Assembly: GCA_002011735.1 (NCBI GenBank)
Contig: MTOQ01000013.1
Coordinates: 1-56,553 of the forward strand
Length of the DNA: 56,553 nucleotides
From: Nitrospirae bacterium JdFR-81
GTDB lineage: Bacteria > Nitrospirota > Thermodesulfovibrionia > UBA6902
Direction of reading: 5' to 3'
Shown here: positions 1 to 56,553 of the stretch, piece by piece
Layout: each line of letters starts with the position of its first letter
Position numbering within the stretch: the first letter of the stretch is position 1
Notes under the pieces: generated by a model
What the model was told of the DNA's origin: nothing
Seen by the model: the letters and a program-made list of their open reading frames with translations, nothing else
Databases searched by the model: none
Program-made: the position numbers and the translations under genes

Positions 1-145
1 AGAGGCTTCTTCTTTATCCCTGGGGACGAAGGGTCTGATATTCCTCCTCTTCCATGGTTTATTATTCTCACAGTGGATACTATGTCCTAACCGGAAAGAG
101 ATACTTCTTTTGACTTTTTGCCTCTTTTCACTTTAATATAAGACC

Positions 146-799
146 ATGGCCGGCGAGATCTCTATCATATCCCTTGTCCTCAGGGCAGGACTGGTGGTGA
201 AGCTTGTGCTCCTGATACTCCTCTTCTTCTCGATATTCTCATGGGCCATCATCCTTTATAAATACAAGCTTTTTAAAAGGGTGGAGAGGGAGTCGGACGA
301 ATTCCAGAGCGCATTCCTGAAGAGCAAGGATATGGAGACGCTCTACCAGACCACCCGTTCGCTCAGACTCACCCCACTTGCAAACCTGTTCAGGGCTGTT
401 TATCCCTCAGAGGATGTGGACAGGGAGGCCATCAAGAGGTCACTGAAAAGGGTCGAGGCAACAGAGACGGCGAGGCTTGAAAGATATCTCACCTTCCTTG
501 CAACAACAGGCTCAACCACACCATTTATAGGCCTCTTTGGCACCGTGTGGGGGATCATGGACTCCTTCATAGGTATCGGAAGGATGGGTTCTGCGTCCCT
601 TGCTGTTGTTGCCCCTGGTATTGCAGAGGCGCTGATAGCGACCGCTGCGGGTCTGGCTGCTGCCGTGCCTGCTGTTATCGCCTATAATTATTACCTCAGC
701 AGGGTTCGCAGGAATGTCATAATGATGGAGGATTTCTCCCAGGAATTAATAGAGCACCTTGTGAGGAGGTATGGAGAGGCGAAGACAGGCGCTTTCTGA
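146..799 (+). CDS. tolQ: TolQ (MotA/TolQ/ExbB proton channel)
   Basis: Three TM segments, TTPFIGLFGTVWGIM and VAPGIAEALIATAAGL motifs; first gene of a tol-pal cluster. Confidence 0.93.
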   Translation: MAGEISIISLVLRAGLVVKLVLLILLFFSIFSWAIILYKYKLFKRVERESDEFQSAFLKSKDMETLYQTTRSLRLTPLANLFRAVYPSEDVDREAIKRSLKRVEATETARLERYLTFLATTGSTTPFIGLFGTVWGIMDSFIGIGRMGSASLAVVAPGIAEALIATAAGLAAAVPAVIAYNYYLSRVRRNVIMMEDFSQELIEHLVRRYGEAKTGAF

Positions 800-1160
800 G
801 ATCAATGTCACGCCCTTTGTTGATGTGATGCTGGTGTTGCTCGTCATATTCATGGCAACAGCGCCACTACTTCAGCAGGGTGTTGATGTAAACCTTCCAC
901 AGGCGACAGGTCAGGCCCTATCACCTGCCGAGAGGATAGTGATAACCATAAAGAAGGATGGCAGGATATTCCTGAATCGTTCTGTTGTGACAATCGACTC
1001 TTTAAAGACGCTACTTTCGGGCAGGAAGGAGAAGGAGGTCTTCCTCAAGGCTGACAGAGATGTGCCGTATGGCGTTGTTGTTGAGGTCATGGGAGAGCTG
1101 AAAGAGGCAGGGGTTGAGAGGCTGGGGATGGTGACAGAGCCCAAGACGCGCCTTAAATGA
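771..1160 (+). CDS. tolR: TolR/ExbD family protein
   Basis: EINVTPFVDVMLVLL motif; KADRDVPYGVVVEVM; overlaps tolQ. Confidence 0.92.
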   Translation: MERRRQALSEINVTPFVDVMLVLLVIFMATAPLLQQGVDVNLPQATGQALSPAERIVITIKKDGRIFLNRSVVTIDSLKTLLSGRKEKEVFLKADRDVPYGVVVEVMGELKEAGVERLGMVTEPKTRLK

Positions 1161-1894
1161 GGCTATCAACAGGAATCGATAAAGAACCAACCCTTCAAAG
1201 GTCTGTATTCCTCTCATCATTATTACACCTGTTTATCATCCTCTTTACCATCATCCCACTCAGGACAGGGGACAGGGAATTCAGGCATTACTATGTCAGG
1301 ATCGTAAGCCCCATGGAACTCGCCAGGCAGGGCGGACAGGGCCTGAGCAGGACGAGGAGGGCCATACCAAGGAAGAGGATACCACCACCAAAGAGCAGGT
1401 TCCGCAGAAAGAGGGTTATCCCGAAGAAGACTATAAAGACCCATGCTGTTAAAGAATCGAAGACGGCATTAAAGGCCGAAGAGATCATCGCAAAGGAGAT
1501 AGAGAGGCTGCGTGCGATAAAGGAGATAGAGAGGCACAGGATGAAGAGGGAGGAGGTGGAGATCATAAGGGAGAGTGTAGGTTCTGCATCTGCCGTAGAA
1601 GATGGGACGGCCGGTGAAGCCAAAGGGGTGGATGCTGACTCCTACTACGGGAGGGTGATAGAGATGATCAGTGACCAGTGGGCCTGGCCTCCTGAGATCG
1701 GCTCCCTTGACCTTGAGGTGATCATCTCCATAAGGATCGATGGCAGAGGGAACATAGTCTCACAGGAGATAGAGAAGTCATCAGGCAACCTCCAGTTTGA
1801 TCAGTCAGCGCTGAGGGCGATATCAAAGGCAAATCCGCTCCCTCCACCACCATTCGGCATAGAGACGGAGATCGGTGTGAGGTTTCGGCTGTGA
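1157..1894 (+). CDS. tolA: TolA-like protein with TonB C-terminal domain
   Basis: N-terminal TM with SxxxH (SSLLH), charged linker, C-terminal SSGNLQFDQSALRAI..ANPLPPPP; lies between tolR and tolB. Confidence 0.75.
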   Translation: MRLSTGIDKEPTLQRSVFLSSLLHLFIILFTIIPLRTGDREFRHYYVRIVSPMELARQGGQGLSRTRRAIPRKRIPPPKSRFRRKRVIPKKTIKTHAVKESKTALKAEEIIAKEIERLRAIKEIERHRMKREEVEIIRESVGSASAVEDGTAGEAKGVDADSYYGRVIEMISDQWAWPPEIGSLDLEVIISIRIDGRGNIVSQEIEKSSGNLQFDQSALRAISKANPLPPPPFGIETEIGVRFRL

Positions 1895-3147
1895 GGTCAG
1901 AGGACAGAAAACGCTTCCTGTGTCACAGAGGGAGGGTCACACCTTTATGGCCGGTCTCCTGGATCCTGTGTCTTGTCCTCCTCTTTCTTACCTCTACCTC
2001 TGACGCAAAGGTCTATCTCGATATAACATCACCAGGCCTGAGAAGACTGCCCATATCCATAATAGCCAGGGGGCCGAGGGAGGCCGAGGTAGTCCAGGGC
2101 ATAGTGAAGGATGACCTTTATTATACAGGCCTCTTCTCCGATGTCCCTCCTGACATCCCAGGGGCCGAGATAAGGGTGGAGATAGAGGTGAAGGCCTCGG
2201 AGAGGCTCGAATCCATTGTGAATGTGACGGACATGATAGAGGGAAGGGGCCTTCTTAAAAAGAGGTATGAGGCATCACCAAGGATAATCCGTGCCCTTGC
2301 ACACAGCATCTCAAATGACATATTTGAGGTTGTCACAGGGAGGAAGGGTGCGTTCAGGACGAGGATTGCATATATACAGATATCCCGGGGTAAAAGGGAG
2401 ATATACCTCATGGACTGGGATGGGCATAATCCAAGACCTCTCATCTCAGGGGGGTTGATATCCAGCCATCACTGGTCAATGGATGGGAGATACATCGTTT
2501 ATTCATCGGAAAGGGGGAGGAGGTGGAGGATATACCTGGTTGATCTCGAAAGATACAAGAAAGACCTGCTCTTTCAATCAAAGGGGCTCAACCTTGTCGG
2601 TAACATCTCCAGGAATGGTCAGGTTGTATTCTCCTCATCAAAGGACGGCAGTCCTGAGATATATATAATGGATATCAGGACAAAGGGCTATCGCAAATTG
2701 ACGCACTCCTATGGCATAGATGTCTCCCCTGTCCTTTCGCCTGACGGCACAAAGATTGCCTTTGTATCAGACAGGGGGGGGACACCACAGATATATGTTA
2801 TGGACATACAGAGCAGGGAGCTGAACAGGATCACATTCAATGGCAACTACAACACATCCCCAGCATGGTCACCGGATGGCGAATGGATTGCATACACAGG
2901 AAGGGTAAATGGCAAAAATCAGATATTCGTGGTAAAATCAGATGGGACAGAATTAAGACAGCTCACTGACACAGGGAATAATGAGGAGCCGAGTTTTTCA
3001 CCTGATGGCCTCTTCATAGCATTCGATTCGGACAGAGAGGGCAGATGGGGAGTATATGTGATGCGCATCAATGGTGAAGGACAGAGGAGGATCTCTCCAG
3101 ATGGCGTAGTGGCAAGATCACCCGAATGGTCGCCCTATAAGGAGTGA
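1891..3147 (+). CDS. tolB: TolB beta-propeller protein
   Basis: Repeated PD40 motifs (SPDGTKIAFVSDR, PAWSPDG, PSFSPDG); exact start uncertain. Confidence 0.9.
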   Translation: MRSEDRKRFLCHRGRVTPLWPVSWILCLVLLFLTSTSDAKVYLDITSPGLRRLPISIIARGPREAEVVQGIVKDDLYYTGLFSDVPPDIPGAEIRVEIEVKASERLESIVNVTDMIEGRGLLKKRYEASPRIIRALAHSISNDIFEVVTGRKGAFRTRIAYIQISRGKREIYLMDWDGHNPRPLISGGLISSHHWSMDGRYIVYSSERGRRWRIYLVDLERYKKDLLFQSKGLNLVGNISRNGQVVFSSSKDGSPEIYIMDIRTKGYRKLTHSYGIDVSPVLSPDGTKIAFVSDRGGTPQIYVMDIQSRELNRITFNGNYNTSPAWSPDGEWIAYTGRVNGKNQIFVVKSDGTELRQLTDTGNNEEPSFSPDGLFIAFDSDREGRWGVYVMRINGEGQRRISPDGVVARSPEWSPYKE

Positions 3148-3182
3148 GAATAAGGAACAATAATTATATAAGGAGGTAAGGG

Positions 3183-3731
3183 ATGAAGAAGCTTCTTATC
3201 ATCATGATGGTCTTTCTGGCATTTGGCTGTGCCAAAAAGTATGTGAAGGGAACCGCTGAGACCCCTGCCAAGGAAGAGGCAGTGACCAAGGGGGCAGGAG
3301 CGCCTGAGAAGGAAGTGGTGGAGGAGGGGCTCTATGCCACCAAGGAGGGCAAGGTTGGCGAGGAGGAGATCATCGAGGCAGGTATGGCTGGAAGGGAGGA
3401 CGTCTTCAAAGATATATACTTTGATTTCGACAGGTATGACATAAGGGCTGACGCAAGGCCTGTGCTTGATGAGATAGCCACATGGATGAATAAGAATACG
3501 GATACAAACATCATCATAGAGGGGCACTGTGACGAGAGGGGGACAAACGAATACAACCTCGCACTGGGCGAGAAGAGGGCAAAGGCAACAAGAGACTACC
3601 TCATCTCCCTTGGCGTCTCTCCATCAAGGATCACCATTGTCACATATGGTGAGGAGAGGCCTCAGTGCACCGAACATAATGAAGCCTGCTGGCAGCTGAA
3701 CAGAAGGGCACACTTTGTGGTGACGGAGTAG
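3183..3731 (+). CDS. pal: Peptidoglycan-associated lipoprotein Pal
   Basis: Lipobox AFGC; IYFDFD, IEGHCDERGTNEYNLALGEKRA, NRRAHF; strong SD AAGGAGG. Confidence 0.95.
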   Translation: MKKLLIIMMVFLAFGCAKKYVKGTAETPAKEEAVTKGAGAPEKEVVEEGLYATKEGKVGEEEIIEAGMAGREDVFKDIYFDFDRYDIRADARPVLDEIATWMNKNTDTNIIIEGHCDERGTNEYNLALGEKRAKATRDYLISLGVSPSRITIVTYGEERPQCTEHNEACWQLNRRAHFVVTE

Positions 3732-3734
3732 CCG

Positions 3735-4607
3735 TTGTCTCCTATGTATAGGTTCAAGGGTCATACATGGCTGAGCCCTGTGCCATTCCTGCTGATCCTC
3801 ATCCTCTATAGATGCGCCTCCTCAGGCCTTGGCATCGCCACATCAGATGATGTGGGTAAACTCCAGTGGATGCTCAATAACCTGAGGACCGATCTGAACG
3901 CCCTTGAAAAGAGGGTGAGTGCCCTTGAGGCCCGACTGCCCGAGGGCCAGGACATCAAGCAGATACAGGATTCACAGAAGGCGACGGCAAAGTCCGTATC
4001 AGACCTGCTCTTCAAGACCCAGTCCCTCACCACCGAGCTACAGAGGATAACAGGTAGGCTTGAAGAGCTGAGCCATTCACAGAGGATGCTGAACAAGAGG
4101 GACGAGGCCATACAGAACGAACTGGCCAAGATCAAGCTCTCCATTGCGGATATGAAGAAGAGGCTCGATCAGTTAACCCCTCCCAAGACCCCTGAAGAGG
4201 CCGAAAGACCTCAGGAGGCAAAGACGGAAAAGAAAACCGATGATAAAGGACTGTATATGTCAGCATATGAGACATTCAAGGCAGGGAAGATGGACGAGGC
4301 AAGAAGGATGTTCAACACCCTCCTCAGGGAATACCCTGACAGTGAATATGCTGACAACGCCAGGTTCTGGATCGGTGAGACCTACTATAAAGAAGGCAAA
4401 TATGAGGACGCCATACTCGCATATGAGGAGCTGTTCAGGAAGAACCCTGACAGTGAGAAGGTCCCTGGTGCCATGCTCAAGCAGGGGCTTGCCTTCTATG
4501 CATTAAAGGACAGAAAGACGGGCAGGCTCATCCTGGAGAGGTTGATCGAGAAGTTCCCCGATTCAGAGCAGGCAAGGATCGCAAGGAAGAAGCTCAAGGA
4601 ACACTGA
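3735..4607 (+). CDS. cpoB: Tol-Pal system protein CpoB/YbgF
   Basis: Coiled coil followed by TPR (YPDSEYADNARFWIGE, KVPGAMLKQG); follows pal. Confidence 0.88.
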   Translation: MSPMYRFKGHTWLSPVPFLLILILYRCASSGLGIATSDDVGKLQWMLNNLRTDLNALEKRVSALEARLPEGQDIKQIQDSQKATAKSVSDLLFKTQSLTTELQRITGRLEELSHSQRMLNKRDEAIQNELAKIKLSIADMKKRLDQLTPPKTPEEAERPQEAKTEKKTDDKGLYMSAYETFKAGKMDEARRMFNTLLREYPDSEYADNARFWIGETYYKEGKYEDAILAYEELFRKNPDSEKVPGAMLKQGLAFYALKDRKTGRLILERLIEKFPDSEQARIARKKLKEH

Positions 4608-4609
4608 GC

Positions 4610-5593
4610 ATGCATGACCCCAGGGGAAGAGAGATCGACTATCTCCGCATATCTGTGACTGACAGATGCAACCTCAGGTGCTTCTATTGTATGCCCTCCG
4701 AAGGTGTAAAACCCATACTCCATAAAGAGATACTCACCTATGAAGAGATAACAAGGATCGTCAGGATCGCTGCCCCCATAGGGATCAGGAAGGTGAGGCT
4801 TACAGGTGGTGAACCCCTTGCGAGGAAGAACATCGCCTTCCTCGTCGCCTCGCTCAAATCCATAGATGGCATAGAAAACCTAAGCCTCACCACAAACGGT
4901 GTGCTACTTGAGAGATACGCAGAGGAGCTCGTCAGTGCGGGCCTCGACAGGGTGAATGTAAGCCTCGACTCACTCAGGCCTGACAGATACAGGGAGATCA
5001 CAAGGGGTGGTTCACTTGAGCAGGTCTTGAGGGGCATTGAAAAGGCACATGAGGCCGGTCTGAGACCTGTAAGGATAAACATGGTTCCCATAAGGGGATA
5101 CAATGATGATGAGATAGAGGAATTTGCAAGGATCACGCTCCAGAAGCCCTATCAGATCCGTTTCATAGAGTTCATGCCTGCAGGCTCAGGGGAGTTATGG
5201 AGCCCTGAAAAGTACGTGCCTGTTGACGAGATAAAATCCATCGTTGGAAGGATAGGAAGGCTGACACCTGTCAAGCTCAGGAGGTCAGGGCCTGCAAGAT
5301 ACTTCAGGTTTGATGGTGCACCAGGTGTGGTCGGTTTCATCAATGCAGTGAGCCACAAGTTTTGCAGAGAGTGTAATCGCCTCCGCCTCACAGCAGATGG
5401 AAAGCTGAGGCCTTGTCTGTTTGCCGAGACAGAGATAGACCTAAAGACACCCATGAGGAGTGGTGTGCCTGACAGGGAGATAGAGAGGCTCATCAGGCTG
5501 TCCATCGAGGTCAAGCCAGAGGAACACAACATAGGCTGCAGGGATGGGGCACCATTTCCAAAGCTGAGGCCCATGTCAAAGATAGGGGGTTAG
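4610..5593 (+). CDS. moaA: GTP 3',8-cyclase MoaA (radical SAM)
   Basis: YLRISVTDRCNLRCFYCMP, C-terminal CxxCNRLRLTADG..PC, terminal MSKIGG. Confidence 0.96.
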   Translation: MHDPRGREIDYLRISVTDRCNLRCFYCMPSEGVKPILHKEILTYEEITRIVRIAAPIGIRKVRLTGGEPLARKNIAFLVASLKSIDGIENLSLTTNGVLLERYAEELVSAGLDRVNVSLDSLRPDRYREITRGGSLEQVLRGIEKAHEAGLRPVRINMVPIRGYNDDEIEEFARITLQKPYQIRFIEFMPAGSGELWSPEKYVPVDEIKSIVGRIGRLTPVKLRRSGPARYFRFDGAPGVVGFINAVSHKFCRECNRLRLTADGKLRPCLFAETEIDLKTPMRSGVPDREIERLIRLSIEVKPEEHNIGCRDGAPFPKLRPMSKIGG

Positions 5594-7980
5594 TGTTAGC
5601 GGTAACCCTATCCTTCATATGTGGTATAGCCATACATAGATTCCTCCCCCTGTTTCCCCTTTCAATCCTCACACTCGCTGCCATCTCGTTCCTGCTCATC
5701 TACAGGATCAACAGGAAGAGGGCATTGATTATAATGGCCTTTCTTGCCTTCGGGTTTATATACACATGGCTGAGATCAGAACCATATCCCGAGACGGATC
5801 TTCCAGATAGAGGGTCTTCACTGACAGGCATGATCAATGACGTCCCTGAGATAAAGGATGGAACATTAAGCCTTACAGTGGATCGGGTCTCTATAAATGG
5901 CATGAGGCTCGATGGAAGGGTCATGCTCTTTGCGGATGCACAGGAGATGAACCGTATACCGGAAAGCGGAGACATCATCACTGCATTCGTGAGGCTCAAA
6001 AGGCCGTTGATCTTCAAAAACCCAGGGGTATATACCTATGACCCGAGGAGGCGTGGAATCCTGGCATCAGGAAGTGTGTCATTCCTCAGGATAACAGGTT
6101 CAGCAGGAGGGCTGAGGAACGCTATTAACAATGAGAGACAGAGGCTTGGCTGGATAATAGACAGGAGCCTCTCCCCCCGGAGCGCATCGCTCATCAAGGC
6201 CATAATACCTGGCCTAAAGAGGGGGATAGATAAGGGGGTGAGGGACGACTTCAGCAGGACAGGCCTTGCCCATCTGCTCAGTATCTCCGGAACACACTTC
6301 GGTCTCCTTGCCTTTCTACTCTTTAAGGTGGTGAGGATGATCATAAGACTGTTTCCCCTGAGGATACTCAATAGACTGACCCTGTATGTAACACCCTCTC
6401 AGATATCCATATTATTGACCATGCCCGTCCTCCTGCTCTATGCAGGCATCTCAGGCGCAAGTATACCGACCATACGCTCACTCATCATGATCTCGATTTA
6501 CATGACCGCCCTGTTCATGGGTAGGAGGGATCAGTGGCTCAACTCCCTGTCCATCGCAGCGTTCATCATCCTGCTCTGGAACCCCTCTGCCCTCTTTGAG
6601 ATATCCTTTCTGCTCTCCTTCCTTGCTGTGCTCTCCATAGGGCTTGTGCTGGAGAGGATGGCACCCGTGCGTGAGGAGGCAGAGACCAGGAGAGAGGGGA
6701 TCATCAGGTATCTAAAGACCGCCTCCCTCATAACCCTCTCGGCCGTGCTTGGCACAGCACCATTTATAATCCTCTACTTCAAACAGTTCCCGATTATATC
6801 GCCTGTCACAAACCTCCTGATCACTCCGATCGTATGCTTTGTGATCCTCCCGCTTGGTTTTGTATCATGTTTCACAGCACTCATCCTTGGCCTAAGCTCA
6901 TTACCGTTCAATCATCTGATAGACTCCATCACAGGATTTACGATCAAGCTTGTGGGGCTCTTCGCAGATATACCGTTTGCAGGGGTGCACCTGCACAATC
7001 CCTCCCACCTTCTAATAGTGCTCTATTACCTCTCTATCATCTTAATAGTCATGCATAACCACAGGTTGAGGTTTCTTCCATTGGGTATGGTGATATTCCT
7101 CTTCCTCATAAGACCACACATCCATGGTCATGAAATGAGGATCACCATCCTTGATGTAGGTCAGGGAGACTCGTCGGTTATTGAACTGCCTGACGGCAGG
7201 GTGATGCTCATAGATGGTGGTCCACAGGGGAGTGATGCAGGGAGGAGGGTGGTTGCACCTTACCTCTGGTCAAGGGGCATAGGAGAGATCGACATCCTTG
7301 TCCTGAGCCATCCCCATTATGACCATTATGGGGGCCTCCTCTATATACTCGATAATCTCGACGTAGGAGAGGTATGGCTCAACGGAAGGTTTGTGGAGGA
7401 TGCATTGCCCTTCTTTGAGAAGCTCGTCGAAAAGAGCATACCATACAGGATACTGAGGAGAGGAGACTCATTCTCAACAGGAGACTACATGATCATCATC
7501 CTTCACCCATACGATGGCTTTTATGCAGACTCAGAAAGGGGAGGCTTCTCAGATGAAAACAACGATTCCCTTGTATTAAAGATACAGGCAGGGGACTTCT
7601 CCATGCTCTTCCCAGGGGACATAGAGTCAGAGGCAGAGAGGGACATCCTGCACCTTGGCAGGTGGTTAAGGAGTGATATAATCAAGGTCCCCCATCATGG
7701 CGGGAAGATCTCAAGCACACCAGGGTTTATTGCCTCTGTTGACCCCGATGTGGCGATTATAAGTGTCGGAGAGGGGAACACATTCAACCATCCCCACAGG
7801 GAGGCGATCGAGAGATACCTTCGGAGAGGTGTAAGACTCTACAGGACAGACAGAGACGGCGCCGTCATCATAACCACAAAGGATGGTGAATACTCAATAA
7901 AGACCTACAGAGACTATCAGTTCAAGGAAGTCTCTAACATATATGATGAGATACACAACCTCAAACTCCTCTATCACTGA
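5593..7980 (+). CDS. comEC: DNA uptake channel ComEC/Rec2 with MBL domain
   Basis: GLAHLLSISGTH competence motif; LDVGQGD, SHPHYDHYGG, KVPHHG, RTDRDG. Confidence 0.93.
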   Translation: MLAVTLSFICGIAIHRFLPLFPLSILTLAAISFLLIYRINRKRALIIMAFLAFGFIYTWLRSEPYPETDLPDRGSSLTGMINDVPEIKDGTLSLTVDRVSINGMRLDGRVMLFADAQEMNRIPESGDIITAFVRLKRPLIFKNPGVYTYDPRRRGILASGSVSFLRITGSAGGLRNAINNERQRLGWIIDRSLSPRSASLIKAIIPGLKRGIDKGVRDDFSRTGLAHLLSISGTHFGLLAFLLFKVVRMIIRLFPLRILNRLTLYVTPSQISILLTMPVLLLYAGISGASIPTIRSLIMISIYMTALFMGRRDQWLNSLSIAAFIILLWNPSALFEISFLLSFLAVLSIGLVLERMAPVREEAETRREGIIRYLKTASLITLSAVLGTAPFIILYFKQFPIISPVTNLLITPIVCFVILPLGFVSCFTALILGLSSLPFNHLIDSITGFTIKLVGLFADIPFAGVHLHNPSHLLIVLYYLSIILIVMHNHRLRFLPLGMVIFLFLIRPHIHGHEMRITILDVGQGDSSVIELPDGRVMLIDGGPQGSDAGRRVVAPYLWSRGIGEIDILVLSHPHYDHYGGLLYILDNLDVGEVWLNGRFVEDALPFFEKLVEKSIPYRILRRGDSFSTGDYMIIILHPYDGFYADSERGGFSDENNDSLVLKIQAGDFSMLFPGDIESEAERDILHLGRWLRSDIIKVPHHGGKISSTPGFIASVDPDVAIISVGEGNTFNHPHREAIERYLRRGVRLYRTDRDGAVIITTKDGEYSIKTYRDYQFKEVSNIYDEIHNLKLLYH

Positions 7981-8485
7981 TCATCCTCTTAATCCTCTCA
8001 ACCGCCTCCTCAGGGGTCTCCCTGTCTGTATGAATAATTAACTCCGGTTCTACCGGCTCCTCGTATGGCACGGTCCTGCCAGGGACAGGCCATCCCCTCT
8101 CGGCCTTTTTATATATATCCTTCGGTGCACCATGTGTCTCCATCCTCTGCCCTTCTCGTTTAATGCATGTCTCAATAGGACACTCCAGATAGACCTCAAA
8201 GAACTCAGGGATAACCGATCTTGCAAGCTCCCTCCACCTTCTCCTGTTTCCTGTGGCATCAATAACCACATTATGTCCTGCCTCATAGAGTTTCTTGGCG
8301 GTATAGACAATACTTCTATAAACATACTCCCTCTCTGTATCCGAGTAAGAAGGATCGGGCGTCACAATACTCCTCAGCTCATCCATATTCAGCACAACCA
8401 CATCCTCAAACCCATCCCTCAACCTGTATGCTATGGTGCTCTTGCCACTGCCTGGCAGACCCGTTATCCACATAACCCAAGGCAT
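7961..8485 (-). CDS. cysC: Adenylyl-sulfate kinase-like P-loop kinase
   Basis: WITGLPGSGKST, FFEVYLECP, YEEP. Start moved to ATG 8485, which lies 6 nt after a TATAAT and avoids overlap with the divergent gene. Confidence 0.75.
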   Translation of the reverse strand: MPWVMWITGLPGSGKSTIAYRLRDGFEDVVVLNMDELRSIVTPDPSYSDTEREYVYRSIVYTAKKLYEAGHNVVIDATGNRRRWRELARSVIPEFFEVYLECPIETCIKREGQRMETHGAPKDIYKKAERGWPVPGRTVPYEEPVEPELIIHTDRETPEEAVERIKRMISDRGV

Positions 8486-8546
8486 GGATATATTATATAC
8501 TTTTTCCTTTATCAATCTTCCCCCTTTTGTTAAAATTTTTATTGTC

Positions 8547-9500
8547 ATGAAGAAGACGATACTGACGATGTTATTGCTTGTCCTCCCCTTCACAAACGCC
8601 CAATCCTTTGATGGCCCCCTGCAGGTGAGAAATCAACTCCCCATATTCCTCCATGCTGACCAGCCCTATATCGAGAAGGCAGGGGTCGAGGACTCGCTCT
8701 CATTGAGCCTCTCCCACTCAAGCACATATATAGTGCAGGCCTCACAGGACTGGGTAATCAACCTGGACATGGAGACAACAGAACTCAACATGAGGCTTAA
8801 AAAGGTCGTTAACGGGATGGAGTTAAACATTGATGTGCCGTTATTAATCCTCAGCGATGGATTCATGGACGGCTTTCTTGATCTCTATCACAGCACATTC
8901 GGTTTTAACGACTATGGAAGACCGAACAGGCCATTAAACAGCTTTCTCTATGAGATAAAAAGGGAGGGGATAAGGATCATAAAGGGAGAAGAGGGGATCG
9001 GGCTCGGAGACATAAGGGTTGGAGTCAAGAGGTTATTATATTCAGGTGATGGATTAAACATAGGGGTCAGGGGCGGTGTGGAGCTTCCTACAGGAGATGC
9101 CGACAAGGGGTTTGGTAACGGAGGGCTTGATACAGACATCGCCTTACTGATAGACAAGGCAATATCAGGGAGGATCATGACCTACATTAATATCGGCGCC
9201 GTGCATACAGGCGACCTCAGGACATCAGAAAGGCTGACCCTCAGAGATTTCCTCTATGCCGGCATTGCCGTTGAGGGGATGGTAAACAGGAGACTGGGCC
9301 TCCTTGTCCAGCTCGAAGGACACCCCTCAATCTATCCCGAAACAGGCCTTGAGGCCGTTGATACATGTGCATGCCTTCTTGCATTCGGCGGCAGGTATTA
9401 CAGGGCAGAGGATACCATCGAGTTTTCGATCACAGAGGATATAAGTGCAGGCTCAGCGCCTGACTTTATTATTAACATCACATACAAAAAGGAGATTTAA
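8547..9500 (+). CDS. Putative outer-membrane beta-barrel protein (DUF3187-like)
   Basis: Signal peptide MKKTIL..., GPLQVRNQLP, GFMDGFLDLYH, GLGDI..ELPTGD, SAPDF near the C-terminus; start reassigned to 8547. Confidence 0.65.
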   Translation: MKKTILTMLLLVLPFTNAQSFDGPLQVRNQLPIFLHADQPYIEKAGVEDSLSLSLSHSSTYIVQASQDWVINLDMETTELNMRLKKVVNGMELNIDVPLLILSDGFMDGFLDLYHSTFGFNDYGRPNRPLNSFLYEIKREGIRIIKGEEGIGLGDIRVGVKRLLYSGDGLNIGVRGGVELPTGDADKGFGNGGLDTDIALLIDKAISGRIMTYINIGAVHTGDLRTSERLTLRDFLYAGIAVEGMVNRRLGLLVQLEGHPSIYPETGLEAVDTCACLLAFGGRYYRAEDTIEFSITEDISAGSAPDFIINITYKKEI

Positions 9501-9501
9501 G

Positions 9502-9864
9502 ATGCAACATGAAAGACTCATTCATGACTGGATGGTCTCACACCTCAAACATCGTCTATCAAGAGATTACAGGGATATCAGGGTCAACCACGGAGGAGAA
9601 CAGAAGAACGAGTTTAAGGGGCACTATCCTGACCTCATCCTCGGCAACCATGGGCTCGTCCTTGCAGTCATGGAGGTCGAGACAGAGGAGAGTATAACCC
9701 CTCAAAAGGCCGAGGAATGGAAGGAGCTCTCAGGCCTTGGTGTCAAACTGATCCTCATGGTCCCAAAGCCTTCAAGGGCAAAGACCCTTGACCTCCTCTG
9801 GAAGGCAGGGATAGCAGACAGGGTATCTGTGGGCACATATGAGATAAATATAAATATGCCGTGA
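9502..9864 (+). CDS. Hypothetical protein, possible PD-(D/E)xK-like fold
   Basis: AAGGAG SD before ATG 9502; YPDLIL...MEVET pattern. Confidence 0.6.
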   Translation: MQHERLIHDWMVSHLKHRLSRDYRDIRVNHGGEQKNEFKGHYPDLILGNHGLVLAVMEVETEESITPQKAEEWKELSGLGVKLILMVPKPSRAKTLDLLWKAGIADRVSVGTYEININMP

Positions 9865-10062
9865 ATACCGATTCACATTCGCCCTGTCTCAATTGACAAA
9901 TCCTATTGTGGAGTGTGAGGGCTGATCGAATTAATCCAGAAACGGGACATTAGAAGAAGAGATAACTACCAAAAAATCTTTAAAATTCCTTCGTACTGAT
10001 AACCCCCACCTAAATCTTCCCTGGTTTGAAGAGATAATCCCGGGCCAATTATGCTGATTCAA

Positions 10063-10103
10063 ACTGCCACACTGGTGGCAGTGAGGGTATAATATAATAC
10101 CCT
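10063..10103 (+). promoter_or_regulatory. Candidate WYL-regulator operator and -10 region
   Basis: Dyad ACTGCCAC-N4-GTGGCAGT (10063-10082), then AGGGTAT-N6-ATACCCT (10084-10103) enclosing TATAATATAAT, 20 nt upstream of the WYL gene. Confidence 0.6.
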
Positions 10104-10122
10104 AAAAGGGTGGTATGGGATA

Positions 10123-11046
10123 ATGTCATACAAGTTTGACTCCCTCATGATAATCCTCAACAAGCTTGAGAACAAAGAGAAGGTCACTGTCAGATCCCTC
10201 ATGGAGGAGCTTGAAGTCAGTGAGAGGACTGTTCATCGGTATCTCAATACCCTCCAGATCGGCGGATTCCCCATCAAATATGACAGGAAAAGAGAGACCT
10301 ACTGTTTTGAAGAAGGCTATACCCTGAGCAAACCCGACCTTACCCTTGAGGAGAGCCTTGCCTTTGCCCTCTCGAAGAAACTGATGAAGAGCCTTGGCCC
10401 AGGTTTTGAGAAACGACTCTCAGACATAGAGAAGAAACTCTCCATGAAGGATGCAAAACTCCAGGAGCAGTTTTTATTGAAAGGGCCTGAACAGCCAGAG
10501 GCAATAAAAGGCATGATTGAAGAGATAACCGGTGCAATCAAAAACTTCAGGGTGATAGAACTCACCTATAAAAGTGCCTATTCTGACAGAGAATCTGTGA
10601 GAAAGGTCGAACCATACTATCTTTTCTTCGACAATGACATATGGTATCTGAGAGGATATTGCCATTTAAGAAAAGAGCTCCGGACCTTTGCCCTCGACAG
10701 GGTGATATCCGTAAGGCCACTGAACAAACATTTTGTACCCGAGAAGATATCACCTGATGAAGACATCTCAGGGGCCTTTGGCCCTGTGGTAGGTGGCAAA
10801 CCGGTAGAAGTAATCCTAAGATTTGATGCCCCTATCAAACCCTTTGTCAGCAGAAAGAAGTGGCATCGTAGCCAGAAGTTAAAGGAATTAGAGGACGGGG
10901 GAGTTGAGATGAGATTCAGGGTCAATGGCTTAGCAGGTATAAAGCCATGGATTTATCAATGGTTACCCCATGTTAAAGTGATAGCCCCTGAGGAGCTAAA
11001 GAGGATAATGAGGGCAGAACTCAAAAGAGCCATTAAAAACATATAA
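10123..11046 (+). CDS. wHTH-WYL-WCX transcriptional regulator
   Basis: HTH (LEVSERTVHRYL), RKVEPY, WYLRGYC, LRTFALDRV, C-terminal VKVIAPEEL. Confidence 0.92.
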   Translation: MSYKFDSLMIILNKLENKEKVTVRSLMEELEVSERTVHRYLNTLQIGGFPIKYDRKRETYCFEEGYTLSKPDLTLEESLAFALSKKLMKSLGPGFEKRLSDIEKKLSMKDAKLQEQFLLKGPEQPEAIKGMIEEITGAIKNFRVIELTYKSAYSDRESVRKVEPYYLFFDNDIWYLRGYCHLRKELRTFALDRVISVRPLNKHFVPEKISPDEDISGAFGPVVGGKPVEVILRFDAPIKPFVSRKKWHRSQKLKELEDGGVEMRFRVNGLAGIKPWIYQWLPHVKVIAPEELKRIMRAELKRAIKNI

Positions 11047-11065
11047 CCCTTAAAAAGGAGGACTT

Positions 11066-12289
11066 ATGGGAGAGAGACTAAAGTGTCCGGTCTGTGGAAA
11101 ACCACTGACACGTGCAGAGTATGACAGGGCCCTGGGCCTCTGGAAGGAAAAACAGGAGCATATAAAACACCTTGAGGCAGAGCAGAAGAAACTCAGGGAG
11201 AACCAGAAGAGGCTTGAAGAAGAGAGAAAGAGGCTCAAGGCACAGGAGAAGGCGTATAAACAGCAGGTAAAGAAACTGACCGACGAATTTCAAAGGCAGA
11301 AGACCCAGCTCATAAAAGAGAGGGACAGGCTCTTACAGGAGCAGAGAAAGAAATTTACAGAGGAGATGCATAAGCAGAGGGCCAGGATGGAAAAATCCTT
11401 TGAACTCCGCATGAAGAAAGAGATCCAGAAAGGCATTGCCCGTGGCATAGAAGAGCAGAAGAAACAGATCAAGAAGCAGGAAGAAGAGCTCAGGAAGGCA
11501 AAGAACAGGATGCAACAGCTTGAGAGGAGCCTGCGCATCTCTGCCAGAAAGTATGAGCAGGCCAATGAGGAGATCAAGAGACTGAGGAAACAGCTTGAAC
11601 AGGGCATTACCCCACAGATAGAGGGACTGCTTGAAGAAGACAATCTCCTCTCAAAACTCAAGGAACTATATCCTGAAGACAGGTTTGAGCATCCAGGCAA
11701 GAAAGGTGATATAATTCAGATCGTTATAGATCAGGGCAGGGAGGTTGGCAAAATAGTTTATGAATGTAAGAAGGTGAAGACATTCAACAGCAGACATATC
11801 GATCAGGCCAGAGAGGCACGCAATAAACGACAGGCCGATTTTGCCATTCTTGTAACAAACGCCTTTCCATCGAAGAGACAGTTCTACTTTGTTGAAAAGA
11901 CGGTGTTTGTAATCAGTCCCATAAGCCTTGAGCCCATAACCTATATCCTCAGGGCCAGCCTGGTGAGGATAGCCCTGTTGAAGATGAGCAATGAGGCAAA
12001 GGAGAAGGCAGTCCAGAGGGTCTATGAGTATCTCTCAAGCAGTGAGTATAATAACAAAGTGAATGATATTGCTAACCAGCTTTTTGAACTCGGCAAAGAA
12101 CTCCGTTCTGAGATATCTGCTCACAAACGCACCTGGGAGAAGAGATACAACATATACCGTTGTCTATTTAATGACATAAGATTGATAGACCACAAGCTGA
12201 AGGAACTCGTCCACGACAGCACCAACAACAAACAAAAACTCCTGCCACTGAGAAAGGAATATATCGAGATTACGGAATTGGGAGGGTGA
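11066..12289 (+). CDS. DUF2130-like coiled-coil protein with PD-(D/E)xK domain
   Basis: N-terminal CPVCG, ~160 aa E/K/Q/R coiled coil, QIEG..E..L..LYPED, GDIIQ..V...GKIVYECKK, ADFAILVT. Confidence 0.75.
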   Translation: MGERLKCPVCGKPLTRAEYDRALGLWKEKQEHIKHLEAEQKKLRENQKRLEEERKRLKAQEKAYKQQVKKLTDEFQRQKTQLIKERDRLLQEQRKKFTEEMHKQRARMEKSFELRMKKEIQKGIARGIEEQKKQIKKQEEELRKAKNRMQQLERSLRISARKYEQANEEIKRLRKQLEQGITPQIEGLLEEDNLLSKLKELYPEDRFEHPGKKGDIIQIVIDQGREVGKIVYECKKVKTFNSRHIDQAREARNKRQADFAILVTNAFPSKRQFYFVEKTVFVISPISLEPITYILRASLVRIALLKMSNEAKEKAVQRVYEYLSSSEYNNKVNDIANQLFELGKELRSEISAHKRTWEKRYNIYRCLFNDIRLIDHKLKELVHDSTNNKQKLLPLRKEYIEITELGG

Positions 12290-12329
12290 GGGAAAAAGTA
12301 GATATATAATATTCGCAAAAGGAGGTATT

Positions 12330-13181
12330 ATGGGTAATACAATAGAAAAATTTTTGTCTGCCTTGAATAAAAAGGATGGCAATTTTCGGAAAAGTGCAGG
12401 TAACTATGCTAATAGAGTCCACATACATCATAACCCGAAGAAAGACATTAAAATCCCACAGAAAAAAGATCCAAGCAAAACAAAGAATTGTGACATTGTT
12501 TTTGCTCATTTATATGAAAATCCACGAACTAAAGAATTATTCTGGCTCAAGAAAGCGGCTAATTCACAACATGTTCATGGACATAAGTGTATTTCTTATA
12601 TTTTTCATAATCTATTATCTTCCCCTCCAGTAAAAATCAAACGTGATTTGGCAAAGAAAATATTAGATTCGGAACTTCCTAAGATCGTCGATTACCTAAA
12701 TAAAATAGAAAAGGATAATATAACTTTAGAAGATTTGGATTATAACCATGAAGAAATAGAGCAAGTGTCTACATATCTTATCGAACGTCAAATTAGGAAT
12801 GTTGGAGGAGGATACCGGAACCACGAAGATAATCGTAAGGTAGAAAAAGCAGCTATTAAATTCGTTATAAGACATTACAAACAACAGGGGTGGAATGTCC
12901 AGTCTGTGGAATTTGAGAAAAGAGGATACGATTTACTCTGCACAAAAGGAACAAGAGAGGAGCATGTTGAAGTAAAAGGTATCAAAGGTACAGAGTTATC
13001 ATTTATTGTTACATCTCGTGAAGTTGAACAGGCTCATATAGACCCCCACTCGGTATTCTGCGTGGTGACCTCTGCCTTATCAAAGAGACCAAAATTATCA
13101 CGTTTTACTGGTAAAGAATTTATTAATTCCTTCAAGTTAAATCCGTTAGCATTCAAAGCTATATTTAGTTTGAAAAAATAA
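12330..13181 (+). CDS. DUF3883 (NOV_C-like) PD-(D/E)xK domain protein with unknown N-terminal domain
   Basis: VEKAAI.FV...Y.QQGW.V...GYDLLC...HVEVKG...TSRE; strong SD; AT-rich DNA. Confidence 0.8.
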   Translation: MGNTIEKFLSALNKKDGNFRKSAGNYANRVHIHHNPKKDIKIPQKKDPSKTKNCDIVFAHLYENPRTKELFWLKKAANSQHVHGHKCISYIFHNLLSSPPVKIKRDLAKKILDSELPKIVDYLNKIEKDNITLEDLDYNHEEIEQVSTYLIERQIRNVGGGYRNHEDNRKVEKAAIKFVIRHYKQQGWNVQSVEFEKRGYDLLCTKGTREEHVEVKGIKGTELSFIVTSREVEQAHIDPHSVFCVVTSALSKRPKLSRFTGKEFINSFKLNPLAFKAIFSLKK

Positions 13182-13214
13182 GATACAAATCGACATGAGG
13201 AAGGAGAGGAATAA

Positions 13215-14597
13215 ATGGAAAATTTGAGAAATACGGTGAGGCGATTAACAGAAGAAGAGAAAAAACAAGCCATTGCCGCTGCCAAGAGAGAAAAAGCTAA
13301 GGGGTCGCGTAGTCAAGGAACATCTAACATCCCAGTAGAAGTAGAATATAAGGGGAAAATATATGTTGGAACAGGGAAAGAAGTATTTCGAATACTAAAA
13401 AAAGATAGTGGAGTAAAGTCGTCAACTCTTACGGCTCTTGTAAAAAAGATTGGTGCTAAGTGGCTATTTAATCCATTGGCTGAAGAAGGCGAAATAAGTA
13501 ATATACGTACAGAAACAGAAAAACATCTTAAGGAGACAAAGATACAATCAGATTCAGAAGGTGTTTATAAACTACTTGAAAAGAAAAAACAGATCATTCT
13601 CTATGGGCCACCTGGGACGGGGAAGACATATAGTACAAAGGAGATTGCCCTTGAGCTGTTTACTGAAGAAGAGGAAGAGTACGAAGAATTGCGTGACAAA
13701 GGCAGAATCGAATTCATCACCTTTCATCCCTCCTATAGCTATGAAGAATTCATAGAAGGCATCACTGTCGAGACAGAAAGAGAGGGAGTTGCTACCGAAA
13801 GTGTCAAGTATAAACTCAGACCTGGGATTTTTAAAGAGATGTGCAAGAAAGCCTTAGGATCTCTTATTAATTTACCAGATGAGGAAATTGAGGAGAAGAC
13901 ATGGCGTGAAGTTTTTGATGCCTATATAGAGAAAGAAGTTGTGGATTTTGAAGATGCACCTCCATATGTCCTTATCATAGACGAGATCAACAGGGGTGAT
14001 ATGGCAAAGATATTTGGAGAGCTCATAACCCTGCTTGAGGCTGACAAACGCCTTGGAGAAGATAATGAATTAATTGCCACTCTGCCCACATCTGGCGACA
14101 GATTCGGCGTTCCACCAAATCTCTACATCATCGGCACAATGAACACAGCAGACAGAAGCATCGCCCTCCTGGATGTGGCATTGAGAAGGAGATTTGGTTT
14201 TATCGCCATGGAACCAGACCTTGAGATGTTAAGAAGTCATATAGAGAATACTACGGATATAGAAGAGAACACGAAATCTCTCCTTACTCACTCAATTAAG
14301 GCCATTGAAAAGATAAACCAAAAGATATGCCATGACAGGGCCATAGGCAGGGACAAACAGATAGGCCATTCCTATTTATTGAAAGTTAAAAATACAGAAG
14401 ATCTGGCCATGGTCTGGCGACATGAGATACTGCCCCTCCTTGAAGAGTACTGCTACGGAGACTATCAGAAGATCAACCAGATACTCTTTAATAGTGATTC
14501 AGACACTGAGTGGATAAGTCAATGTGAAGGGATTAAAGATATCACAGCCAATAACATCAGAGACATGCTCAATGAGATAATTTCTGATGGTGAATAA
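13215..14597 (+). CDS. mcrB: McrB-family AAA+ GTPase
   Basis: GPPGTGKT, FHPSYSYEEFIEG, IIDEINRG, signature MNTADRS, ALRRRF, IGHSY. Confidence 0.93.
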   Translation: MENLRNTVRRLTEEEKKQAIAAAKREKAKGSRSQGTSNIPVEVEYKGKIYVGTGKEVFRILKKDSGVKSSTLTALVKKIGAKWLFNPLAEEGEISNIRTETEKHLKETKIQSDSEGVYKLLEKKKQIILYGPPGTGKTYSTKEIALELFTEEEEEYEELRDKGRIEFITFHPSYSYEEFIEGITVETEREGVATESVKYKLRPGIFKEMCKKALGSLINLPDEEIEEKTWREVFDAYIEKEVVDFEDAPPYVLIIDEINRGDMAKIFGELITLLEADKRLGEDNELIATLPTSGDRFGVPPNLYIIGTMNTADRSIALLDVALRRRFGFIAMEPDLEMLRSHIENTTDIEENTKSLLTHSIKAIEKINQKICHDRAIGRDKQIGHSYLLKVKNTEDLAMVWRHEILPLLEEYCYGDYQKINQILFNSDSDTEWISQCEGIKDITANNIRDMLNEIISDGE

Positions 14598-15873
14598 TAG
14601 CAGTATCATAGAAGTCCCAGAATACAAATCAATAAAGATAGAACCTCTAAGTGATAGAGAGATTGAGTATCTCAGGCAGGACTGCTTTAACTACAGGGAG
14701 GAAGGAAAGTCACCTTATAAAGTAAGGCGTTTGAAAGAGAAAGACGAGATTGAAAACACCTCCTACTCTGGTATCATCCAGCTTGATAACTTCAGGATTC
14801 ATTTCTCCACAAAGGTCAGCACAAACCTGTTCTACATGCTCACCTTTCTTAAAGACGAAAAAGCGTTCCTCTATGATTCAGAAAGGATTATTGAGATAAA
14901 AGAAGGCGAATGCTTCTTCGACATCATTGGCAGGCTCTTTCTGAACGAACTGGAAAAGATCTTTGAGAGAGGCTTCTATAAGAGATATGTCAGAAAAGAA
15001 GAAAATCTTGCCTTCCTTAAAGGCAAGCTATTGATTAAACATCAGATAAGAAACGATTTCACCAGAAGGCCAGAGTTTTACTGCTCATATGAAGACCTGA
15101 CATACGACAACCTCGAGAATCGCATAATCCTGCGTGCCGCAACCCTCCTGATTCCACTTATCCGTTTTAATGAAGAGATAAAGGGTGACCTCCTTAAATA
15201 TACCCATCTCCTCAGAGAAGAAGTCAGCCTCATTGATGTGAATCCCGAAGACTGCAATCGGATAAGGTTTCACAGGCTCAATGACTACTATGAAGCCATA
15301 ATCCAGCTCTCAAAGGTTATTCTTCAGTATCACTTCATCAGGCATACACAGAAGGGACTCTCCAAGGGGTTCAATTTTATTGTAAACATGAACAGAGTAT
15401 ACGAGGACTTTATCACCTCTGTTATCGAAGACATCGTCTCAACTGATGAGGAATTTCAGGACTTCGTGGTGGAGAAACAGGCAAGATTTGACAGTCTTGT
15501 AAGAGAGAGAACGATTATCACAAGACCCGACATAATCCTCCGCAGGAAGAACACCGAAGAGTATCCTGTTATTATTGACGCCAAGTACAAGAGGGAGGAG
15601 GACAACACAGACTATTATCAGGTGATAGCCTATGCTATGGCAATACCTACAGCAAAGGTATGTTGCTTAATTTATCCAGCAGAAGAAGAAAGGATTGAGA
15701 CAAGGATTTTAACTCTTAAAAGAAAGGCCTTTGACAGCGCAAGAGAAGATGTAAGATTACATGCAATCAAGATCAATTTATTCTGGGAAGAAAAGACGGG
15801 ATTTAAAGATTATATAACGAAGGTAAAGAGAGAATTAAAAGGCGAATTATTAAATGTAGTAGAATTCCATTAA
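14587..15873 (+). CDS. mcrB-partner mcrC: McrC-family endonuclease subunit
   Basis: MNRVYEDFI, RPDIIL, IIDAKYK, DYYQVIAYA, LIYP; overlaps the mcrB stop. Confidence 0.9.
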   Translation: MVNNSSIIEVPEYKSIKIEPLSDREIEYLRQDCFNYREEGKSPYKVRRLKEKDEIENTSYSGIIQLDNFRIHFSTKVSTNLFYMLTFLKDEKAFLYDSERIIEIKEGECFFDIIGRLFLNELEKIFERGFYKRYVRKEENLAFLKGKLLIKHQIRNDFTRRPEFYCSYEDLTYDNLENRIILRAATLLIPLIRFNEEIKGDLLKYTHLLREEVSLIDVNPEDCNRIRFHRLNDYYEAIIQLSKVILQYHFIRHTQKGLSKGFNFIVNMNRVYEDFITSVIEDIVSTDEEFQDFVVEKQARFDSLVRERTIITRPDIILRRKNTEEYPVIIDAKYKREEDNTDYYQVIAYAMAIPTAKVCCLIYPAEEERIETRILTLKRKAFDSAREDVRLHAIKINLFWEEKTGFKDYITKVKRELKGELLNVVEFH

Positions 15874-15897
15874 GCTCAAGGCCCATCGAAGAGGACG

Positions 15898-17496
15898 ATG
15901 GTAAGATTAACCTTTTATGGAGGCATAAGAGAAATAGGAGGGAATCAGATCCTTCTTGAGGATGGAGACAGGTCTGTATTTTTTGACTTTGGACTATCAT
16001 TCAAGAGATACAAAAAATTTTATGAAGAATACCTTAAACCTCGCGCTGGTTCAGGCTTGCTTGATCCTTTAATTATGGGATTACTCCCTCCGCTAAAAGG
16101 GATCTACAGAGATGACCTGCAAAATTCCGAGATCTGGAAGCACTTCCATGCCAGCCCTTTTGTCTGAAAATTAAAAAAGTTAGACGGAGTTCTTTTAAGT
16201 CACGCCCACCTTGACCACTCAGGTTATATCTCTTTCCTTAAAAAAGAGATTCCCATCTGTTCAAGCTCAATGACTGCTTTTATTGTGAAGGCAGTTCAAG
16301 ACAGTGGAAGACCTGATTTTGATAGACGTATCTGCTATTTTACTCCATGCGAGACCGGTATACCTGCAGGGTGGAGACAAGAGGCATTTCTGTCAGACTC
16401 ATCCAGTCCTGATGAACAACGCCTTTTTCTCCTGGGAGATATCTCGCCGCGCAAACTGCCCAAGAAAGCGGTAGAATTTTGGGCAAACCCAGCAAAAACA
16501 AAAGAGCTTATCTCGTGTTCCCCTGGAAATTGTAAAGAATTTGTTTTTAACTTAAAATGTTTTGCTGTTGATCATTCGATACCAGGGGCAACAGCATGGG
16601 CAGTGGAAACCAACGCTGGATGGATAATTTACACTGGTGACCTTCGTCTACATGGGAAGAAGAAGGAATTCACACAGAAGTTTCTGAAGAATGCCGCAAG
16701 ACTTAAGCCCAAGGTGCTCATAATAGAAGGCACCAGGGTAGATGATGAAAGAAAGATTAACGAAGAAGAGGTTAAGGGTAATCTCCTTAAAGTTGTAAAG
16801 AGGTTCAAGGGGAAACTGGTTATAGCTGACTTTGGCGCAAGAAATATAGAGCGGTTAGAAACATTTCTCGAAATCGCAGAGGAAGTCGGGAGAAAGCTTG
16901 TTATAACGGATAAAGATGCCTACCTGCTCGATGCGCTCCATGTATTGGATCCAGCTATTCCTGATGCAACCAATAAGCATATATATGTCTATCAGAAGAC
17001 AACCGCAAATAAAAGTCCTGATATATGGAAGAGAAACATTTATGCTAAGTATAGCAATAAGATCGTGATGGCAGAAGATATTCGCAGAAATCAAGAAGAT
17101 TTTATTTTGTGCTTCAGTTTTTTCGATATAAACGAATTGCCAAGTCTTAAACCCGAGCCAGAGAGTGCATATATTTATTCTTCAAGTGAACTTTACGATG
17201 AAGAGCAGGAAATAGATTTCCGGCGACTTCATGCCTGGCTTGAACATTTCCAGATTAAAGGAATAGGATTGCCAAGGGAAATAGCTTACCGGAAATGGGA
17301 GATTCCAGAGGATGAAAAAGCACTTCATGCCTCAGGACATGCCGCCGGCCCTGAGTTAATAGAGATGGTCTGCTTGATTAAACCACAATATGTCCTCCCG
17401 GTACACACCGAAAGACCTGAATATTTCAGGGAACACCTCCGCGATACAGATATCAAGGTAAGAATAGCTGAACCAGGTGAGTGTATAAATATCTAA
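15898..17496 (+). pseudogene. MBL-fold beta-CASP RNase J-like nuclease interrupted by one in-frame TGA (16165-16167)
   Basis: ORFs 15898-16167 and 16270-17496 share a frame. Reading through the TGA gives KLKKLDGVLLSHAHLDHSG. Other motifs: GGIREIGGN, DFG, VDHSIPG, YTGDLRLHG, IIEGT, HASGH, PVHTE. Confidence 0.8.
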
Positions 17497-17533
17497 CCAA
17501 AAAACTTGCACTTGCGAAGTGCAGGTTTTTTGG
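17497..17533. terminator. Intrinsic, likely bidirectional terminator
   Basis: CCAAAAAA-CTTGCACTT-gcg-AAGTGCAGG-TTTTTTGG immediately after the stop at 17496. Confidence 0.85.
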
Positions 17534-17575
17534 TGGGATCCACTTTGCGCAGTCTACACGGGGACTACTTTACAT

Positions 17576-17722
17576 GGTGCGATAAATAGGACAGAATATG
17601 AGGATGACTCATTTGTCTATGTTGTTAATTGTTAATAAGTTAATAAGGATGAGTGCGTCAGATGTGGCCTCTGTGTAGGTGTCTGCCCCTGCGGGATATG
17701 GGAGATGGTGGAGAATGTGTAA
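17576..17722 (+). pseudogene. 3' remnant of a 4Fe-4S oxidoreductase gene
   Basis: Frame reads GAINRTEYEDDSFVYVVNC**VNKDECVRCGLCVGVCPCGIWEMVENV*, containing a CxxCxxCxxxCP motif, two internal TAA stops and no start. Confidence 0.65.
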
Positions 17723-17782
17723 GGAGAATACCTCGTAGTTTGCTCCCTCCTATAAATAGGCATGATCAAGCCAATCTTAAAC

Positions 17783-17842
17783 TGTAGGATGATGCACATC
17801 AGGTGAGTGATTTCACTCACAGGATGTGTGAAATAACACATC
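17783..17842. promoter_or_regulatory. Three phased dyad sites, candidate bacterial enhancer (UAS)
   Basis: TGT-N10-ACA at 17783, TGA-N10-TCA at 17804 (GTGAGTGA-tt-TCACTCAC), TGT-N10-ACA at 17825 (GATGTGT-N6-ACACATC); 21-bp period. Confidence 0.6.
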
Positions 17843-17891
17843 TCAACTATAAGAGATAACATAAAAATGGATATATTATAGGCAGCAAAAA

Positions 17892-17907
17892 TGGTATGAA
17901 TTTTGCT
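17892..17907 (+). promoter_or_regulatory. Sigma54 (-24/-12) promoter
   Basis: TGGTATGAATTTTGCT matches TGGCAC-N5-TTGCW with exact GG-N10-GC spacing; upstream of the pilin gene. Confidence 0.65.
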
Positions 17908-18211
17908 AAAGTCAAGAGGGAGGTGTTTTATTTATTTATTGACATTAAATGGAATTAATATTCATGGTGTCTTAATTAACACGATTAGAATTTCCTTCAA
18001 TTAATTGAAGGATTGAGGATGTTGAGCTCAATCAGCGCCCTCGATTCAGCAAGCCGTCTTCGAAGGTTCTCTTGCCTATCCAGGGTATTCTTGATAAGGG
18101 GTGTCCCTCTCAAAGTGCCACTCATTTTTAAAGGGGGGTGGGACCCATGATCTAATTACATAAAGGCCTTAATTCATGGAGGCTATTATTTTTGGTGGAA
18201 GGAGGTAAAGG

Positions 18212-18718
18212 ATGATGGAGAGGGTGATAACGATATTGACATTACTGATCACATTTATTGCGGTTTCAGGTGTTGTTTATGCAGGCTCAGTGAATGGCAC
18301 ACTTGATGTTACAGCGAATGTCATCGGATTTTGTGATGTGATGGTCACTGGCGTGGACTTTGGGAATGTAGTGGCGGATGGCTCCCTCTATTATGCCAAT
18401 GGGGATGTATCTGTGGCATGTGACACAGGGGTACCTTATAACATTGCTATGGATGCAGGTATGTATTTTGATGGGATCAGCAGGCAGCTGAGCGACGGTT
18501 TTAGTGGTTTCCTGCATTACCACCTCTTTAAGGATGGGACTTACACTCAGGAGTATGGTGATTCCGACTATGATAATACCTTCCCATTGGGATCCAGTCT
18601 TTCAGATATAGGTGATGGGACATGGCAGGCACACACGGTCTATGGCCAACTGGTAACTCTGGGCGGAGAGCCCGTGGGTAGTTACGCTGATACCGTTACG
18701 GTAACCGTCTACTATTAA
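18212..18718 (+). CDS. Csu-type (spore coat protein U domain) pilin
   Basis: Signal peptide, V.A.V..C..V.FG, second Cys, L.Y.LFKD, VYG, GSYADTVTVTVYY C-terminus; strong SD. Confidence 0.9.
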   Translation: MMERVITILTLLITFIAVSGVVYAGSVNGTLDVTANVIGFCDVMVTGVDFGNVVADGSLYYANGDVSVACDTGVPYNIAMDAGMYFDGISRQLSDGFSGFLHYHLFKDGTYTQEYGDSDYDNTFPLGSSLSDIGDGTWQAHTVYGQLVTLGGEPVGSYADTVTVTVYY

Positions 18719-18732
18719 AAAATAAAAATTAG

Positions 18733-18759
18733 ATGGGGCTTCCACATTGGAAGCCCCAT
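18733..18759. other. GC-rich intergenic hairpin after the pilin gene
   Basis: ATGGGGCTTCCA-cat-TGGAAGCCCCAT, perfect 12-bp stem, no U-tract on the + strand. Confidence 0.7.
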
Positions 18760-18764
18760 GATGA

Positions 18765-19562
18765 ATGGAGTGGGGGATGAGACAACCTCACTTTTTTATC
18801 CTTCTTATTTTTCTTCTATCCCTTCCTGTAAATGTAGATGGAAGTTCACTCAAGATATCCCCCCTGAAAGTATCGCTCGGTGAAGGCAGACGATCCGCTG
18901 TATTGAGCCTTACGAATACAGGAGAGGAGGCGATAACCCTCCAGGTTTCTGCCAAGAGGTGGCTTCAGGACGAGACGGGCAAGGATATATACAGCGATAC
19001 TGAGGATATTATATTCTTCCCCAGGATATTCCAGATAGAGAAGGGTAAAACGAGAATCATAAGGGTGGGTTACCAAGGGGCAGTAGATGTGCAGGTGGAG
19101 AAGGCATACAGACTGTTTATTGAAGAATTGCCTGTAACAGCTCCCCGGGGGGAGATACTGAGGTTTGTCTTGAGATTCGCTGTGCCTGTTTTTATAACAC
19201 CTTCCAGAGAGGTCAGGAGACCGATTATTGAGAAGGTAGGCCTTGCTCATGGTAGTGTTAGAGTGAAGATAGGGAATGCGGGTAACACACACCTGCTCAT
19301 GAGAAAGCTCGTTATAACCGGCGTTGGGGCATCTGGGAGGGAGGTCTTTTCAAGGGAGACGGCAGGATGGTATATCCTTGAAGGCTCATCAAGGGCTTTT
19401 ATTGTGAATATCACGGAACAGGAGTGTCTGGAGGCAGATGTAATCAAGATAAAGGCCACGGGTGAGCACCTGAATCTTGAGGCCAAGCTGGACCTTAAGC
19501 CAGAGTACTGCAAAGCGTCTGAGAGGAAGGGACGGGCTCATACAGGAAGAAAGGCAGGATGA
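18765..19562 (+). CDS. Fimbrial chaperone (PapD/CsuC-like)
   Basis: ISPLKV, L.NTG, IIFFP.IF, IIRVG, EKAYRLFIEELP, RFAVPVF, NAGNTH. Confidence 0.88.
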   Translation: MEWGMRQPHFFILLIFLLSLPVNVDGSSLKISPLKVSLGEGRRSAVLSLTNTGEEAITLQVSAKRWLQDETGKDIYSDTEDIIFFPRIFQIEKGKTRIIRVGYQGAVDVQVEKAYRLFIEELPVTAPRGEILRFVLRFAVPVFITPSREVRRPIIEKVGLAHGSVRVKIGNAGNTHLLMRKLVITGVGASGREVFSRETAGWYILEGSSRAFIVNITEQECLEADVIKIKATGEHLNLEAKLDLKPEYCKASERKGRAHTGRKAG

Positions 19563-21904
19563 CCGTAGAAGGCCGTTCTTGGAAACCACACCTTATAAGT
19601 CTTGCCTTATTAAATCTGCTCCTTCTTTCCTCATCATTGTATGCAACCAATAGAGTAGTAATGAAGGTCTATCTGAACACCGTAGAGATGGGAGAATATA
19701 TCTTCATCCTCGGGCCTGAGGATACCGTGTTTTTCCCTATGAGGGATCTGCTTGATATGGGTTTCGACAGGCCACCCGAAGATGCGGAAGTAGAGATAGA
19801 AGGAGAGAGGTATATTTTATTAAACAAGATCCAGGGCGTAGGGGTTGAGATAGATAAGGAGAGGGTGATACTCCATATCACCGCTGAACCTCATCTCCTC
19901 AAAAAGCATTTGTTCGATCTCTCATTCAAGGGACCGAAGGATGTCTTATATGTAAGAAATGATTCCGCGTTTCTAAATTATTACCTTGATTATCTAACGG
20001 GTGATGTAGATTTTGGATCGTTGTCCCTTTCTCTTGAGACCGGGGTGAATATAGGGGGTTATTTCGGTCATTCCAATTTTTCTTATCTGAATTCGAATAG
20101 TGAGGATAGATTTGTAAGATTGATGACGAGCATAACAAAGGATGACCCTGTGACACTCCGAAGGTACGTACTTGGTGACTCCTTTGCTACCTCAGGGCTG
20201 TATCTCAGTGGAGGATTAATCCTTGGGGGAGTGGGTATCTCGAAGAACTATAAGATAAATCCTTATTTTATAAAGGTGCCAAGTCTCACCCTCTCGGGTG
20301 CTGTCCAGACACCATCAGACATTGAAATCTATGTGGATGATTACCTCATAAGAAGAGAGAGAGTGCCTCCAGGAGAGTTTGAGTTCTTAAACCTTATAGA
20401 GAGGCCGGGTGCGGGCATATCCACCATATTGATAAAGGATGCATATGGACGTGTGAAAAAGGTGGATACCCCGTTTTATATCTCTTCCTCCCTCCTCAGG
20501 CCAGGCGTCCAGGAGTACAGTTACACCCTGGGATTCAAGAGGGAGGATTTTGGCAAAGAGAGTTTCAGATACACCGAACCCTTGTTGATAGGTTTTCATC
20601 GACTTGGGCTTACTGATACCCTAACGGTAGGAGCCGGGATAGAAGGTGGCAGGGAAGGATTTAATCTTTCACCCTCGATCACCTTTCTCCTCGGACTGGC
20701 AGGAGAGATGCATATCTCTGGTGCAATAAGTAACCATAATGGTCAAATTGGCTATGGAGCATTATTGGGTTATAGTTATACCAGCAGAAAGAAGAGTCTG
20801 AGGATTTCCGTCCGTGGCTTCAGCAGAGGATACTCAAATGTCTCTCTCCTTCCTTCGCAGGACAAGCCCTGGTTTGAGGGTAATATAAACTCTGGATATA
20901 ACCTTGGAAGGCTTGGAACCATCTCGGTAGGGTTTTCAATGGGAGATTATTATGCCTCTACAGAGGTAAAAAGATTCTCGATAAACTATACAAAGAGACT
21001 CAGAAAAGACCTCTCCTTTCATCTCAGGTTCACCAGGACAGAAACAGATGAGGTGGTTAATAAGGTCTTTATAGGGCTGAGAATCTCTCTGGGAGGGCAT
21101 CATTCAGGGGAGGCAAAATACACATCGGACGGGGAAGTCTCAGAGCAGACCCTGTTGATCTACAAGGATCCACCGTTCAAGAAAGGCATAGGATACAGGC
21201 TGAATATTGAAAGGGTAGCCTCTGAGACAGAAAATGGAGAGGTGAATGGTGATGTTCTCATACACTACCGTTTTCCTGCGGCCATCAGCAGAATTAATTA
21301 CAGGCATATCTCCGGAGAGGATGTCTATAATCTTGGCGTAACAGGAGGGATAGTGTTTATAAAGGACTCCCTGTTTTTAACGCGCCCTATTACAGACAGT
21401 TTTGTACTTGTCAGGGTGGATGGACTCGAAGGGGTAAGGGTATATTATAGCAACAAGGAGGTAGGTCGGACGAACAGAAAAGGGGATCTCATTGTGCCAT
21501 ACATCCTCTCATACCATCCCAATAACATCTCCATTGAGCCTGAAGATATACCTGTGCAATATGAATTAAAAGCAGTGAAGAAGTATGTTACAACCCCCTA
21601 TAGGGGTGGTGGTATCATGGAATTTGAGACAAGAGCGCTTCAAGGTTTTATAGGCCACCTCTTTATGCTTCAGAAAGGCAGAAAGGAGCCTGCTGAATAT
21701 GGAAGACTCGAGATTAAGGCAGAAGACAGCGTTATCAAAACAGTGACAGGTAAGGGTGGAGAGTTTTATCTTGAGAACCTCCCACCAGGGAAATTCCCTG
21801 CGAGGCTCTTCCTTAAGGATATGGAATGTGATTTTGAGTTAACCATACCACACAGCAACAAGGTGATTGTGAATATTGGAGAGGTGATATGTCATATGAA
21901 TTAG
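19559..21904 (+). CDS. Fimbrial outer-membrane usher (CsuD-like)
   Basis: RFVRLMTS, LGDSF, PSDIEIYVD, DAYGR, LLRPG, SFVLV, G.T..KG.L.VP, C-terminal Cys pair. Confidence 0.9.
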   Translation: MTVEGRSWKPHLISLALLNLLLLSSSLYATNRVVMKVYLNTVEMGEYIFILGPEDTVFFPMRDLLDMGFDRPPEDAEVEIEGERYILLNKIQGVGVEIDKERVILHITAEPHLLKKHLFDLSFKGPKDVLYVRNDSAFLNYYLDYLTGDVDFGSLSLSLETGVNIGGYFGHSNFSYLNSNSEDRFVRLMTSITKDDPVTLRRYVLGDSFATSGLYLSGGLILGGVGISKNYKINPYFIKVPSLTLSGAVQTPSDIEIYVDDYLIRRERVPPGEFEFLNLIERPGAGISTILIKDAYGRVKKVDTPFYISSSLLRPGVQEYSYTLGFKREDFGKESFRYTEPLLIGFHRLGLTDTLTVGAGIEGGREGFNLSPSITFLLGLAGEMHISGAISNHNGQIGYGALLGYSYTSRKKSLRISVRGFSRGYSNVSLLPSQDKPWFEGNINSGYNLGRLGTISVGFSMGDYYASTEVKRFSINYTKRLRKDLSFHLRFTRTETDEVVNKVFIGLRISLGGHHSGEAKYTSDGEVSEQTLLIYKDPPFKKGIGYRLNIERVASETENGEVNGDVLIHYRFPAAISRINYRHISGEDVYNLGVTGGIVFIKDSLFLTRPITDSFVLVRVDGLEGVRVYYSNKEVGRTNRKGDLIVPYILSYHPNNISIEPEDIPVQYELKAVKKYVTTPYRGGGIMEFETRALQGFIGHLFMLQKGRKEPAEYGRLEIKAEDSVIKTVTGKGGEFYLENLPPGKFPARLFLKDMECDFELTIPHSNKVIVNIGEVICHMN

Positions 21905-21926
21905 GGAGAATGGTATAATAATCTGC

Positions 21927-22310
21927 ATGATACTTCATCACATAGGGATAGTGAATGATGCTGAAGAGAAGGCTGAGAGGTTCTATGGAGAGTTCCTCGG
22001 CCTCAGGAAGGCAAGGCAGTATACTGTCCCGCCTGAACTTTCAGAACAACTCTTCTCGATCAGACAGGAGATAAGGGCCATAGTCTATGAGACCGAGGGT
22101 GTGAGGGTCGAGGTCTTCATATGTCCTGAAAGCAAGAACCCTTCTACAGAAATAAGACACTTTGCACTCCATGTTGATGACATAGAAACATTTCTCAGAA
22201 GGGCCAGAGAATTCTCTGTTGAGCACATTGTCGGTAAGACAAAGGACAAGACCGTCCACTTCATCAGGGATTACTCAGGTAACCTTATAGAGATAAAGCA
22301 GAGACAATAA
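21927..22310 (+). CDS. VOC/glyoxalase family protein
   Basis: LHHIGI, FY..FLGL, HFALHVDD, FIRDYSGNLIEI. Confidence 0.85.
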   Translation: MILHHIGIVNDAEEKAERFYGEFLGLRKARQYTVPPELSEQLFSIRQEIRAIVYETEGVRVEVFICPESKNPSTEIRHFALHVDDIETFLRRAREFSVEHIVGKTKDKTVHFIRDYSGNLIEIKQRQ

Positions 22311-22374
22311 CCCTGAATACGTTTTCTATGGGTGGATTATCTTTAACCGGACTCGGGGACAGCGGCGAGGGAGG

Positions 22375-23493
22375 ATGGAACGGATAACGAAAAGGGAGGG
22401 ACTCAGGCTCCTGAAGGAGGCGGATATCCTTGGCCTCGGGATGATGGCTGACAGGATGAGGAGGAGACTCCACCCTCATAAGAGGGTGACATTCATAATC
22501 GACAGGAATATCAATTACACCAATGTCTGTATAAACCGTTGCAGGTTCTGTGCATTCTGGCGGGACATGGATGACAGAGATGCATATGTATTAAGCAAAA
22601 GGAGTCTCTTCCACAAGATCAGACAGACCATAAAGCAGGGTGGCACACAGATACTCATCCAGGGAGGTCTCCATCCAGGGCTCGGTATTGAGTATTATGT
22701 TGATCTGTTGAGGTCAATAAAGGAGAGGTTCGATATCCATATCCATGGCTTCTCCCCTCCAGAGATATGGTATATGGCAGAAAGGGCAGGCCTCTCATTG
22801 AGGAAGACCATAAGTATCCTCAGGGAGGCAGGCCTCGATTCAATCCCAGGTGGTGGGGCAGAGATACTATCGGACAGGGTGAGGAGGCAGATAAGTCCGA
22901 GGAAGATAGGCAAGCACAGGTGGTTGAGGGTGATGGAGGAGGCACACAGGCTTGGCATGAAGACCACTGCAACCATGATGTTTGGAAGCATAGAGGAGCC
23001 AGAGGATATCATCGAGCACCTTGACGCCATCAGGAGGTTGCAGGACAGGACAGGTGGCTTTACTGCCTTTATACCATGGAGCTTCCAGCCGGGCAACACG
23101 GAGATCGGCTCACGGTTCACGGGCAATGGTTCGCGGTTTCATCCTGCTACAGGTGTTGAATACCTGAGGGTCCTTGCCCTCTCAAGGATATATCTTGATA
23201 ACATCCCCAACATTCAGGCCTCGTGGGTGACACAGGGGCTCAAGATGGCACAGGTTGCGCTGAGGTTTGGCGCAAACGACTTTGGCTCAACCATGCTCGA
23301 GGAGAATGTGGTTGCCGCTACAGGGGTAAGATACAGGGTCTCGCTCGGTGATATCATTAATGCCATAAGGGGTGCAGGTTTTATCCCTGCACAGAGGGAT
23401 ATGTACTACAACATAATAAGACTCTGGGATGAAAATGGACAGGACGATAAGGAAGACCATAGCAGACATCTACAGGGTCAACCTCGGTGTTAG
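22375..23493 (+). CDS. mqnC: Cyclic dehypoxanthinyl futalosine synthase (radical SAM)
   Basis: DRNINYTNVCINRCRFCAF, SIPGGGAEIL, TATMMFG, FIPWSFQP, QASWVTQG, GANDFGSTMLEENVV. Confidence 0.9.
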   Translation: MERITKREGLRLLKEADILGLGMMADRMRRRLHPHKRVTFIIDRNINYTNVCINRCRFCAFWRDMDDRDAYVLSKRSLFHKIRQTIKQGGTQILIQGGLHPGLGIEYYVDLLRSIKERFDIHIHGFSPPEIWYMAERAGLSLRKTISILREAGLDSIPGGGAEILSDRVRRQISPRKIGKHRWLRVMEEAHRLGMKTTATMMFGSIEEPEDIIEHLDAIRRLQDRTGGFTAFIPWSFQPGNTEIGSRFTGNGSRFHPATGVEYLRVLALSRIYLDNIPNIQASWVTQGLKMAQVALRFGANDFGSTMLEENVVAATGVRYRVSLGDIINAIRGAGFIPAQRDMYYNIIRLWDENGQDDKEDHSRHLQGQPRC

Positions 23494-24529
23494 GAACAGG
23501 GAACGTCTCCTGATCTTCACGGACGATTCTGATAAAGAGGTGGTCAGGATAGCAGGTCTGTTCAGAGAGGTTGGGGAGGGGCTTGGTGGACCTGAGATTC
23601 GCTATATAGAATTTCCATCTACAGGCAGCCATGGTGCTGAGCCGCCTGAACCACTGTGGGTAGAGGCCTTTGGCAGAGGGGCGGTCGAATCTATCAAATC
23701 AAAGGGCCTTTTCAGGCCTCTTCTTAAGAAGAGCGCTGACAGGAGGAGTCTGAGCAGGATCAGGACGATCATCAGGAGGTTCAGGGAGGATGCCGTGGAT
23801 GTGGTTATCGCCCTGTCCTATTTCTCCACCACCCACACGATATTCCGTGACCTCCTTACAGGGGTTTGTGGTGCAAGATATGCAAGCATGCCTCTGTTCG
23901 ATATCTCCATGCTCAAGGGGCCCATGAGGGTTGACTGGAGGGAGATGTCGAAGAGGACGAGGAGGATGGCAAGGAGGATGGACAGATATGATACCATAGA
24001 GCTGAGCACACCCAATGGGACATCTCTCAGGTTTTCAAAGAAGGGCAGGAAGGCAATGGCAGATACAGGGATACTGACAGAGAGCGGTTCGGTGAGTAAC
24101 CTCCCTGCTGGTGAGGTGTATCTTGCACCTGTCGAAGGCACGGCAGAGGGAAGGCTTGTGCTTGAGTGGGCACCAACACGGAGGCTTAAAAGCCCTGTTA
24201 TCCTTGATGTTGAGGGTGGTGTGGTCAGGGGTATCTCAGGGGATGATGAGTATGCTGAGGTTCTTCAGGAGAGGCTTTCTGAGAGGCCTGAAAATGCAAA
24301 CATAGCGGAATTTGGTATCGGCACCAATGACAGGGCATCAAGGCCTGACAACATACTCGAGTCTGAAAAGATACTCGGCACAGTGCACATAGCACTGGGT
24401 GATAACTCCTCATTTGGCGGGAAGGTGAGAACCCCATTTCACCAGGATTTTATATTCTTCAATCCAACGGTCGTCCTCATCAGCAGGACGGGAAGGACAA
24501 CACTGATCAAGGACGGGAGGCCCTATTAA
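23429..24529 (+). CDS. Peptidase M29-like aminopeptidase
   Basis: NLPAGEVYLAP, IAEFGIGTN, ILESEKILGTVHIALGDN, HQD. Confidence 0.85.
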   Translation: MKMDRTIRKTIADIYRVNLGVRNRERLLIFTDDSDKEVVRIAGLFREVGEGLGGPEIRYIEFPSTGSHGAEPPEPLWVEAFGRGAVESIKSKGLFRPLLKKSADRRSLSRIRTIIRRFREDAVDVVIALSYFSTTHTIFRDLLTGVCGARYASMPLFDISMLKGPMRVDWREMSKRTRRMARRMDRYDTIELSTPNGTSLRFSKKGRKAMADTGILTESGSVSNLPAGEVYLAPVEGTAEGRLVLEWAPTRRLKSPVILDVEGGVVRGISGDDEYAEVLQERLSERPENANIAEFGIGTNDRASRPDNILESEKILGTVHIALGDNSSFGGKVRTPFHQDFIFFNPTVVLISRTGRTTLIKDGRPY

Positions 24530-24533
24530 ATTA

Positions 24534-24563
24534 TTGACACTCCTGAAAAAGGTATGTTATAGT
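24534..24563 (+). promoter_or_regulatory. Sigma70 promoter for the glycosyltransferase cluster
   Basis: TTGACA-N18-TATAGT with extended TG. Confidence 0.6.
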
Positions 24564-24600
24564 CCTTGAACAAAATTCTCGGAGAGAACAGGGACGGGGA

Positions 24601-26112
24601 ATGCTTCTCTATCTGTTCCTTGCAATATATTTCGTCATCCTTATAGCCGTATTCTTTTATGCATCACACCGTTATTACATGGTATATCTCTACTACAGGC
24701 ACCAGAAGGACAGGCCCCGCCTCACCAGAAGACTGCCCTCCCTCCCGAGGGTAACCATACAGCTGCCAATCTACAACGAGATGTATGTTGTGAGGAGGTT
24801 GATCACCGCAACCTGCAATATTGATTACCCGAGAGAACTCCTTGATATACAGGTGTTAGATGACTCTACAGACGAGACCTCAAGGATTGCGCAGGAGTGT
24901 GTGAGGGAGTTCAGGCAGAAGGGATATGACATCGTTTATATCCATCGTAAGGAGAGGGTGGGATTCAAGGCAGGTGCGCTTGCAGAGGGGATGAAGAGTG
25001 CAAAGGGTGAGTTCATTGCCATCTTTGATGCAGATTTTGTCCCTCCAAGGGATATACTACAGAGGACCATCCATTACTTTGCAGATGAGAAGGTGGGTAT
25101 GGTGCAGACCCGGTGGACATATCTGAACAGGGACTACTCGCTACTGTCAAAGGTACAGGCCATAATGCTGGATGGCCACTTTGTCATAGAACATACGGCA
25201 AGGAACTGGTCAGGCAGGTTCTTTAATTTTAACGGGACAGCAGGCATCTGGAGGAGAGAGGCCATAGAGACATCAGGTGGCTGGGAGCATGATACGCTCA
25301 CAGAAGACCTCGACCTCAGTTACAGGGCACAGCTTAGAGGCTGGAGGTTCATCTTCCTCAGAGACGAGGTCTCACCCTCTGAGATACCTGTTGAGATTAA
25401 TGGTTTCAAGAGTCAACAGCACAGGTGGGCAAAGGGCTCGATCCAGACGGCCAAGAAACTCCTGCCACAGATATTAAAGAGCGACCTCCCCTTAAAGATA
25501 AAGGTTGAGGCATTCTTCCACCTTACCAATAATATGGCCTACCTCCTCATGCTCCTGCTCTCCATCCTGATGTATCCGTCGATGGTGGCAAGGATCAACA
25601 TCGGCTGGTTCCAGATGCTCGTTACCGATGTGCCATTCCTGCTGGTTGCTACGGTGGGGATTTCGTTCTTTTACACATGTTCACAGAGGGAGTCAACAAA
25701 GAACTGGATATCGAGACTCATCTATATGCCGATGTTGATGTCTATCGGTATCGGCCTATCAGTGAATAACTCAAAGGCTGTGCTCGAGGCACTCTTTAAC
25801 AGGCAGACAGAGTTCCAGAGGACACCGAAGTTCAAGATAGAGGACAAGAAGGACAGGTGGTATAACAAGAGATACAGGGGGAAGATAAGCCCCCTTGTCC
25901 TTGTAGAGCTACTGCTTGGTGTATACTTCACATTCAACATCTATTTTGCATATATAAACAGGATCTATGTCTCCATCCCCTTCTTGATGATATTCCAGGT
26001 TGGATATTTTTATGTTGCATTTTTATCCCTTTATCAGATAATATTTGGACATATATTTTTGAAATACCACGGCCTTTTCAGGAAAAAGGCCGAGGATGTG
26101 GTTACAGCATAA
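24601..26112 (+). CDS. Processive cellulose-synthase-like GT2
   Basis: QLPIYNE, QVLDDSTD, FKAGAL, FDADF, TEDLDL, QQHRWAKG (D,D,D,QxxRW); C-terminal TM helices; no PilZ extension. Confidence 0.9.
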   Translation: MLLYLFLAIYFVILIAVFFYASHRYYMVYLYYRHQKDRPRLTRRLPSLPRVTIQLPIYNEMYVVRRLITATCNIDYPRELLDIQVLDDSTDETSRIAQECVREFRQKGYDIVYIHRKERVGFKAGALAEGMKSAKGEFIAIFDADFVPPRDILQRTIHYFADEKVGMVQTRWTYLNRDYSLLSKVQAIMLDGHFVIEHTARNWSGRFFNFNGTAGIWRREAIETSGGWEHDTLTEDLDLSYRAQLRGWRFIFLRDEVSPSEIPVEINGFKSQQHRWAKGSIQTAKKLLPQILKSDLPLKIKVEAFFHLTNNMAYLLMLLLSILMYPSMVARINIGWFQMLVTDVPFLLVATVGISFFYTCSQRESTKNWISRLIYMPMLMSIGIGLSVNNSKAVLEALFNRQTEFQRTPKFKIEDKKDRWYNKRYRGKISPLVLVELLLGVYFTFNIYFAYINRIYVSIPFLMIFQVGYFYVAFLSLYQIIFGHIFLKYHGLFRKKAEDVVTA

Positions 26113-26141
26113 TATAAAACTTATACCACAGGAGGTAAGAG

Positions 26142-27140
26142 ATGAGGGGGAAGATTTGTATTGTGCTTTTTATCCTTATCATAGGAGGTCTATTATTACC
26201 CTATAGTGCCTTCTCTGCGTGGACACAGCCCAAGGGCCATTCCTATCATCAGCTGACGGTCAGCTACTACATAACCAATCAGAAGTTCCAGTCAATGAAG
26301 AAGGATGAGACAGGGGCGGTCATTGATCCCAATTCAGGGATACACAAATACCCTGCACCTGAGTTCACATCGACAAAGATAACCTACTATGGAGAATACG
26401 GGATTATCGATAAACTCACGGTATATACCTCTATCCCCTATGACTGGCAGGAGTCTGAGGACACAAAGAGGTATGCAGGTGAGAACGGACCAAGCGGTAT
26501 AGGCGATATAAATCTTGGCCTGAGATATAACATCACCCAGGCCCTGCTGGGATCAAAATGGCTGATGTCTGTGCAGGGGGAGTTGAAGATACCAGAGGCG
26601 TATGATTATGGGCATCCCCTGAGAGAGCTTAGCCTGGGTAGTGGGCAGTACGACCTGACCCTTACAGCGATGTTGGGCAGGGCCTTTGACTGGGGCTATG
26701 CATGGGCAAATCTGGGTTATAAATTCCGTTTTGAGAATGATAAATACGATCCCATAACATTCGACCCCTCTGACCAGGTGAAGATATCCTTTGGTGGCGG
26801 ATATCAGGTGACATCAAGGTTTTCAATCAGGGGTAGCGTTGACATCTCAAAGTCTGTTGGAAACGCATCAGTGTCAAAGGAGCTTATAAGGGAGAATTAT
26901 AAGTATGGTGGCATCGCAGAGTATGGCGATACTGTTATTATTAAGGATACCCTCGGCCTCGAACCTGATGTGGTGAATGTGGGTGTCAGTTTCGTTTATA
27001 ATATAACAAAACAGTGCTGGCCCAAGTGTGTGCAGGTCGTCCTCTCCTATAACAAGGATATAGAGGGTCTTGGTCCATTCCGCACAAAGGACTACTCAGA
27101 GGGCCACACCTTCAGTGCAGCCGTGGCGGTCATGTTTTAA
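26142..27140 (+). CDS. Putative outer-membrane beta-barrel protein
   Basis: Signal peptide, AWTQPKG, YGEYG, GIGDINLGLRY, LGSGQYD, amphipathic strands, terminal Phe. Confidence 0.7.
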   Translation: MRGKICIVLFILIIGGLLLPYSAFSAWTQPKGHSYHQLTVSYYITNQKFQSMKKDETGAVIDPNSGIHKYPAPEFTSTKITYYGEYGIIDKLTVYTSIPYDWQESEDTKRYAGENGPSGIGDINLGLRYNITQALLGSKWLMSVQGELKIPEAYDYGHPLRELSLGSGQYDLTLTAMLGRAFDWGYAWANLGYKFRFENDKYDPITFDPSDQVKISFGGGYQVTSRFSIRGSVDISKSVGNASVSKELIRENYKYGGIAEYGDTVIIKDTLGLEPDVVNVGVSFVYNITKQCWPKCVQVVLSYNKDIEGLGPFRTKDYSEGHTFSAAVAVMF

Positions 27141-27152
27141 TATAATGGCATC

Positions 27153-27187
27153 TGGTGGGGCTGGTCACAGTGGGGTCAGCCCCACCA
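27153..27187. other. Intergenic hairpin between the beta-barrel and TPR genes
   Basis: TGGTGGGGCTG ... CAGCCCCACCA 11-bp stem, no U-tract. Confidence 0.6.
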
Positions 27188-27194
27188 TCCAAGG

Positions 27195-27773
27195 ATGAAG
27201 CCAGCAAGGGTCCTTTTCCTCTTATTAATTCTATTCTGTATCATTGTCCTGCTATCCTATGTCCTTGAGAACAGACACACCCTTCTTGGTATCTTTTATC
27301 AGACCCTAAAGATGGATGAGGATGCTTTAAGGGAGTTTGAGAAGGCCGTTGAATCAAACCCCAGTGATGCATATGCATACTATCAGATGGGCCTCATTTA
27401 TAAGGAGATGAGGGATTTTGACAGGGCAGAGGAGGCATATAAGAGGCTCCTGAGGATCTTCCCTGACCATCCTGATGCAAACTATGACCTCGGGTATGTG
27501 TACAGGGAGAAGGGTTTATATGATAGGGCGATAAGGCAGTATAAAAAGGCACTCTCCATAAATCCTGAGAACGTCTATGCCCATTATGACCTGGGCTATA
27601 TATATAGAAAGATGGGAGATTATCAGAAGGCACTGGAGGAGTACAGGAAGGCGATCGAGATCGATCCCAGGCACCCATATTCACATTATGACCTGGGTCT
27701 TATCTATGAGAAGATGGGCATGAAGGAGAAGGCCGAGGAGGAGTTCAGGATCTATCACGAGATAGCCGACTGA
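27195..27773 (+). CDS. Membrane-anchored TPR protein
   Basis: N-terminal hydrophobic helix; 4-5 regular TPRs (A.YDLG.IY..MG....A...Y.KA..I.P). Confidence 0.88.
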   Translation: MKPARVLFLLLILFCIIVLLSYVLENRHTLLGIFYQTLKMDEDALREFEKAVESNPSDAYAYYQMGLIYKEMRDFDRAEEAYKRLLRIFPDHPDANYDLGYVYREKGLYDRAIRQYKKALSINPENVYAHYDLGYIYRKMGDYQKALEEYRKAIEIDPRHPYSHYDLGLIYEKMGMKEKAEEEFRIYHEIAD

Positions 27774-29719
27774 TGAATATACTCTCCTATATCATAGTAA
27801 ACCTCCTTCTATATACATCCTGGTTTCTGCTACTGTTTAGGAAGAGGAAGGCCCTGTCATTTGTTGATAGGTTGACCGGGACATTCGTCCTCGCCCTCGC
27901 ACAGATAGTGCTCACAGAGATGCTCCTCGGGATCATATTCAGGAGGCTCCATATGATCCCCCTCATGGCACTGAATCTGGGCATTTCGTCCGTCATACTT
28001 ATCGCAGTTCTTAGAGCGATTGATGTTAAGACGGTCATTAATGAGATAAGGGATGAGGTCAGGGGGCTGGTCAGGCTGATCAGGGGTGATGTGATATTGC
28101 TCCTCGTCTTCACAGTCTTTGTCATCCTGATAGTCTATATCGTATTCCTTGGTTACCTCTTCCCCCCATACACATGGGATGGTCTGTGGTATCACCTGCC
28201 CATTGTGGGGCGCATAATCCAGAGCGGTGCGATCCAGGAATATCCTGCTCCGTTCATGATAGACCAGTTCATGAATATCTTTCCAAAGAATATAGAGCTC
28301 TTCTTTATCTGGCAGATCATATTCCTGAAGAGTGATCTCATCGTCGACCTCAGCCAGTTATTATTCGCCCTTGCTGGCATCCTCACAGTGTATAGTATCG
28401 CTGTCAAGATAGGCGTGGACAGGAGGTATGCCATATATTCGGGCCTCCTCTTCTTCTTCACCCCCATTATAATCCTCCAGTCAAAGGCCGCCTATGTGGA
28501 TGTTGCCGTCAGTGTCCTCTTCCTCATAGCCATCAACTTCCTTGTCCACAGGAGGGATGTAAAGACCACAACACCGTCCACACTCCTTGCAGGTGTTACA
28601 GCAGGCCTGCTCCTTGGCTCAAAGGGTTCAGGCCCGCTCTTTCTGATCACCATGTCCACGGTCATCCTTTTGAGGGAGTTACTGAGGTACCTCAACCCGT
28701 TCAAGCTATTCCACGGCAGGGTGGTAGACAGGAGGGAATTGAAGGGGAGGTTAGGGGGATACCTATTGTACTTCCTCATACCATCGATCCTGATAGGTGG
28801 ATACTGGTATATAAAGAACTGGGTGTTTTACGGGAACCCCGTCTATCCAATGGAGATATCCCTTATGAATGTCATCATCTTTAAGGGACTGTATGGCGGG
28901 ATAATCGATCCAGCGCCTGATGTGATCCTGAGGCTCTCTCCACTGGAGAGGCTGATCTATGTATGGCTTGAGAGGGTCAGGTATTACCTCTATGATTCGA
29001 GGTTCAGTGGCTTCGGCCCTATATGGTTTGTCCTCTCTCTGCCATCCATGACCTTCTGCCTCATCCGCTCCATGAGGAGGGGAAGGTTCGGTTTCCTCTT
29101 CATAGCCATGGTGCTGATCGTTACATTCATCCTCTATCCCAGGAACTGGAACACGAGGTATGTAATCTTTATAATCGGACTCGGTGCACTCTCCATCGGT
29201 ATGGTGCTTGAATATTTCAGTGATAGGATGATCCTCAAGATAATCACCCTTTCTCTGGTCTTGTATACCGCCCTCACATCAAACTCACCGGCCATCACGC
29301 CTGAGAAGATCGGGGAGTTTGTCCACCTCCCTCCGTCAAAAAGGGATATAGTTGAACATGACCCGTTTAATATACACCTGCAGGCAAGGCAGGAGTATGG
29401 ATACTGGAGGTGGATAAGGGAGAATGTGTCAGGGGGCGATACCCTTGTTTATACATTCGAGCCCCTGTTTCTGGCACCGTTATGGAACGGCTCATACACC
29501 AACAGGGTGGTCTATGTCAAGGCAGGATCATATGATGAATGGCTTAAGAGGCTTGAGGATGAAGGGGCCACACACATCCTGGTAAGGAGGAGATCGATTG
29601 AGGATAGGTGGATCAGGGATGAGTCTTTATCCCAGGACAGCCTGTCTGGAGGCCGGAGTAGAAGGTTTACCCTGCTCTATTCGGATGAAAACTACAGGAT
29701 ATACAGGCTTGTGCATTAG
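27773..29719 (+). CDS. Polytopic membrane protein, GT-C (ArnT/PMT-like) candidate
   Basis: More than 10 TM segments, PPYTWDGLWYHLP loop, YVD, GSKGSG, WYIKNWVFYGNP, RY motif. Confidence 0.6.
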   Translation: MNILSYIIVNLLLYTSWFLLLFRKRKALSFVDRLTGTFVLALAQIVLTEMLLGIIFRRLHMIPLMALNLGISSVILIAVLRAIDVKTVINEIRDEVRGLVRLIRGDVILLLVFTVFVILIVYIVFLGYLFPPYTWDGLWYHLPIVGRIIQSGAIQEYPAPFMIDQFMNIFPKNIELFFIWQIIFLKSDLIVDLSQLLFALAGILTVYSIAVKIGVDRRYAIYSGLLFFFTPIIILQSKAAYVDVAVSVLFLIAINFLVHRRDVKTTTPSTLLAGVTAGLLLGSKGSGPLFLITMSTVILLRELLRYLNPFKLFHGRVVDRRELKGRLGGYLLYFLIPSILIGGYWYIKNWVFYGNPVYPMEISLMNVIIFKGLYGGIIDPAPDVILRLSPLERLIYVWLERVRYYLYDSRFSGFGPIWFVLSLPSMTFCLIRSMRRGRFGFLFIAMVLIVTFILYPRNWNTRYVIFIIGLGALSIGMVLEYFSDRMILKIITLSLVLYTALTSNSPAITPEKIGEFVHLPPSKRDIVEHDPFNIHLQARQEYGYWRWIRENVSGGDTLVYTFEPLFLAPLWNGSYTNRVVYVKAGSYDEWLKRLEDEGATHILVRRRSIEDRWIRDESLSQDSLSGGRSRRFTLLYSDENYRIYRLVH

Positions 29720-29875
29720 ATGAAAAGGAAGAGGGACATACTCTTTCTCATATATTTATTGGTTATCATAGTCCTTGCCGTGATATACTTTACAGTGCCT
29801 GAGAGGAGGATGTTCCTTGAAGACCAGATCGAACGGTACCGCGAGTTTTTCAGGCTTGTGAGGTCGCTTGTATAA
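29720..29875 (+). CDS. 51-aa single-pass membrane protein (not in the ORF track)
   Basis: MKRKRDILFLIYLLVIIVLAVIYFTVPERRMFLEDQIERYREFFRLVRSLV*; abuts the upstream stop and overlaps the next start. Confidence 0.7.
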   Translation: MKRKRDILFLIYLLVIIVLAVIYFTVPERRMFLEDQIERYREFFRLVRSLV

Positions 29876-30560
29876 GGTGCGTATAGCAGTAATAATACCG
29901 GCCCTTAATGAAGAGAAGACCCTCCCCCGTGTCCTGGGTGACATCCCGCGTGATCTTGTTGATGAGGTGGTGGTTGTTGACAATGGCAGCACCGACAGGA
30001 CGCCCGAGATAGCGAGGCAGTGGGGGGCCACGGTGCTCTTTGAGTCAAGGAGGGGATATGGCTATCCCTGCCTGAGGGCCATAGAGTATCTCAAGGGGAG
30101 GGAACCTGATATAGTGGTGTTCCTTGATGGTAACTACAGCGATCACCCTGATGAGATGGAGGTGCTTATAAGGCCGATTATGGAGGAGGGCTATGACCTC
30201 GTCCTTGGCTCAAGGGTGATGGGAGAGGCAGAGGAGGGGGCACTCAGGTTGCCTGTCCGTTTTGGCAACGGGCTTGCGACCTTCCTTATAAGGATACTCT
30301 ACGGATTCAGATACACAGACCTTGGCCCATTCAGGGCGATAAGGTTCAAGAGGTTGCTTGAGCTGGATATGGGAGACAACCTTGGCTGGACAGTGGAGAT
30401 GCAGGTCAAGGCCGTTAAGAGGGGATTCAGGATAAAGGAGGTCCCTGTGAGCTATCGCAGGGGCACGGGGCGGTCAAAGTTTACAGGAGATATCAGGGGT
30501 ATATTCCGTATCGGATACAGGATACTGAGGGCGGTCTTCAGAAACCTAACCTTCCATTAA
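29868..30560 (+). CDS. GT2, polyprenol-phosphate glycosyltransferase (DPM-synthase-like)
   Basis: IIPALNEE, VVDNGSTD, GYG, DLVLGSR, TDLGPFRAI, GWTVEMQ, EVPVSYR. Confidence 0.85.
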   Translation: MYKVRIAVIIPALNEEKTLPRVLGDIPRDLVDEVVVVDNGSTDRTPEIARQWGATVLFESRRGYGYPCLRAIEYLKGREPDIVVFLDGNYSDHPDEMEVLIRPIMEEGYDLVLGSRVMGEAEEGALRLPVRFGNGLATFLIRILYGFRYTDLGPFRAIRFKRLLELDMGDNLGWTVEMQVKAVKRGFRIKEVPVSYRRGTGRSKFTGDIRGIFRIGYRILRAVFRNLTFH

Positions 30561-31127
30561 CAGCTCTATCAATCTCTTCATCTCATCAGTATCCCATTCC
30601 CTGTAACCAACGCTCAGGCCGATCAGTCTACCTTCTCTGTCGATGAGGAACTTTGTCGGTGTTGACCTTACCCTGTAGAGCATGCTCACCCTTGCATCGC
30701 TGTCAAGGAGGTTGGGGTATGTGATCCCGTGCCTCTTGAGGAGGGCCGAGACCCTGTCCCTCTCCTCCTCTATATCTATGCCGATGATGACAAATGCTCT
30801 GCCCTCAAAGTGCTGATAGAGCCTCTCAAGGGAAGGCAACTCCTTCCTGCACCATGGTCACCATGTGGCCCAGAAGCTCAGCAGGATCACATTACCCCTG
30901 TACTCCCTCAGGTTCACCATGCGTCCATCGATGGACAGGAGTTCAAACTCAGGGGCAGGTGTGGCCTCATCAATGGGCACGATATTCATTGAGTTCATTA
31001 ACTCTGACAGGGGTCCTCCTGCTGTGTCCCTGGCCTTTCCTGGGCCCTGTTTCTCCTCACACCCATGGAGTGATGCAAAGATGATGAGGATGATGGTTAT
31101 GTGGAGGAATCTATTGATTATCCGCAT
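30546..31127 (-). CDS. TlpA/ResA-like thioredoxin lipoprotein, predicted selenoprotein (Sec at codon 90, UxxC)
   Basis: Track ORFs 30858-31214 and 30546-30839 are one frame: APEFEL..G.V.L.EYRG.VILLSFWATW-TGA-PWCRKELPSLE...YRVRSTPTKFLIDREG. Lipobox LHGC after ATG 31127. Confidence 0.85.
30831..30847 (-). promoter_or_regulatory. Candidate bacterial SECIS hairpin
   Basis: GGAAGG-AGUUG-CCUUCC starts 11 nt after the UGA; the loop begins 16 nt from the UGA with G in second position. Confidence 0.55.
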
Positions 31128-31140
31128 ATTATAAAGGCTC

Positions 31141-32346
31141 TTAAGTGCCGACAGGCTGGCCCTCTGTCGAGGCGGCTGCCTTTGCCTTCTGGCGGGCTGC
31201 CTTCTTTGCCTCAAAGGCCATCTTGACCTCAGGATAGTTGATCGTCCCCTCTATGGCAAGCACAGGACATTTTGATGTGCAGATGCCACATCCAATGCAC
31301 CTCTCCTGGTCTATTACATGCCTCTTCTTCCTCTCGCCTGATGCCGCATTCACAGGGCAGACCTTGGTGCATGTGGTGCAGCCGATACATTTCTCTGTGA
31401 CATGGGCCTTTGGCCTTTGTGGTATGTAGTCCATTATCGCATTTGTGGGGCACTTCCTGACACACAGACCGCATACCTTGCACTTATCAAGGTTTATCCT
31501 GGAGAGGTTATCAGCCATCTCAGCCGCATTGTATGGACAGACCTTCACGCACATACCGCAGCCGATACAACCTATAAGGCAGTTCTTCTTTGTCACCGCA
31601 CCCTTGTCCTTTGAATGGCACCTCACAAGCACCTCTTTTGCAAGGGGCAGTATCTCTATGACATTCTTTGGGCACGCCTTTGCACAATTCCCGCAGGCGG
31701 TGCACTTTGAGGGGTCAACAACAGGGATGCCATCATCACCCATCTTTATCGCATCAAACGGGCATGCCTTTACACATGTCCCGTAACCAAGACACCCGTA
31801 TACACAGGACTTGTCCCCTCCACTGGCAAGCACCGCTGCCCTGCAGTCGAGGATACCCTCATACTTGAACCTCCTTGTGGCCTTTGACGAGCCACCCTGA
31901 CACATCACCCTGGCGATCTTTGGCTCTGTCTCAGCGACCTCCTTACCTGTTATGATGGCTATTGCCTTTGCAGTCGGCTCCCTTCCAGGGGCGCATAGGT
32001 TTGGTGGCACATTCGGATCAGCGACAACCGCCTCTGCATACTGCCTGCAACCAGGATAGCCGCATGCCCCGCAGTGTGCATGGGCGAGTACATCCAGCAC
32101 CTGTTCAACCCTCGGGTCTGTCTTTACATCGAACTTCTTTGCGGCAAAGGCAAGGCCAAGGCCAAAGAGCGCACTTATGCCTGCCATGAAGATGGCGGCA
32201 AACTTGAGGACAGCCACAAGGTCAACACTCTCCTTTGCCTCCACACCACCACCAACGCCTGCATAAATGGTGGGGCTCCAGCATAGCAGTAGCACGATGG
32301 TGATAGCGAATATCATTACCCCTCTATGGCCCTTCATCTCCAACAC
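31141..32346 (-). CDS. rnfB: RnfB, long polyferredoxin form
   Basis: DPRVEQV..L...CGACGYPGC, C.YGCLGYGTC...CPF and five further CxxCxxCxxxCP motifs. Confidence 0.9.
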   Translation of the reverse strand: MLEMKGHRGVMIFAITIVLLLCWSPTIYAGVGGGVEAKESVDLVAVLKFAAIFMAGISALFGLGLAFAAKKFDVKTDPRVEQVLDVLAHAHCGACGYPGCRQYAEAVVADPNVPPNLCAPGREPTAKAIAIITGKEVAETEPKIARVMCQGGSSKATRRFKYEGILDCRAAVLASGGDKSCVYGCLGYGTCVKACPFDAIKMGDDGIPVVDPSKCTACGNCAKACPKNVIEILPLAKEVLVRCHSKDKGAVTKKNCLIGCIGCGMCVKVCPYNAAEMADNLSRINLDKCKVCGLCVRKCPTNAIMDYIPQRPKAHVTEKCIGCTTCTKVCPVNAASGERKKRHVIDQERCIGCGICTSKCPVLAIEGTINYPEVKMAFEAKKAARQKAKAAASTEGQPVGT

Positions 32347-32352
32347 CCTTCC

Positions 32353-32940
32353 CTAAAGCCTTATCAGGCCCGAAAACCCCGTGAATGCAAGGGATATAAG
32401 CCCTGCTGTTATGAATGCTATCGGCAGTCCCCTGAAGGGGACAGGGACATCGGCAAGCTCGAGTTTTTCACGGATGCTCGCCATGATGACAAGTGCAAGG
32501 GCGAAGCCGAGCCCTGAGCCAAGGCCAAAGGATATGCTCTCCAGGAAGTTATAGCCCTCACCGGCATTTATCAGCGGGACCGCAAGGATGATACAGTTTG
32601 TCGTTATGAGTGCGAGGTACACACCAAGTTTATAATACAGTGTGGGACTCACCTTCTTCATTATCGTATCTGCAGACTGAACAAAGGCAGCCACTATACC
32701 TATGAATATGATTATCTTCAGGAATGTTATATCAAGCGGGACCATCACCTGTGTGAACACGACCCAGCTCAGTGCAGCACTGACGACCATGACAGATGTA
32801 AAGGTGATGCTCATCCCCACCGCGGTCTCCATCTTCTTTGAGACACCGAAGAAGATGCAGAGGCCAAGGAACCTTGTGAAGACAAAGTTATTTATGAGTG
32901 ATGCGGCTATCAGCAGTTCAAAGAGCTTTCCAAATTCCAT
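32353..32940 (-). CDS. rnfA: RnfA
   Basis: NNFVFTRFLGLC.FFGVS, LITTNC, IREKL, AFTGF. Confidence 0.93.
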   Translation of the reverse strand: MEFGKLFELLIAASLINNFVFTRFLGLCIFFGVSKKMETAVGMSITFTSVMVVSAALSWVVFTQVMVPLDITFLKIIIFIGIVAAFVQSADTIMKKVSPTLYYKLGVYLALITTNCIILAVPLINAGEGYNFLESISFGLGSGLGFALALVIMASIREKLELADVPVPFRGLPIAFITAGLISLAFTGFSGLIRL

Positions 32941-32951
32941 GGTTCATCCTC

Positions 32952-33584
32952 CTATGCAGCGCCTGAGGCACCCTTGCCTCCATAGAACCTTATATCGATC
33001 CAGTTAAAGAAGCCCATGAGCAGGCCAACGGCAAGGAAGCCTCCTGCAGGTAGTATCATAATAAGCAATGGCTTGCCGGCCACTATCTTGAGTCCATAGA
33101 GCGTGCCCTTGCCAAGCAGTTCCCTGAAGAAGCTGATGATTATCATCGCAAGGAGGAACCCTATGCCCATACCGAGGCCGTCAAAGAATGACTTATCAAG
33201 ACGGTTCTTGCTTGCAAAGACCTCGGCCCTTGCGAATATGGATGCAAAGGCCACGATGATCTGGATGTATAGCCCTATCTCCCTGTATGCCTCCCTCGCA
33301 TACGCAGCCATGACCATATCGATGATGCTCACATACCCTGCGATGATGAACATGAATATAGGGATACGGATCTTCGGATGGATGAACTTCCTGAGGGCGG
33401 ATACAGTGACGTTAACCATCACCTGGACGAAGACCACTGCCAGACCGAGTGTGATACCGTTCTTCAGGCTGTTTGTAACGGCGATTGATGGACACAGGCT
33501 TATCGCCATCCTGAATATGGTGTTCTCACCAAATATGCCGTTCTTGAATATCTCCCAGTTACCCTTTTCCCTTATCAGACTCAT
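32952..33584 (-). CDS. rnfE: RnfE
   Basis: GIFGEN, LCP..AVT, IRIP, DGLGMG.GF, RELLG.GT, LPAGGF. Confidence 0.9.
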   Translation of the reverse strand: MSLIREKGNWEIFKNGIFGENTIFRMAISLCPSIAVTNSLKNGITLGLAVVFVQVMVNVTVSALRKFIHPKIRIPIFMFIIAGYVSIIDMVMAAYAREAYREIGLYIQIIVAFASIFARAEVFASKNRLDKSFFDGLGMGIGFLLAMIIISFFRELLGKGTLYGLKIVAGKPLLIMILPAGGFLAVGLLMGFFNWIDIRFYGGKGASGAA

Positions 33585-33633
33585 TTAAAACCTCGTAAAT
33601 TTAATTTTAAGATTATCTTAGCAAAATATCAAA

Positions 33634-34287
33634 TTAGCCATGCCCCTCTGACACACTCTCGGGCTTACCACCCTTTATCATTATGACGGCGTTCCTGACC
33701 GCATCCTCGGTAACCGCACGGCTTGAGATGGTGGCACCAGTGATCGCCTGTATATCCTCCTTTGTCTCACCCTTCACCACGACAAGGTGCTCAACCGTCT
33801 TGCCATTGAACTGGTTCAGGAAGTAGTCCCTCTCTATCTCATCCCCCAGCCCTGGTGTCTCGGCATGGTGGAGGATGTTCACCTTCCTGACCACATAGTT
33901 GTTGTCCACTGCCACGAGGACATTTATATAGCTTGAATAGCCCTTCCCATAGCTCTCCACTATATACCCGATCGGTGTCCCATCGATACACTCCTTGACC
34001 TCCCTCTCCACCCCTGTCTTTTCATCCTTGACCATCCGGATGTTGAGCTTGCCACACTTCTTTGCCACATAGTATTCTGCGTGTTTCTCATGGGGCTCCC
34101 AGTCACCAAGCTTCTCTATTATATCGGCCTCAGGCGACATGGTCTTCAGTGCTGCCTGCTTCTCCTCCTGGGCCTTCCTGTACATTACAGGTGAGGCCTT
34201 TGAATAGACGAATGCTATGAGGAGCCCGCCAAGCACATATACGATCACGAGATTGAGGGTTATCTTTAACATATCAATGGGCCTCAT
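33634..34287 (-). CDS. rnfG: RnfG (FMN-binding)
   Basis: N-terminal TM, KGYS, HAETPGLG, ITGATISS flavinylation motif. Confidence 0.9.
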   Translation of the reverse strand: MRPIDMLKITLNLVIVYVLGGLLIAFVYSKASPVMYRKAQEEKQAALKTMSPEADIIEKLGDWEPHEKHAEYYVAKKCGKLNIRMVKDEKTGVEREVKECIDGTPIGYIVESYGKGYSSYINVLVAVDNNYVVRKVNILHHAETPGLGDEIERDYFLNQFNGKTVEHLVVVKGETKEDIQAITGATISSRAVTEDAVRNAVIMIKGGKPESVSEGHG

Positions 34288-35294
34288 CTCTTCTTCTCCT
34301 TTACGGCACCAAAGAGTTCAGGCTTTACATTCCTGTCGATCAATGGGGCAAAACAGTTCATCAGGAGTATTGCGAACATGACACCCTCAGGGAAACCGCC
34401 CTTGAGACGGATGAGCATAGTGATGGCACCACAGCCTATACCAAAGATTATCTGCCCCTTCCTTATGGTTGGGCATGTCACATAGTCTGTAGCCATAAAG
34501 AATGCACCCAGTATGAGACCACCGCTCAGGAGGTGTATAAGCGGGTCTCCTGTGAAGAGCCCCTCTTTGCCGCCAAAGACCCAAGCGAGTATGGCGACTG
34601 TTGAGAGGAATGATATGGGTATATGCCAGGTGATGTACCTCTTATAGAGCAGATATGCGGCACCGATGAGCAGGAGGATCACCGATGTCTCACCAAGGGA
34701 GCCTGCCCTGTTCCCAAAGAGCAGGTTTATATAGAGGTCCCCTTTACTGCCGAACTCCTCGATCAGCTTGTTAATCCCTTCTTCCTTTAGTATACCGAGC
34801 GGGGTTGCTGTGGTCTTTGCATCAAGGGCAGTAAACTGGGCTGTTGGTGCACTCCATGTGGTCATCGCCCTTGGCCATGTTATGAGCAGGAACGCCCTGC
34901 CGATAAGGGCAGGGTTAAAGATGTTATAACCGAGGCCACCAAAGAGCTGTTTTGTTATCACAACTGCCACAACAGAACCCACAATAGGGATATAAAACGG
35001 CACAGATGGCGGCAGGTTCATCCCCAGCAGCAGCCCTGTAAGGAATGCACTCCCGTCACTTATGGTGATCTGCCTCTTCAGGGCCTTCTGGAAGAGATAC
35101 TCAGACAGGACAGAGCTTATTATACACAGTGCTGTGACAAAGACGGCCCTCGGTCCAAAGTAATAGAATGAGGCGATCAGGGCAGGCATGAGGGAGAGGT
35201 TCACACTCCACATGATGCGGCCCACCGTCTCCCTGTCCCTCACATGAGGGCTCACGGAGACTATGAGTGGATGTCTCTTCTGTTCAACAGCCAT
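34284..35294 (-). CDS. rnfD: RnfD
   Basis: SPH, DGSAFLTG, KQLFGGLG.NIFNPA, TATPL, GSLGETS, GAFFMATD, PEGV.FA. Confidence 0.94.
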   Translation of the reverse strand: MAVEQKRHPLIVSVSPHVRDRETVGRIMWSVNLSLMPALIASFYYFGPRAVFVTALCIISSVLSEYLFQKALKRQITISDGSAFLTGLLLGMNLPPSVPFYIPIVGSVVAVVITKQLFGGLGYNIFNPALIGRAFLLITWPRAMTTWSAPTAQFTALDAKTTATPLGILKEEGINKLIEEFGSKGDLYINLLFGNRAGSLGETSVILLLIGAAYLLYKRYITWHIPISFLSTVAILAWVFGGKEGLFTGDPLIHLLSGGLILGAFFMATDYVTCPTIRKGQIIFGIGCGAITMLIRLKGGFPEGVMFAILLMNCFAPLIDRNVKPELFGAVKEKKR

Positions 35295-35306
35295 CTCTTC
35301 TACTTT

Positions 35307-36620
35307 TTACGGCTTTGTCTGTGACTTTGCCAGCCTTATAAACTGCACAATCGGCCTCTTTGACGGGCATATGAAGGCACACGACCCACACTCAAAGCAA
35401 TCAAAGAGGTTATATTCCTTTGCCTCTTCATAATGCCCCTTCTCAGAGAGGATGCTCAGCATGGATGGGTTGAGACCCATCGGACAGACATCTATGCACC
35501 TGCCACACCTTATGCAGGCAAAATACTCCTCTGACGGGAAGAACTCCTCCTCTGTCTGGACAAGCACCCCTGATGTGCCCTTGACAACAGGCACATCAAG
35601 GCTCCACTGTGCAAAACCCATCATCGGCCCACCGACTATCACCTTGACCGCCCCGTCCACGAGCCCCCCACAGTCCTCGATCAGCTCTGAGAGCATCATC
35701 CCAATCCTCACCTTCAGGTTCTTTGGCTCCCTTACACCCCTTCCGGTTACCGTTACCACCCTCTCTATAAGGGGTTTTCTGTATCTGACGGCCTCATAAA
35801 TGGCAACCGCTGTGCCGACATTCTGCACCACAACACCCACATCCATTGGTAGCCCACCCTTTGGAGGCACCTCCCTGCCTGTTATCGCCTTTATGAGCAT
35901 CTTCTCGGCACCCTGTGGGTACTTCACCTTTAGCTGTCTGACGTCTATGTCTCCCTCACCGACCGTGGCATCCTTCATCACCTTGATGGCATCAGGCTTA
36001 TTCATCTCTATGCCTATAAACCCCCTTGGTACACCAAGTGCCCTCATTATGATCTTCAGGCCATTGACCACATCCTCTGGCCGTTCAACCATCAGTCTGT
36101 GGTCAGCAGTAAGGTAGGGTTCACACTCTGCACCATTGAGGATGACCGTGTCGATCGGCTTCTCCTTTGGAGGAGAAAGCTTTACGCTTGTGGGGAAGGC
36201 TGCACCACCAAGGCCCACTATCCCTGCATCCCTGATGAGGGCCTTTATCTCATCAGGGGGGAGGTTCAGATAATCAGGGTTGTCCTCAAGGGGGAGTGGT
36301 TCGTCCTTACCATCACTCTCTATGACAATTGAGGGGACCATCCTTCCAGATGGATGGAGGAAATCGGATATGGCTATGACCTTCCCTGAGATGGATGCAT
36401 GCACAGGTGCAGAGACAAAGCCAGGGGGAGAGCCTATCATCTGGTATCTCTTAACCTCTTCGCCTATATTCACCTCGGGCTTTGCAGGTGCACCTATGTG
36501 CTGGCTCAATGGGATCACCACACGCCTTGGAAGGTGGGCACTCTCGATAGGCTTATGGGCGGTGAGCTCCTTTGATTCATGTGGATGCACACCACGCTCG
36601 AATGTATCGGCCTTAACCAT
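35307..36620 (-). CDS. rnfC: RnfC
   Basis: QHIGAP, AGIVGLGGAAFP, NGAECEPYLTAD, KYPQGAEK, GGPMMG, two 4Fe-4S motifs. Confidence 0.95.
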   Translation of the reverse strand: MVKADTFERGVHPHESKELTAHKPIESAHLPRRVVIPLSQHIGAPAKPEVNIGEEVKRYQMIGSPPGFVSAPVHASISGKVIAISDFLHPSGRMVPSIVIESDGKDEPLPLEDNPDYLNLPPDEIKALIRDAGIVGLGGAAFPTSVKLSPPKEKPIDTVILNGAECEPYLTADHRLMVERPEDVVNGLKIIMRALGVPRGFIGIEMNKPDAIKVMKDATVGEGDIDVRQLKVKYPQGAEKMLIKAITGREVPPKGGLPMDVGVVVQNVGTAVAIYEAVRYRKPLIERVVTVTGRGVREPKNLKVRIGMMLSELIEDCGGLVDGAVKVIVGGPMMGFAQWSLDVPVVKGTSGVLVQTEEEFFPSEEYFACIRCGRCIDVCPMGLNPSMLSILSEKGHYEEAKEYNLFDCFECGSCAFICPSKRPIVQFIRLAKSQTKP

Positions 36621-36663
36621 AATAGCCCTTCCTCCCTCGAGGGTCTGGAGAAAAAATCTGCAA

Positions 36664-36693
36664 AGAATAACATTTAAAATAAAATTCTGTCAA
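36664..36693 (-). promoter_or_regulatory. Sigma70 promoter of the rnf operon
   Basis: Minus strand TTGACA-N18-TATTCT with extended TG. Confidence 0.5.
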
Positions 36694-36768
36694 CACCACC
36701 CCCCTCTCTGTTCTGGATGGGGATGGCCTCGGTTTACAACATCAGATTTTTAGAGTTATAATGAAATA

Positions 36769-38232
36769 GTGAACAGAAAAACAGTCCTTTTAATCATACT
36801 ATTCCTCCTCCTTGGCTATGTAATAGGCACACATACTGGTTCTGTGTCATCAGGGCCTGAACAGCCGATTAATCCATATATACCGCGTGTCTCCCAGGGG
36901 CTTTCTGAAAAGAGCATAGCATTCTCGGATGTGGTCAAGAGTGTCATCCCGACGGTTGTGAACATCTCCACGACCAAGACCATGGAGAGGGACATCCCCT
37001 TCCAGCACTTCTTTGAGGGTCCGTTGAGGGACTTTCTTGAGCCCTTCCGGATGCCGAAGAGGTGGAAGGAACAGAGCCTTGGGTCAGGTGTGATCGTCTC
37101 CTCTGACGGCTATATCATCACAAACTCCCATGTGGTGGAGAAGGCAGAGGTTATAAAGGTCACCCTGTATGATAAACAGACCTACAAGGGGAAGGTTGTT
37201 GGTATGGATAAGAAGACCGATGTGGCCGTGATAAAGATACCCGCAAAGAACCTCCAGGCGATAAGATGGGGGGACTCTGATAAGCTCCAGGTGGGCGAGT
37301 TCGTGCTCGCCTTTGGCAACCCCTATGGCCTCAACCATACCGTTACAATGGGTATTGTGAGTGCCCTGGGAAGGGCGGATGTGGGTATCACAGACTATGA
37401 GGATTTCATCCAGACCGACGCAGCGATAAACCCTGGCAATTCAGGCGGCCCGCTCGTCAACATAAATGGTGAATTGATAGGCATAAATACGGCCATCTTC
37501 TCAAACACGGGTGGATATCAGGGCATAGGCTTTGCGGTCCCGAGCAATATGGCCAGGGCGGTGATGCGACAGCTGATAGAGGAGGGTAAGGTTACCCGTG
37601 GCTGGCTCGGGGTGACCATCCAGAAGGTTACACCCGAGCTTGCAAGGGAGTTCGGGCTCAAAAAACCAGCAGGTGCACTGGTTACAGATGTCTTCAAGGG
37701 GAGCCCGGCTGAGAAGGCAGGCATAAAGAGGGGGGATGTGATCGTTGGGTTAAACGGTATAGAGATAAGGGACGTGGAGTCCCTGAGAAACAGGGTTGCA
37801 CAGACAGAGGTCGGTAGCACCGTGAGGATAAAGGTCAAAAGGGATGGCAGGACTCTACACATGGATGTGACAATTGCTGAACTGCCCGATGATGTTGCGA
37901 TGCTGTCGTCAAGCAGGATGGACGAGGTGGAGGAGGATGAGGGCACGGTGGCAGGCCTCAGTGTCATGGAGCTTACCGAGGATATTGCAAGACAGCTTGG
38001 GCTTTCAGGTTCAGAGGAGGGGATCGTGGTCAGCAGGGTGGAACCCTATAGCCCTGCAGACGAGGCAGGGGTCAGAAAGGGCGACGTGATCCAGGAGATA
38101 AACAGGAAGAGGGTAAGGAATATGGAGGATTTCAACCGTATAGTATCGACCCTGAAGGAAGGGGATGTGATGTTGCTATTTATCAACAGGAATGGAAAGA
38201 AGTTTTATATACCCGTAAAGTTCTTCTCTTAG
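36769..38232 (+). CDS. DegQ/HtrA serine protease with two PDZ domains
   Basis: GSGVIV, TNSHVV, TDVAV, QTDAAINPGNSGG, two PDZ domains. Confidence 0.95.
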   Translation: MNRKTVLLIILFLLLGYVIGTHTGSVSSGPEQPINPYIPRVSQGLSEKSIAFSDVVKSVIPTVVNISTTKTMERDIPFQHFFEGPLRDFLEPFRMPKRWKEQSLGSGVIVSSDGYIITNSHVVEKAEVIKVTLYDKQTYKGKVVGMDKKTDVAVIKIPAKNLQAIRWGDSDKLQVGEFVLAFGNPYGLNHTVTMGIVSALGRADVGITDYEDFIQTDAAINPGNSGGPLVNINGELIGINTAIFSNTGGYQGIGFAVPSNMARAVMRQLIEEGKVTRGWLGVTIQKVTPELAREFGLKKPAGALVTDVFKGSPAEKAGIKRGDVIVGLNGIEIRDVESLRNRVAQTEVGSTVRIKVKRDGRTLHMDVTIAELPDDVAMLSSSRMDEVEEDEGTVAGLSVMELTEDIARQLGLSGSEEGIVVSRVEPYSPADEAGVRKGDVIQEINRKRVRNMEDFNRIVSTLKEGDVMLLFINRNGKKFYIPVKFFS

Positions 38233-38247
38233 GGGAAAGGGGGTAGG

Positions 38248-39255
38248 GTGATGTTTTATCGGATATTATTGATCTTCTTCTTCATGGCCGGTGGTTATGC
38301 TATCGGTCTTGATAGAGGGCTATCCTATGAGGGCATCCTTTATGGTGCAGGGGTCGGAGTCATCGCACTCGTCCTGGACCTTATAAATACCAGAATGGGC
38401 ATAGGTGCACTGTTGGGGAGCCTGTCAGGACTGCTGGTTGGGATAATCTTTGCAAATCTGCTTTATTATCCTGTGAAGGGGTTGTTCACCGATGAGCAGG
38501 GTATCATGGTCTCCCTCATCCTGAACGCCCTCTTTGGATATAGTGGCCTCTTCTACGGCCTGAGAAAGGGCAAGGATCTGACGCTCTCTGACATACTCAA
38601 GGTGTTAAAGGGGAGTATGACCGGAGAGCAGCCAAAGATTATAGATACGAGTGTGATTATCGACGGGAGGATCGCTGATGTCTGTGACTCGGGTTTTCTT
38701 GAGGGCACATTCATCATACCCCAGTTCATCCTCCAGGAGCTCCAGTATATAGCCGATTCTGCCGATGCCCTGAAGAGGGCAAGGGGCAGGAGGGGGCTTG
38801 ATGTGCTCCACAGGATACAGAAGATGTCCAATGTAACCGTTAAGATAGTGGATGAGGACTTCCCGCATATAAAGGAGGTGGATGCCAAGCTCGTTGCCCT
38901 CGCAAAGATGCACGGGGGCAAGATCGTTACAAATGATTTTAACCTCAACAAGGTTGCACAGCTCCACGGGGTGTCGGTCCTTAACCTCAATGAGCTTGCC
39001 AATGCGTTGAAGCCCGTGGTCCTGCCAGGCGAGAGCATGAATATATTTATCGTTAAGGAGGGTAAGGAGTTCAATCAGGGGGTTGGTTACCTTGATGACG
39101 GGACGATGGTCGTTGTTGATAATGCAAGGAGGCTGATAAACCACAGGGTTGATGTGGTGGTGACCAGTGTCCTTCAGACAACCGCGGGCAGGATGATCTT
39201 CGCAAGGCTGAAGGAGGAGGCAGAGAGGGAGGAGCTCAGGGTTGTGAGACGCTGA
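38248..39255 (+). CDS. Membrane PIN/TRAM domain protein (YacL-like)
   Basis: DTSVIIDGRI, RGRRGLD, TNDFNLNKVA, QGVGYLDDGTMVVV, QTTAGRMIFA. Confidence 0.92.
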   Translation: MMFYRILLIFFFMAGGYAIGLDRGLSYEGILYGAGVGVIALVLDLINTRMGIGALLGSLSGLLVGIIFANLLYYPVKGLFTDEQGIMVSLILNALFGYSGLFYGLRKGKDLTLSDILKVLKGSMTGEQPKIIDTSVIIDGRIADVCDSGFLEGTFIIPQFILQELQYIADSADALKRARGRRGLDVLHRIQKMSNVTVKIVDEDFPHIKEVDAKLVALAKMHGGKIVTNDFNLNKVAQLHGVSVLNLNELANALKPVVLPGESMNIFIVKEGKEFNQGVGYLDDGTMVVVDNARRLINHRVDVVVTSVLQTTAGRMIFARLKEEAEREELRVVRR

Positions 39256-39950
39256 TGAGGGCCAAGGCCATAGCAATAGTCCCCTCTGCCGGTGTTGGAA
39301 GGAGGTTTGACCCTTTTATAAAGAAGACCTTTGCAGACCTAAATGGTCTGCCCCTCCTCATCCAGACACTGAAAAGGCTGAATCAGTCACGCTGTATAGG
39401 GGAGATCATACCTGTCATGAGGCCTGAGGATATTGAAGAGGGATATGAGATGGCGATCAGCCACGGCCTTGAGAAGGTGAAGAGGATAGTGCCAGGGGGG
39501 AGGGAGAGGCAGGATTCGGTGTATAATGGCCTCAGATCCATTGAGGCCGATGCGCCTGTGCTTATACATGATGGGGTGAGGCCGATCATCCCTGATGGCC
39601 TGATCGAGAGGCTTATGGACGAGCTTGATGGTTATGATGGTGTTGTCCCTGGTGTGCCTCTCAGGGAGACCATAAAGATGGTTGATAAGGGGGTGGTGGT
39701 GAGGACGGTGAGTCGTGAAGGGTTGTGGAGCATCCAGACACCACAGCTCTTCCATATAGAGGCCCTCAGGAGGGCCTATCAGAGCGCCTATAGTGACGGC
39801 TACTATGCAACCGATGACTCGGCACTGGTGGAGAGGATCGGTGGGAGGGTAAAGATCATAATGGGAAGCCTCTTTAATATAAAGGTTACCACCCCTGAAG
39901 ACCTTGAGATGGTAAGGTATCTGCTCTCCAGCAGAAAAGAGGCCCGTTGA
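39255..39950 (+). CDS. ispD: MEP cytidylyltransferase
   Basis: SAGVGRR, GGRERQDSV, HDGVRP, QTPQ, TDDS, NIKVTTPEDL. Confidence 0.94.
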   Translation: MRAKAIAIVPSAGVGRRFDPFIKKTFADLNGLPLLIQTLKRLNQSRCIGEIIPVMRPEDIEEGYEMAISHGLEKVKRIVPGGRERQDSVYNGLRSIEADAPVLIHDGVRPIIPDGLIERLMDELDGYDGVVPGVPLRETIKMVDKGVVVRTVSREGLWSIQTPQLFHIEALRRAYQSAYSDGYYATDDSALVERIGGRVKIIMGSLFNIKVTTPEDLEMVRYLLSSRKEAR

Positions 39951-39953
39951 TTT

Positions 39954-40436
39954 ATGAGGATAGGCATAGGATTTGATTCGCACAGGTTTATGGAGGGAAG
40001 GAGGCTTGTGTTGGGGGGGGTTGAGATACCCTTTGAGAGGGGTCTTTGGGGGCACTCTGATGCAGATGTCCTGTGTCATGCAATAATAGACTCGATAATA
40101 GGGGCACTCGGGCTTGGTGATATAGGAAGGCACTACCCTGATACGGATGAGAGGTGGAAGGACGCCTCGAGCATCGGCCTCCTCAAGGAGACCATTGGCC
40201 TGATGAGGATGAGCGGTTATGATATATTATGGATAGACTCTGTGGTGATAGCAGAGGAGCCCAAGATCGGGCCTTTTATAGATTCGATGAAGGAGGAGAT
40301 CTCGAAGGCCGGGATACCAAGGGAGAGGATAAATATAAAGGCCAAGACGGCCGAGGGTATGGGCCTTATAGGCAGGGGTGAGGGGATGGCTGCACAGGCG
40401 GTCTGCCTCCTTGTCCGGCTTGGTGAGCCGAATTAA
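39954..40436 (+). CDS. ispF: MEcPP synthase
   Basis: RIGIGFDSH, GHSDADV..HA, GDIG..YPD, GRGEG.AA. Confidence 0.95.
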   Translation: MRIGIGFDSHRFMEGRRLVLGGVEIPFERGLWGHSDADVLCHAIIDSIIGALGLGDIGRHYPDTDERWKDASSIGLLKETIGLMRMSGYDILWIDSVVIAEEPKIGPFIDSMKEEISKAGIPRERINIKAKTAEGMGLIGRGEGMAAQAVCLLVRLGEPN

Positions 40437-40465
40437 AATACCTTGAAAGGGGGTATGGGACATAG

Positions 40466-40981
40466 ATGAGATACCGGGGGATCATCCTGATCGTCTTGCT
40501 CGCCCTGGCATTGATAGCCATCGTGTTCCTTCCGAGTGAGAGGTCATACATGACCGTGGCAGCTGTGGGAAAGCCAGCACCTGACTTTGAACTCAGGGAC
40601 TCTACAGGCAGGCTCTGGAGGCTCTCTGACCTCAGGGGCAAGGTGGTCTTTATAAACTTCTGGGCCACATGGTGCACAACCTGTAAGGCAGAGATGCCAT
40701 ATAAGGAGAGGCTCTACAAGAAGATGCAGGGCAGACCATTCCAGATGCTCGGGATACTCTTCAGGGATAACCCTCATAATCTTGTCCAGTATTTCAAGGA
40801 ACACAAAGTCAGTCCACCAACGCTTATAAGCCCTGACAACAAGGTTGCAAGGCTCTACGGGATAACCGGCGTCCCTGAGACCTTTATCGTGGATAAGAAC
40901 GGGATTATAAGGGAGAAGATAGTCGGTCCAAGGGAGTGGGACAGCCCTGAAAGCATCGCATTGATCGAGAAGTGGCTTTAG
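40466..40981 (+). CDS. TlpA/ResA-like thiol-disulfide oxidoreductase (Cys form)
   Basis: APDFEL, NFWATWCTTCKAEMP, GVPETFIVD. Confidence 0.9.
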   Translation: MRYRGIILIVLLALALIAIVFLPSERSYMTVAAVGKPAPDFELRDSTGRLWRLSDLRGKVVFINFWATWCTTCKAEMPYKERLYKKMQGRPFQMLGILFRDNPHNLVQYFKEHKVSPPTLISPDNKVARLYGITGVPETFIVDKNGIIREKIVGPREWDSPESIALIEKWL

Positions 40982-40985
40982 GATT

Positions 40986-41657
40986 ATGTATGATGAACTG
41001 CAGGAGATCGCCATCTCTTCAGGCATCACCCTCTTTGGTGTTGGTTACATAGATGACCTGAGGCCACACTTTGATGCACTCCCTCTGGAACAGACGGAGG
41101 GCCTCTCATATGGCATATCCATAGGGGTGAGGCTCTCTGACCCAGTCCTCGATGGTATAAAGACCGGCCCAACACACCACTATCTGCATCACTACAGGAT
41201 GGTCAATATGCTGCTTGATCAGACGGCCCTGAGGCTCTCACTCGCCATACAGGGCAGAGGGTATAATGCCATGCCCATCCCAGCGAGTCAGATCATAGAC
41301 TGGCAGAGGCAGATCGCACACCTATCACACAAGATGATAGCACTGAGGGCAGGGATGGGCTGGATAGGAAGGAATAACCTCCTTGTACACCCTGAGTATG
41401 GCTCCAGGATAAGGCTCGCAACCATCCTCACGGACATGCCCCTCAGGGTCGATGAGCCATTAAATGATGGGTCATGTGGTGATTGCAGGCTGTGCATAGA
41501 GGCGTGTCCTGTGTCAGCGATCAAAGAGACCCATAAGGAGTGGGATAAAGAGGCCTGCCTTGAGAGGCTCAGATCCTACACAAAGACCCATAACATAGGC
41601 CAGTACATATGTGGACTATGCGTTAAGGTGTGTAGGCCAAAGGGGCTTAAAGGCTGA
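40986..41657 (+). CDS. Epoxyqueuosine-reductase-like 4Fe-4S protein
   Basis: SHK..A..AGMGWIGRNNLL..PEYG.RIRL, CGDCRLCIEACP, CGLCVKVC. Confidence 0.75.
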   Translation: MYDELQEIAISSGITLFGVGYIDDLRPHFDALPLEQTEGLSYGISIGVRLSDPVLDGIKTGPTHHYLHHYRMVNMLLDQTALRLSLAIQGRGYNAMPIPASQIIDWQRQIAHLSHKMIALRAGMGWIGRNNLLVHPEYGSRIRLATILTDMPLRVDEPLNDGSCGDCRLCIEACPVSAIKETHKEWDKEACLERLRSYTKTHNIGQYICGLCVKVCRPKGLKG

Positions 41658-41664
41658 GGGATCG

Positions 41665-42189
41665 ATGGAGCGGAGGGGGCCACTGCCTGCCAAGCTGTTC
41701 ATAGGGATGCTATCAGGCGATACATCCCTCCTCTATGGGATGAAGGCCGAGCTTGAGGCCATCTTCGGCCCATGCGATATGGAGAGTCCTGTGTGGCAAT
41801 GGGAGCACACCGATTATTACAAGAGGGAGATGGGTGGAGGGTTGAAGAGATATTTTGTATTCTTCAGTGGTCTGATCAATCGTGGAGACATCGTCAGGAT
41901 AAAACTCAGGACCATGGAGCTTGAGAGGGACCACCTCAATGACCGTGGTGGAAGGAGGATCAATCTCGACCCTGGCTATCTTGATACGGCCAGGGTGGTG
42001 CTCGTCTCAACAAAGGACTACTCTCACAGGATATATCTTGGAGACGGCATATACGGTGAGGTCACACTCATCTATTCAAAGGGGGCCTTCCGTCCCCTGC
42101 CATACACATACCCTGACTTCAGGACAGAAGAATATAGAGAGCTCTTTAGACAGGCGCGGAGTATATACAAGAGGGAGCTAACCATGTGA
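41665..42189 (+). CDS. DUF4416-like protein
   Basis: HTDYY..EMG..L.R, RINLDPGY, TKDYSHRIYL..GIYGE, YTYPDF; start reassigned. Confidence 0.8.
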   Translation: MERRGPLPAKLFIGMLSGDTSLLYGMKAELEAIFGPCDMESPVWQWEHTDYYKREMGGGLKRYFVFFSGLINRGDIVRIKLRTMELERDHLNDRGGRRINLDPGYLDTARVVLVSTKDYSHRIYLGDGIYGEVTLIYSKGAFRPLPYTYPDFRTEEYRELFRQARSIYKRELTM

Positions 42190-42212
42190 CCCTGATGTTT
42201 CTGTCTTGTGGT

Positions 42213-42746
42213 CTACTCCCCCTCGAACTCAGTGAGGTAGTATATATTGTATCCCTTCTCTTTCAGCTTTTTATACCCGCCCACATCAGGCAGGTTGACG
42301 ATGAAACACATCTCTGCGACCACCCCTCCAAGCTTCTCCACGAGCTGTGCAGCAGCGAGTGCGGTTCCGCCTGTTGCAAGCAGGTCATCGACAAGGAGGA
42401 CCCTCGTTCCGTTCTCAAGGGCATCCTCGTGCATCTCTATCTGGTCTGTCCCGTATTCAAGCTCATACTCCTGACGCACCACCTTGGCAGGTAGCTTCCC
42501 CTTCTTTCTTATCGGGACAAAGCCCTTGCCCAGGGTATAGGAGAGTGCACCACCTATTATGAACCCCCTTGACTCAATGCCCACGATCACATCAAAATCA
42601 ATGTCCCCTTTTATGTATCTCTGCGTGAAGTTGTCGATCACCAGCCTGAAACCAACCGGATCCTTTATAAGGGTGGTGATGTCCCTGAACATGATCCCCT
42701 TCTTGGGATAGTGTGGAATGGTCCTGATTCTTGACTTGATCGGCAT
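42213..42746 (-). CDS. apt: Adenine phosphoribosyltransferase
   Basis: GIMFRDITTL, ESRGF, RKKGKLP, LEYG, VDDLLATGGT. Confidence 0.96.
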   Translation of the reverse strand: MPIKSRIRTIPHYPKKGIMFRDITTLIKDPVGFRLVIDNFTQRYIKGDIDFDVIVGIESRGFIIGGALSYTLGKGFVPIRKKGKLPAKVVRQEYELEYGTDQIEMHEDALENGTRVLLVDDLLATGGTALAAAQLVEKLGGVVAEMCFIVNLPDVGGYKKLKEKGYNIYYLTEFEGE

Positions 42747-42764
42747 AACAACCCTCCCCTTATA

Positions 42765-43529
42765 TTATCTTACGCATACATCATCATAATCCTTAATCTT
42801 TGGGATAACATTCAGGAATAGCCTTATCACATTCTCTGCGTTCTTCTGCATGGTCTCCACGATCATCTCCCAGGTGACAGGCTCCTCCTCTTCGTGCCAG
42901 CAATCATAATCGGTTGACATGGCTATGGAGGCATAGTGCATCTTCTTCTCCCTTGCAAGATTTACCTCGGGCACGGTGCTCATATTTATGACATCTGCAT
43001 TCCAGCTCCTGAAGAGGTGGCTCTCTGCCTTTGTCGAAAACCTTGGCCCTTCAATCGTTATTACGGTCTTGTTTTTGTGATATGGGATGCCAAGCTCCTC
43101 TGCTGATGCAGAGAGGAGGTCGATGAGGTTTGGGCAGAATGGATCAGCCATTGGTGTATGGACAACCTCGGTCTCATCAAAGAATGTGGTCTCCCTCTTC
43201 TTGGTATGGTCTATGAACTGATCGGGGAATACGAGGTGGCCTGGCTTTATCTCCTCCCTGAGTGAGCCGACCGCAGTGGATGCAAGGATATGTGTGCAGC
43301 CCTGTTCCTTCAATGCCCATATATTTGCCCTGAAGTTGACGCCCGAGGGGTATATCGAATGGTCCCTTCCGTGTCGGGCGAGGATCACCACATCTATGCC
43401 CTCGATTGTGCCACACATAAGGGAGGATGTAGGAGGGCCATATGGTGTCTCCACCGTCACCTCCTCTGCATCCTTGAGGATTTCAGGATTATCGAGTCCG
43501 GAGCCACCAATTATGCCTATCTTGATCAT
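42765..43529 (-). CDS. mtnP: S-methyl-5'-thioadenosine phosphorylase
   Basis: IGIIGGSG, ARHG, AVGSLREE, IEGPRFSTKAES, TDYDCW. Confidence 0.92.
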   Translation of the reverse strand: MIKIGIIGGSGLDNPEILKDAEEVTVETPYGPPTSSLMCGTIEGIDVVILARHGRDHSIYPSGVNFRANIWALKEQGCTHILASTAVGSLREEIKPGHLVFPDQFIDHTKKRETTFFDETEVVHTPMADPFCPNLIDLLSASAEELGIPYHKNKTVITIEGPRFSTKAESHLFRSWNADVINMSTVPEVNLAREKKMHYASIAMSTDYDCWHEEEEPVTWEMIVETMQKNAENVIRLFLNVIPKIKDYDDVCVR

Positions 43530-43645
43530 TTTTTAATCACCCCCTGATGATCTTTAAAATTATAGACATTATCCTTTGAAATATTCAATGTTTTTTGTAA
43601 TATAGTAGAGTATGGTCCGGTATCACACCGGATGGGGAGTTTCAG

Positions 43646-44371
43646 ATGACAGGCAGGAGAGATAGACTGGTCCTTTTTGACATAGATGAGACGCTCATAG
43701 ACTCTGGCAGGGCAGGGACAAGGGCCCTGAACAGGGCATTCCTTGACCTGTTCGGGATCAAGGATGCATTCAAGGATATAAGGATGGCGGGCATGACCGA
43801 CATCCAGATCATGAAGGAGGGTCTGAGGGTCCACGGCCTCTCGAGTATGGATGGGGAGGTGGATGCCATAGTCAGGAGGTATCTCAGGTTCCTATCAGAG
43901 GAGATAGAGAATCCGTGGAGGAGGGTGAAGCCAGGTGTGTTTGAGTTTCTTGAGGCCCTGAAGGAGGAGGGCATACCCTTTGGCCTTCTGACAGGCAACC
44001 TTGAGGAGGGTGCAAGGATAAAGCTCAGGCCATTCGGCCTTGATGCCTACTTCCCTGCAGGTGCCTTCGGGAGTGACGATGAGGACAGGGACAGGTTGTT
44101 ACCCATAGCGATCAGGAGGTTCTCCACACTCGGCGTAGATGTCTCTCCTGAGGACTGCATTATTATAGGAGACACACCAAGGGATGTCAGGTGTGCAAAG
44201 GCCCATGGTGCACGGTGTATAGCCGTGGCAACTGGGCCTTACTCCAGGGACTCCCTCACAGAGGCAGGTGCTGATCTTGTTGTTGATACGCTGAATGAGA
44301 GGGAGGTGTGTCTTGATTTTATAAAGAGTGACCACAAGGTCCAGCAGGTTAGACGGACAGACAGGGGATGA
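43646..44371 (+). CDS. HAD-superfamily hydrolase
   Basis: [26 protein letters not shown]. Confidence 0.88.
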
Positions 44372-44372
44372 G

Positions 44373-44867
44373 ATGAAGAGGCTTACACATATAGATGAGG
44401 CCGGAAGGGCAAGGATGGTGGATGTGAGCGGCAAGCCTGTCACACTGAGGGAGGCTGTTGCGAGGGGCTCTGTGTGTATGGAGAGGGAGACCATCAGGCT
44501 CATATCAGAGGGCAGGGCTCCAAAGGGTGATGTGCTTGCGACCGCAAGGCTTGCTGGGATAATGGCTGCAAAGAGGACCTGTGAGCTCATACCCCTGTGC
44601 CACCAACTGAACCTCACATCCGTGACGGTGGATTTTGAGATCGACGAAGACAACAAGAGGATCAACATAGAGTCGGTGGCAAGGTGTCAGGGACAGACAG
44701 GGGTTGAGATGGAGGCACTTGTGGCGGTCTCTATTGCGGCACTCACGATATATGACATGTGTAAGGCCATTGACAGGGGGATCATCATCTCTGACATCAT
44801 GCTGATGGAGAAGAGTGGTGGTAAGAGCGGGGTATGGAAGAGGGAGGGACTATCTGGAGACCCTTAA
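44373..44867 (+). CDS. moaC: Cyclic pyranopterin monophosphate synthase
   Basis: [40 protein letters not shown]; start reassigned to 44373. Confidence 0.95.
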
Positions 44868-45998
44868 CCTCTCAAGCTCCTCCCTGACCCTCATATTATC
44901 AGGGTCGATACTCAACGCCTTCTCAAACTGTGATCTTGCCCTCAGCCTCATCCCCATGTTCAGGTATAGCCTTCCAAGGTGGATATGGTAGTTTATATTA
45001 TATGGGTCGAGGTCTATGGCCTTTAGAATGGCGATCTCTGCATCCTTTGCCCTCCTTGGCATCTTTACCAGTGAGAGCGAGAGGTGTGCCCAGTATTTTG
45101 CGTTCCTGGGTTCAATATGTGCGGCCCTCTTGAACAGTTCAGCCGCCCCCCAGAAGTTACCCCTCCTGTATTCATCGATCCCGTTGATGAAGTACTCCAT
45201 TGCTGTGGTCTTCCTGGTAGCTGGATTATCATGGTCTCTTGTAAGGTCCCTGTTATAGTCACCCCTCTGTTTCTCCTCCTTCAGGGTGTTGTATGCCTCG
45301 TTTATCCTGGCGAGGATGTTTGTGAGCTTCTCCTTCACCAGAGGGTCCTTGATATCCCTGTGTCTGTCAGGGTGGAACTCCTTGACCTTCTCATGATAGG
45401 CCCTCTTTATCTCTGAATAAGGGGCGTCTGTATTTACCCCCAGAAGCTCATAATGGTTTGCATTCTCCATCCTCCTGTATAACTCATCGAGCCTCTCCAT
45501 AAACGGGTCCCTGGGCCTCTTCCTCTGCTTTGCCCGTTTCATGCCCTCTGCGATTATCTCCCTGATGCTATTTCTGAGTGTTACCACCTCGACGGATGGC
45601 ATACCCTCTATAAATCTGAACCTCCCTGCCTGCCATTCAAAGAGGCCCAGTATGATCTCCCTGACGTGTTCTCTGATGATGGTGAAGAGATCCTGCGGAT
45701 CGATAAAACCCAGTTCTACAAGTATCGTGCCCTTCCTCCTCCGTGTCCTCTCATAGACCTCTGAGACCTTCTGATACTGCTGCTCCGTTATCATCCCCTT
45801 CCTCAACAGCATGTCATCAAGGCGGTCACCAGGGGTATGTGACCTTGCGAATACGATCTCTCCATTTACAAAATACACACCTTTCCTGATCCCCTGGTTG
45901 GTGAGTAAGAGGGTGCCGGTCCTTCTGTGCCTATTTAGTTGGATGAACAATGTGGGGATGCTGTAATCCCTGATATCGCCTTCTTCTGGTATCTTCAT
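44850..45998 (-). CDS. DUF4388 + J-domain + TPR protein
   Basis: N-terminal TGTL...VYF..GEIVFA, F.W..G.F.F; HYELLGV...IKRAY...FHPD; C-terminal TPRs. Confidence 0.82.
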
Positions 45999-46012
45999 AA
46001 AAGCCTTGGTGA

Positions 46013-46279
46013 CTAATCCTCGGATTGTGTCTCCTCTCCCTGTGTCAGGGAGGACTCCCTGATCCTCCTCAACAGTTCGGCCTTCTCCTTCTTAAAGGCC
46101 TCCTTCATCGTGATTATCCTCAGGTCCCTCTCTTTGATCTCCTTCCTCAGTTTATATATATACGGGCCTGTGGCGGCAAGCATCGCCATGAGGATTACTA
46201 TGAGGAGTTTTACACATAATGGTGTCCTGACCATCTCGTGTCTCTCTATGTCATGTTCAAGGCGTGTCTTGTCCATCAT
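46013..46279 (-). CDS. Small hypothetical membrane protein
   Basis: One TM plus coiled coil; in-operon overlap with the upstream gene. Confidence 0.5.
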
Positions 46280-46782
46280 CTATACCTCTTCACCTCAAAC
46301 CTGTATATCTCCTTCTCCTCGTCCATTGATATCCCTGCCTTCATGGATGCGATACCTATCTGCTCGTCCACCGTGTTGACACCTTCAAGGTCAGGCAGCA
46401 GGAGACCCCTCCTCTCACCGCTCACAACTATTATGCCATACCTCTTTGGATCGAGCTCGCTCAGATCGGTCACCCTCTCGGGCCTCGTGAGTATATCAAC
46501 TGAGTATTCAAGGTCATCCAGCTCTGATGGCTCCACGGGCAAGAACCTTGGGTCACGGGTTGCAGCACTTATGGCATTCTGTATGATCTCTGTGGCCACA
46601 TTCTCTGTTGATGGCATGTATGTGCCTATGCATCCTCGCAGCTGCCCCTTCTTCTTTATGGATACAAAGACCCCTGCCTGCTCCTTCATCTCAGGGGTCA
46701 GTTCCTCTGGCGGGGAGATGGTCTGTCCTTTGAGCACATAATTCTCTACAGCTTCTCTTGCGAGCCTTACAAGGGGGTGCAT
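46276..46782 (-). CDS. AMMECR1-domain protein (AmmeMemoRadiSam protein A)
   Basis: GVFVS...[22 protein letters not shown]; start reassigned to MHPLV at 46782. Confidence 0.9.
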
Positions 46783-46783
46783 C

Positions 46784-47758
46784 TCATTTCTTTCTCTTAA
46801 GGACATGGTCTGATAAGGCCAGGAGCGCCCTCTTCTCCATCGAGTCCCCGAAGATTGAAAGCTCGGACTTTGCCTCATCGATGATACGCGATGCCTTTTT
46901 GCGGGATTGTTCAATGGCACCATAACGGTTCAGCAGGTTGATGATATACCTTAGTGCCGAGTATGAGAGGTTGTTGTTGCTGATAATCGTCTTGATCTCC
47001 TCCACCTCACTGCTCTTTGCATCCTTAAGGAGATATATCAGGGGTAGCGTGATCTTCCCCTCCCTCAGGTCTTTACCAAGACCCTTTCCAAATGTCTCCT
47101 CATCCGCTGTATAATCAAGGATATCGTCTGTTATCTGGAACGCCATCCCCAGTTTCAGGCCAAAGTTCTTAAGGGCCTCCTCACCCTCCTTTGCTATGCC
47201 TCCAAGGATTGCACCGCTAAGGGTTGCTGCTGACATGAGGACAGCGGTCTTACCTGTGATTATCTCCATATATTCGTCCTCTGTGATATCAGGGTTACCG
47301 GTGAGGCTCAACTGCATCAGCTCCCTTTCAGCCATCCTGGCGGTTGCAGATGAGAGGACGTCCATGATCCTCTGATTCTTCAGGGAATTGGCAAGCCTCA
47401 GTGCATTGGAATAGAAGAAGTCACCAACAAGCACAGCCACATGGTTGCCCCATATACTGTATGCAGGAGGCTTGCCCCTCCTCAGTTCGGCCCCGTCAAC
47501 CACATCGTCATGCAGCAGTGATGCAGTATGTATGGACTCGATACTGCATGCCAGGATACTCGTCTTCTCGCCATTGTACCCCGACAGCCTTGAGCTCAAT
47601 ATGGCTAACAACGGCCTTATGCGTTTGCCACCACTTGAGAATGTATATCCCCCCACCTCGGAGATCAAAGGTGCGACCTTCTGGTAGGATTCCCTTATCT
47701 TCTCCTCCGTCAGGAGCAGATCCTTCTTGTAATATTCGCAGACCTCTTCAAAGTCCAT
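46784..47758 (-). CDS. Long-chain polyprenyl diphosphate synthase
   Basis: [37 protein letters not shown]. Confidence 0.92.
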
Positions 47759-48825
47759 TATCTCTCCGGCCTTAGCCTCAGTGCCTCTATATCAGCAGAG
47801 GGGTCCTGAAGCCTGTGTATATCCTCGGGCCTGAAGACGCCCCTTTCGGTGATAATCCCGGTGATGTATCTTGCAGGTGTAACATCAAAGGCCAGGTTTC
47901 TCACCTTCACGCCCTCAGGTGCAACCCTGCATCCAAACACAGTGGTCACCTCCTCAGGTGACCTCTCCTCTATTGGTATATACTGACCTGATGGGATCGA
48001 AAAGTCAATACTGCTCAGTGGTGCGGCAACAAAGAACGGGATGCCGTGTTCCTTGCATAATATAGCAAGGGAGTATGTCCCTATCTTGTTTGCGACGTCT
48101 CCATTGGCAACGGTCCTGTCAGTGCCCACTATCGCCAGGTCGATCTCTCCCCTCTGCATCAACGCACCAGCGGTATTGTCAGTGATGAGTGTTACGGGTA
48201 TGTCATCCTGCATGAGCTCCCATGCAGTGAGCCTTGCACCCTGGAGCACCGGCCTTGTCTCATCGGCGATGACATGGATGCGTTTGCCCTCCTCAACGGC
48301 GACCCTGATGGGTGCGGTGGCAGTTCCATATCCACCTGTTGCGAGGGAGCCTGCATTGCAATGGGTTATGATGGTGTCCCCATCTTTTATGAACTCGGCC
48401 CCCCACCTGCCTATCGCCCTGTTCACCTCTATATCCTCCTGTAGCATCCTGTTGGCCTCCTCCACCAGGAAACGCTTGAGGTTCTCAACAGGCTCATCAC
48501 TCCTCTCATTCAGCCCCCTCTTTATCCTGTCCACAGCCCACTGGATATTGACGGCGGTCGGCCTCGTGGACAGCATGGTCTCGAAGATGGGCTCAAGCGA
48601 GTCCATAAACTCCCTGAATCCACTGGCCCTTATCCCCTGCGCACCAATGGCGATACCCATGGCAGCGGCGATGCCTATGGCTGGTGCACCACGGATCCAT
48701 AGCCTCTTTATCCCCTCGGCAACCATCCTGTAATCAGTGCACTCGATATACCTGACCTCAAGCGGCAGTCTGCTCTGATCCAGCATCCTGACCACACCAT
48801 TGACCATCTCGATCGTCTTAACCAT
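47758..48825 (-). CDS. mtnA: Methylthioribose-1-phosphate isomerase
   Basis: IRGAPAIG, RPTAVN, THCNAGSLAT..YGTA, ETRP.LQGARLT, NKIGTY. Confidence 0.94.
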   Translation of the reverse strand: MVKTIEMVNGVVRMLDQSRLPLEVRYIECTDYRMVAEGIKRLWIRGAPAIGIAAAMGIAIGAQGIRASGFREFMDSLEPIFETMLSTRPTAVNIQWAVDRIKRGLNERSDEPVENLKRFLVEEANRMLQEDIEVNRAIGRWGAEFIKDGDTIITHCNAGSLATGGYGTATAPIRVAVEEGKRIHVIADETRPVLQGARLTAWELMQDDIPVTLITDNTAGALMQRGEIDLAIVGTDRTVANGDVANKIGTYSLAILCKEHGIPFFVAAPLSSIDFSIPSGQYIPIEERSPEEVTTVFGCRVAPEGVKVRNLAFDVTPARYITGIITERGVFRPEDIHRLQDPSADIEALRLRPER

Positions 48826-48845
48826 ATATCACTCCTTTATATAAT

Positions 48846-48880
48846 CGTAATGCGTGATCCGTAATGCGTAATGGGTCATG
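48846..48880. repeat. Degenerate heptamer tandem repeat (CGTAATG x5)
   Basis: cgtaatg-cgtgatc-cgtaatg-cgtaatg-ggtcatg. Confidence 0.7.
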
Positions 48881-50120
48881 TGTTTGCCCTCAATCCAGGC
48901 AGTATAGTCATTAAAAGAAGGATGGTGGTTAGGGATATAAGCACGATCACTGTTGCCCATGATATATAATTATAACCTTTTGAGTTTGTAAACTCACCCA
49001 TGATCCTCCTGTTATTCACAAGGGCAAGGGCAAATATAAGGACGAATGGAAGGAGTATCCCGTTCAGAAATGATGACAGGATCATCAGTGTTATCAAAGG
49101 GATCCTGGGGATGAGGACGAGTATTGCCGCGATCACGATGAGGGCGGTATAGATCCACATGAACTCCGGCGCCTCTTTGAATGTCTTGTTGATACCAGCC
49201 TCCCACCCCATGGCCTCACACACATAATAGGCCGTTGCCAGAGGCACGATGATGGCACCAAGCAGGGACGCATTTGCAAGGCTCAGGGCAAAGAGGGCGG
49301 TTGCGTATTTACCTGCGAATGGCCTTAGTGCTATGGCTGCCTCGGATGCCTCGTTTATCCTGATACCATTGGGGAATAGGGTGGTGGCGCATGTAACGAT
49401 GATAAAGAAGGCGATGATATCGGTTATCAGGCATCCGACCACCACATCCAGCTTTGAGAACCTGTAGTCCTCCTTCTTTATCCCCTTTTCGGCTATCGAG
49501 GATTGCAGGTAAAACTGCATCCATGGTGTAACGGTTGTCCCTATTATGGCGATGGTGAGCATGATAAATTCGGATTCCCACTTTATTCTGGGGATGAGTG
49601 TGCCCTCCAGTATCCTGTTCCACTCTGGTTTTGCCATGAAGCCCGAGATCACATATCCAAAATAAAGCAGACACGCAACAAGGAGCACCCTCTCGACGAT
49701 CCTGTAACTGCCCTTTGTTACGAGCAGCCAGATGCCCAGCGCACCAGCAGGGACCATTATATATTTGCTCAGGCCGAATATCTCCATGCTTGCCGCCCAG
49801 CCTGCAAATTCAGCGGTTGTGGTGCCGAAATTGGCTATCATGAGTATTATCATCATGAAGAATGTTATACGAACACCATAGTTCTCCCTTATCAGATCAG
49901 AAAGCCCCTTCCCTGTTACCACCCCCATCCTTGCCACCATCTCCTGTATCACTATGAGGGCCACGGTGGTGGGTATCAGTGTCCAGAGGAGGAGGTAGCC
50001 ATAGCGTGCGCCTGCAACAGAGTAGGTGGTGATACCAGGGGCATCATTGTCGATGGAGGCCGTTATTATCCCAGGCCCTATTATTGCGAGCATGAGTACT
50101 ATATTCTTCCATCTCCTCAT
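48876..50120 (-). CDS. Nramp-related divalent cation (likely Mg2+) transporter
   Basis: GPGIIT..DNDAPGITTY, QEM.ARMG.VTGKG, IGTTVTPWMQFY; ~11 TM segments. Confidence 0.85.
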   Translation of the reverse strand: MRRWKNIVLMLAIIGPGIITASIDNDAPGITTYSVAGARYGYLLLWTLIPTTVALIVIQEMVARMGVVTGKGLSDLIRENYGVRITFFMMIILMIANFGTTTAEFAGWAASMEIFGLSKYIMVPAGALGIWLLVTKGSYRIVERVLLVACLLYFGYVISGFMAKPEWNRILEGTLIPRIKWESEFIMLTIAIIGTTVTPWMQFYLQSSIAEKGIKKEDYRFSKLDVVVGCLITDIIAFFIIVTCATTLFPNGIRINEASEAAIALRPFAGKYATALFALSLANASLLGAIIVPLATAYYVCEAMGWEAGINKTFKEAPEFMWIYTALIVIAAILVLIPRIPLITLMILSSFLNGILLPFVLIFALALVNNRRIMGEFTNSKGYNYISWATVIVLISLTTILLLMTILPGLRANT

Positions 50121-51376
50121 ACACTCCTCCTCTTCCTTGATGGTGATGGCAGGAGGATATCCATGATATCATCAATGGTGACTATCCCGAGGAGTTCCCC
50201 CTCTGATCCCACGACAGGGATGGCAAGGAGGTTGTACTTGGAGATCATCTCTGCAACCACGTCCTGATCAGCGTCAGGTGTGACGGTCTTCAACTTTGTC
50301 TCCATGATGTCTGCAAGGGTGACATCAGGGGAGGACAGGAGCATGTCCCTCAGAGAAGTGACACCTATCAGCCTCTTGTCTTCATCAATCACATATATGT
50401 AATAGACGATCTCTATCCCGTGGGCATCTATCTTGAACCTCTCGATCGCCTCGCCGACCTTTATATCAGGTGGATAGGCGATGAACTGGGTGGTCATGAG
50501 GCCACCTGCTGTATCCTCTTCATGTGCGAGCAGTTCCTGTATGTCCTCTGCCTCGTCCTTTGTGATGGACTCCAGTATCTCCTTTGTCTTCTCAGAGCCA
50601 AGCTCCGACAGGAGGTCTGCTGCCTCATCAGGTGGCATCCTCTCCACTATGTCTGATGTGTGTTCCATATCAAGGGCATCGATGATCGATTTCTTAACAC
50701 TGGACTCGAGCTCATGGAGTGTCTCAGCCGCTGTGTTTGGGTCGAGCCCCTTAAAGAGTGCCACGCCCTGCTCATGCGGGACCTTATTGATGAGGTCTGC
50801 TATGTCAGCAGGATGGAGGGCTGATATCATCTGCCTTGGAACGGTGAGCGAGATGGTGGTGAGCTTTGGCTCAAGGGGCTGGATGTAGTTCCATGGTATG
50901 AGGTTATATGGAAGGTTCTTCCCAAAGAGCCTGTAGAAATTTGCGCCCTTCTGTTCCACGCCGAGACGCCTCAGGATGCCCCTTATCCCGACATCCACGG
51001 CAACAAGGCAGGCCTTATTGTTTATGCCCTCAAGCTTTATATCATTGACCCTCACGACCTTGACCCCATTTGCATCGACGATCTGCTTATCGAGTATGTC
51101 CCTTACGATCAGCAGGTCAGCCTCTGACGGCGTGTATGGTTTGATCTTCTGGGCATAGACCCGTGAGGATATAATGCGCTTGTTAAATATTCCCACTGAC
51201 TCCCATTCAAGCCTATAGAGGGCCTTACGATGCTCCAGTATAAGGGCAGAGACCACTGGCAACTGTTTGCCCTTGATGACGATAAAGTCCTTGAGCCTGC
51301 CTATTTCGTCCCCTCTTGGGTCAAGGACAGGCTTTTTGAGAAGCTCGCTGACGAAGAGTTCACCAAAAAGGGGCAT
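50117..51376 (-). CDS. Soluble MgtE N-terminal/CBS-domain protein
   Basis: N-terminal PRC-like repeats, LHPADIAD, DEAADLL, EDTAGGLMT, CBS pair, GIVTIDD; no TM domain. Confidence 0.85.
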   Translation of the reverse strand: MPLFGELFVSELLKKPVLDPRGDEIGRLKDFIVIKGKQLPVVSALILEHRKALYRLEWESVGIFNKRIISSRVYAQKIKPYTPSEADLLIVRDILDKQIVDANGVKVVRVNDIKLEGINNKACLVAVDVGIRGILRRLGVEQKGANFYRLFGKNLPYNLIPWNYIQPLEPKLTTISLTVPRQMISALHPADIADLINKVPHEQGVALFKGLDPNTAAETLHELESSVKKSIIDALDMEHTSDIVERMPPDEAADLLSELGSEKTKEILESITKDEAEDIQELLAHEEDTAGGLMTTQFIAYPPDIKVGEAIERFKIDAHGIEIVYYIYVIDEDKRLIGVTSLRDMLLSSPDVTLADIMETKLKTVTPDADQDVVAEMISKYNLLAIPVVGSEGELLGIVTIDDIMDILLPSPSRKRRSV

Positions 51377-51498
51377 CCCTGTGCTCCATTCTCAGGGTTT
51401 TAAAAGAATGTCAATGTTGAAGTATACATGACAGAGGTCTGTTTCAACAAGGGGGGAATCCTAAGGGGTGAATGGTATGCTGATATTTTTCGTAATCC

Positions 51499-52020
51499 TC
51501 AATCGCTCAGCTCTATCTTTACATCCTTACCCAATGCCCTGACTATCTTCTTCAACACGATTAAGGAGATGTTTTCCTTCCCATTCTCGATGCGGGAGAT
51601 CAGTTGTTGAGAGACCCCTAATTCCTTTGCTAATGCCTTCTGTGACAATCCCTTCTTCTGCCTGATATCTCGCAATTTCTGGCCAACCTCCCTACATATA
51701 TCATCCCTGAACCCTGTCCTTCTCTCCCTCAAGGAGATGCCCTGTCCTTTATATCTTTCTTTCAGCTTTTCAAATATCGCCTGCCAGAAGACTATCCTCC
51801 GGCTCTGCCACCTGTCTTTGCTCATCCTTTTCTTGATCTCTGCCCATCGTCTGCAGAATGTAATGGGGTCTAAATACTCCTTAAACACCATCCGAGGCTC
51901 GCTGTTGCGGGCCAGGAGCAATGCAGCGAGTGGAATGAAATCCCTGTGGTCAGGATTTTTTAAGATCTTCTTTGCCTCGGAGATATTCAGTTCCCTGTCC
52001 CAGAGCCAATTTTTATTCAT
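51499..52020 (-). CDS. Putative antitoxin, XRE-HTH with N-terminal WLWD domain
   Basis: LRDIRQKKGLSQKALAKELGVSQQLISRIENG; overlaps the toxin gene by 4 nt. Confidence 0.75.
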   Translation of the reverse strand: MNKNWLWDRELNISEAKKILKNPDHRDFIPLAALLLARNSEPRMVFKEYLDPITFCRRWAEIKKRMSKDRWQSRRIVFWQAIFEKLKERYKGQGISLRERRTGFRDDICREVGQKLRDIRQKKGLSQKALAKELGVSQQLISRIENGKENISLIVLKKIVRALGKDVKIELSD

Positions 52021-52736
52021 ATACCTTCTATCTCCCTCTCAATGATTCTGTCCACTTCCTCACGAAGGTGTCTCTCCATGCTCCTGTAATCAACCTTCTT
52101 GTCTGTCTTGAGTCTCGGTATTCCATCAATAATGGCCATCCTGTCATATGTCCTATACCAGGTTATTATCCCTTCTTTTATTACAGGGCTGCCGTATCTA
52201 TCCACAAATTCACAGAGGGGCATAAAGGTATGAGAGAGAAAATAAAGATCAAAGAAGTCCTTTGCCTCTGTCCTGCCCCCAGCAAGTCTCTTCCTCCATG
52301 TATTATTAAACACAGGCAATGTCCCTATGAGGGCATGAATCTTTCTCAGATAGATATCCTCCAATGAGAGAACCTTGATCCCGTCCACAATCTTTGGCTC
52401 TTTTATAAGACCAAAGACATCCTCTATAAAATCTATCTTGAGTGTGCTCCTTTGGGTAAAATAAATATAATAAACAACCACCCTGGCCCTATCTCTCTCT
52501 AAGCTCTGCGCAGCAAGCTCTATATCCTTCCTGAGTGTGGTCTTCAGGTGAGAGGCTATCTCATCTATTCGTTTATATGAAAACCCAGGGGTAAAGAAGT
52601 CTAAATCAATGGAGACCCTGTGATGAAAATAGAAGAGGGAGAGGGCTGTGCCTCCGCCAAGATAAAAATCATCTATTTTATAGGAGAGGGTTTTTAAGAC
52701 CTTATCCTGATGCTCTAAGACTTTGTCTCTTCTCAT
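52017..52736 (-). CDS. AbiEii/AbiGii-family nucleotidyltransferase toxin
   Basis: FYLGGGTAL...HRVSIDLDFF, K near DIYLRK, KDFFDLY. Confidence 0.85.
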   Translation of the reverse strand: MRRDKVLEHQDKVLKTLSYKIDDFYLGGGTALSLFYFHHRVSIDLDFFTPGFSYKRIDEIASHLKTTLRKDIELAAQSLERDRARVVVYYIYFTQRSTLKIDFIEDVFGLIKEPKIVDGIKVLSLEDIYLRKIHALIGTLPVFNNTWRKRLAGGRTEAKDFFDLYFLSHTFMPLCEFVDRYGSPVIKEGIITWYRTYDRMAIIDGIPRLKTDKKVDYRSMERHLREEVDRIIEREIEGI

Positions 52737-52742
52737 AGGTCA

Positions 52743-52793
52743 ATGATACAACAAATATGTTGTATTGTCAATATAATTACAACTTATAAGTTG
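52743..52793 (-). promoter_or_regulatory. Toxin-antitoxin promoter with two CAAC-N6-GTTG operators
   Basis: Minus strand TTGACA(52771-66)-N17-TATCAT(52748-43); dyads ATACAACA-N4-TGTTGTAT (52746-65) and CAACTTATAAGTTG (52780-93). Confidence 0.7.
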
Positions 52794-52814
52794 ATATGGT
52801 TTTCGGGGTTTTGA

Positions 52815-53864
52815 TTATCTAATCCTGTAGGCCCTGTTGGTGATTTTAATCTTTCCTTCTAATCCCTCTGTTAAATAAACCCTCTTATTGATATCAACGA
52901 TCACACCGTCAACACCAAGCGACTCAAGGAGGGTTATTGCCCTCTCTGGGGGGAAGATGAACATGGCAGTTGAAAGTCCATCTGTCATAAAGCCCCTGTC
53001 TGCGATGACAGAGGCACTTATTATCGACGATTCCGAGGGATAACCTGTCTTCGGGTCGATGATATGATGATATCGTTTCCCATCCTTTATAAAGAATCTC
53101 TGATAATCCCCTGATGTTGATATGGCCATATCACGCAGGTAGAGGGTTGCGAAGACGCTGTCAGGGTTGTCATCAGGTGGCCTCGGATCCTGTATGCCTA
53201 TATGCCATGGCTGGCCGTTTGGTCTGAGGCCAAAGCCCCTTATATCACCTGCAACCGCAACAAGTGCCGCCTTTATGCCCATCCCTTTTATCACCTCTAT
53301 GGCCCTGTCAGCTGCATAGCCCTTTGCAATCCCTCCAAGGTCGAGCTCCATGCCCCTGACCTCAAGATAGACCTCTGAGTCCTCTTCATTGATCCTTATC
53401 TTTCTGTAATCTATCAGTCTGAGGGCCTCCCTGATGGCCTCCTCAGAAGGTATGGTCTCTGCCCTATCCTGCCTCGAAAAACCCCAGAGTCTTATAACAG
53501 GGCCTATGGCAGGATTGAATGCACCGCCTGTGGCCTCTGATATCTCTATTGCCTTCTTTATTATCTCGATGGTCTCCCTGCTGACCTTTACAGGCCTTAT
53601 TCCGGATGACCTGTTGATCCTGGATATCTCACTCTCAGGGGAGAAGTAATTGAGCAGATGCTCGAGCCTCTCTATCTCATTAAAACCGGCATCTATTGCC
53701 CTGAGGGCCTCCTCCTCTGAAGGGCTCACCACCGTTATGGTGGTGATGGTATCCATTACAACACGGCTCTCCCTGTAGAGCCTGTCCTGTTTGATACAGC
53801 CAGAAGGCAAAAGTGAGAGGCAGAGGACAAGAAGCAGGAGGCCAAGTTTTGATCTGCCCTTCAT
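52815..53864 (-). CDS. apbE: FAD:protein FMN transferase ApbE (lipoprotein)
   Basis: Lipobox-like [49 protein letters not shown]. Confidence 0.93.
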
Positions 53865-56374
53865 GCCACCGCCTCTTTGAGGGAGAGCTTCTTCTTTAAG
53901 AATGCACCTGTGAATGATTCAGGGTTCATGGCCACCTCCTCAGGCGTGCCTGTTGCTATCACCCTTCCCCCATCGTCTCCACCCTCTGGTCCGAGGTCTA
54001 TTATATAGTCAGCACATTTTATCACCTCAAGGTTGTGTTCGATCACGATCACCGTGTTTCCGGCATCAACAAGGTCGTTCAGGACATCAAGGAGCTTCTG
54101 GATGTCGAAGAAGTGGAGGCCGGTGGTTGGCTCATCAAGGATGTACAGGGTCTTTCCTGTCGCCTTCTTGCTGAGCTCCCTTGATAGCTTCACCCTCTGG
54201 GCCTCACCCCCTGAGAGCGTTGTGGCAGGCTGTCCGAGCCTTATATAGCCGAGGCCGACCCTCTCAAGGGTGGAGAGTTTGCCCTTTATAGGTGGTATGG
54301 CACTGAAGAAATCGAGTGCCTGTGAGACGGTCATATCTAACACATCTGATATGTCCCTCCCCTTGTACCTTATCTCCAGTGTCTCCCTGTTGTATCTCCT
54401 CCCCTTACACTCCTTGCACGGCACATATACATCAGGCAGGAAGTGCATGGATACCTTTATAAGGCCATCACCCCTGCAGGTCTCGCACCTACCACCAGGG
54501 ACATTGAAGCTGAAACGGGAGGACCTGTAGCCCCTCACCCTTGCCTCGGGTATTCGTGCGAAGAGGCCCCTTATGAATGTAAACACCCCGGTATATGTTG
54601 CGGGGTTTGACCTTGGTGTCCTTCCAAGTGGTGACTGGTCTATATTTATCACCTTATCTATCATCTCCGCACCTATAATGCCCCTGTGTCTGCCAGGTGT
54701 GTCATGCGAGGAGTATAGCCTCCTTGCAAGCGCCTTGTATAGTATCTCGAGGATCAGTGTGCTCTTGCCCGATCCAGATACCCCTGTGACACATGTAAGG
54801 ACACCCAGGGGGATCTCGACATCGATGTCCTTCAGGTTGAACTCCCTGGCACCGAGTATCTTCAGGACACCCTTTGGTCTCCTCCGCCTCTCAGGCACAG
54901 GGATCTCACGCTCATGCCTCAGATATGAGCCTGTGAGTGAGGCAGGTGTGTTTATTATATCTGCCTGACTGCCCTGGGCCACCACATAGCCACCGTCTAT
55001 GCCTGCCCCTGGCCCCATATCAATGATGTGGTCTGCCCTCCTTATGGTCTCCTCATCGTGCTCAACCACTATGACGGTGTTGCCCATGTCCCTCAGACTG
55101 CACAGGCTATCAAGCAGCATGTTACAGTCCCTTGGGTGCAGTCCTATGCTGGGCTCATCAAATATATAAAGCACCCCTGTCAGTGATGAGCCGATCTGGG
55201 TTGCAAGCTTCGTCCTCTGTATCTCACCACCCGAGAGTGTCCTGACAGGTCTGTCAAGGGTGAGATAACCAAGACCGACCTTCTTCAGGAAGAAGAGCCT
55301 CTCCCTTATCTCTTTTAATACCTTCGAGACTATCGCATACTCCCTCTCTGAGAGTTCAAGGTTCTCAACGAACGAGAGGGCGTCCTTGACGCTCATTGAT
55401 GATACCTCTCCTATATTCAGGCCGCTGACCCTGACACCCAGTGCCTCGTCCTTCAGTCTCAACCCATTGCAGGAAGGGCATTTCTCAAACTTCGTGATCT
55501 CCTCTTCCTCATCCTCTATGTCCTTGAAGCCAAGTCCATTACACCTTGGACACGCCCCCTGTGGGCTGTTGAACGAGAAGAACATGGGGTTTATCTCAGG
55601 ATAGCTGATGCCGCATTTTGGGCAGGCGAGCCTTGAGCTGAAGAAGATATCCCTGTCCTCTTCTATAACATTTATTATAACCACATCGGTGAAGGTGAGT
55701 GCGTGGTTGACAGCGATTGATAGGTGTTTATCAATACCTGGTTTTATGACCAGCCTGTCGATCACTATATCGATATTATGCCTCTTGTGTTTGTTCAGCC
55801 TCACCTCTTTTGTGATATCAACAAGCCTCCCGTCTATCCTTGCCCTTATAAAACCCTTTGTCCTCGCCTCATGGAGCTCCTTCTTATGTTCTCCCTTCCT
55901 CCCCACAACGACAGGTGATAGCACCTGTATGCGAGTGCCCTCTGGCAGGGAGACTATGGAGTTTACGATATCCTTCAGACCCTGGGTGGTTATGGGATCC
56001 CCGCATTTATAACAGATCACCTTGCCGATCCTCGTATATAAGACCCTCAGGTAGTCATAGATGTCTGTTATCGTGCCAACAGTGGAGCGGAGGCTCCTTG
56101 AGATACCCTTCTGTTCCACTGCTATCGAGGGAGAGAGGCCCTCGATGGAGTCCACATCCGGTTTCTGTAACTGCTCAAGGAACTGCCTTGCATATGCCGA
56201 GAGGCTCTCCACATACCTCCTCTGACCCTCTGCATAGATCGTGTCAAAGGCCAGCGAGGACTTTCCAGAACCAGAGGGGCCTGTGATCACGGTAAGCCTG
56301 TCACGGGGTATCTGGAGGTCTATATTCTTGAGGTTATGGACCCTTGCGCCCTTGATTACTATACTGTTCAGCAA
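53861..56374 (-). CDS. uvrA: Excinuclease ABC subunit A
   Basis: [28 protein letters not shown], two LSGGE signatures, [10 protein letters not shown], Zn-finger CxxC pairs. Confidence 0.96.
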
Positions 56375-56553
56375 ATCGCCTTCCCCTGAAAGAGGTTCAA
56401 TCTTAAATATAACCCATAAGGGTTGGAGGATGTCAAATAACGAGGAGGGGAGGTGGTAATGTCAATAGTTTTGTGTAAATTCTTTTAAGGGTTTTCTCCT
56501 CCATTGATCATTTAAGTGACTTATTACTGCATATACTATCCTTTCTATACTCT

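Follow-up and report, generated by a model that had tools for sequence, protein, structure and literature searches.

A probable mosaic defence island under a putatively self-regulated WYL factor in Nitrospirae bacterium JdFR-81

The 56,553-nucleotide contig MTOQ01000013.1 of Nitrospirae bacterium JdFR-81, which in its full length is the window analysed here, carries a run of six genes on its + strand (10123-17496) that poses the question of whether they constitute a single undescribed defence system, as the initial annotation proposed, or an assemblage of modules with separate histories. We consider it likely that the set is a mosaic defence island under a putatively self-regulated WYL factor, and not a dedicated six-component system. 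The island would comprise three modules: the WYL regulator with a stand-alone DUF2130 nuclease that combines a zinc ribbon, a coiled coil and a PD-(D/E)xK core; an AT-rich cassette of a DUF3883-nuclease protein with a canonical NxxD McrB and McrC; and a foreign RNase J-like gene that is a dead passenger.

The Pfam and NCBIfam profiles uphold the domain assignments with which the initial annotation had described the locus, namely, in order, wHTH-WYL-WCX, DUF2130, DUF3883, McrB, McrC and an RNase J-like beta-CASP protein. Its account of closely packed, co-oriented genes is likewise accurate: they are spaced by 19, 40, 33, -11 and 24 nt, the negative value being the overlap of mcrB and mcrC, and a terminator scan of the locus found no terminator-like site in the gaps between the six. 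The run opens with a candidate operator at 10063-10082, a perfect palindrome of the form ACTGCCAC-N4-GTGGCAGT (8+8 nt, 100% complementary), which sits at the -35 position of a sigma-70-like promoter, CTGCCA-18-TATAAT (10064-10093, + strand), the best site in the promoter scan. The TATAAT of the -10 box in turn lies within a second palindrome, AGGGTATAAT/ATAATACCCT, at 10084-10103. The run closes with a hairpin terminator at 17503-17531, flanked by A and T runs, in which the hairpin and T-run span 17510-17526 and the extended arms measure 23 nt; this hairpin belongs to a repeated family with nine genomic copies at two or fewer mismatches, against none for the reversed control. Thus, both the palindromic operator and the terminator initially placed at the two ends are present, the former as a putative element recognised from its sequence.

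CTGCCAC-N4-GTGGCAG occurs exactly once in the window, as the first palindrome. The WYL promoter palindrome is also the sole site of the 2.05 Mb genome to fit ACTGNCA-N6-TGNCAGT perfectly; at one mismatch, four sites compare with six for the reversed control. The operator motif is kept in six of the seven orthologous WYL promoters, about 5 nt 5′ of the -10 box, a conservation that lends good support to the suggested WYL control, at least of the promoter-proximal genes. A single WYL-gated promoter probably serves the island. With its close spacing, its one promoter and its one terminator, the set has the appearance of a true operon, which counts against the mosaic reading. On the other hand, the AT-richness ascribed to the entire set is limited to a part of it, because the four distal genes have a GC content of 0.34-0.42 as opposed to 0.45-0.46 in the WYL and DUF2130 genes (window mean 0.485). 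The GC3 values are 0.53 and 0.58 in the latter two, as against 0.28, 0.39, 0.48 and 0.38 in the remaining four.

The first gene (10123-11046, + strand) codes for a transcription regulator that unites in one 307-aa chain the three domains defining the wHTH-WYL-WCX class: HTH_11 (PF08279; 1.8e-9, 37.8 bits), WYL (PF13280; 7.9e-20, 71.1 bits) and WCX (PF25583; 1.1e-15, 58.1 bits), all exceeding the Pfam cut-offs; it also matches the PADLOC WYL profile (2.6e-42). Its nearest solved relatives are PafBC (5.2e-16), DriD-type regulators (2.4e-9), BrxR (6.1e-5) and CapW (2.8e-4). PafBC and DriD are activators and BrxR and CapW repressors, which places the regulator nearer by sequence to the activators; the -35 position of the operator is one that we take to resemble the activator sites of PafBC and DriD. 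At 12 further loci with a close homologue of the WYL gene (37-60% identity), none of the other five genes has a homologue. The cargo behind these 12 includes DUF2779 (4 loci), a NERD-helicase (2), Phd/PIN (1) and others; overall, 13 close WYL homologues stand ahead of differing cargo.

The DUF2130 protein (407 aa; 11066-12289, + strand) matches PF09903 with 86.9 bits (1.7e-24; gathering score 26.7). In its AF2 model (mean pLDDT 77.5), a CPVC zinc-ribbon-like hairpin, a ~150-residue helix, a PD-(D/E)xK core and a helical hairpin are predicted from the N- to the C-terminus, with residues 184-305 of the model resembling PD-(D/E)xK folds at Z 8.2-10.3, among them that of the McrC nuclease domain (6hz4_M). 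The catalytic residues D215, E233 and K235 are unchanged in all 16 aligned sequences. Matches to Rad50/SMC/SbcC profiles are weak, far under the cut-offs and confined to the coiled coil; PADLOC-DB v2.0.0 yields weak coiled-coil matches to LmuB, ZorA and JetC (2e-7 or weaker). We surveyed 80 metagenome loci of the close subfamily (40-68% identity): a WYL gene adjoins DUF2130 in none of them (49 with at least 1 kb upstream), and none of the 112 flanking ORFs codes for a WYL or McrBC domain. A DUF3883-domain gene lies directly downstream at 2 of the 54 loci with at least 1 kb on that side (L130 and L182). The largest cluster of neighbours covers at most 6 of 78 loci, with many flanks displaying BsoBI, OLD/AAA_15, AAA_13, HNH, HEPN, SauUSI-like, methylase and integrase genes. 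Among 29 loci from the phylum, a single one, in genome G318, has a WYL/WCX gene directly upstream of DUF2130; here the two genes stand alone, inserted between housekeeping genes and adjoining mutS and a gene for an AddB-like nuclease, and the WYL protein is 28% identical to that of the window. Judged by names, the subfamily is patchily distributed across many phyla. It is nearly always solitary within restriction or abortive-infection islands, and it may represent an uncatalogued single-gene anti-phage nuclease that is WYL-controlled in some genomes.

The next gene (12330-13181, + strand) codes for a two-domain protein of 283 aa, in which residues 171-254 match NOV_C/DUF3883 (Pfam, 5.2e-13). 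Its PD-(D/E)xK nuclease domain (residues ~165-283; core D201, E214 and K216) finds Hjc, I-Ssp6803I and NhoI as structural matches (Z 9.3-10.1). The N-terminal domain (~1-140) displays no recognised fold or family (Pfam: none), and the full architecture has no second instance among the 5.8 billion proteins searched; against PADLOC-DB v2.0.0 the protein retrieves weak tails of TmtA and HmaA. It is followed by a McrB-type AAA+ GTPase of 460 aa (13215-14597, + strand; AAA_5, 8e-15; NCBIfam McrB PRK11331, 3.7e-43), which scores 147.9 bits against PRK11331, under the 637-bit equivalog cut-off, and bears a Walker A motif (GPPGTGKT), a Walker B motif (DEINR in LIIDEINRGD) and the NxxD signature as NTAD in MNTADRS. 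For its residues 1-116, Pfam has no matching family and the Atlas no usable structural match (best TM 0.39). The 428-aa McrC (14587-15873, + strand; PF10117, 1.8e-50, 172 bits) has an intact PD-(D/E)xK site with D315, D331 and K333. The pair thus shows the hallmarks of canonical McrBC, an NxxD McrB GTPase and an adjacent McrC with catalytic PD-(D/E)xK residues, and all three PD-(D/E)xK cores initially credited to the locus, in the DUF2130, DUF3883 and McrC proteins, are intact.

The related genome G330 presents the same order of a WYL gene (55% identity), a gene for the above N-terminal domain immediately 5′ of McrB (53%, over residues 2-137 of the DUF3883 protein), McrB (65%, over residues 117-458) and McrC (63%, sharing RPD315...D331-A-K333). 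There the N-terminal domain lacks the DUF3883 nuclease and is joined to a different N-terminal piece, a lipoprotein gene takes the place of DUF2130, and the beta-CASP gene is absent. This WYL ... McrB-McrC arrangement recurs once, only in G330; thus, the WYL and this McrBC lineage can persist jointly across families of one class, and their pairing may therefore be functional and not accidental, a point that tells against the mosaic reading. A possible role for the ~135-aa domain, which the window and G330 both encode directly ahead of McrB, is that of a third, dissociable subunit in a variant of McrBC, one in which McrB itself may be devoid of a classical reader domain. That the DUF2130 subfamily and this domain are both pieces of new biology is a proposition we advance tentatively and regard as rather doubtful.

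The last gene (15898-17496, + strand; RMMBL, 1.5e-8; NCBIfam RNase J, 2.2e-25) is, as encoded, a pseudogene. An in-frame TGA at 16165-16167 occupies codon 90, in a column that is Arg in 11 of 11 homologues, and is identical in contigs of two public runs, each of which is possibly the source of this DNA. Beyond the stop, the longest ORF begins at residue 125, past the HxHxDH motif. In profile comparison the protein resembles solved RNase J chains (1e-11 to 1e-21), and it has no match in PADLOC-DB v2.0.0; with 89.1 bits against TIGR00649 (cut-off 400) and a frame that is not intact, it falls outside that RNase J family model. We examined 80 loci of its family, mostly from Chloroflexota (65 with at least 2 kb upstream), none of which has a McrB, McrC, WYL or DUF3883 homologue nearby. 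At one locus, L055, DUF2130 adjoins, and the neighbours there are of the housekeeping type, PFK and a pseudouridine synthase. A search of 200 further genomes from the class, among them 49 from the same bacterial family, found no beta-CASP family member above 30% identity. The gene is a foreign one of the Chloroflexota type, inactivated by a nonsense codon, and the RNase arm that had been assigned to the system finds no support.

Do these parts nonetheless function as one inducible, layered system in which a coiled-coil nuclease and an RNase work together with DNA restriction? The gaps of 40 nt or less, the common orientation, the one operator in front and the one terminator behind speak for it, as does the observation that every gene is a nucleic-acid enzyme; moreover, as the initial annotation anticipated, no PADLOC-DB v2.0.0 model names the set. 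However, the set has no second occurrence in any locus examined. The initial annotation had held that a failure of the homologues to co-occur would refute it, and in the surveys, which leave out the very closest relatives (beta-CASP P0058, 74%; DUF2130 P0122, 75%; WYL P0337, 52%), the beta-CASP, DUF2130 and WYL homologues indeed occur separately, WYL with McrBC in G330 being the exception. These surveys come close to refuting a six-gene system, and the nonsense codon and housekeeping-type neighbours of the RNase, the composition step within the set and the retention in G330 of WYL and McrBC without DUF2130 or beta-CASP also weigh against it, making it highly improbable. Weak recurrent contacts among the families do exist, as seen in the DUF2130-DUF3883 and beta-CASP-DUF2130 adjacencies noted above. 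The defence-island character of the locus is for its part confirmed.

A division into two transcription units, with WYL governing itself and DUF2130 and the DUF3883-McrBC-(beta-CASP) genes being a later insertion with a constitutive promoter of their own, appears unlikely, though several observations point that way: the bare WYL/WCX-DUF2130 pair of G318, the drop of GC3 at 12.3 kb and a TATAAT at 12305-12310, 20 nt 5′ of the DUF3883 start. Also, the contigs of run X2 split at 12197/12232, with depth 98.6 versus 55.5, which is a hint of strain variation and no more. Further, close WYL homologues often have a single nuclease-type gene directly behind them: this is DUF2779 in L273 and L279, and a NERD-helicase in L277 and L278, where ~700 to 1,000 nt separate WYL from this next gene of the same orientation. 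Yet, the 40-nt gap holds no terminator-like site and no full promoter by the promoter scan, the G318 WYL is only distantly similar, and in G330 the WYL orthologue is tied to McrBC orthologues. We judge it quite improbable that WYL-DUF2130, rather than acting in phage defence, responds to DNA damage or serves repair in the manner of PafBC and DriD, with McrBC having landed beside it by chance. The closeness of the regulator to PafBC and DriD ahead of BrxR and CapW, the -35 operator, the Rad50/SMC/SbcC matches and the mutS and AddB-like neighbours in G318 would fit such a response; against it stand the restriction of those matches to the coiled coil, the patchy distribution of the DUF2130 subfamily and its mostly restriction, OLD, HNH, HEPN and integrase flanks, a defence-island or mobile context.

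Under the favoured mosaic interpretation, a WYL dimer would bind the promoter palindrome, and a nucleic-acid ligand arising from infection or DNA damage, by analogy with CapW, BrxR, DriD and PafBC most likely single-stranded DNA, would alter its grip and raise transcription. The transcript would span DUF2130 and then, via read-through, the McrBC cassette. McrBC would carry out GTP-driven type IV restriction of modified DNA, with the DUF3883 protein acting as a second nuclease whose N-terminal domain is the McrBC-linked part, while DUF2130 would cut DNA alone and the RNase gene, as encoded, would contribute nothing.

Among known systems, the locus resembles CoCoNuT in that additional nucleases and a coiled-coil protein lie close to a McrBC pair. 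However, the analogy drawn in the initial annotation fails because its McrB has NTAD (NxxD), and we reject an identity with CoCoNuT, for which NxD is the defining motif: Bell et al. 2024 (PMC11090510) describe the McrB-like GTPase of these systems as an NxD branch with a one-residue deletion in NxxD. There the coiled coil is fused to CnuB or found in CnuA with PYD/CARD-like and REC domains. The locus has neither: the 116-aa McrB N-terminus lacks a long coil, and the DUF2130 protein has no REC match, featuring a zinc ribbon, coil and PD-(D/E)xK core instead. CnuH helicase, HEPN and Hsp70-like components are absent from the six-gene set; conversely, the main text of that paper nowhere mentions DUF2130, DUF3883 or beta-CASP.

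With canonical McrBC of the E. coli K-12 type (NxxD; as covered in PMC11090510) the locus shares an McrB GTPase bearing both Walker motifs and NTAD, the intact McrC PD-(D/E)xK site and the gene overlap, but the N-terminal region of its McrB extends over only 116 aa and resembles no known reader domain, and an upstream gene adds an unrecognised domain with a DUF3883 nuclease. As in YenY4I/McaZI, going by the account of Lutz et al. 2019 (PMC6765204), this DUF3883 PD-(D/E)xK domain is C-terminal to a variable N-terminal domain and has a defence-island setting; unlike the enzymes of that account, which use a DUF3427 or PUA reader, the window protein has neither in its N-terminal half by Pfam. The beta-CASP gene shares the MBL, beta-CASP, RMMBL layout and HxHxDH motif of the RNase J family, but comes from a distinct ~535 aa clade common in Dehalococcoidia and has a broken reading frame.

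A further parallel, for the island as a whole, is with the BrxR-family WYL regulators, which have the same three-domain architecture and an inverted repeat in their own promoter beside the -10 box, head defence islands that include type IV restriction, and vary in cargo among homologues, as do the close homologues of the window's WYL. To the latter, PafBC and DriD are nearer by sequence than are BrxR and CapW, and its operator, which can be read as 8+8 around 4 nt or as 7+7 around 6, differs from the 11+11 BrxR site with a 5-nt spacer given in PMC9122601. In their treatment of BrxR-family regulators, Picton et al. 2022 (PMC9122601) report that these co-localise with mosaic islands, BREX and type IV restriction being the most highly represented systems therein. 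Mosaic islands that have a WYL regulator at their head and include type IV restriction, the kind to which we assign this locus, have, on that account, been described before.

The set at 10063–17533 consists of six co-oriented, closely spaced genes on the forward strand, which code in order for a WYL regulator (10123–11046; HTH_11, WYL and WCX domains), a DUF2130 protein (11066–12289), a DUF3883 protein (12330–13181; NOV_C/DUF3883 domain), an McrB (13215–14597; AAA_5 ATPase domain, McrB by NCBIfam), an McrC (14587–15873) and a β-CASP protein (15898–17496; RMMBL domain, RNase J family by NCBIfam), with intergenic gaps of 19, 40, 33, −11 and 24 nt. Family scans agree gene by gene with all six domain assignments of the initial annotation, which interpreted the set as one undescribed, WYL-controlled, layered defense system with an RNase arm. 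We propose instead that it is probably a mosaic island read from a WYL-gated promoter, which brings together a module of WYL and solo DUF2130, a McrBC cassette of the canonical type preceded by an unusual partner protein, and an RNase J-like gene that was gained horizontally and is now dead.

The three PD-(D/E)xK-type domains predicted in the set have their catalytic residues in place: the D215/E233/K235 triad of the DUF2130 protein is invariant across 16 sequences, the DUF3883 protein has the triad D201/E214/K216, and the nuclease residues of McrC (D315, D331 and K333) are intact, as are the GPPGTGKT, DEINR and NTAD motifs of McrB. The AF2 model of the DUF2130 protein (mean pLDDT 77.5) displays a small N-terminal β-hairpin with a CPVC motif, a helix spanning residues 26–178, the PD-(D/E)xK core and a helical hairpin. 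Structural matches to this core, at Z-scores of 8.2–10.3, include TIP26 and the nuclease domains of McrC and Can2. In the DUF3883 protein, the C-terminal domain resembles Hjc, I-Ssp6803I and NhoI (Z-scores 9.3–10.1). The N-terminal domain of this protein is modeled with only moderate confidence (block pLDDT 52–80), and the Foldseek and VIA-align matches listed all belong to the nuclease domain; YjbR, TfoX_N, DUF3024 and DUF5655 reached a TM of 0.41–0.45 in the Atlas, which is below the bar, and hence no family is named. An Atlas structure search with the N-terminal region of McrB gave no usable match, and PHROGs matches were limited to one functionally uncharacterized WYL-like family and coiled-coil noise. 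The closest relatives listed for the set include a β-CASP protein (P0058) at 74% identity, a DUF2130 protein (P0122) at 75%, a WYL cluster (P0337) at 52% and a fragment of the DUF3883 protein (P0242) at 65–67%.

The palindromic operator noted at the head of the set is present as a perfect 8+8 palindrome, ACTGCCAC-N4-GTGGCAGT, at 10063–10082, just 5′ of the −10 box TATAAT (10088–10093), which itself lies inside a second palindrome. In an alignment of seven regions upstream of orthologous WYL genes (49–60% protein identity, same class), the motif ACTGnCA-N6-TGnCAGT is seen in six at the same distance to a −10-like box; judged by this conservation, the operator motif is not a product of chance. 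The window's own 2.05 Mb genome has a single perfect site, with four one-mismatch sites versus six in the reversed control; hence, the visible regulon of the regulator is its own promoter. A second operator ahead of the McrBC cassette was considered and rejected: that region offers a lone CTGCCAC half-site at about 12244, a single 7-mer expected by chance, and 12230–12335 has no inverted repeat.

The WYL regulator belongs to a large family, with 12,673 representatives at E ≤ 0.001 and 99 at 1e-30, and 65 of 401 genomes of the phylum have a match at 1e-25. Homologs of the other five genes are absent from all 12 loci of further close WYL homologs (37–60% identity), and the downstream cargo differs between these loci: an RNase H-like DUF2779 protein of ~494 aa in four (directly adjacent in two of them), a 560-aa NERD plus UvrD-like helicase in two, a Phd/PIN pair in one, an HD gene in opposite orientation in one, and also unrecognized, mutually unrelated proteins. 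The clade behaves like a portable promoter head that regulates itself and whose cargo, mostly nucleases, can be exchanged, and the DUF2779 and NERD-helicase loci may be further WYL-gated nuclease modules.

A close relative of the McrC is found in just one of the 401 phylum genomes, G330 (63% identity, the next best match being 28%). The G330 locus features, in order, glnD, a WYL gene (55% identical to that of the window), a 235-aa protein with a lipoprotein-type signal, a 230-aa protein of which residues 93–230 are 53% identical to residues 2–137 of the window DUF3883 protein and which has no nuclease domain, an McrB that is 65% identical over the AAA+ part with a different and longer N-terminus, and the McrC. 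Thus, the order WYL, 135-aa domain (12333–12740 in the window), McrB and McrC is seen again in G330, without DUF2130 and the β-CASP gene. Directly after the McrBC cassette, positions 14173–19613 of the G330 locus code for a second WYL protein (27–28% identical), a HIRAN-domain protein, Cas6 and a Cas_CXXC_CXXC protein; with the further CRISPR–Cas genes of the locus, this looks like a WYL-associated CRISPR–Cas locus within the island. For the window DUF3883 protein, a search of 5.8 billion proteins detected the complete architecture nowhere else: nearly all of the 94 hits to it align to the nuclease domain only (40–63% of the query), with differing N-termini, and the 14 plasmid records recovered by tblastn are likewise restricted to the nuclease domain, none covering 80% of the query and the best being a gene that stands alone on a plasmid of Tolypothrix. 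Plasmid matches to McrC in tblastn (≤31% identity, mostly from haloarchaeal plasmids) were too distant for use.

The window DUF2130 protein falls in a distinct subfamily (57–75% identity), whose named members come from Ignavibacteria, Bacteroidota, Planctomycetota, Acidobacteriota and Anaerolineae. We surveyed 80 metagenome loci with DUF2130 genes of 40–68% identity, 49 of which extend at least 1 kb upstream: none of the 80 has an adjacent WYL homolog or an McrBC next to DUF2130, and a WYL-like gene is found more than 3 kb away in three. Clustering of up to four neighbors per side yielded no partner common to more than 6 of 78 loci, and neither a WYL nor an McrBC domain was detected by Pfam in the 112 ORFs (≥90 aa) that flank DUF2130 directly. 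Many domains typical of defense or mobile elements did turn up in these flanks: BsoBI, AAA_15/OLD-TOPRIM, AAA_13, HNH, HEPN_Swt1, SauUSI-like PLD-helicase-DUF3427, an N6/N4 methylase, integrases and Nmad3. In two metagenome loci, L130 and L182, a DUF3883-domain gene lies ~170 nt downstream, after a BsoBI restriction–modification pair. A DUF2130 homolog (25–30% identity) occurs in 69 of the 401 phylum genomes; a WYL/WCX gene is directly upstream in one of the 29 loci examined, that of genome G318, where the pair forms a two-gene insert with a pyruvate-kinase-like gene and mutS on one side, and folP and ftsH on the other. Hence, DUF2130 is best described as a solitary defense-island gene that occasionally stands behind a WYL regulator. 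No relatives came up in viral contigs scanned with the alignments of DUF2130 and McrC, and PADLOC v2.0.0 has no DUF2130 model. The function of DUF2130 was given as unknown in a 2012 survey of the PD-(D/E)xK fold, and full-text searches surfaced no functional account among their listings, the other mentions being, by title, in papers about vesicle proteomics, about marine DUFs and about surface proteins of Anabaena.

Some DUF2130 neighborhoods show arrangements of their own. In a distant branch (~40% identity; loci L186, L187, L188 and, in part, L198), the gene is placed between those for a ~700-aa DnaJ-domain protein and an 820–880-aa AAA_13 ATPase; this could be a three-gene unit, though L186 and L187 may come from the same organism. 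Elsewhere, a DUF6339 protein (three loci) or a HEPN_Swt1-like protein (two loci) is encoded directly upstream of DUF2130.

The RNase arm proposed earlier does not survive inspection of the β-CASP gene. Its codon 90 is a TGA (16165–16167) in an alignment column where 11 of 11 homologs have an arginine, and the frame is otherwise intact, suggesting a recent nonsense mutation, inferred to be CGA to TGA. The longest ORF after the stop begins at residue 125, beyond the HxHxDH motif (102–107), and therefore could not be catalytic. Contigs from two public sequencing runs have no other letter at the site; both runs are possibly the source of the window and thus not independent of it. Reading of the TGA as selenocysteine or by some other recoding was set aside, because the homologs have arginine and the other ORFs of the window are normal under table 11. 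The clade itself is well populated, with more than 3,500 matches to proteins of ~535 aa, the best being 53–60% identical and the named ones coming from Chloroflexota or Dehalococcoidia. None of 80 reference-genome loci (65 with at least 2 kb upstream) has a WYL, DUF3883, McrB or McrC homolog, and DUF2130 is directly downstream in one, L055, where the β-CASP gene follows those for phosphofructokinase and a pseudouridine synthase, and the DUF2130 gene together with a DUF1016 nuclease gene looks like an insertion beside it. As no member above 30% identity is found in 200 other genomes of the class, and the 49 genomes examined from its own family have none, the gene is foreign in the window.

Composition also changes within the set. 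The WYL and DUF2130 genes have GC3 values of 0.53 and 0.58, like those of the flanking core genes (0.55–0.57), and the DUF3883, McrB, McrC and β-CASP genes have values of 0.28, 0.39, 0.48 and 0.38, so that the greater AT-richness initially attributed to the whole set is true of the four distal genes but not of the first two. Given that G330 DNA is ~37% GC throughout, the composition of the distal cassette is that of such a low-GC donor. The contigs of X2, one of the two sequencing runs, break at 12197/12232, within the last 90 nt of DUF2130, with a depth of 98.6 to the left and 55.5 to the right; this is only a hint of mixed strains that have the left part, but not the right, in common, since contig depths are weak indicators, as is a break within A/C-rich sequence. 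A 14.4-kb contig of the same run (depth 94) ends in the hairpin at 17503–17533 and then runs into unrelated sequence. Taken over 9800–17700 of the window, the X2 contigs hint at co-existing strains with different island content.

The terminator closing the set is real as a hairpin and T-run after the last gene. The hairpin, CTGCACTT-N3-AAGTGCAG at 17503–17531, is one of a repeated family with nine copies in the genome (≤2 mismatches) versus none in the reversed control; the copies are distributed over the window and contigs C2, C6, C10, C17, C18, C70 and C94 of its own genome, and 31–33-nt contigs of it appear in both sequencing runs at 2–3 times the local depth. Its membership of a multicopy genomic family marks it as a host element rather than a part of an imported operon. 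On the left, eight relatives have genes in common with the window up to 9864 (an APS-kinase-like gene, DUF3187 and a 139-aa ORF) and none to the right of that point; hence, the end of synteny defines the left border only, with the island beginning in a variable region. The 139-aa ORF (9445–9864), which matches no Pfam family, shares 56 nt with the end of the DUF3187 gene and stands beside it in all eight relatives at 55–70% identity. On the right, a short open frame at ~17640–17725 on the forward strand resembles a 4Fe-4S ferredoxin tail (C-x2-C-x2-C-x3-CP), without a proper gene around it, and may be the remnant of a native gene at that edge of the island. Directly right of the island, 18212–21904 codes for a spore-coat-protein-U (SCPU) pilin, a PapD-like chaperone and an usher, a cluster that is not syntenic in the eight relatives.

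A single six-gene system is thus not supported, as the surveyed β-CASP, DUF2130 and WYL loci come without the other genes, save for the contacts in L055, L130, L182, G318 and G330. A tidy nuclease operon behind a WYL gene can, therefore, be assembled as a patchwork, which matters for the mining of defense systems by adjacency. Three leads emerge from the mosaic: a WYL clade that keeps its operator while its nuclease cargo is swapped (DUF2779, NERD-helicase, DUF2130 and McrBC); a DUF2130 subfamily in the defense islands of many phyla, which is a candidate defense nuclease in its own right; and an McrBC lineage in which an additional domain is conserved upstream, the 135-aa domain being a candidate third McrBC component. 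None of the three leads changes current concepts. The induction, ligand and substrates that might be ascribed to the set would follow by analogy with the named families.

Among known systems, the defining feature of CoCoNuTs, raised earlier as a comparison, is an McrB GTPase that has the NxD motif and is combined with coiled coils, either fused or separate (PMC11090510); unlike these, the window McrB has NTAD, which places it in the canonical NxxD branch and sets this candidate aside. The main text of that study makes no mention of DUF2130, DUF3883 or β-CASP. In modification-dependent endonucleases where it is joined to a DUF3427 or PUA reader, DUF3883 is proven to be a catalytic domain (PMC6765204); unlike those enzymes, the window protein has neither a DUF3427 nor a PUA reader that we could find. 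In sequence, the window WYL protein is nearer to PafBC (5.2e-16) and DriD-type chains (~2e-9) than to BrxR (6.1e-5) or CapW (2.8e-4). Mosaic islands that are headed by a WYL gene and include type IV restriction have been published before: as stated by Picton et al. 2022 (PMC9122601), 48% of BrxR-family WYL regulators co-localize with known defense systems, BREX and type IV restriction being the most represented, and the islands around them “can be highly mosaic”. The window is a further example of this WYL-headed mosaic arrangement.

Follow-up and report, generated by a model that had tools for sequence, protein, structure and literature searches.

A probable selenocysteine-containing, exported thioredoxin-fold oxidoreductase encoded across an in-frame TGA in a Nitrospirota genome

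The minus-strand locus at 30546-31127 is very probably a single gene encoding a selenocysteine (Sec)-containing, exported and probably lipid-anchored thiol-disulfide oxidoreductase with a thioredoxin fold, of the AhpC-TSA/Redoxin superfamily. A conserved TGA lies in frame in place of the first catalytic Cys, so that Sec is almost certainly encoded there. All coordinates below refer to the whole 56,553-nt stretch of DNA that we analyzed (the window), in which we distinguish the following features.

30546..31127, minus strand: the whole gene, 193 codons, with ATG at 31127, TAG at 30548-30546 and a single internal TGA.
31059..31127, minus strand: N-terminal signal sequence, read by eye from the sequence, with a lipobox-like L-H-G-C (Cys23) at its end.
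30858..30860, minus strand: TGA, the predicted codon for Sec90, which would be the N-terminal nucleophile of the redox motif U-P-W-C (30860-30849).
30831..30847, minus strand: candidate SECIS minimal hairpin of 17 nt, GGAAGG-AGUUG-CCUUCC, starting 10 nt 3' of the UGA.
30579..30968, minus strand: thioredoxin-fold domain, residues 54-183, placed by the 3kcm alignment (to 54-183), Pfam and alignment A3.
31141..36620, minus strand: rnfCDGEAB operon, upstream of the gene, with NCBIfam matches for RnfC, D, G, E, A and B.
40466..40981, plus strand: Cys-form paralogue with FWATWCTTC (TGC), 39% identical over 134 residues.

The frame that runs from 31127 to 30546 on the minus strand has only one internal stop, the TGA at 30860-30858, beyond which 103 codons follow before the terminal TAG. 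Translation around this codon reads ...LLSFWATW-U-PWCRKE..., which puts the TGA on the first Cys of a WCxxC motif (WATW-U-PWC), where the first-pass annotation had already placed it. The same annotation had claimed 103 residues of thioredoxin fold after the TGA, and this is borne out both by the codon count and by Pfam and PDB matches that cross the codon. The choice of the ATG at 31127 as start is backed by N-terminal similarity to two pieces of orthologues, P0133 and P0134.

The domain matches span the TGA without a break. Pfam AhpC-TSA (PF00578) covers residues 57-168 with an E value of 1.6e-25 (89.8 bits, against a gathering cut-off of 26), while Redoxin (PF08534) covers residues 56-182 with an E value of 9.8e-21 (74.5 bits, cut-off 26.6). 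Matches to ResA-like and TlpA structures also extend across the codon (E values of 1e-25 for ResA and 1.5e-16 for TlpA), and when the protein is aligned with PDB entry 3kcm (E value of 4.8e-30) and with ResA, U90 pairs with the first Cys of CPxC. The W89-U90-P-W-C93 stretch matches the WCPxC of both proteins, the CxxC-type motif being present after the W. Moreover, the part of the domain that follows the TGA includes the conserved cis-Pro position (P157) and a GYREWD motif; residues F61 ... W89, C90, C93, E96, P98, P157, G166, G174 and W178 are invariant in an alignment of 42 sequences; and in alignment A3 each of the 40 Cys rows has its Cys in the U90 column. Judged by its sequence, the gene is thus a member of the AhpC-TSA/Redoxin (TlpA/ResA-like) superfamily, and its similarity to TlpA, ResA and DsbE is at the superfamily level only. 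Indeed, it stays below the cut-offs of the NCBIfam equivalogs ResA (NF002854, 102.5 against 170), TlpA (NF047696, 79.4 against 230) and DsbE/CcmG (TIGR00385, 58.2 against 123). The earlier description as "TlpA-like" therefore stands as a superfamily label and falls as an assignment to any of these families. Since no NCBIfam model reaches its cut-off, the gene is missed by current annotation rules.

The TGA and the two halves that flank it are conserved clade-wide. A Nitrospirota MAG, L001, shows a TGA in the corresponding codon (FWATW-TGA-TWC) of a gene whose two halves share one frame and whose product is about 48-49% identical to that of the window over 193 aligned codons. The codons downstream of the TGA are intact in both (103 in the window, 105 in L001), and those for P/T-W-C-R/K-K-E immediately after it are kept between the two. 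A search for shorter proteins yielded 14 matches among 16 candidates, two of which are the window's own pieces. The others comprise nine C-terminal pieces of relatives (95-97 aa, 55-80% identity) and three N-terminal pieces (38-57% identity), the latter all ending in ...LLSFWATW. At the DNA level the TGA forms are those of the window and L001, the 12 further relatives being known as protein pieces only. That L001 is the only TGA orthologue at this level is due to the contig scan, which used a Cys-containing back-translated motif pattern blind to TGA forms; 54 of its 80 loci fell outside the pattern and were left out of the evaluation. Full-length relatives of more than 50% identity are absent among the 120 near-length matches listed, as are any of more than 46% among the best 150 of 144,646 representatives, which are mostly multi-domain proteins.

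In a tree computed on 97 C-terminal columns, the 11 TGA or split rows make up one side of a branch with a support of 100/99, and the remaining rows, which are more distant homologues, have Cys (TGY) in the U column in 60 of 60 cases. Aligning homologues for TGA or TGC, the check suggested at the outset, thus returns TGA in the window and L001, and Cys in every more distant homologue examined. The prediction of a selenoprotein stands up to the usual comparative test, and the central proposal of the first-pass annotation is supported by the TGA shared with L001, the 12 relatives broken at that point, the uniform Cys of the distant homologues and the otherwise normal use of TGA as a stop. Its expectation that gene callers would split the gene proved correct as well, since the window's two pieces and those of the relatives are deposited as separate proteins of 89-99 aa, under names such as "cytochrome c-type biogenesis protein," "SCO1/SenC family" and "hypothetical protein."

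As for the RNA signal, a G-loop hairpin had been claimed at a SECIS-compatible distance, and a 17-nt hairpin is indeed found 10 nt past the UGA. It consists of a 6-bp stem (GGAAGG/CCUUCC), composed exclusively of Watson-Crick pairs, and a 5-nt AGUUG loop containing GU. When we considered the 2527 TGA trinucleotides on both strands of the window, 149 were followed by a stem of at least 6 bp with a loop G at the same offset, 43 of which have GU in the loop, and seven combine GU with Watson-Crick pairs only, as here. Such a hairpin is therefore uncommon but not rare by chance. Conservation of this region is local: third-codon-position identity between the window and L001, 0.34 gene-wide, rises to 10/10 in the 10 codons from U-1, the maximum of all such stretches, and one hairpin pair shows a compensatory change from G-C to A-U between the window and L001. 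A stem of at least 6 bp at the same offset occurs in both TGA forms vs. one of 27 Cys forms (L006). Because the corresponding 32 nt of six of the 27 Cys forms reach at least the same stability (-7.3 kcal/mol or lower), we dropped hairpin energy as a discriminator between Sec and Cys forms, and used this positional definition of the stem instead. The folding energy of the whole region, which is no better than that of shuffled sequences (z of +0.83 for 64 nt and +0.63 for 45 nt), is uninformative as a SECIS test, and the isolated 27-nt hairpin is slightly better than its shuffles (z of -1.6, with 16 of 200 folding as well). An Rfam scan of the whole window at gathering thresholds gave no match, and a permissive scan of 30500-31200 gave four unrelated ones (CPEB3 ribozyme and snoRNAs, for example), all with E values of at least 0.34, and thus no known RNA family.

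The hairpin is partly forced, because a conserved K-E-[L/M]-P-S peptide is coded there. This peptide, right after CxxC, encodes AAGG...CCUU, and the Cys homologues L006 and L005 have a stem of 4-6 bp at the same offset. We can imagine, as a rather speculative scenario, that the split forms are a Nitrospirota/Thermodesulfovibrionia clade with its own Cys-to-Sec conversion, in which the SECIS was born from a coding-favored hairpin and was not acquired. If so, the locus would illustrate in concrete form the passage from a redox Cys codon to a Sec codon.

From its N terminus, the product is predicted to be exported and probably lipid-anchored via Cys23. The consensus for a lipobox is [LVI][ASTVI][GAS]C. 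A Cys right behind the hydrophobic stretch is found in four of five N-termini of the clade, with the residues ...FASLHGC in the window (where the His at -2 is atypical), FSGC in P0133, LSSC in P0134 and TYAC in P0135, and is absent in L001. Regarding the genomic neighborhood, the stop of rnfB is only 13 nt ahead of the ATG on the same strand, which makes co-transcription with the rnf operon plausible, and there is no terminator-like site on the minus strand between the two genes. This context is not conserved, the upstream neighbor in L001 being a PccH cytochrome c vs. rnfB in the window, which rules out conserved gene context as a clue to function. The paralogue at 40466, with its Cys-containing FWATWCTTC, does offer the internal Cys/Sec control for which it had been singled out.

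We infer the following path of synthesis and electron flow. The UGA at 30860-30858 would be recoded to Sec by SelB with Sec-tRNA(Sec), the 17-nt hairpin 10 nt downstream serving to recruit SelB. The product would be exported across the cytoplasmic membrane, where Cys23 would probably be lipidated. The U90-P-W-C93 center would then act as a reductant, its selenolate attacking a substrate disulfide and C93 resolving the mixed Se-S bond, after which the selenenylsulfide would be re-reduced by a membrane electron shuttle of the CcdA/DsbD type. A periplasmic cytochrome or an Rnf-linked protein may be the substrate, as hinted by PccH and rnfB, and because these neighbors differ this is only a guess.

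Other explanations of the in-frame TGA have to be weighed against Sec insertion. That TGA might be a sense codon of the host (for Trp or Gly, for example) has nothing but the open frame in its favor and has next to no probability, since it is already refuted by the fact that, in the 52 window ORFs checked, TGA serves as a stop more often than either other codon (22 TGA, 19 TAA and 11 TAG), including in well-delimited genes such as ispD. Moreover, 40 sites in the window have an in-frame TGA with at least 50 open codons on both sides, and only two of them lie inside homology-supported genes, our target and the TGA at 16165-16167, the other 38 being without a family match of their own. This second TGA is away from any Cys and probably a plain nonsense mutation, so that interrupted genes do occur in the window. 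It thus lends something to the idea that our locus is a pseudogene or the product of an assembly or sequencing error, in which the TGC or TGT of a former CxxC gene became TGA. One base change, TGY to TGA, would suffice, and the host's Sec machinery is a presumed one, the 56,553-nt window containing neither selA, selB, selD nor tRNA-Sec, and ARAGORN finding no tRNA or tmRNA genes in it. However, L001 shares the TGA at about 48% identity, with the downstream codons intact in both genes, 12 other relatives are interrupted at this very point, their halves being intact (the nine C-terminal pieces all being of 95-97 aa), the split forms are one well-supported clade, and family-invariant residues lie on both sides of the codon. 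A 3' half that is in frame and conserved over such divergence is not an unexpressed remnant, and we regard decay or error as very improbable. Slightly less probable still is a truly split gene, made of an 89-residue N-terminal lipoprotein and a separate 97-residue C-terminal piece that starts from the TTG at 30839, whether or not the two assemble. While a TTG or ATG start is called at the same Leu/Met position in the window and in eight of the nine C-terminal pieces, the start of P0132 lies three residues further on and the internal start is therefore not a conserved one, and the "start" Leu codon is merely part of the hairpin loop. Splitting would also abolish the U/C-x-x-C center, yet the window and L001 both retain the P/T-W-C-R/K-K-E codons, and it would leave a C-terminal piece without a signal peptide, whereas the fold needs both halves on one side of the membrane.

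Recoding of the UGA to Cys (or its readthrough with Trp), for instance by a selC*-type tRNA(Cys), would yield a protein with plain CxxC or one with facultative Sec/Cys. In the passages concerned of Mukai et al. 2016 (PMC5389517), genes for selC* tRNA(Cys) are reported from Thermodesulfovibrio as well as from contigs of probable Nitrospirae origin, and in E. coli a selC* tRNA with a UCA anticodon is shown to be able to insert Cys at an opal codon. The lineage of the window is the selC*-bearing one: the named relatives of its UvrA at 70-81% identity come from MAGs of Thermodesulfovibrionia, Nitrospirae or Nitrospirota, except for one entry labeled simply "bacterium." Sequence alone cannot tell Sec from Cys at position 90. 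Nevertheless, the same passages tie the opal-anticodon (UCA) selC* to cysS*-bearing Desulfobacterales and not to Thermodesulfovibrio, and the selC*-bearing genomes examined there, including Thermodesulfovibrio, also hold a full Sec apparatus with complete selA, selB, selC and selD. Within the window there is no selC*-type tRNA, and a costly UGA and hairpin kept clade-wide where TGY would do is unparsimonious. We therefore find Cys recoding improbable, although it is the strongest of these competitors. That the UGA is decoded facultatively, giving either Sec or Cys in a lineage from which selC* tRNA(Cys) is known, is likewise less likely.

A Sec-encoding gene at this locus exposes a gap in annotation, in which databases list the gene, like its relatives, as two small, unrelated "hypothetical" or misnamed proteins. 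Together with the lack of an NCBIfam rule that reaches its cut-off, these split deposits mean that the selenoproteomes of Thermodesulfovibrionia are undercounted and that a periplasmic redox enzyme is absent from metabolic reconstructions. The gene adds a predicted exported, probably lipid-anchored UxxC reductase to an anaerobic, sulfate-reducing lineage, and the pair of Sec and Cys paralogues in one genome (30546-31127 vs. 40466-40981) offers a clean setting in which to ask what an extracytoplasmic thiol-disulfide reductase gains from selenium. What is known of the mechanism of Sec decoding is left unchanged.

How does this system compare with those already known? The E. coli fdhF-type SECIS, as described in PMC8659212, has an upper stem-loop of 17 nt, some 11 nt away from the UGA, with a bulged U and with G-U in its apical loop. 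Our candidate resembles it in being a 17-nt stem-loop just 3' of the UGA (10 nt here vs. 11 nt) with G then U in the apical loop, but it lacks the bulged U in the 5' arm as well as a convincing lower stem, and its loop is of 5 nt. With ResA, TlpA and CcmG (DsbE) (PDB 1st9, 1jfu, 2b1k and others), the predicted product shares the fold, the placement of W-C-x-x-C and anchoring or export to the outer face of the membrane. It probably shares their mode of action, namely the reduction of substrate disulfides and recharging by CcdA/DsbD. In contrast, these are all Cys proteins, our protein scores below their NCBIfam cut-offs, and no ccdA, resBC or ccm genes adjoin its gene. The WAxxUGC TlpA-family/ResA-like selenoproteins (NF041054; cd02966 entry in PMC13188914) belong to the same superfamily and, in the entries concerned, also have a redox-motif Sec preceded by W-A-x-x. 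However, theirs is a U-G-C motif in a long protein (the profile has 354 positions), and membership is ruled out by the U-P-W-C motif and by a score of 54 bits against a cut-off of 300.

The closest fit is to the Prx-like thiol:disulfide oxidoreductase selenoproteins, a UxxC type to which we assign the predicted protein by domain and motif rather than by comparison with the reference WP_010940744.1. A family of UxxC selenoproteins that contain PF00578 is well established, as the tables of PMC13188914 and PMC9312934 show, and Prx-like members (PF00578, UxxC/UxxU) are described as first predicted in Geobacter, Syntrophus and Desulfotalea (PMC1794560, PMC9312934, PMC13188914). Our gene and this family have in common PF00578 as best Pfam match, Sec in the first position of UxxC, abundant Cys homologues and an anaerobic host lineage. 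They differ in that the clade described here is from Nitrospirota/Thermodesulfovibrionia, has a lipobox-type N terminus and matches no NCBIfam model at cut-off. We therefore view the gene as a new branch within a selenoprotein type that is already known, with the proviso that the clade might already figure in the supplementary lists of published surveys. Table 1 of PMC1794560 presents the Prx-like family as the product of repeated Cys-to-Sec conversions, with three events, and the clade described here may represent a separate conversion.

The target reads as a single frame of 193 codons in which one TGA is the sole internal stop and is followed by 103 codons. The gene and the elements that bear on its interpretation are as follows.

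30546-31127 (-): target gene, from an ATG at 31127 to a TAG at 30546
30860-30858 (-): in-frame TGA, codon 90, predicted to encode selenocysteine (Sec, U90)
30847-30831 (-): 17-nt hairpin, 10 nt 3' of the UGA
31141-32346 (-): rnfB
40466-40981 (+): Cys-form paralogue

Translated with the TGA as U, the protein contains ...RGNVILLSFWATW-U-PWCRKELPSLE.... With Cys written for U (P0001), it matches the Pfam families AhpC-TSA (89.8 bits, residues 57-168) and Redoxin (74.5 bits, residues 56-182), in both cases across the TGA. Its best match among solved structures is the thioredoxin-family protein 3kcm (E 4.8e-30, residues 54-183), with Bacillus subtilis ResA also among the best (E about 1e-25) and TlpA at 1.5e-16, and in these alignments U90 lies opposite the first Cys of a W-C-P-x-C motif. 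When the target is aligned with 41 relatives, invariant residues occur before as well as after the TGA (F85, W86, A87, T88, W89, C90, C93, E96, P98 and, further on, P157, G166, G174 and W178). Under standard ORF calling the gene falls into two, a first piece of 89/118 aa and a second of 97 aa that starts from an internal TTG, and the protein collection lists the halves individually (P0123 and P0122). The paralogue, 39% identical to the target, carries FWATWCTTC. The first-pass annotation, which had noted a TGA at the first redox Cys, 103 downstream residues of thioredoxin fold, a hairpin after the TGA, a Cys-form paralogue at 40466 and a gene that callers would split, was thus, given the domain matches and invariant residues on both sides of the TGA, correct in every detail.

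A scan of genome contigs gave an orthologue in a Nitrospirota MAG locus (L001, gene 360-968). Its motif region is FWATW-TGA-TWCKKELPSLE, the frame is open in the halves before and after the TGA, and identity to the target is 49% over 193 aligned codons. A search for short proteins gave 14 matches among 16 candidates, two of them the window's own pieces and the others nine C-terminal pieces (95-97 aa, 55-80% identity) and three N-terminal pieces (38-57% identity), all three of which end at ...LLSFWATW. One N-terminal and one C-terminal piece (P0133 and P0137) are each recorded on a 2261-nt contig, probably the same one. Known as proteins, these 12 pieces reveal a stop at the motif codon, of whichever type; TGA is seen at the DNA level in the target and L001. 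Close full-length relatives are absent among the matches listed, none exceeding 50% identity among 120 near-length proteins or 46% among the best 150 of 144,646 (1.84 billion representatives searched). The codon is TGT or TGC in all 26 Cys motif instances from the fetched loci (n = 80, the 54 without a match to the motif pattern being left out). A maximum-likelihood tree, calculated from the 97 columns that follow the motif and so without the Sec column, places the 11 TGA/split rows on one side of a branch (support 100/99); in each of the 60 remaining rows the U column is Cys. Together, the TGA in L001, the relatives known only as pieces, the lack of a close full-length relative and the single clade indicate that the TGA is a real coding signal.

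Retention of a stop at the catalytic position throughout so divergent a clade, with intact halves that are plainly constrained at the protein level, is beyond what nonsense pseudogenization or sequencing error can account for. Reassignment of the genetic code is also excluded, TGA being the commonest stop (22 TGA, 19 TAA and 11 TAG among 52 ORFs checked). The rival reading of most interest comes from Mukai et al. 2016 (PMC5389517), who report a tRNA(Sec)-like tRNA(Cys) able to decode UGA as Cys, but they describe the UGA-reading anticodon form for Desulfobacterales. The window itself contains no tRNA, no Rfam match and, among 59 ORFs scanned, no selA, selB or selD. Support for Sec machinery in the host lineage is indirect: named UvrA relatives (70-81% identity) come from Thermodesulfovibrionia, Nitrospirae or Nitrospirota MAGs, except for one labelled just 'bacterium'; a Thermodesulfovibrionia MAG also yields the orthologue piece P0130; the selC*-bearing genomes examined in PMC5389517, Thermodesulfovibrio among them, are described there as having complete selA, selB, selC and selD; and two reviews mention a selC/selB overlap in Nitrospirae (PMC13188914, PMC9312934). 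We conclude that the target is very probably a real, unannotated selenoprotein gene.

The hairpin, GGAAGG-AGUUG-CCUUCC (-8.6 kcal/mol), is similar to the minimal element of E. coli outlined in PMC8659212, whose upper stem-loop spans 17 nt, lies 11 nt from the UGA and has a G and a U in the apical loop. It resembles that element in length, spacing (10 versus 11 nt) and GU loop, but lacks its bulged U. In its L001 counterpart, AGAAGG-AGUUG-CCUUCU, the basal pair is preserved through a double change from G-C to A-U. Third-codon-position identity between target and L001 is 0.34 overall and 10/10 over ten codons beginning with the one that precedes the UGA, the stretch in which nucleotide identity reaches its maximum of 0.93; in the ten codons upstream, amino-acid identity is higher (0.9) but third-position identity only 0.5. 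This asymmetry suggests an RNA constraint 3' of the UGA. A second peak of nucleotide identity (0.90, with 7/10 third positions identical) lies at about 30570-30610 (-), over GYREWDTDEMK, a C-terminal motif conserved throughout the Sec clade.

Defined by position (contiguous stem of at least 6 bp, loop of 4-7 nt with a G, start 8-13 nt after the codon), a stem occurs in 2/2 TGA forms versus 1/27 Cys forms (Fisher's exact p about 0.007, hand calculation). Among the 2527 TGA trinucleotides of the window, 149 meet this definition, 43 with GU in the loop, seven of which are also Watson-Crick only. The stem core is partly set by the coding of a conserved K-E-[L/M]-P-S peptide, equally stable folding is found in the same 32 nt of 6/27 Cys forms, longer folds around the target TGA are no better than shuffled sequence, and the hairpin region has no Rfam match. 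Three Cys-form homologues from Deferribacteres MAGs (L003, L005 and L006) have a 4-6 bp stem at the same offset after TGT/TGC, which in L006 (about 5199-5240, +) is UGAAGG-AAAUG-CCUUCG; sequence coding for the conserved K-E-M-P-S predisposes the post-motif position to a hairpin. Weighed against this coding, the Cys-form stems and the shuffles, the evidence from two DNA sequences leaves the hairpin compatible with a SECIS and modestly supported as one.

The N terminus of the target (MRIINRFLHITIILIIFASLHGC...) reads as a signal sequence whose last residues, L-H-G-C, are lipobox-like, an arrangement found also in the three orthologue N-terminal pieces; the hydrophobic anchor of L001 lacks the Cys. 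Export and lipidation are predicted, and the domain is shared with ResA, TlpA and CcmG, which are extracytoplasmic reductases. The U90 selenolate would attack substrate disulfides and C93 would resolve the mixed bond; recharging of the centre would fall to a CcdA/DsbD-type shuttle, for which the window holds no gene. The gene follows rnfCDGEAB, an operon on its own strand, and starts 13 nt after the rnfB stop, with no terminator-like site on the minus strand in between. Since the gene immediately upstream in L001 (3-338, +) encodes instead a PccH-type c cytochrome (E 8.7e-41), context is only a weak hint at a tie to periplasmic electron-transfer proteins. The window's rnfB, a Cys form that is uninterrupted and extended by a long polyferredoxin stretch, passes NCBIfam NF005503 (304.8 versus 252 bits), a family that a 2026 review lists with UxxC selenoprotein forms (PMC13188914).

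Other loci in the window include the following.

10123-17496 (+): defence-island-like region with a WYL/WCX-domain regulator, Rad50-like ATPase, NOV_C-domain protein, McrB, McrC and an interrupted beta-CASP nuclease
15898-17496 (+): the beta-CASP/metallo-beta-lactamase nuclease-like gene, with an in-frame TGA at 16165-16167
18212-21904 (+): chaperone-usher type cluster with an SCPU-domain subunit, PapD-like chaperone and outer-membrane usher
51499-52736 (-): apparent type IV toxin-antitoxin pair, made up of an AbiEii nucleotidyltransferase toxin and a neighbouring HTH (HipB/Xre-like) protein

In the beta-CASP gene, 97 N-terminal residues (TFYGGIREIGGN...) precede the TGA and an HxHxDH motif lies just downstream. 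Its alignment with PDB 2az4 (E 1.3e-21) runs across the stop, whose position is poorly conserved and not that of a Cys, and this gene is probably a nonsense pseudogene rather than a Sec gene.

We found no description of the Sec clade in the library literature on Thermodesulfovibrio/Nitrospirae selenoproteins, nor in passages of BSepDB (0 occurrences of the terms) and deep-Sep; supplementary lists could hold it. The target scores below the cut-offs of the TlpA, ResA and DsbE equivalogs and of the WAxxUGC selenoprotein family, and is a member of none of them. The 'Prx-like thiol:disulfide oxidoreductase' family consists of selenoproteins with PF00578 and UxxC/UxxU, listed since the first prokaryotic selenoproteome surveys; Tables 1 and 3 of PMC1794560 give eight members and three independent Cys-to-Sec conversions, and the family also appears in tables of PMC9312934 and PMC13188914. 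Compared by family features, the target shares with it the domain, the Sec position, the existence of Cys homologues and a TGA conserved in at least two sequences. It is a new lineage-specific addition to a known kind of selenoprotein, of value to annotation and, together with its paralogue, as a natural Sec/Cys pair.
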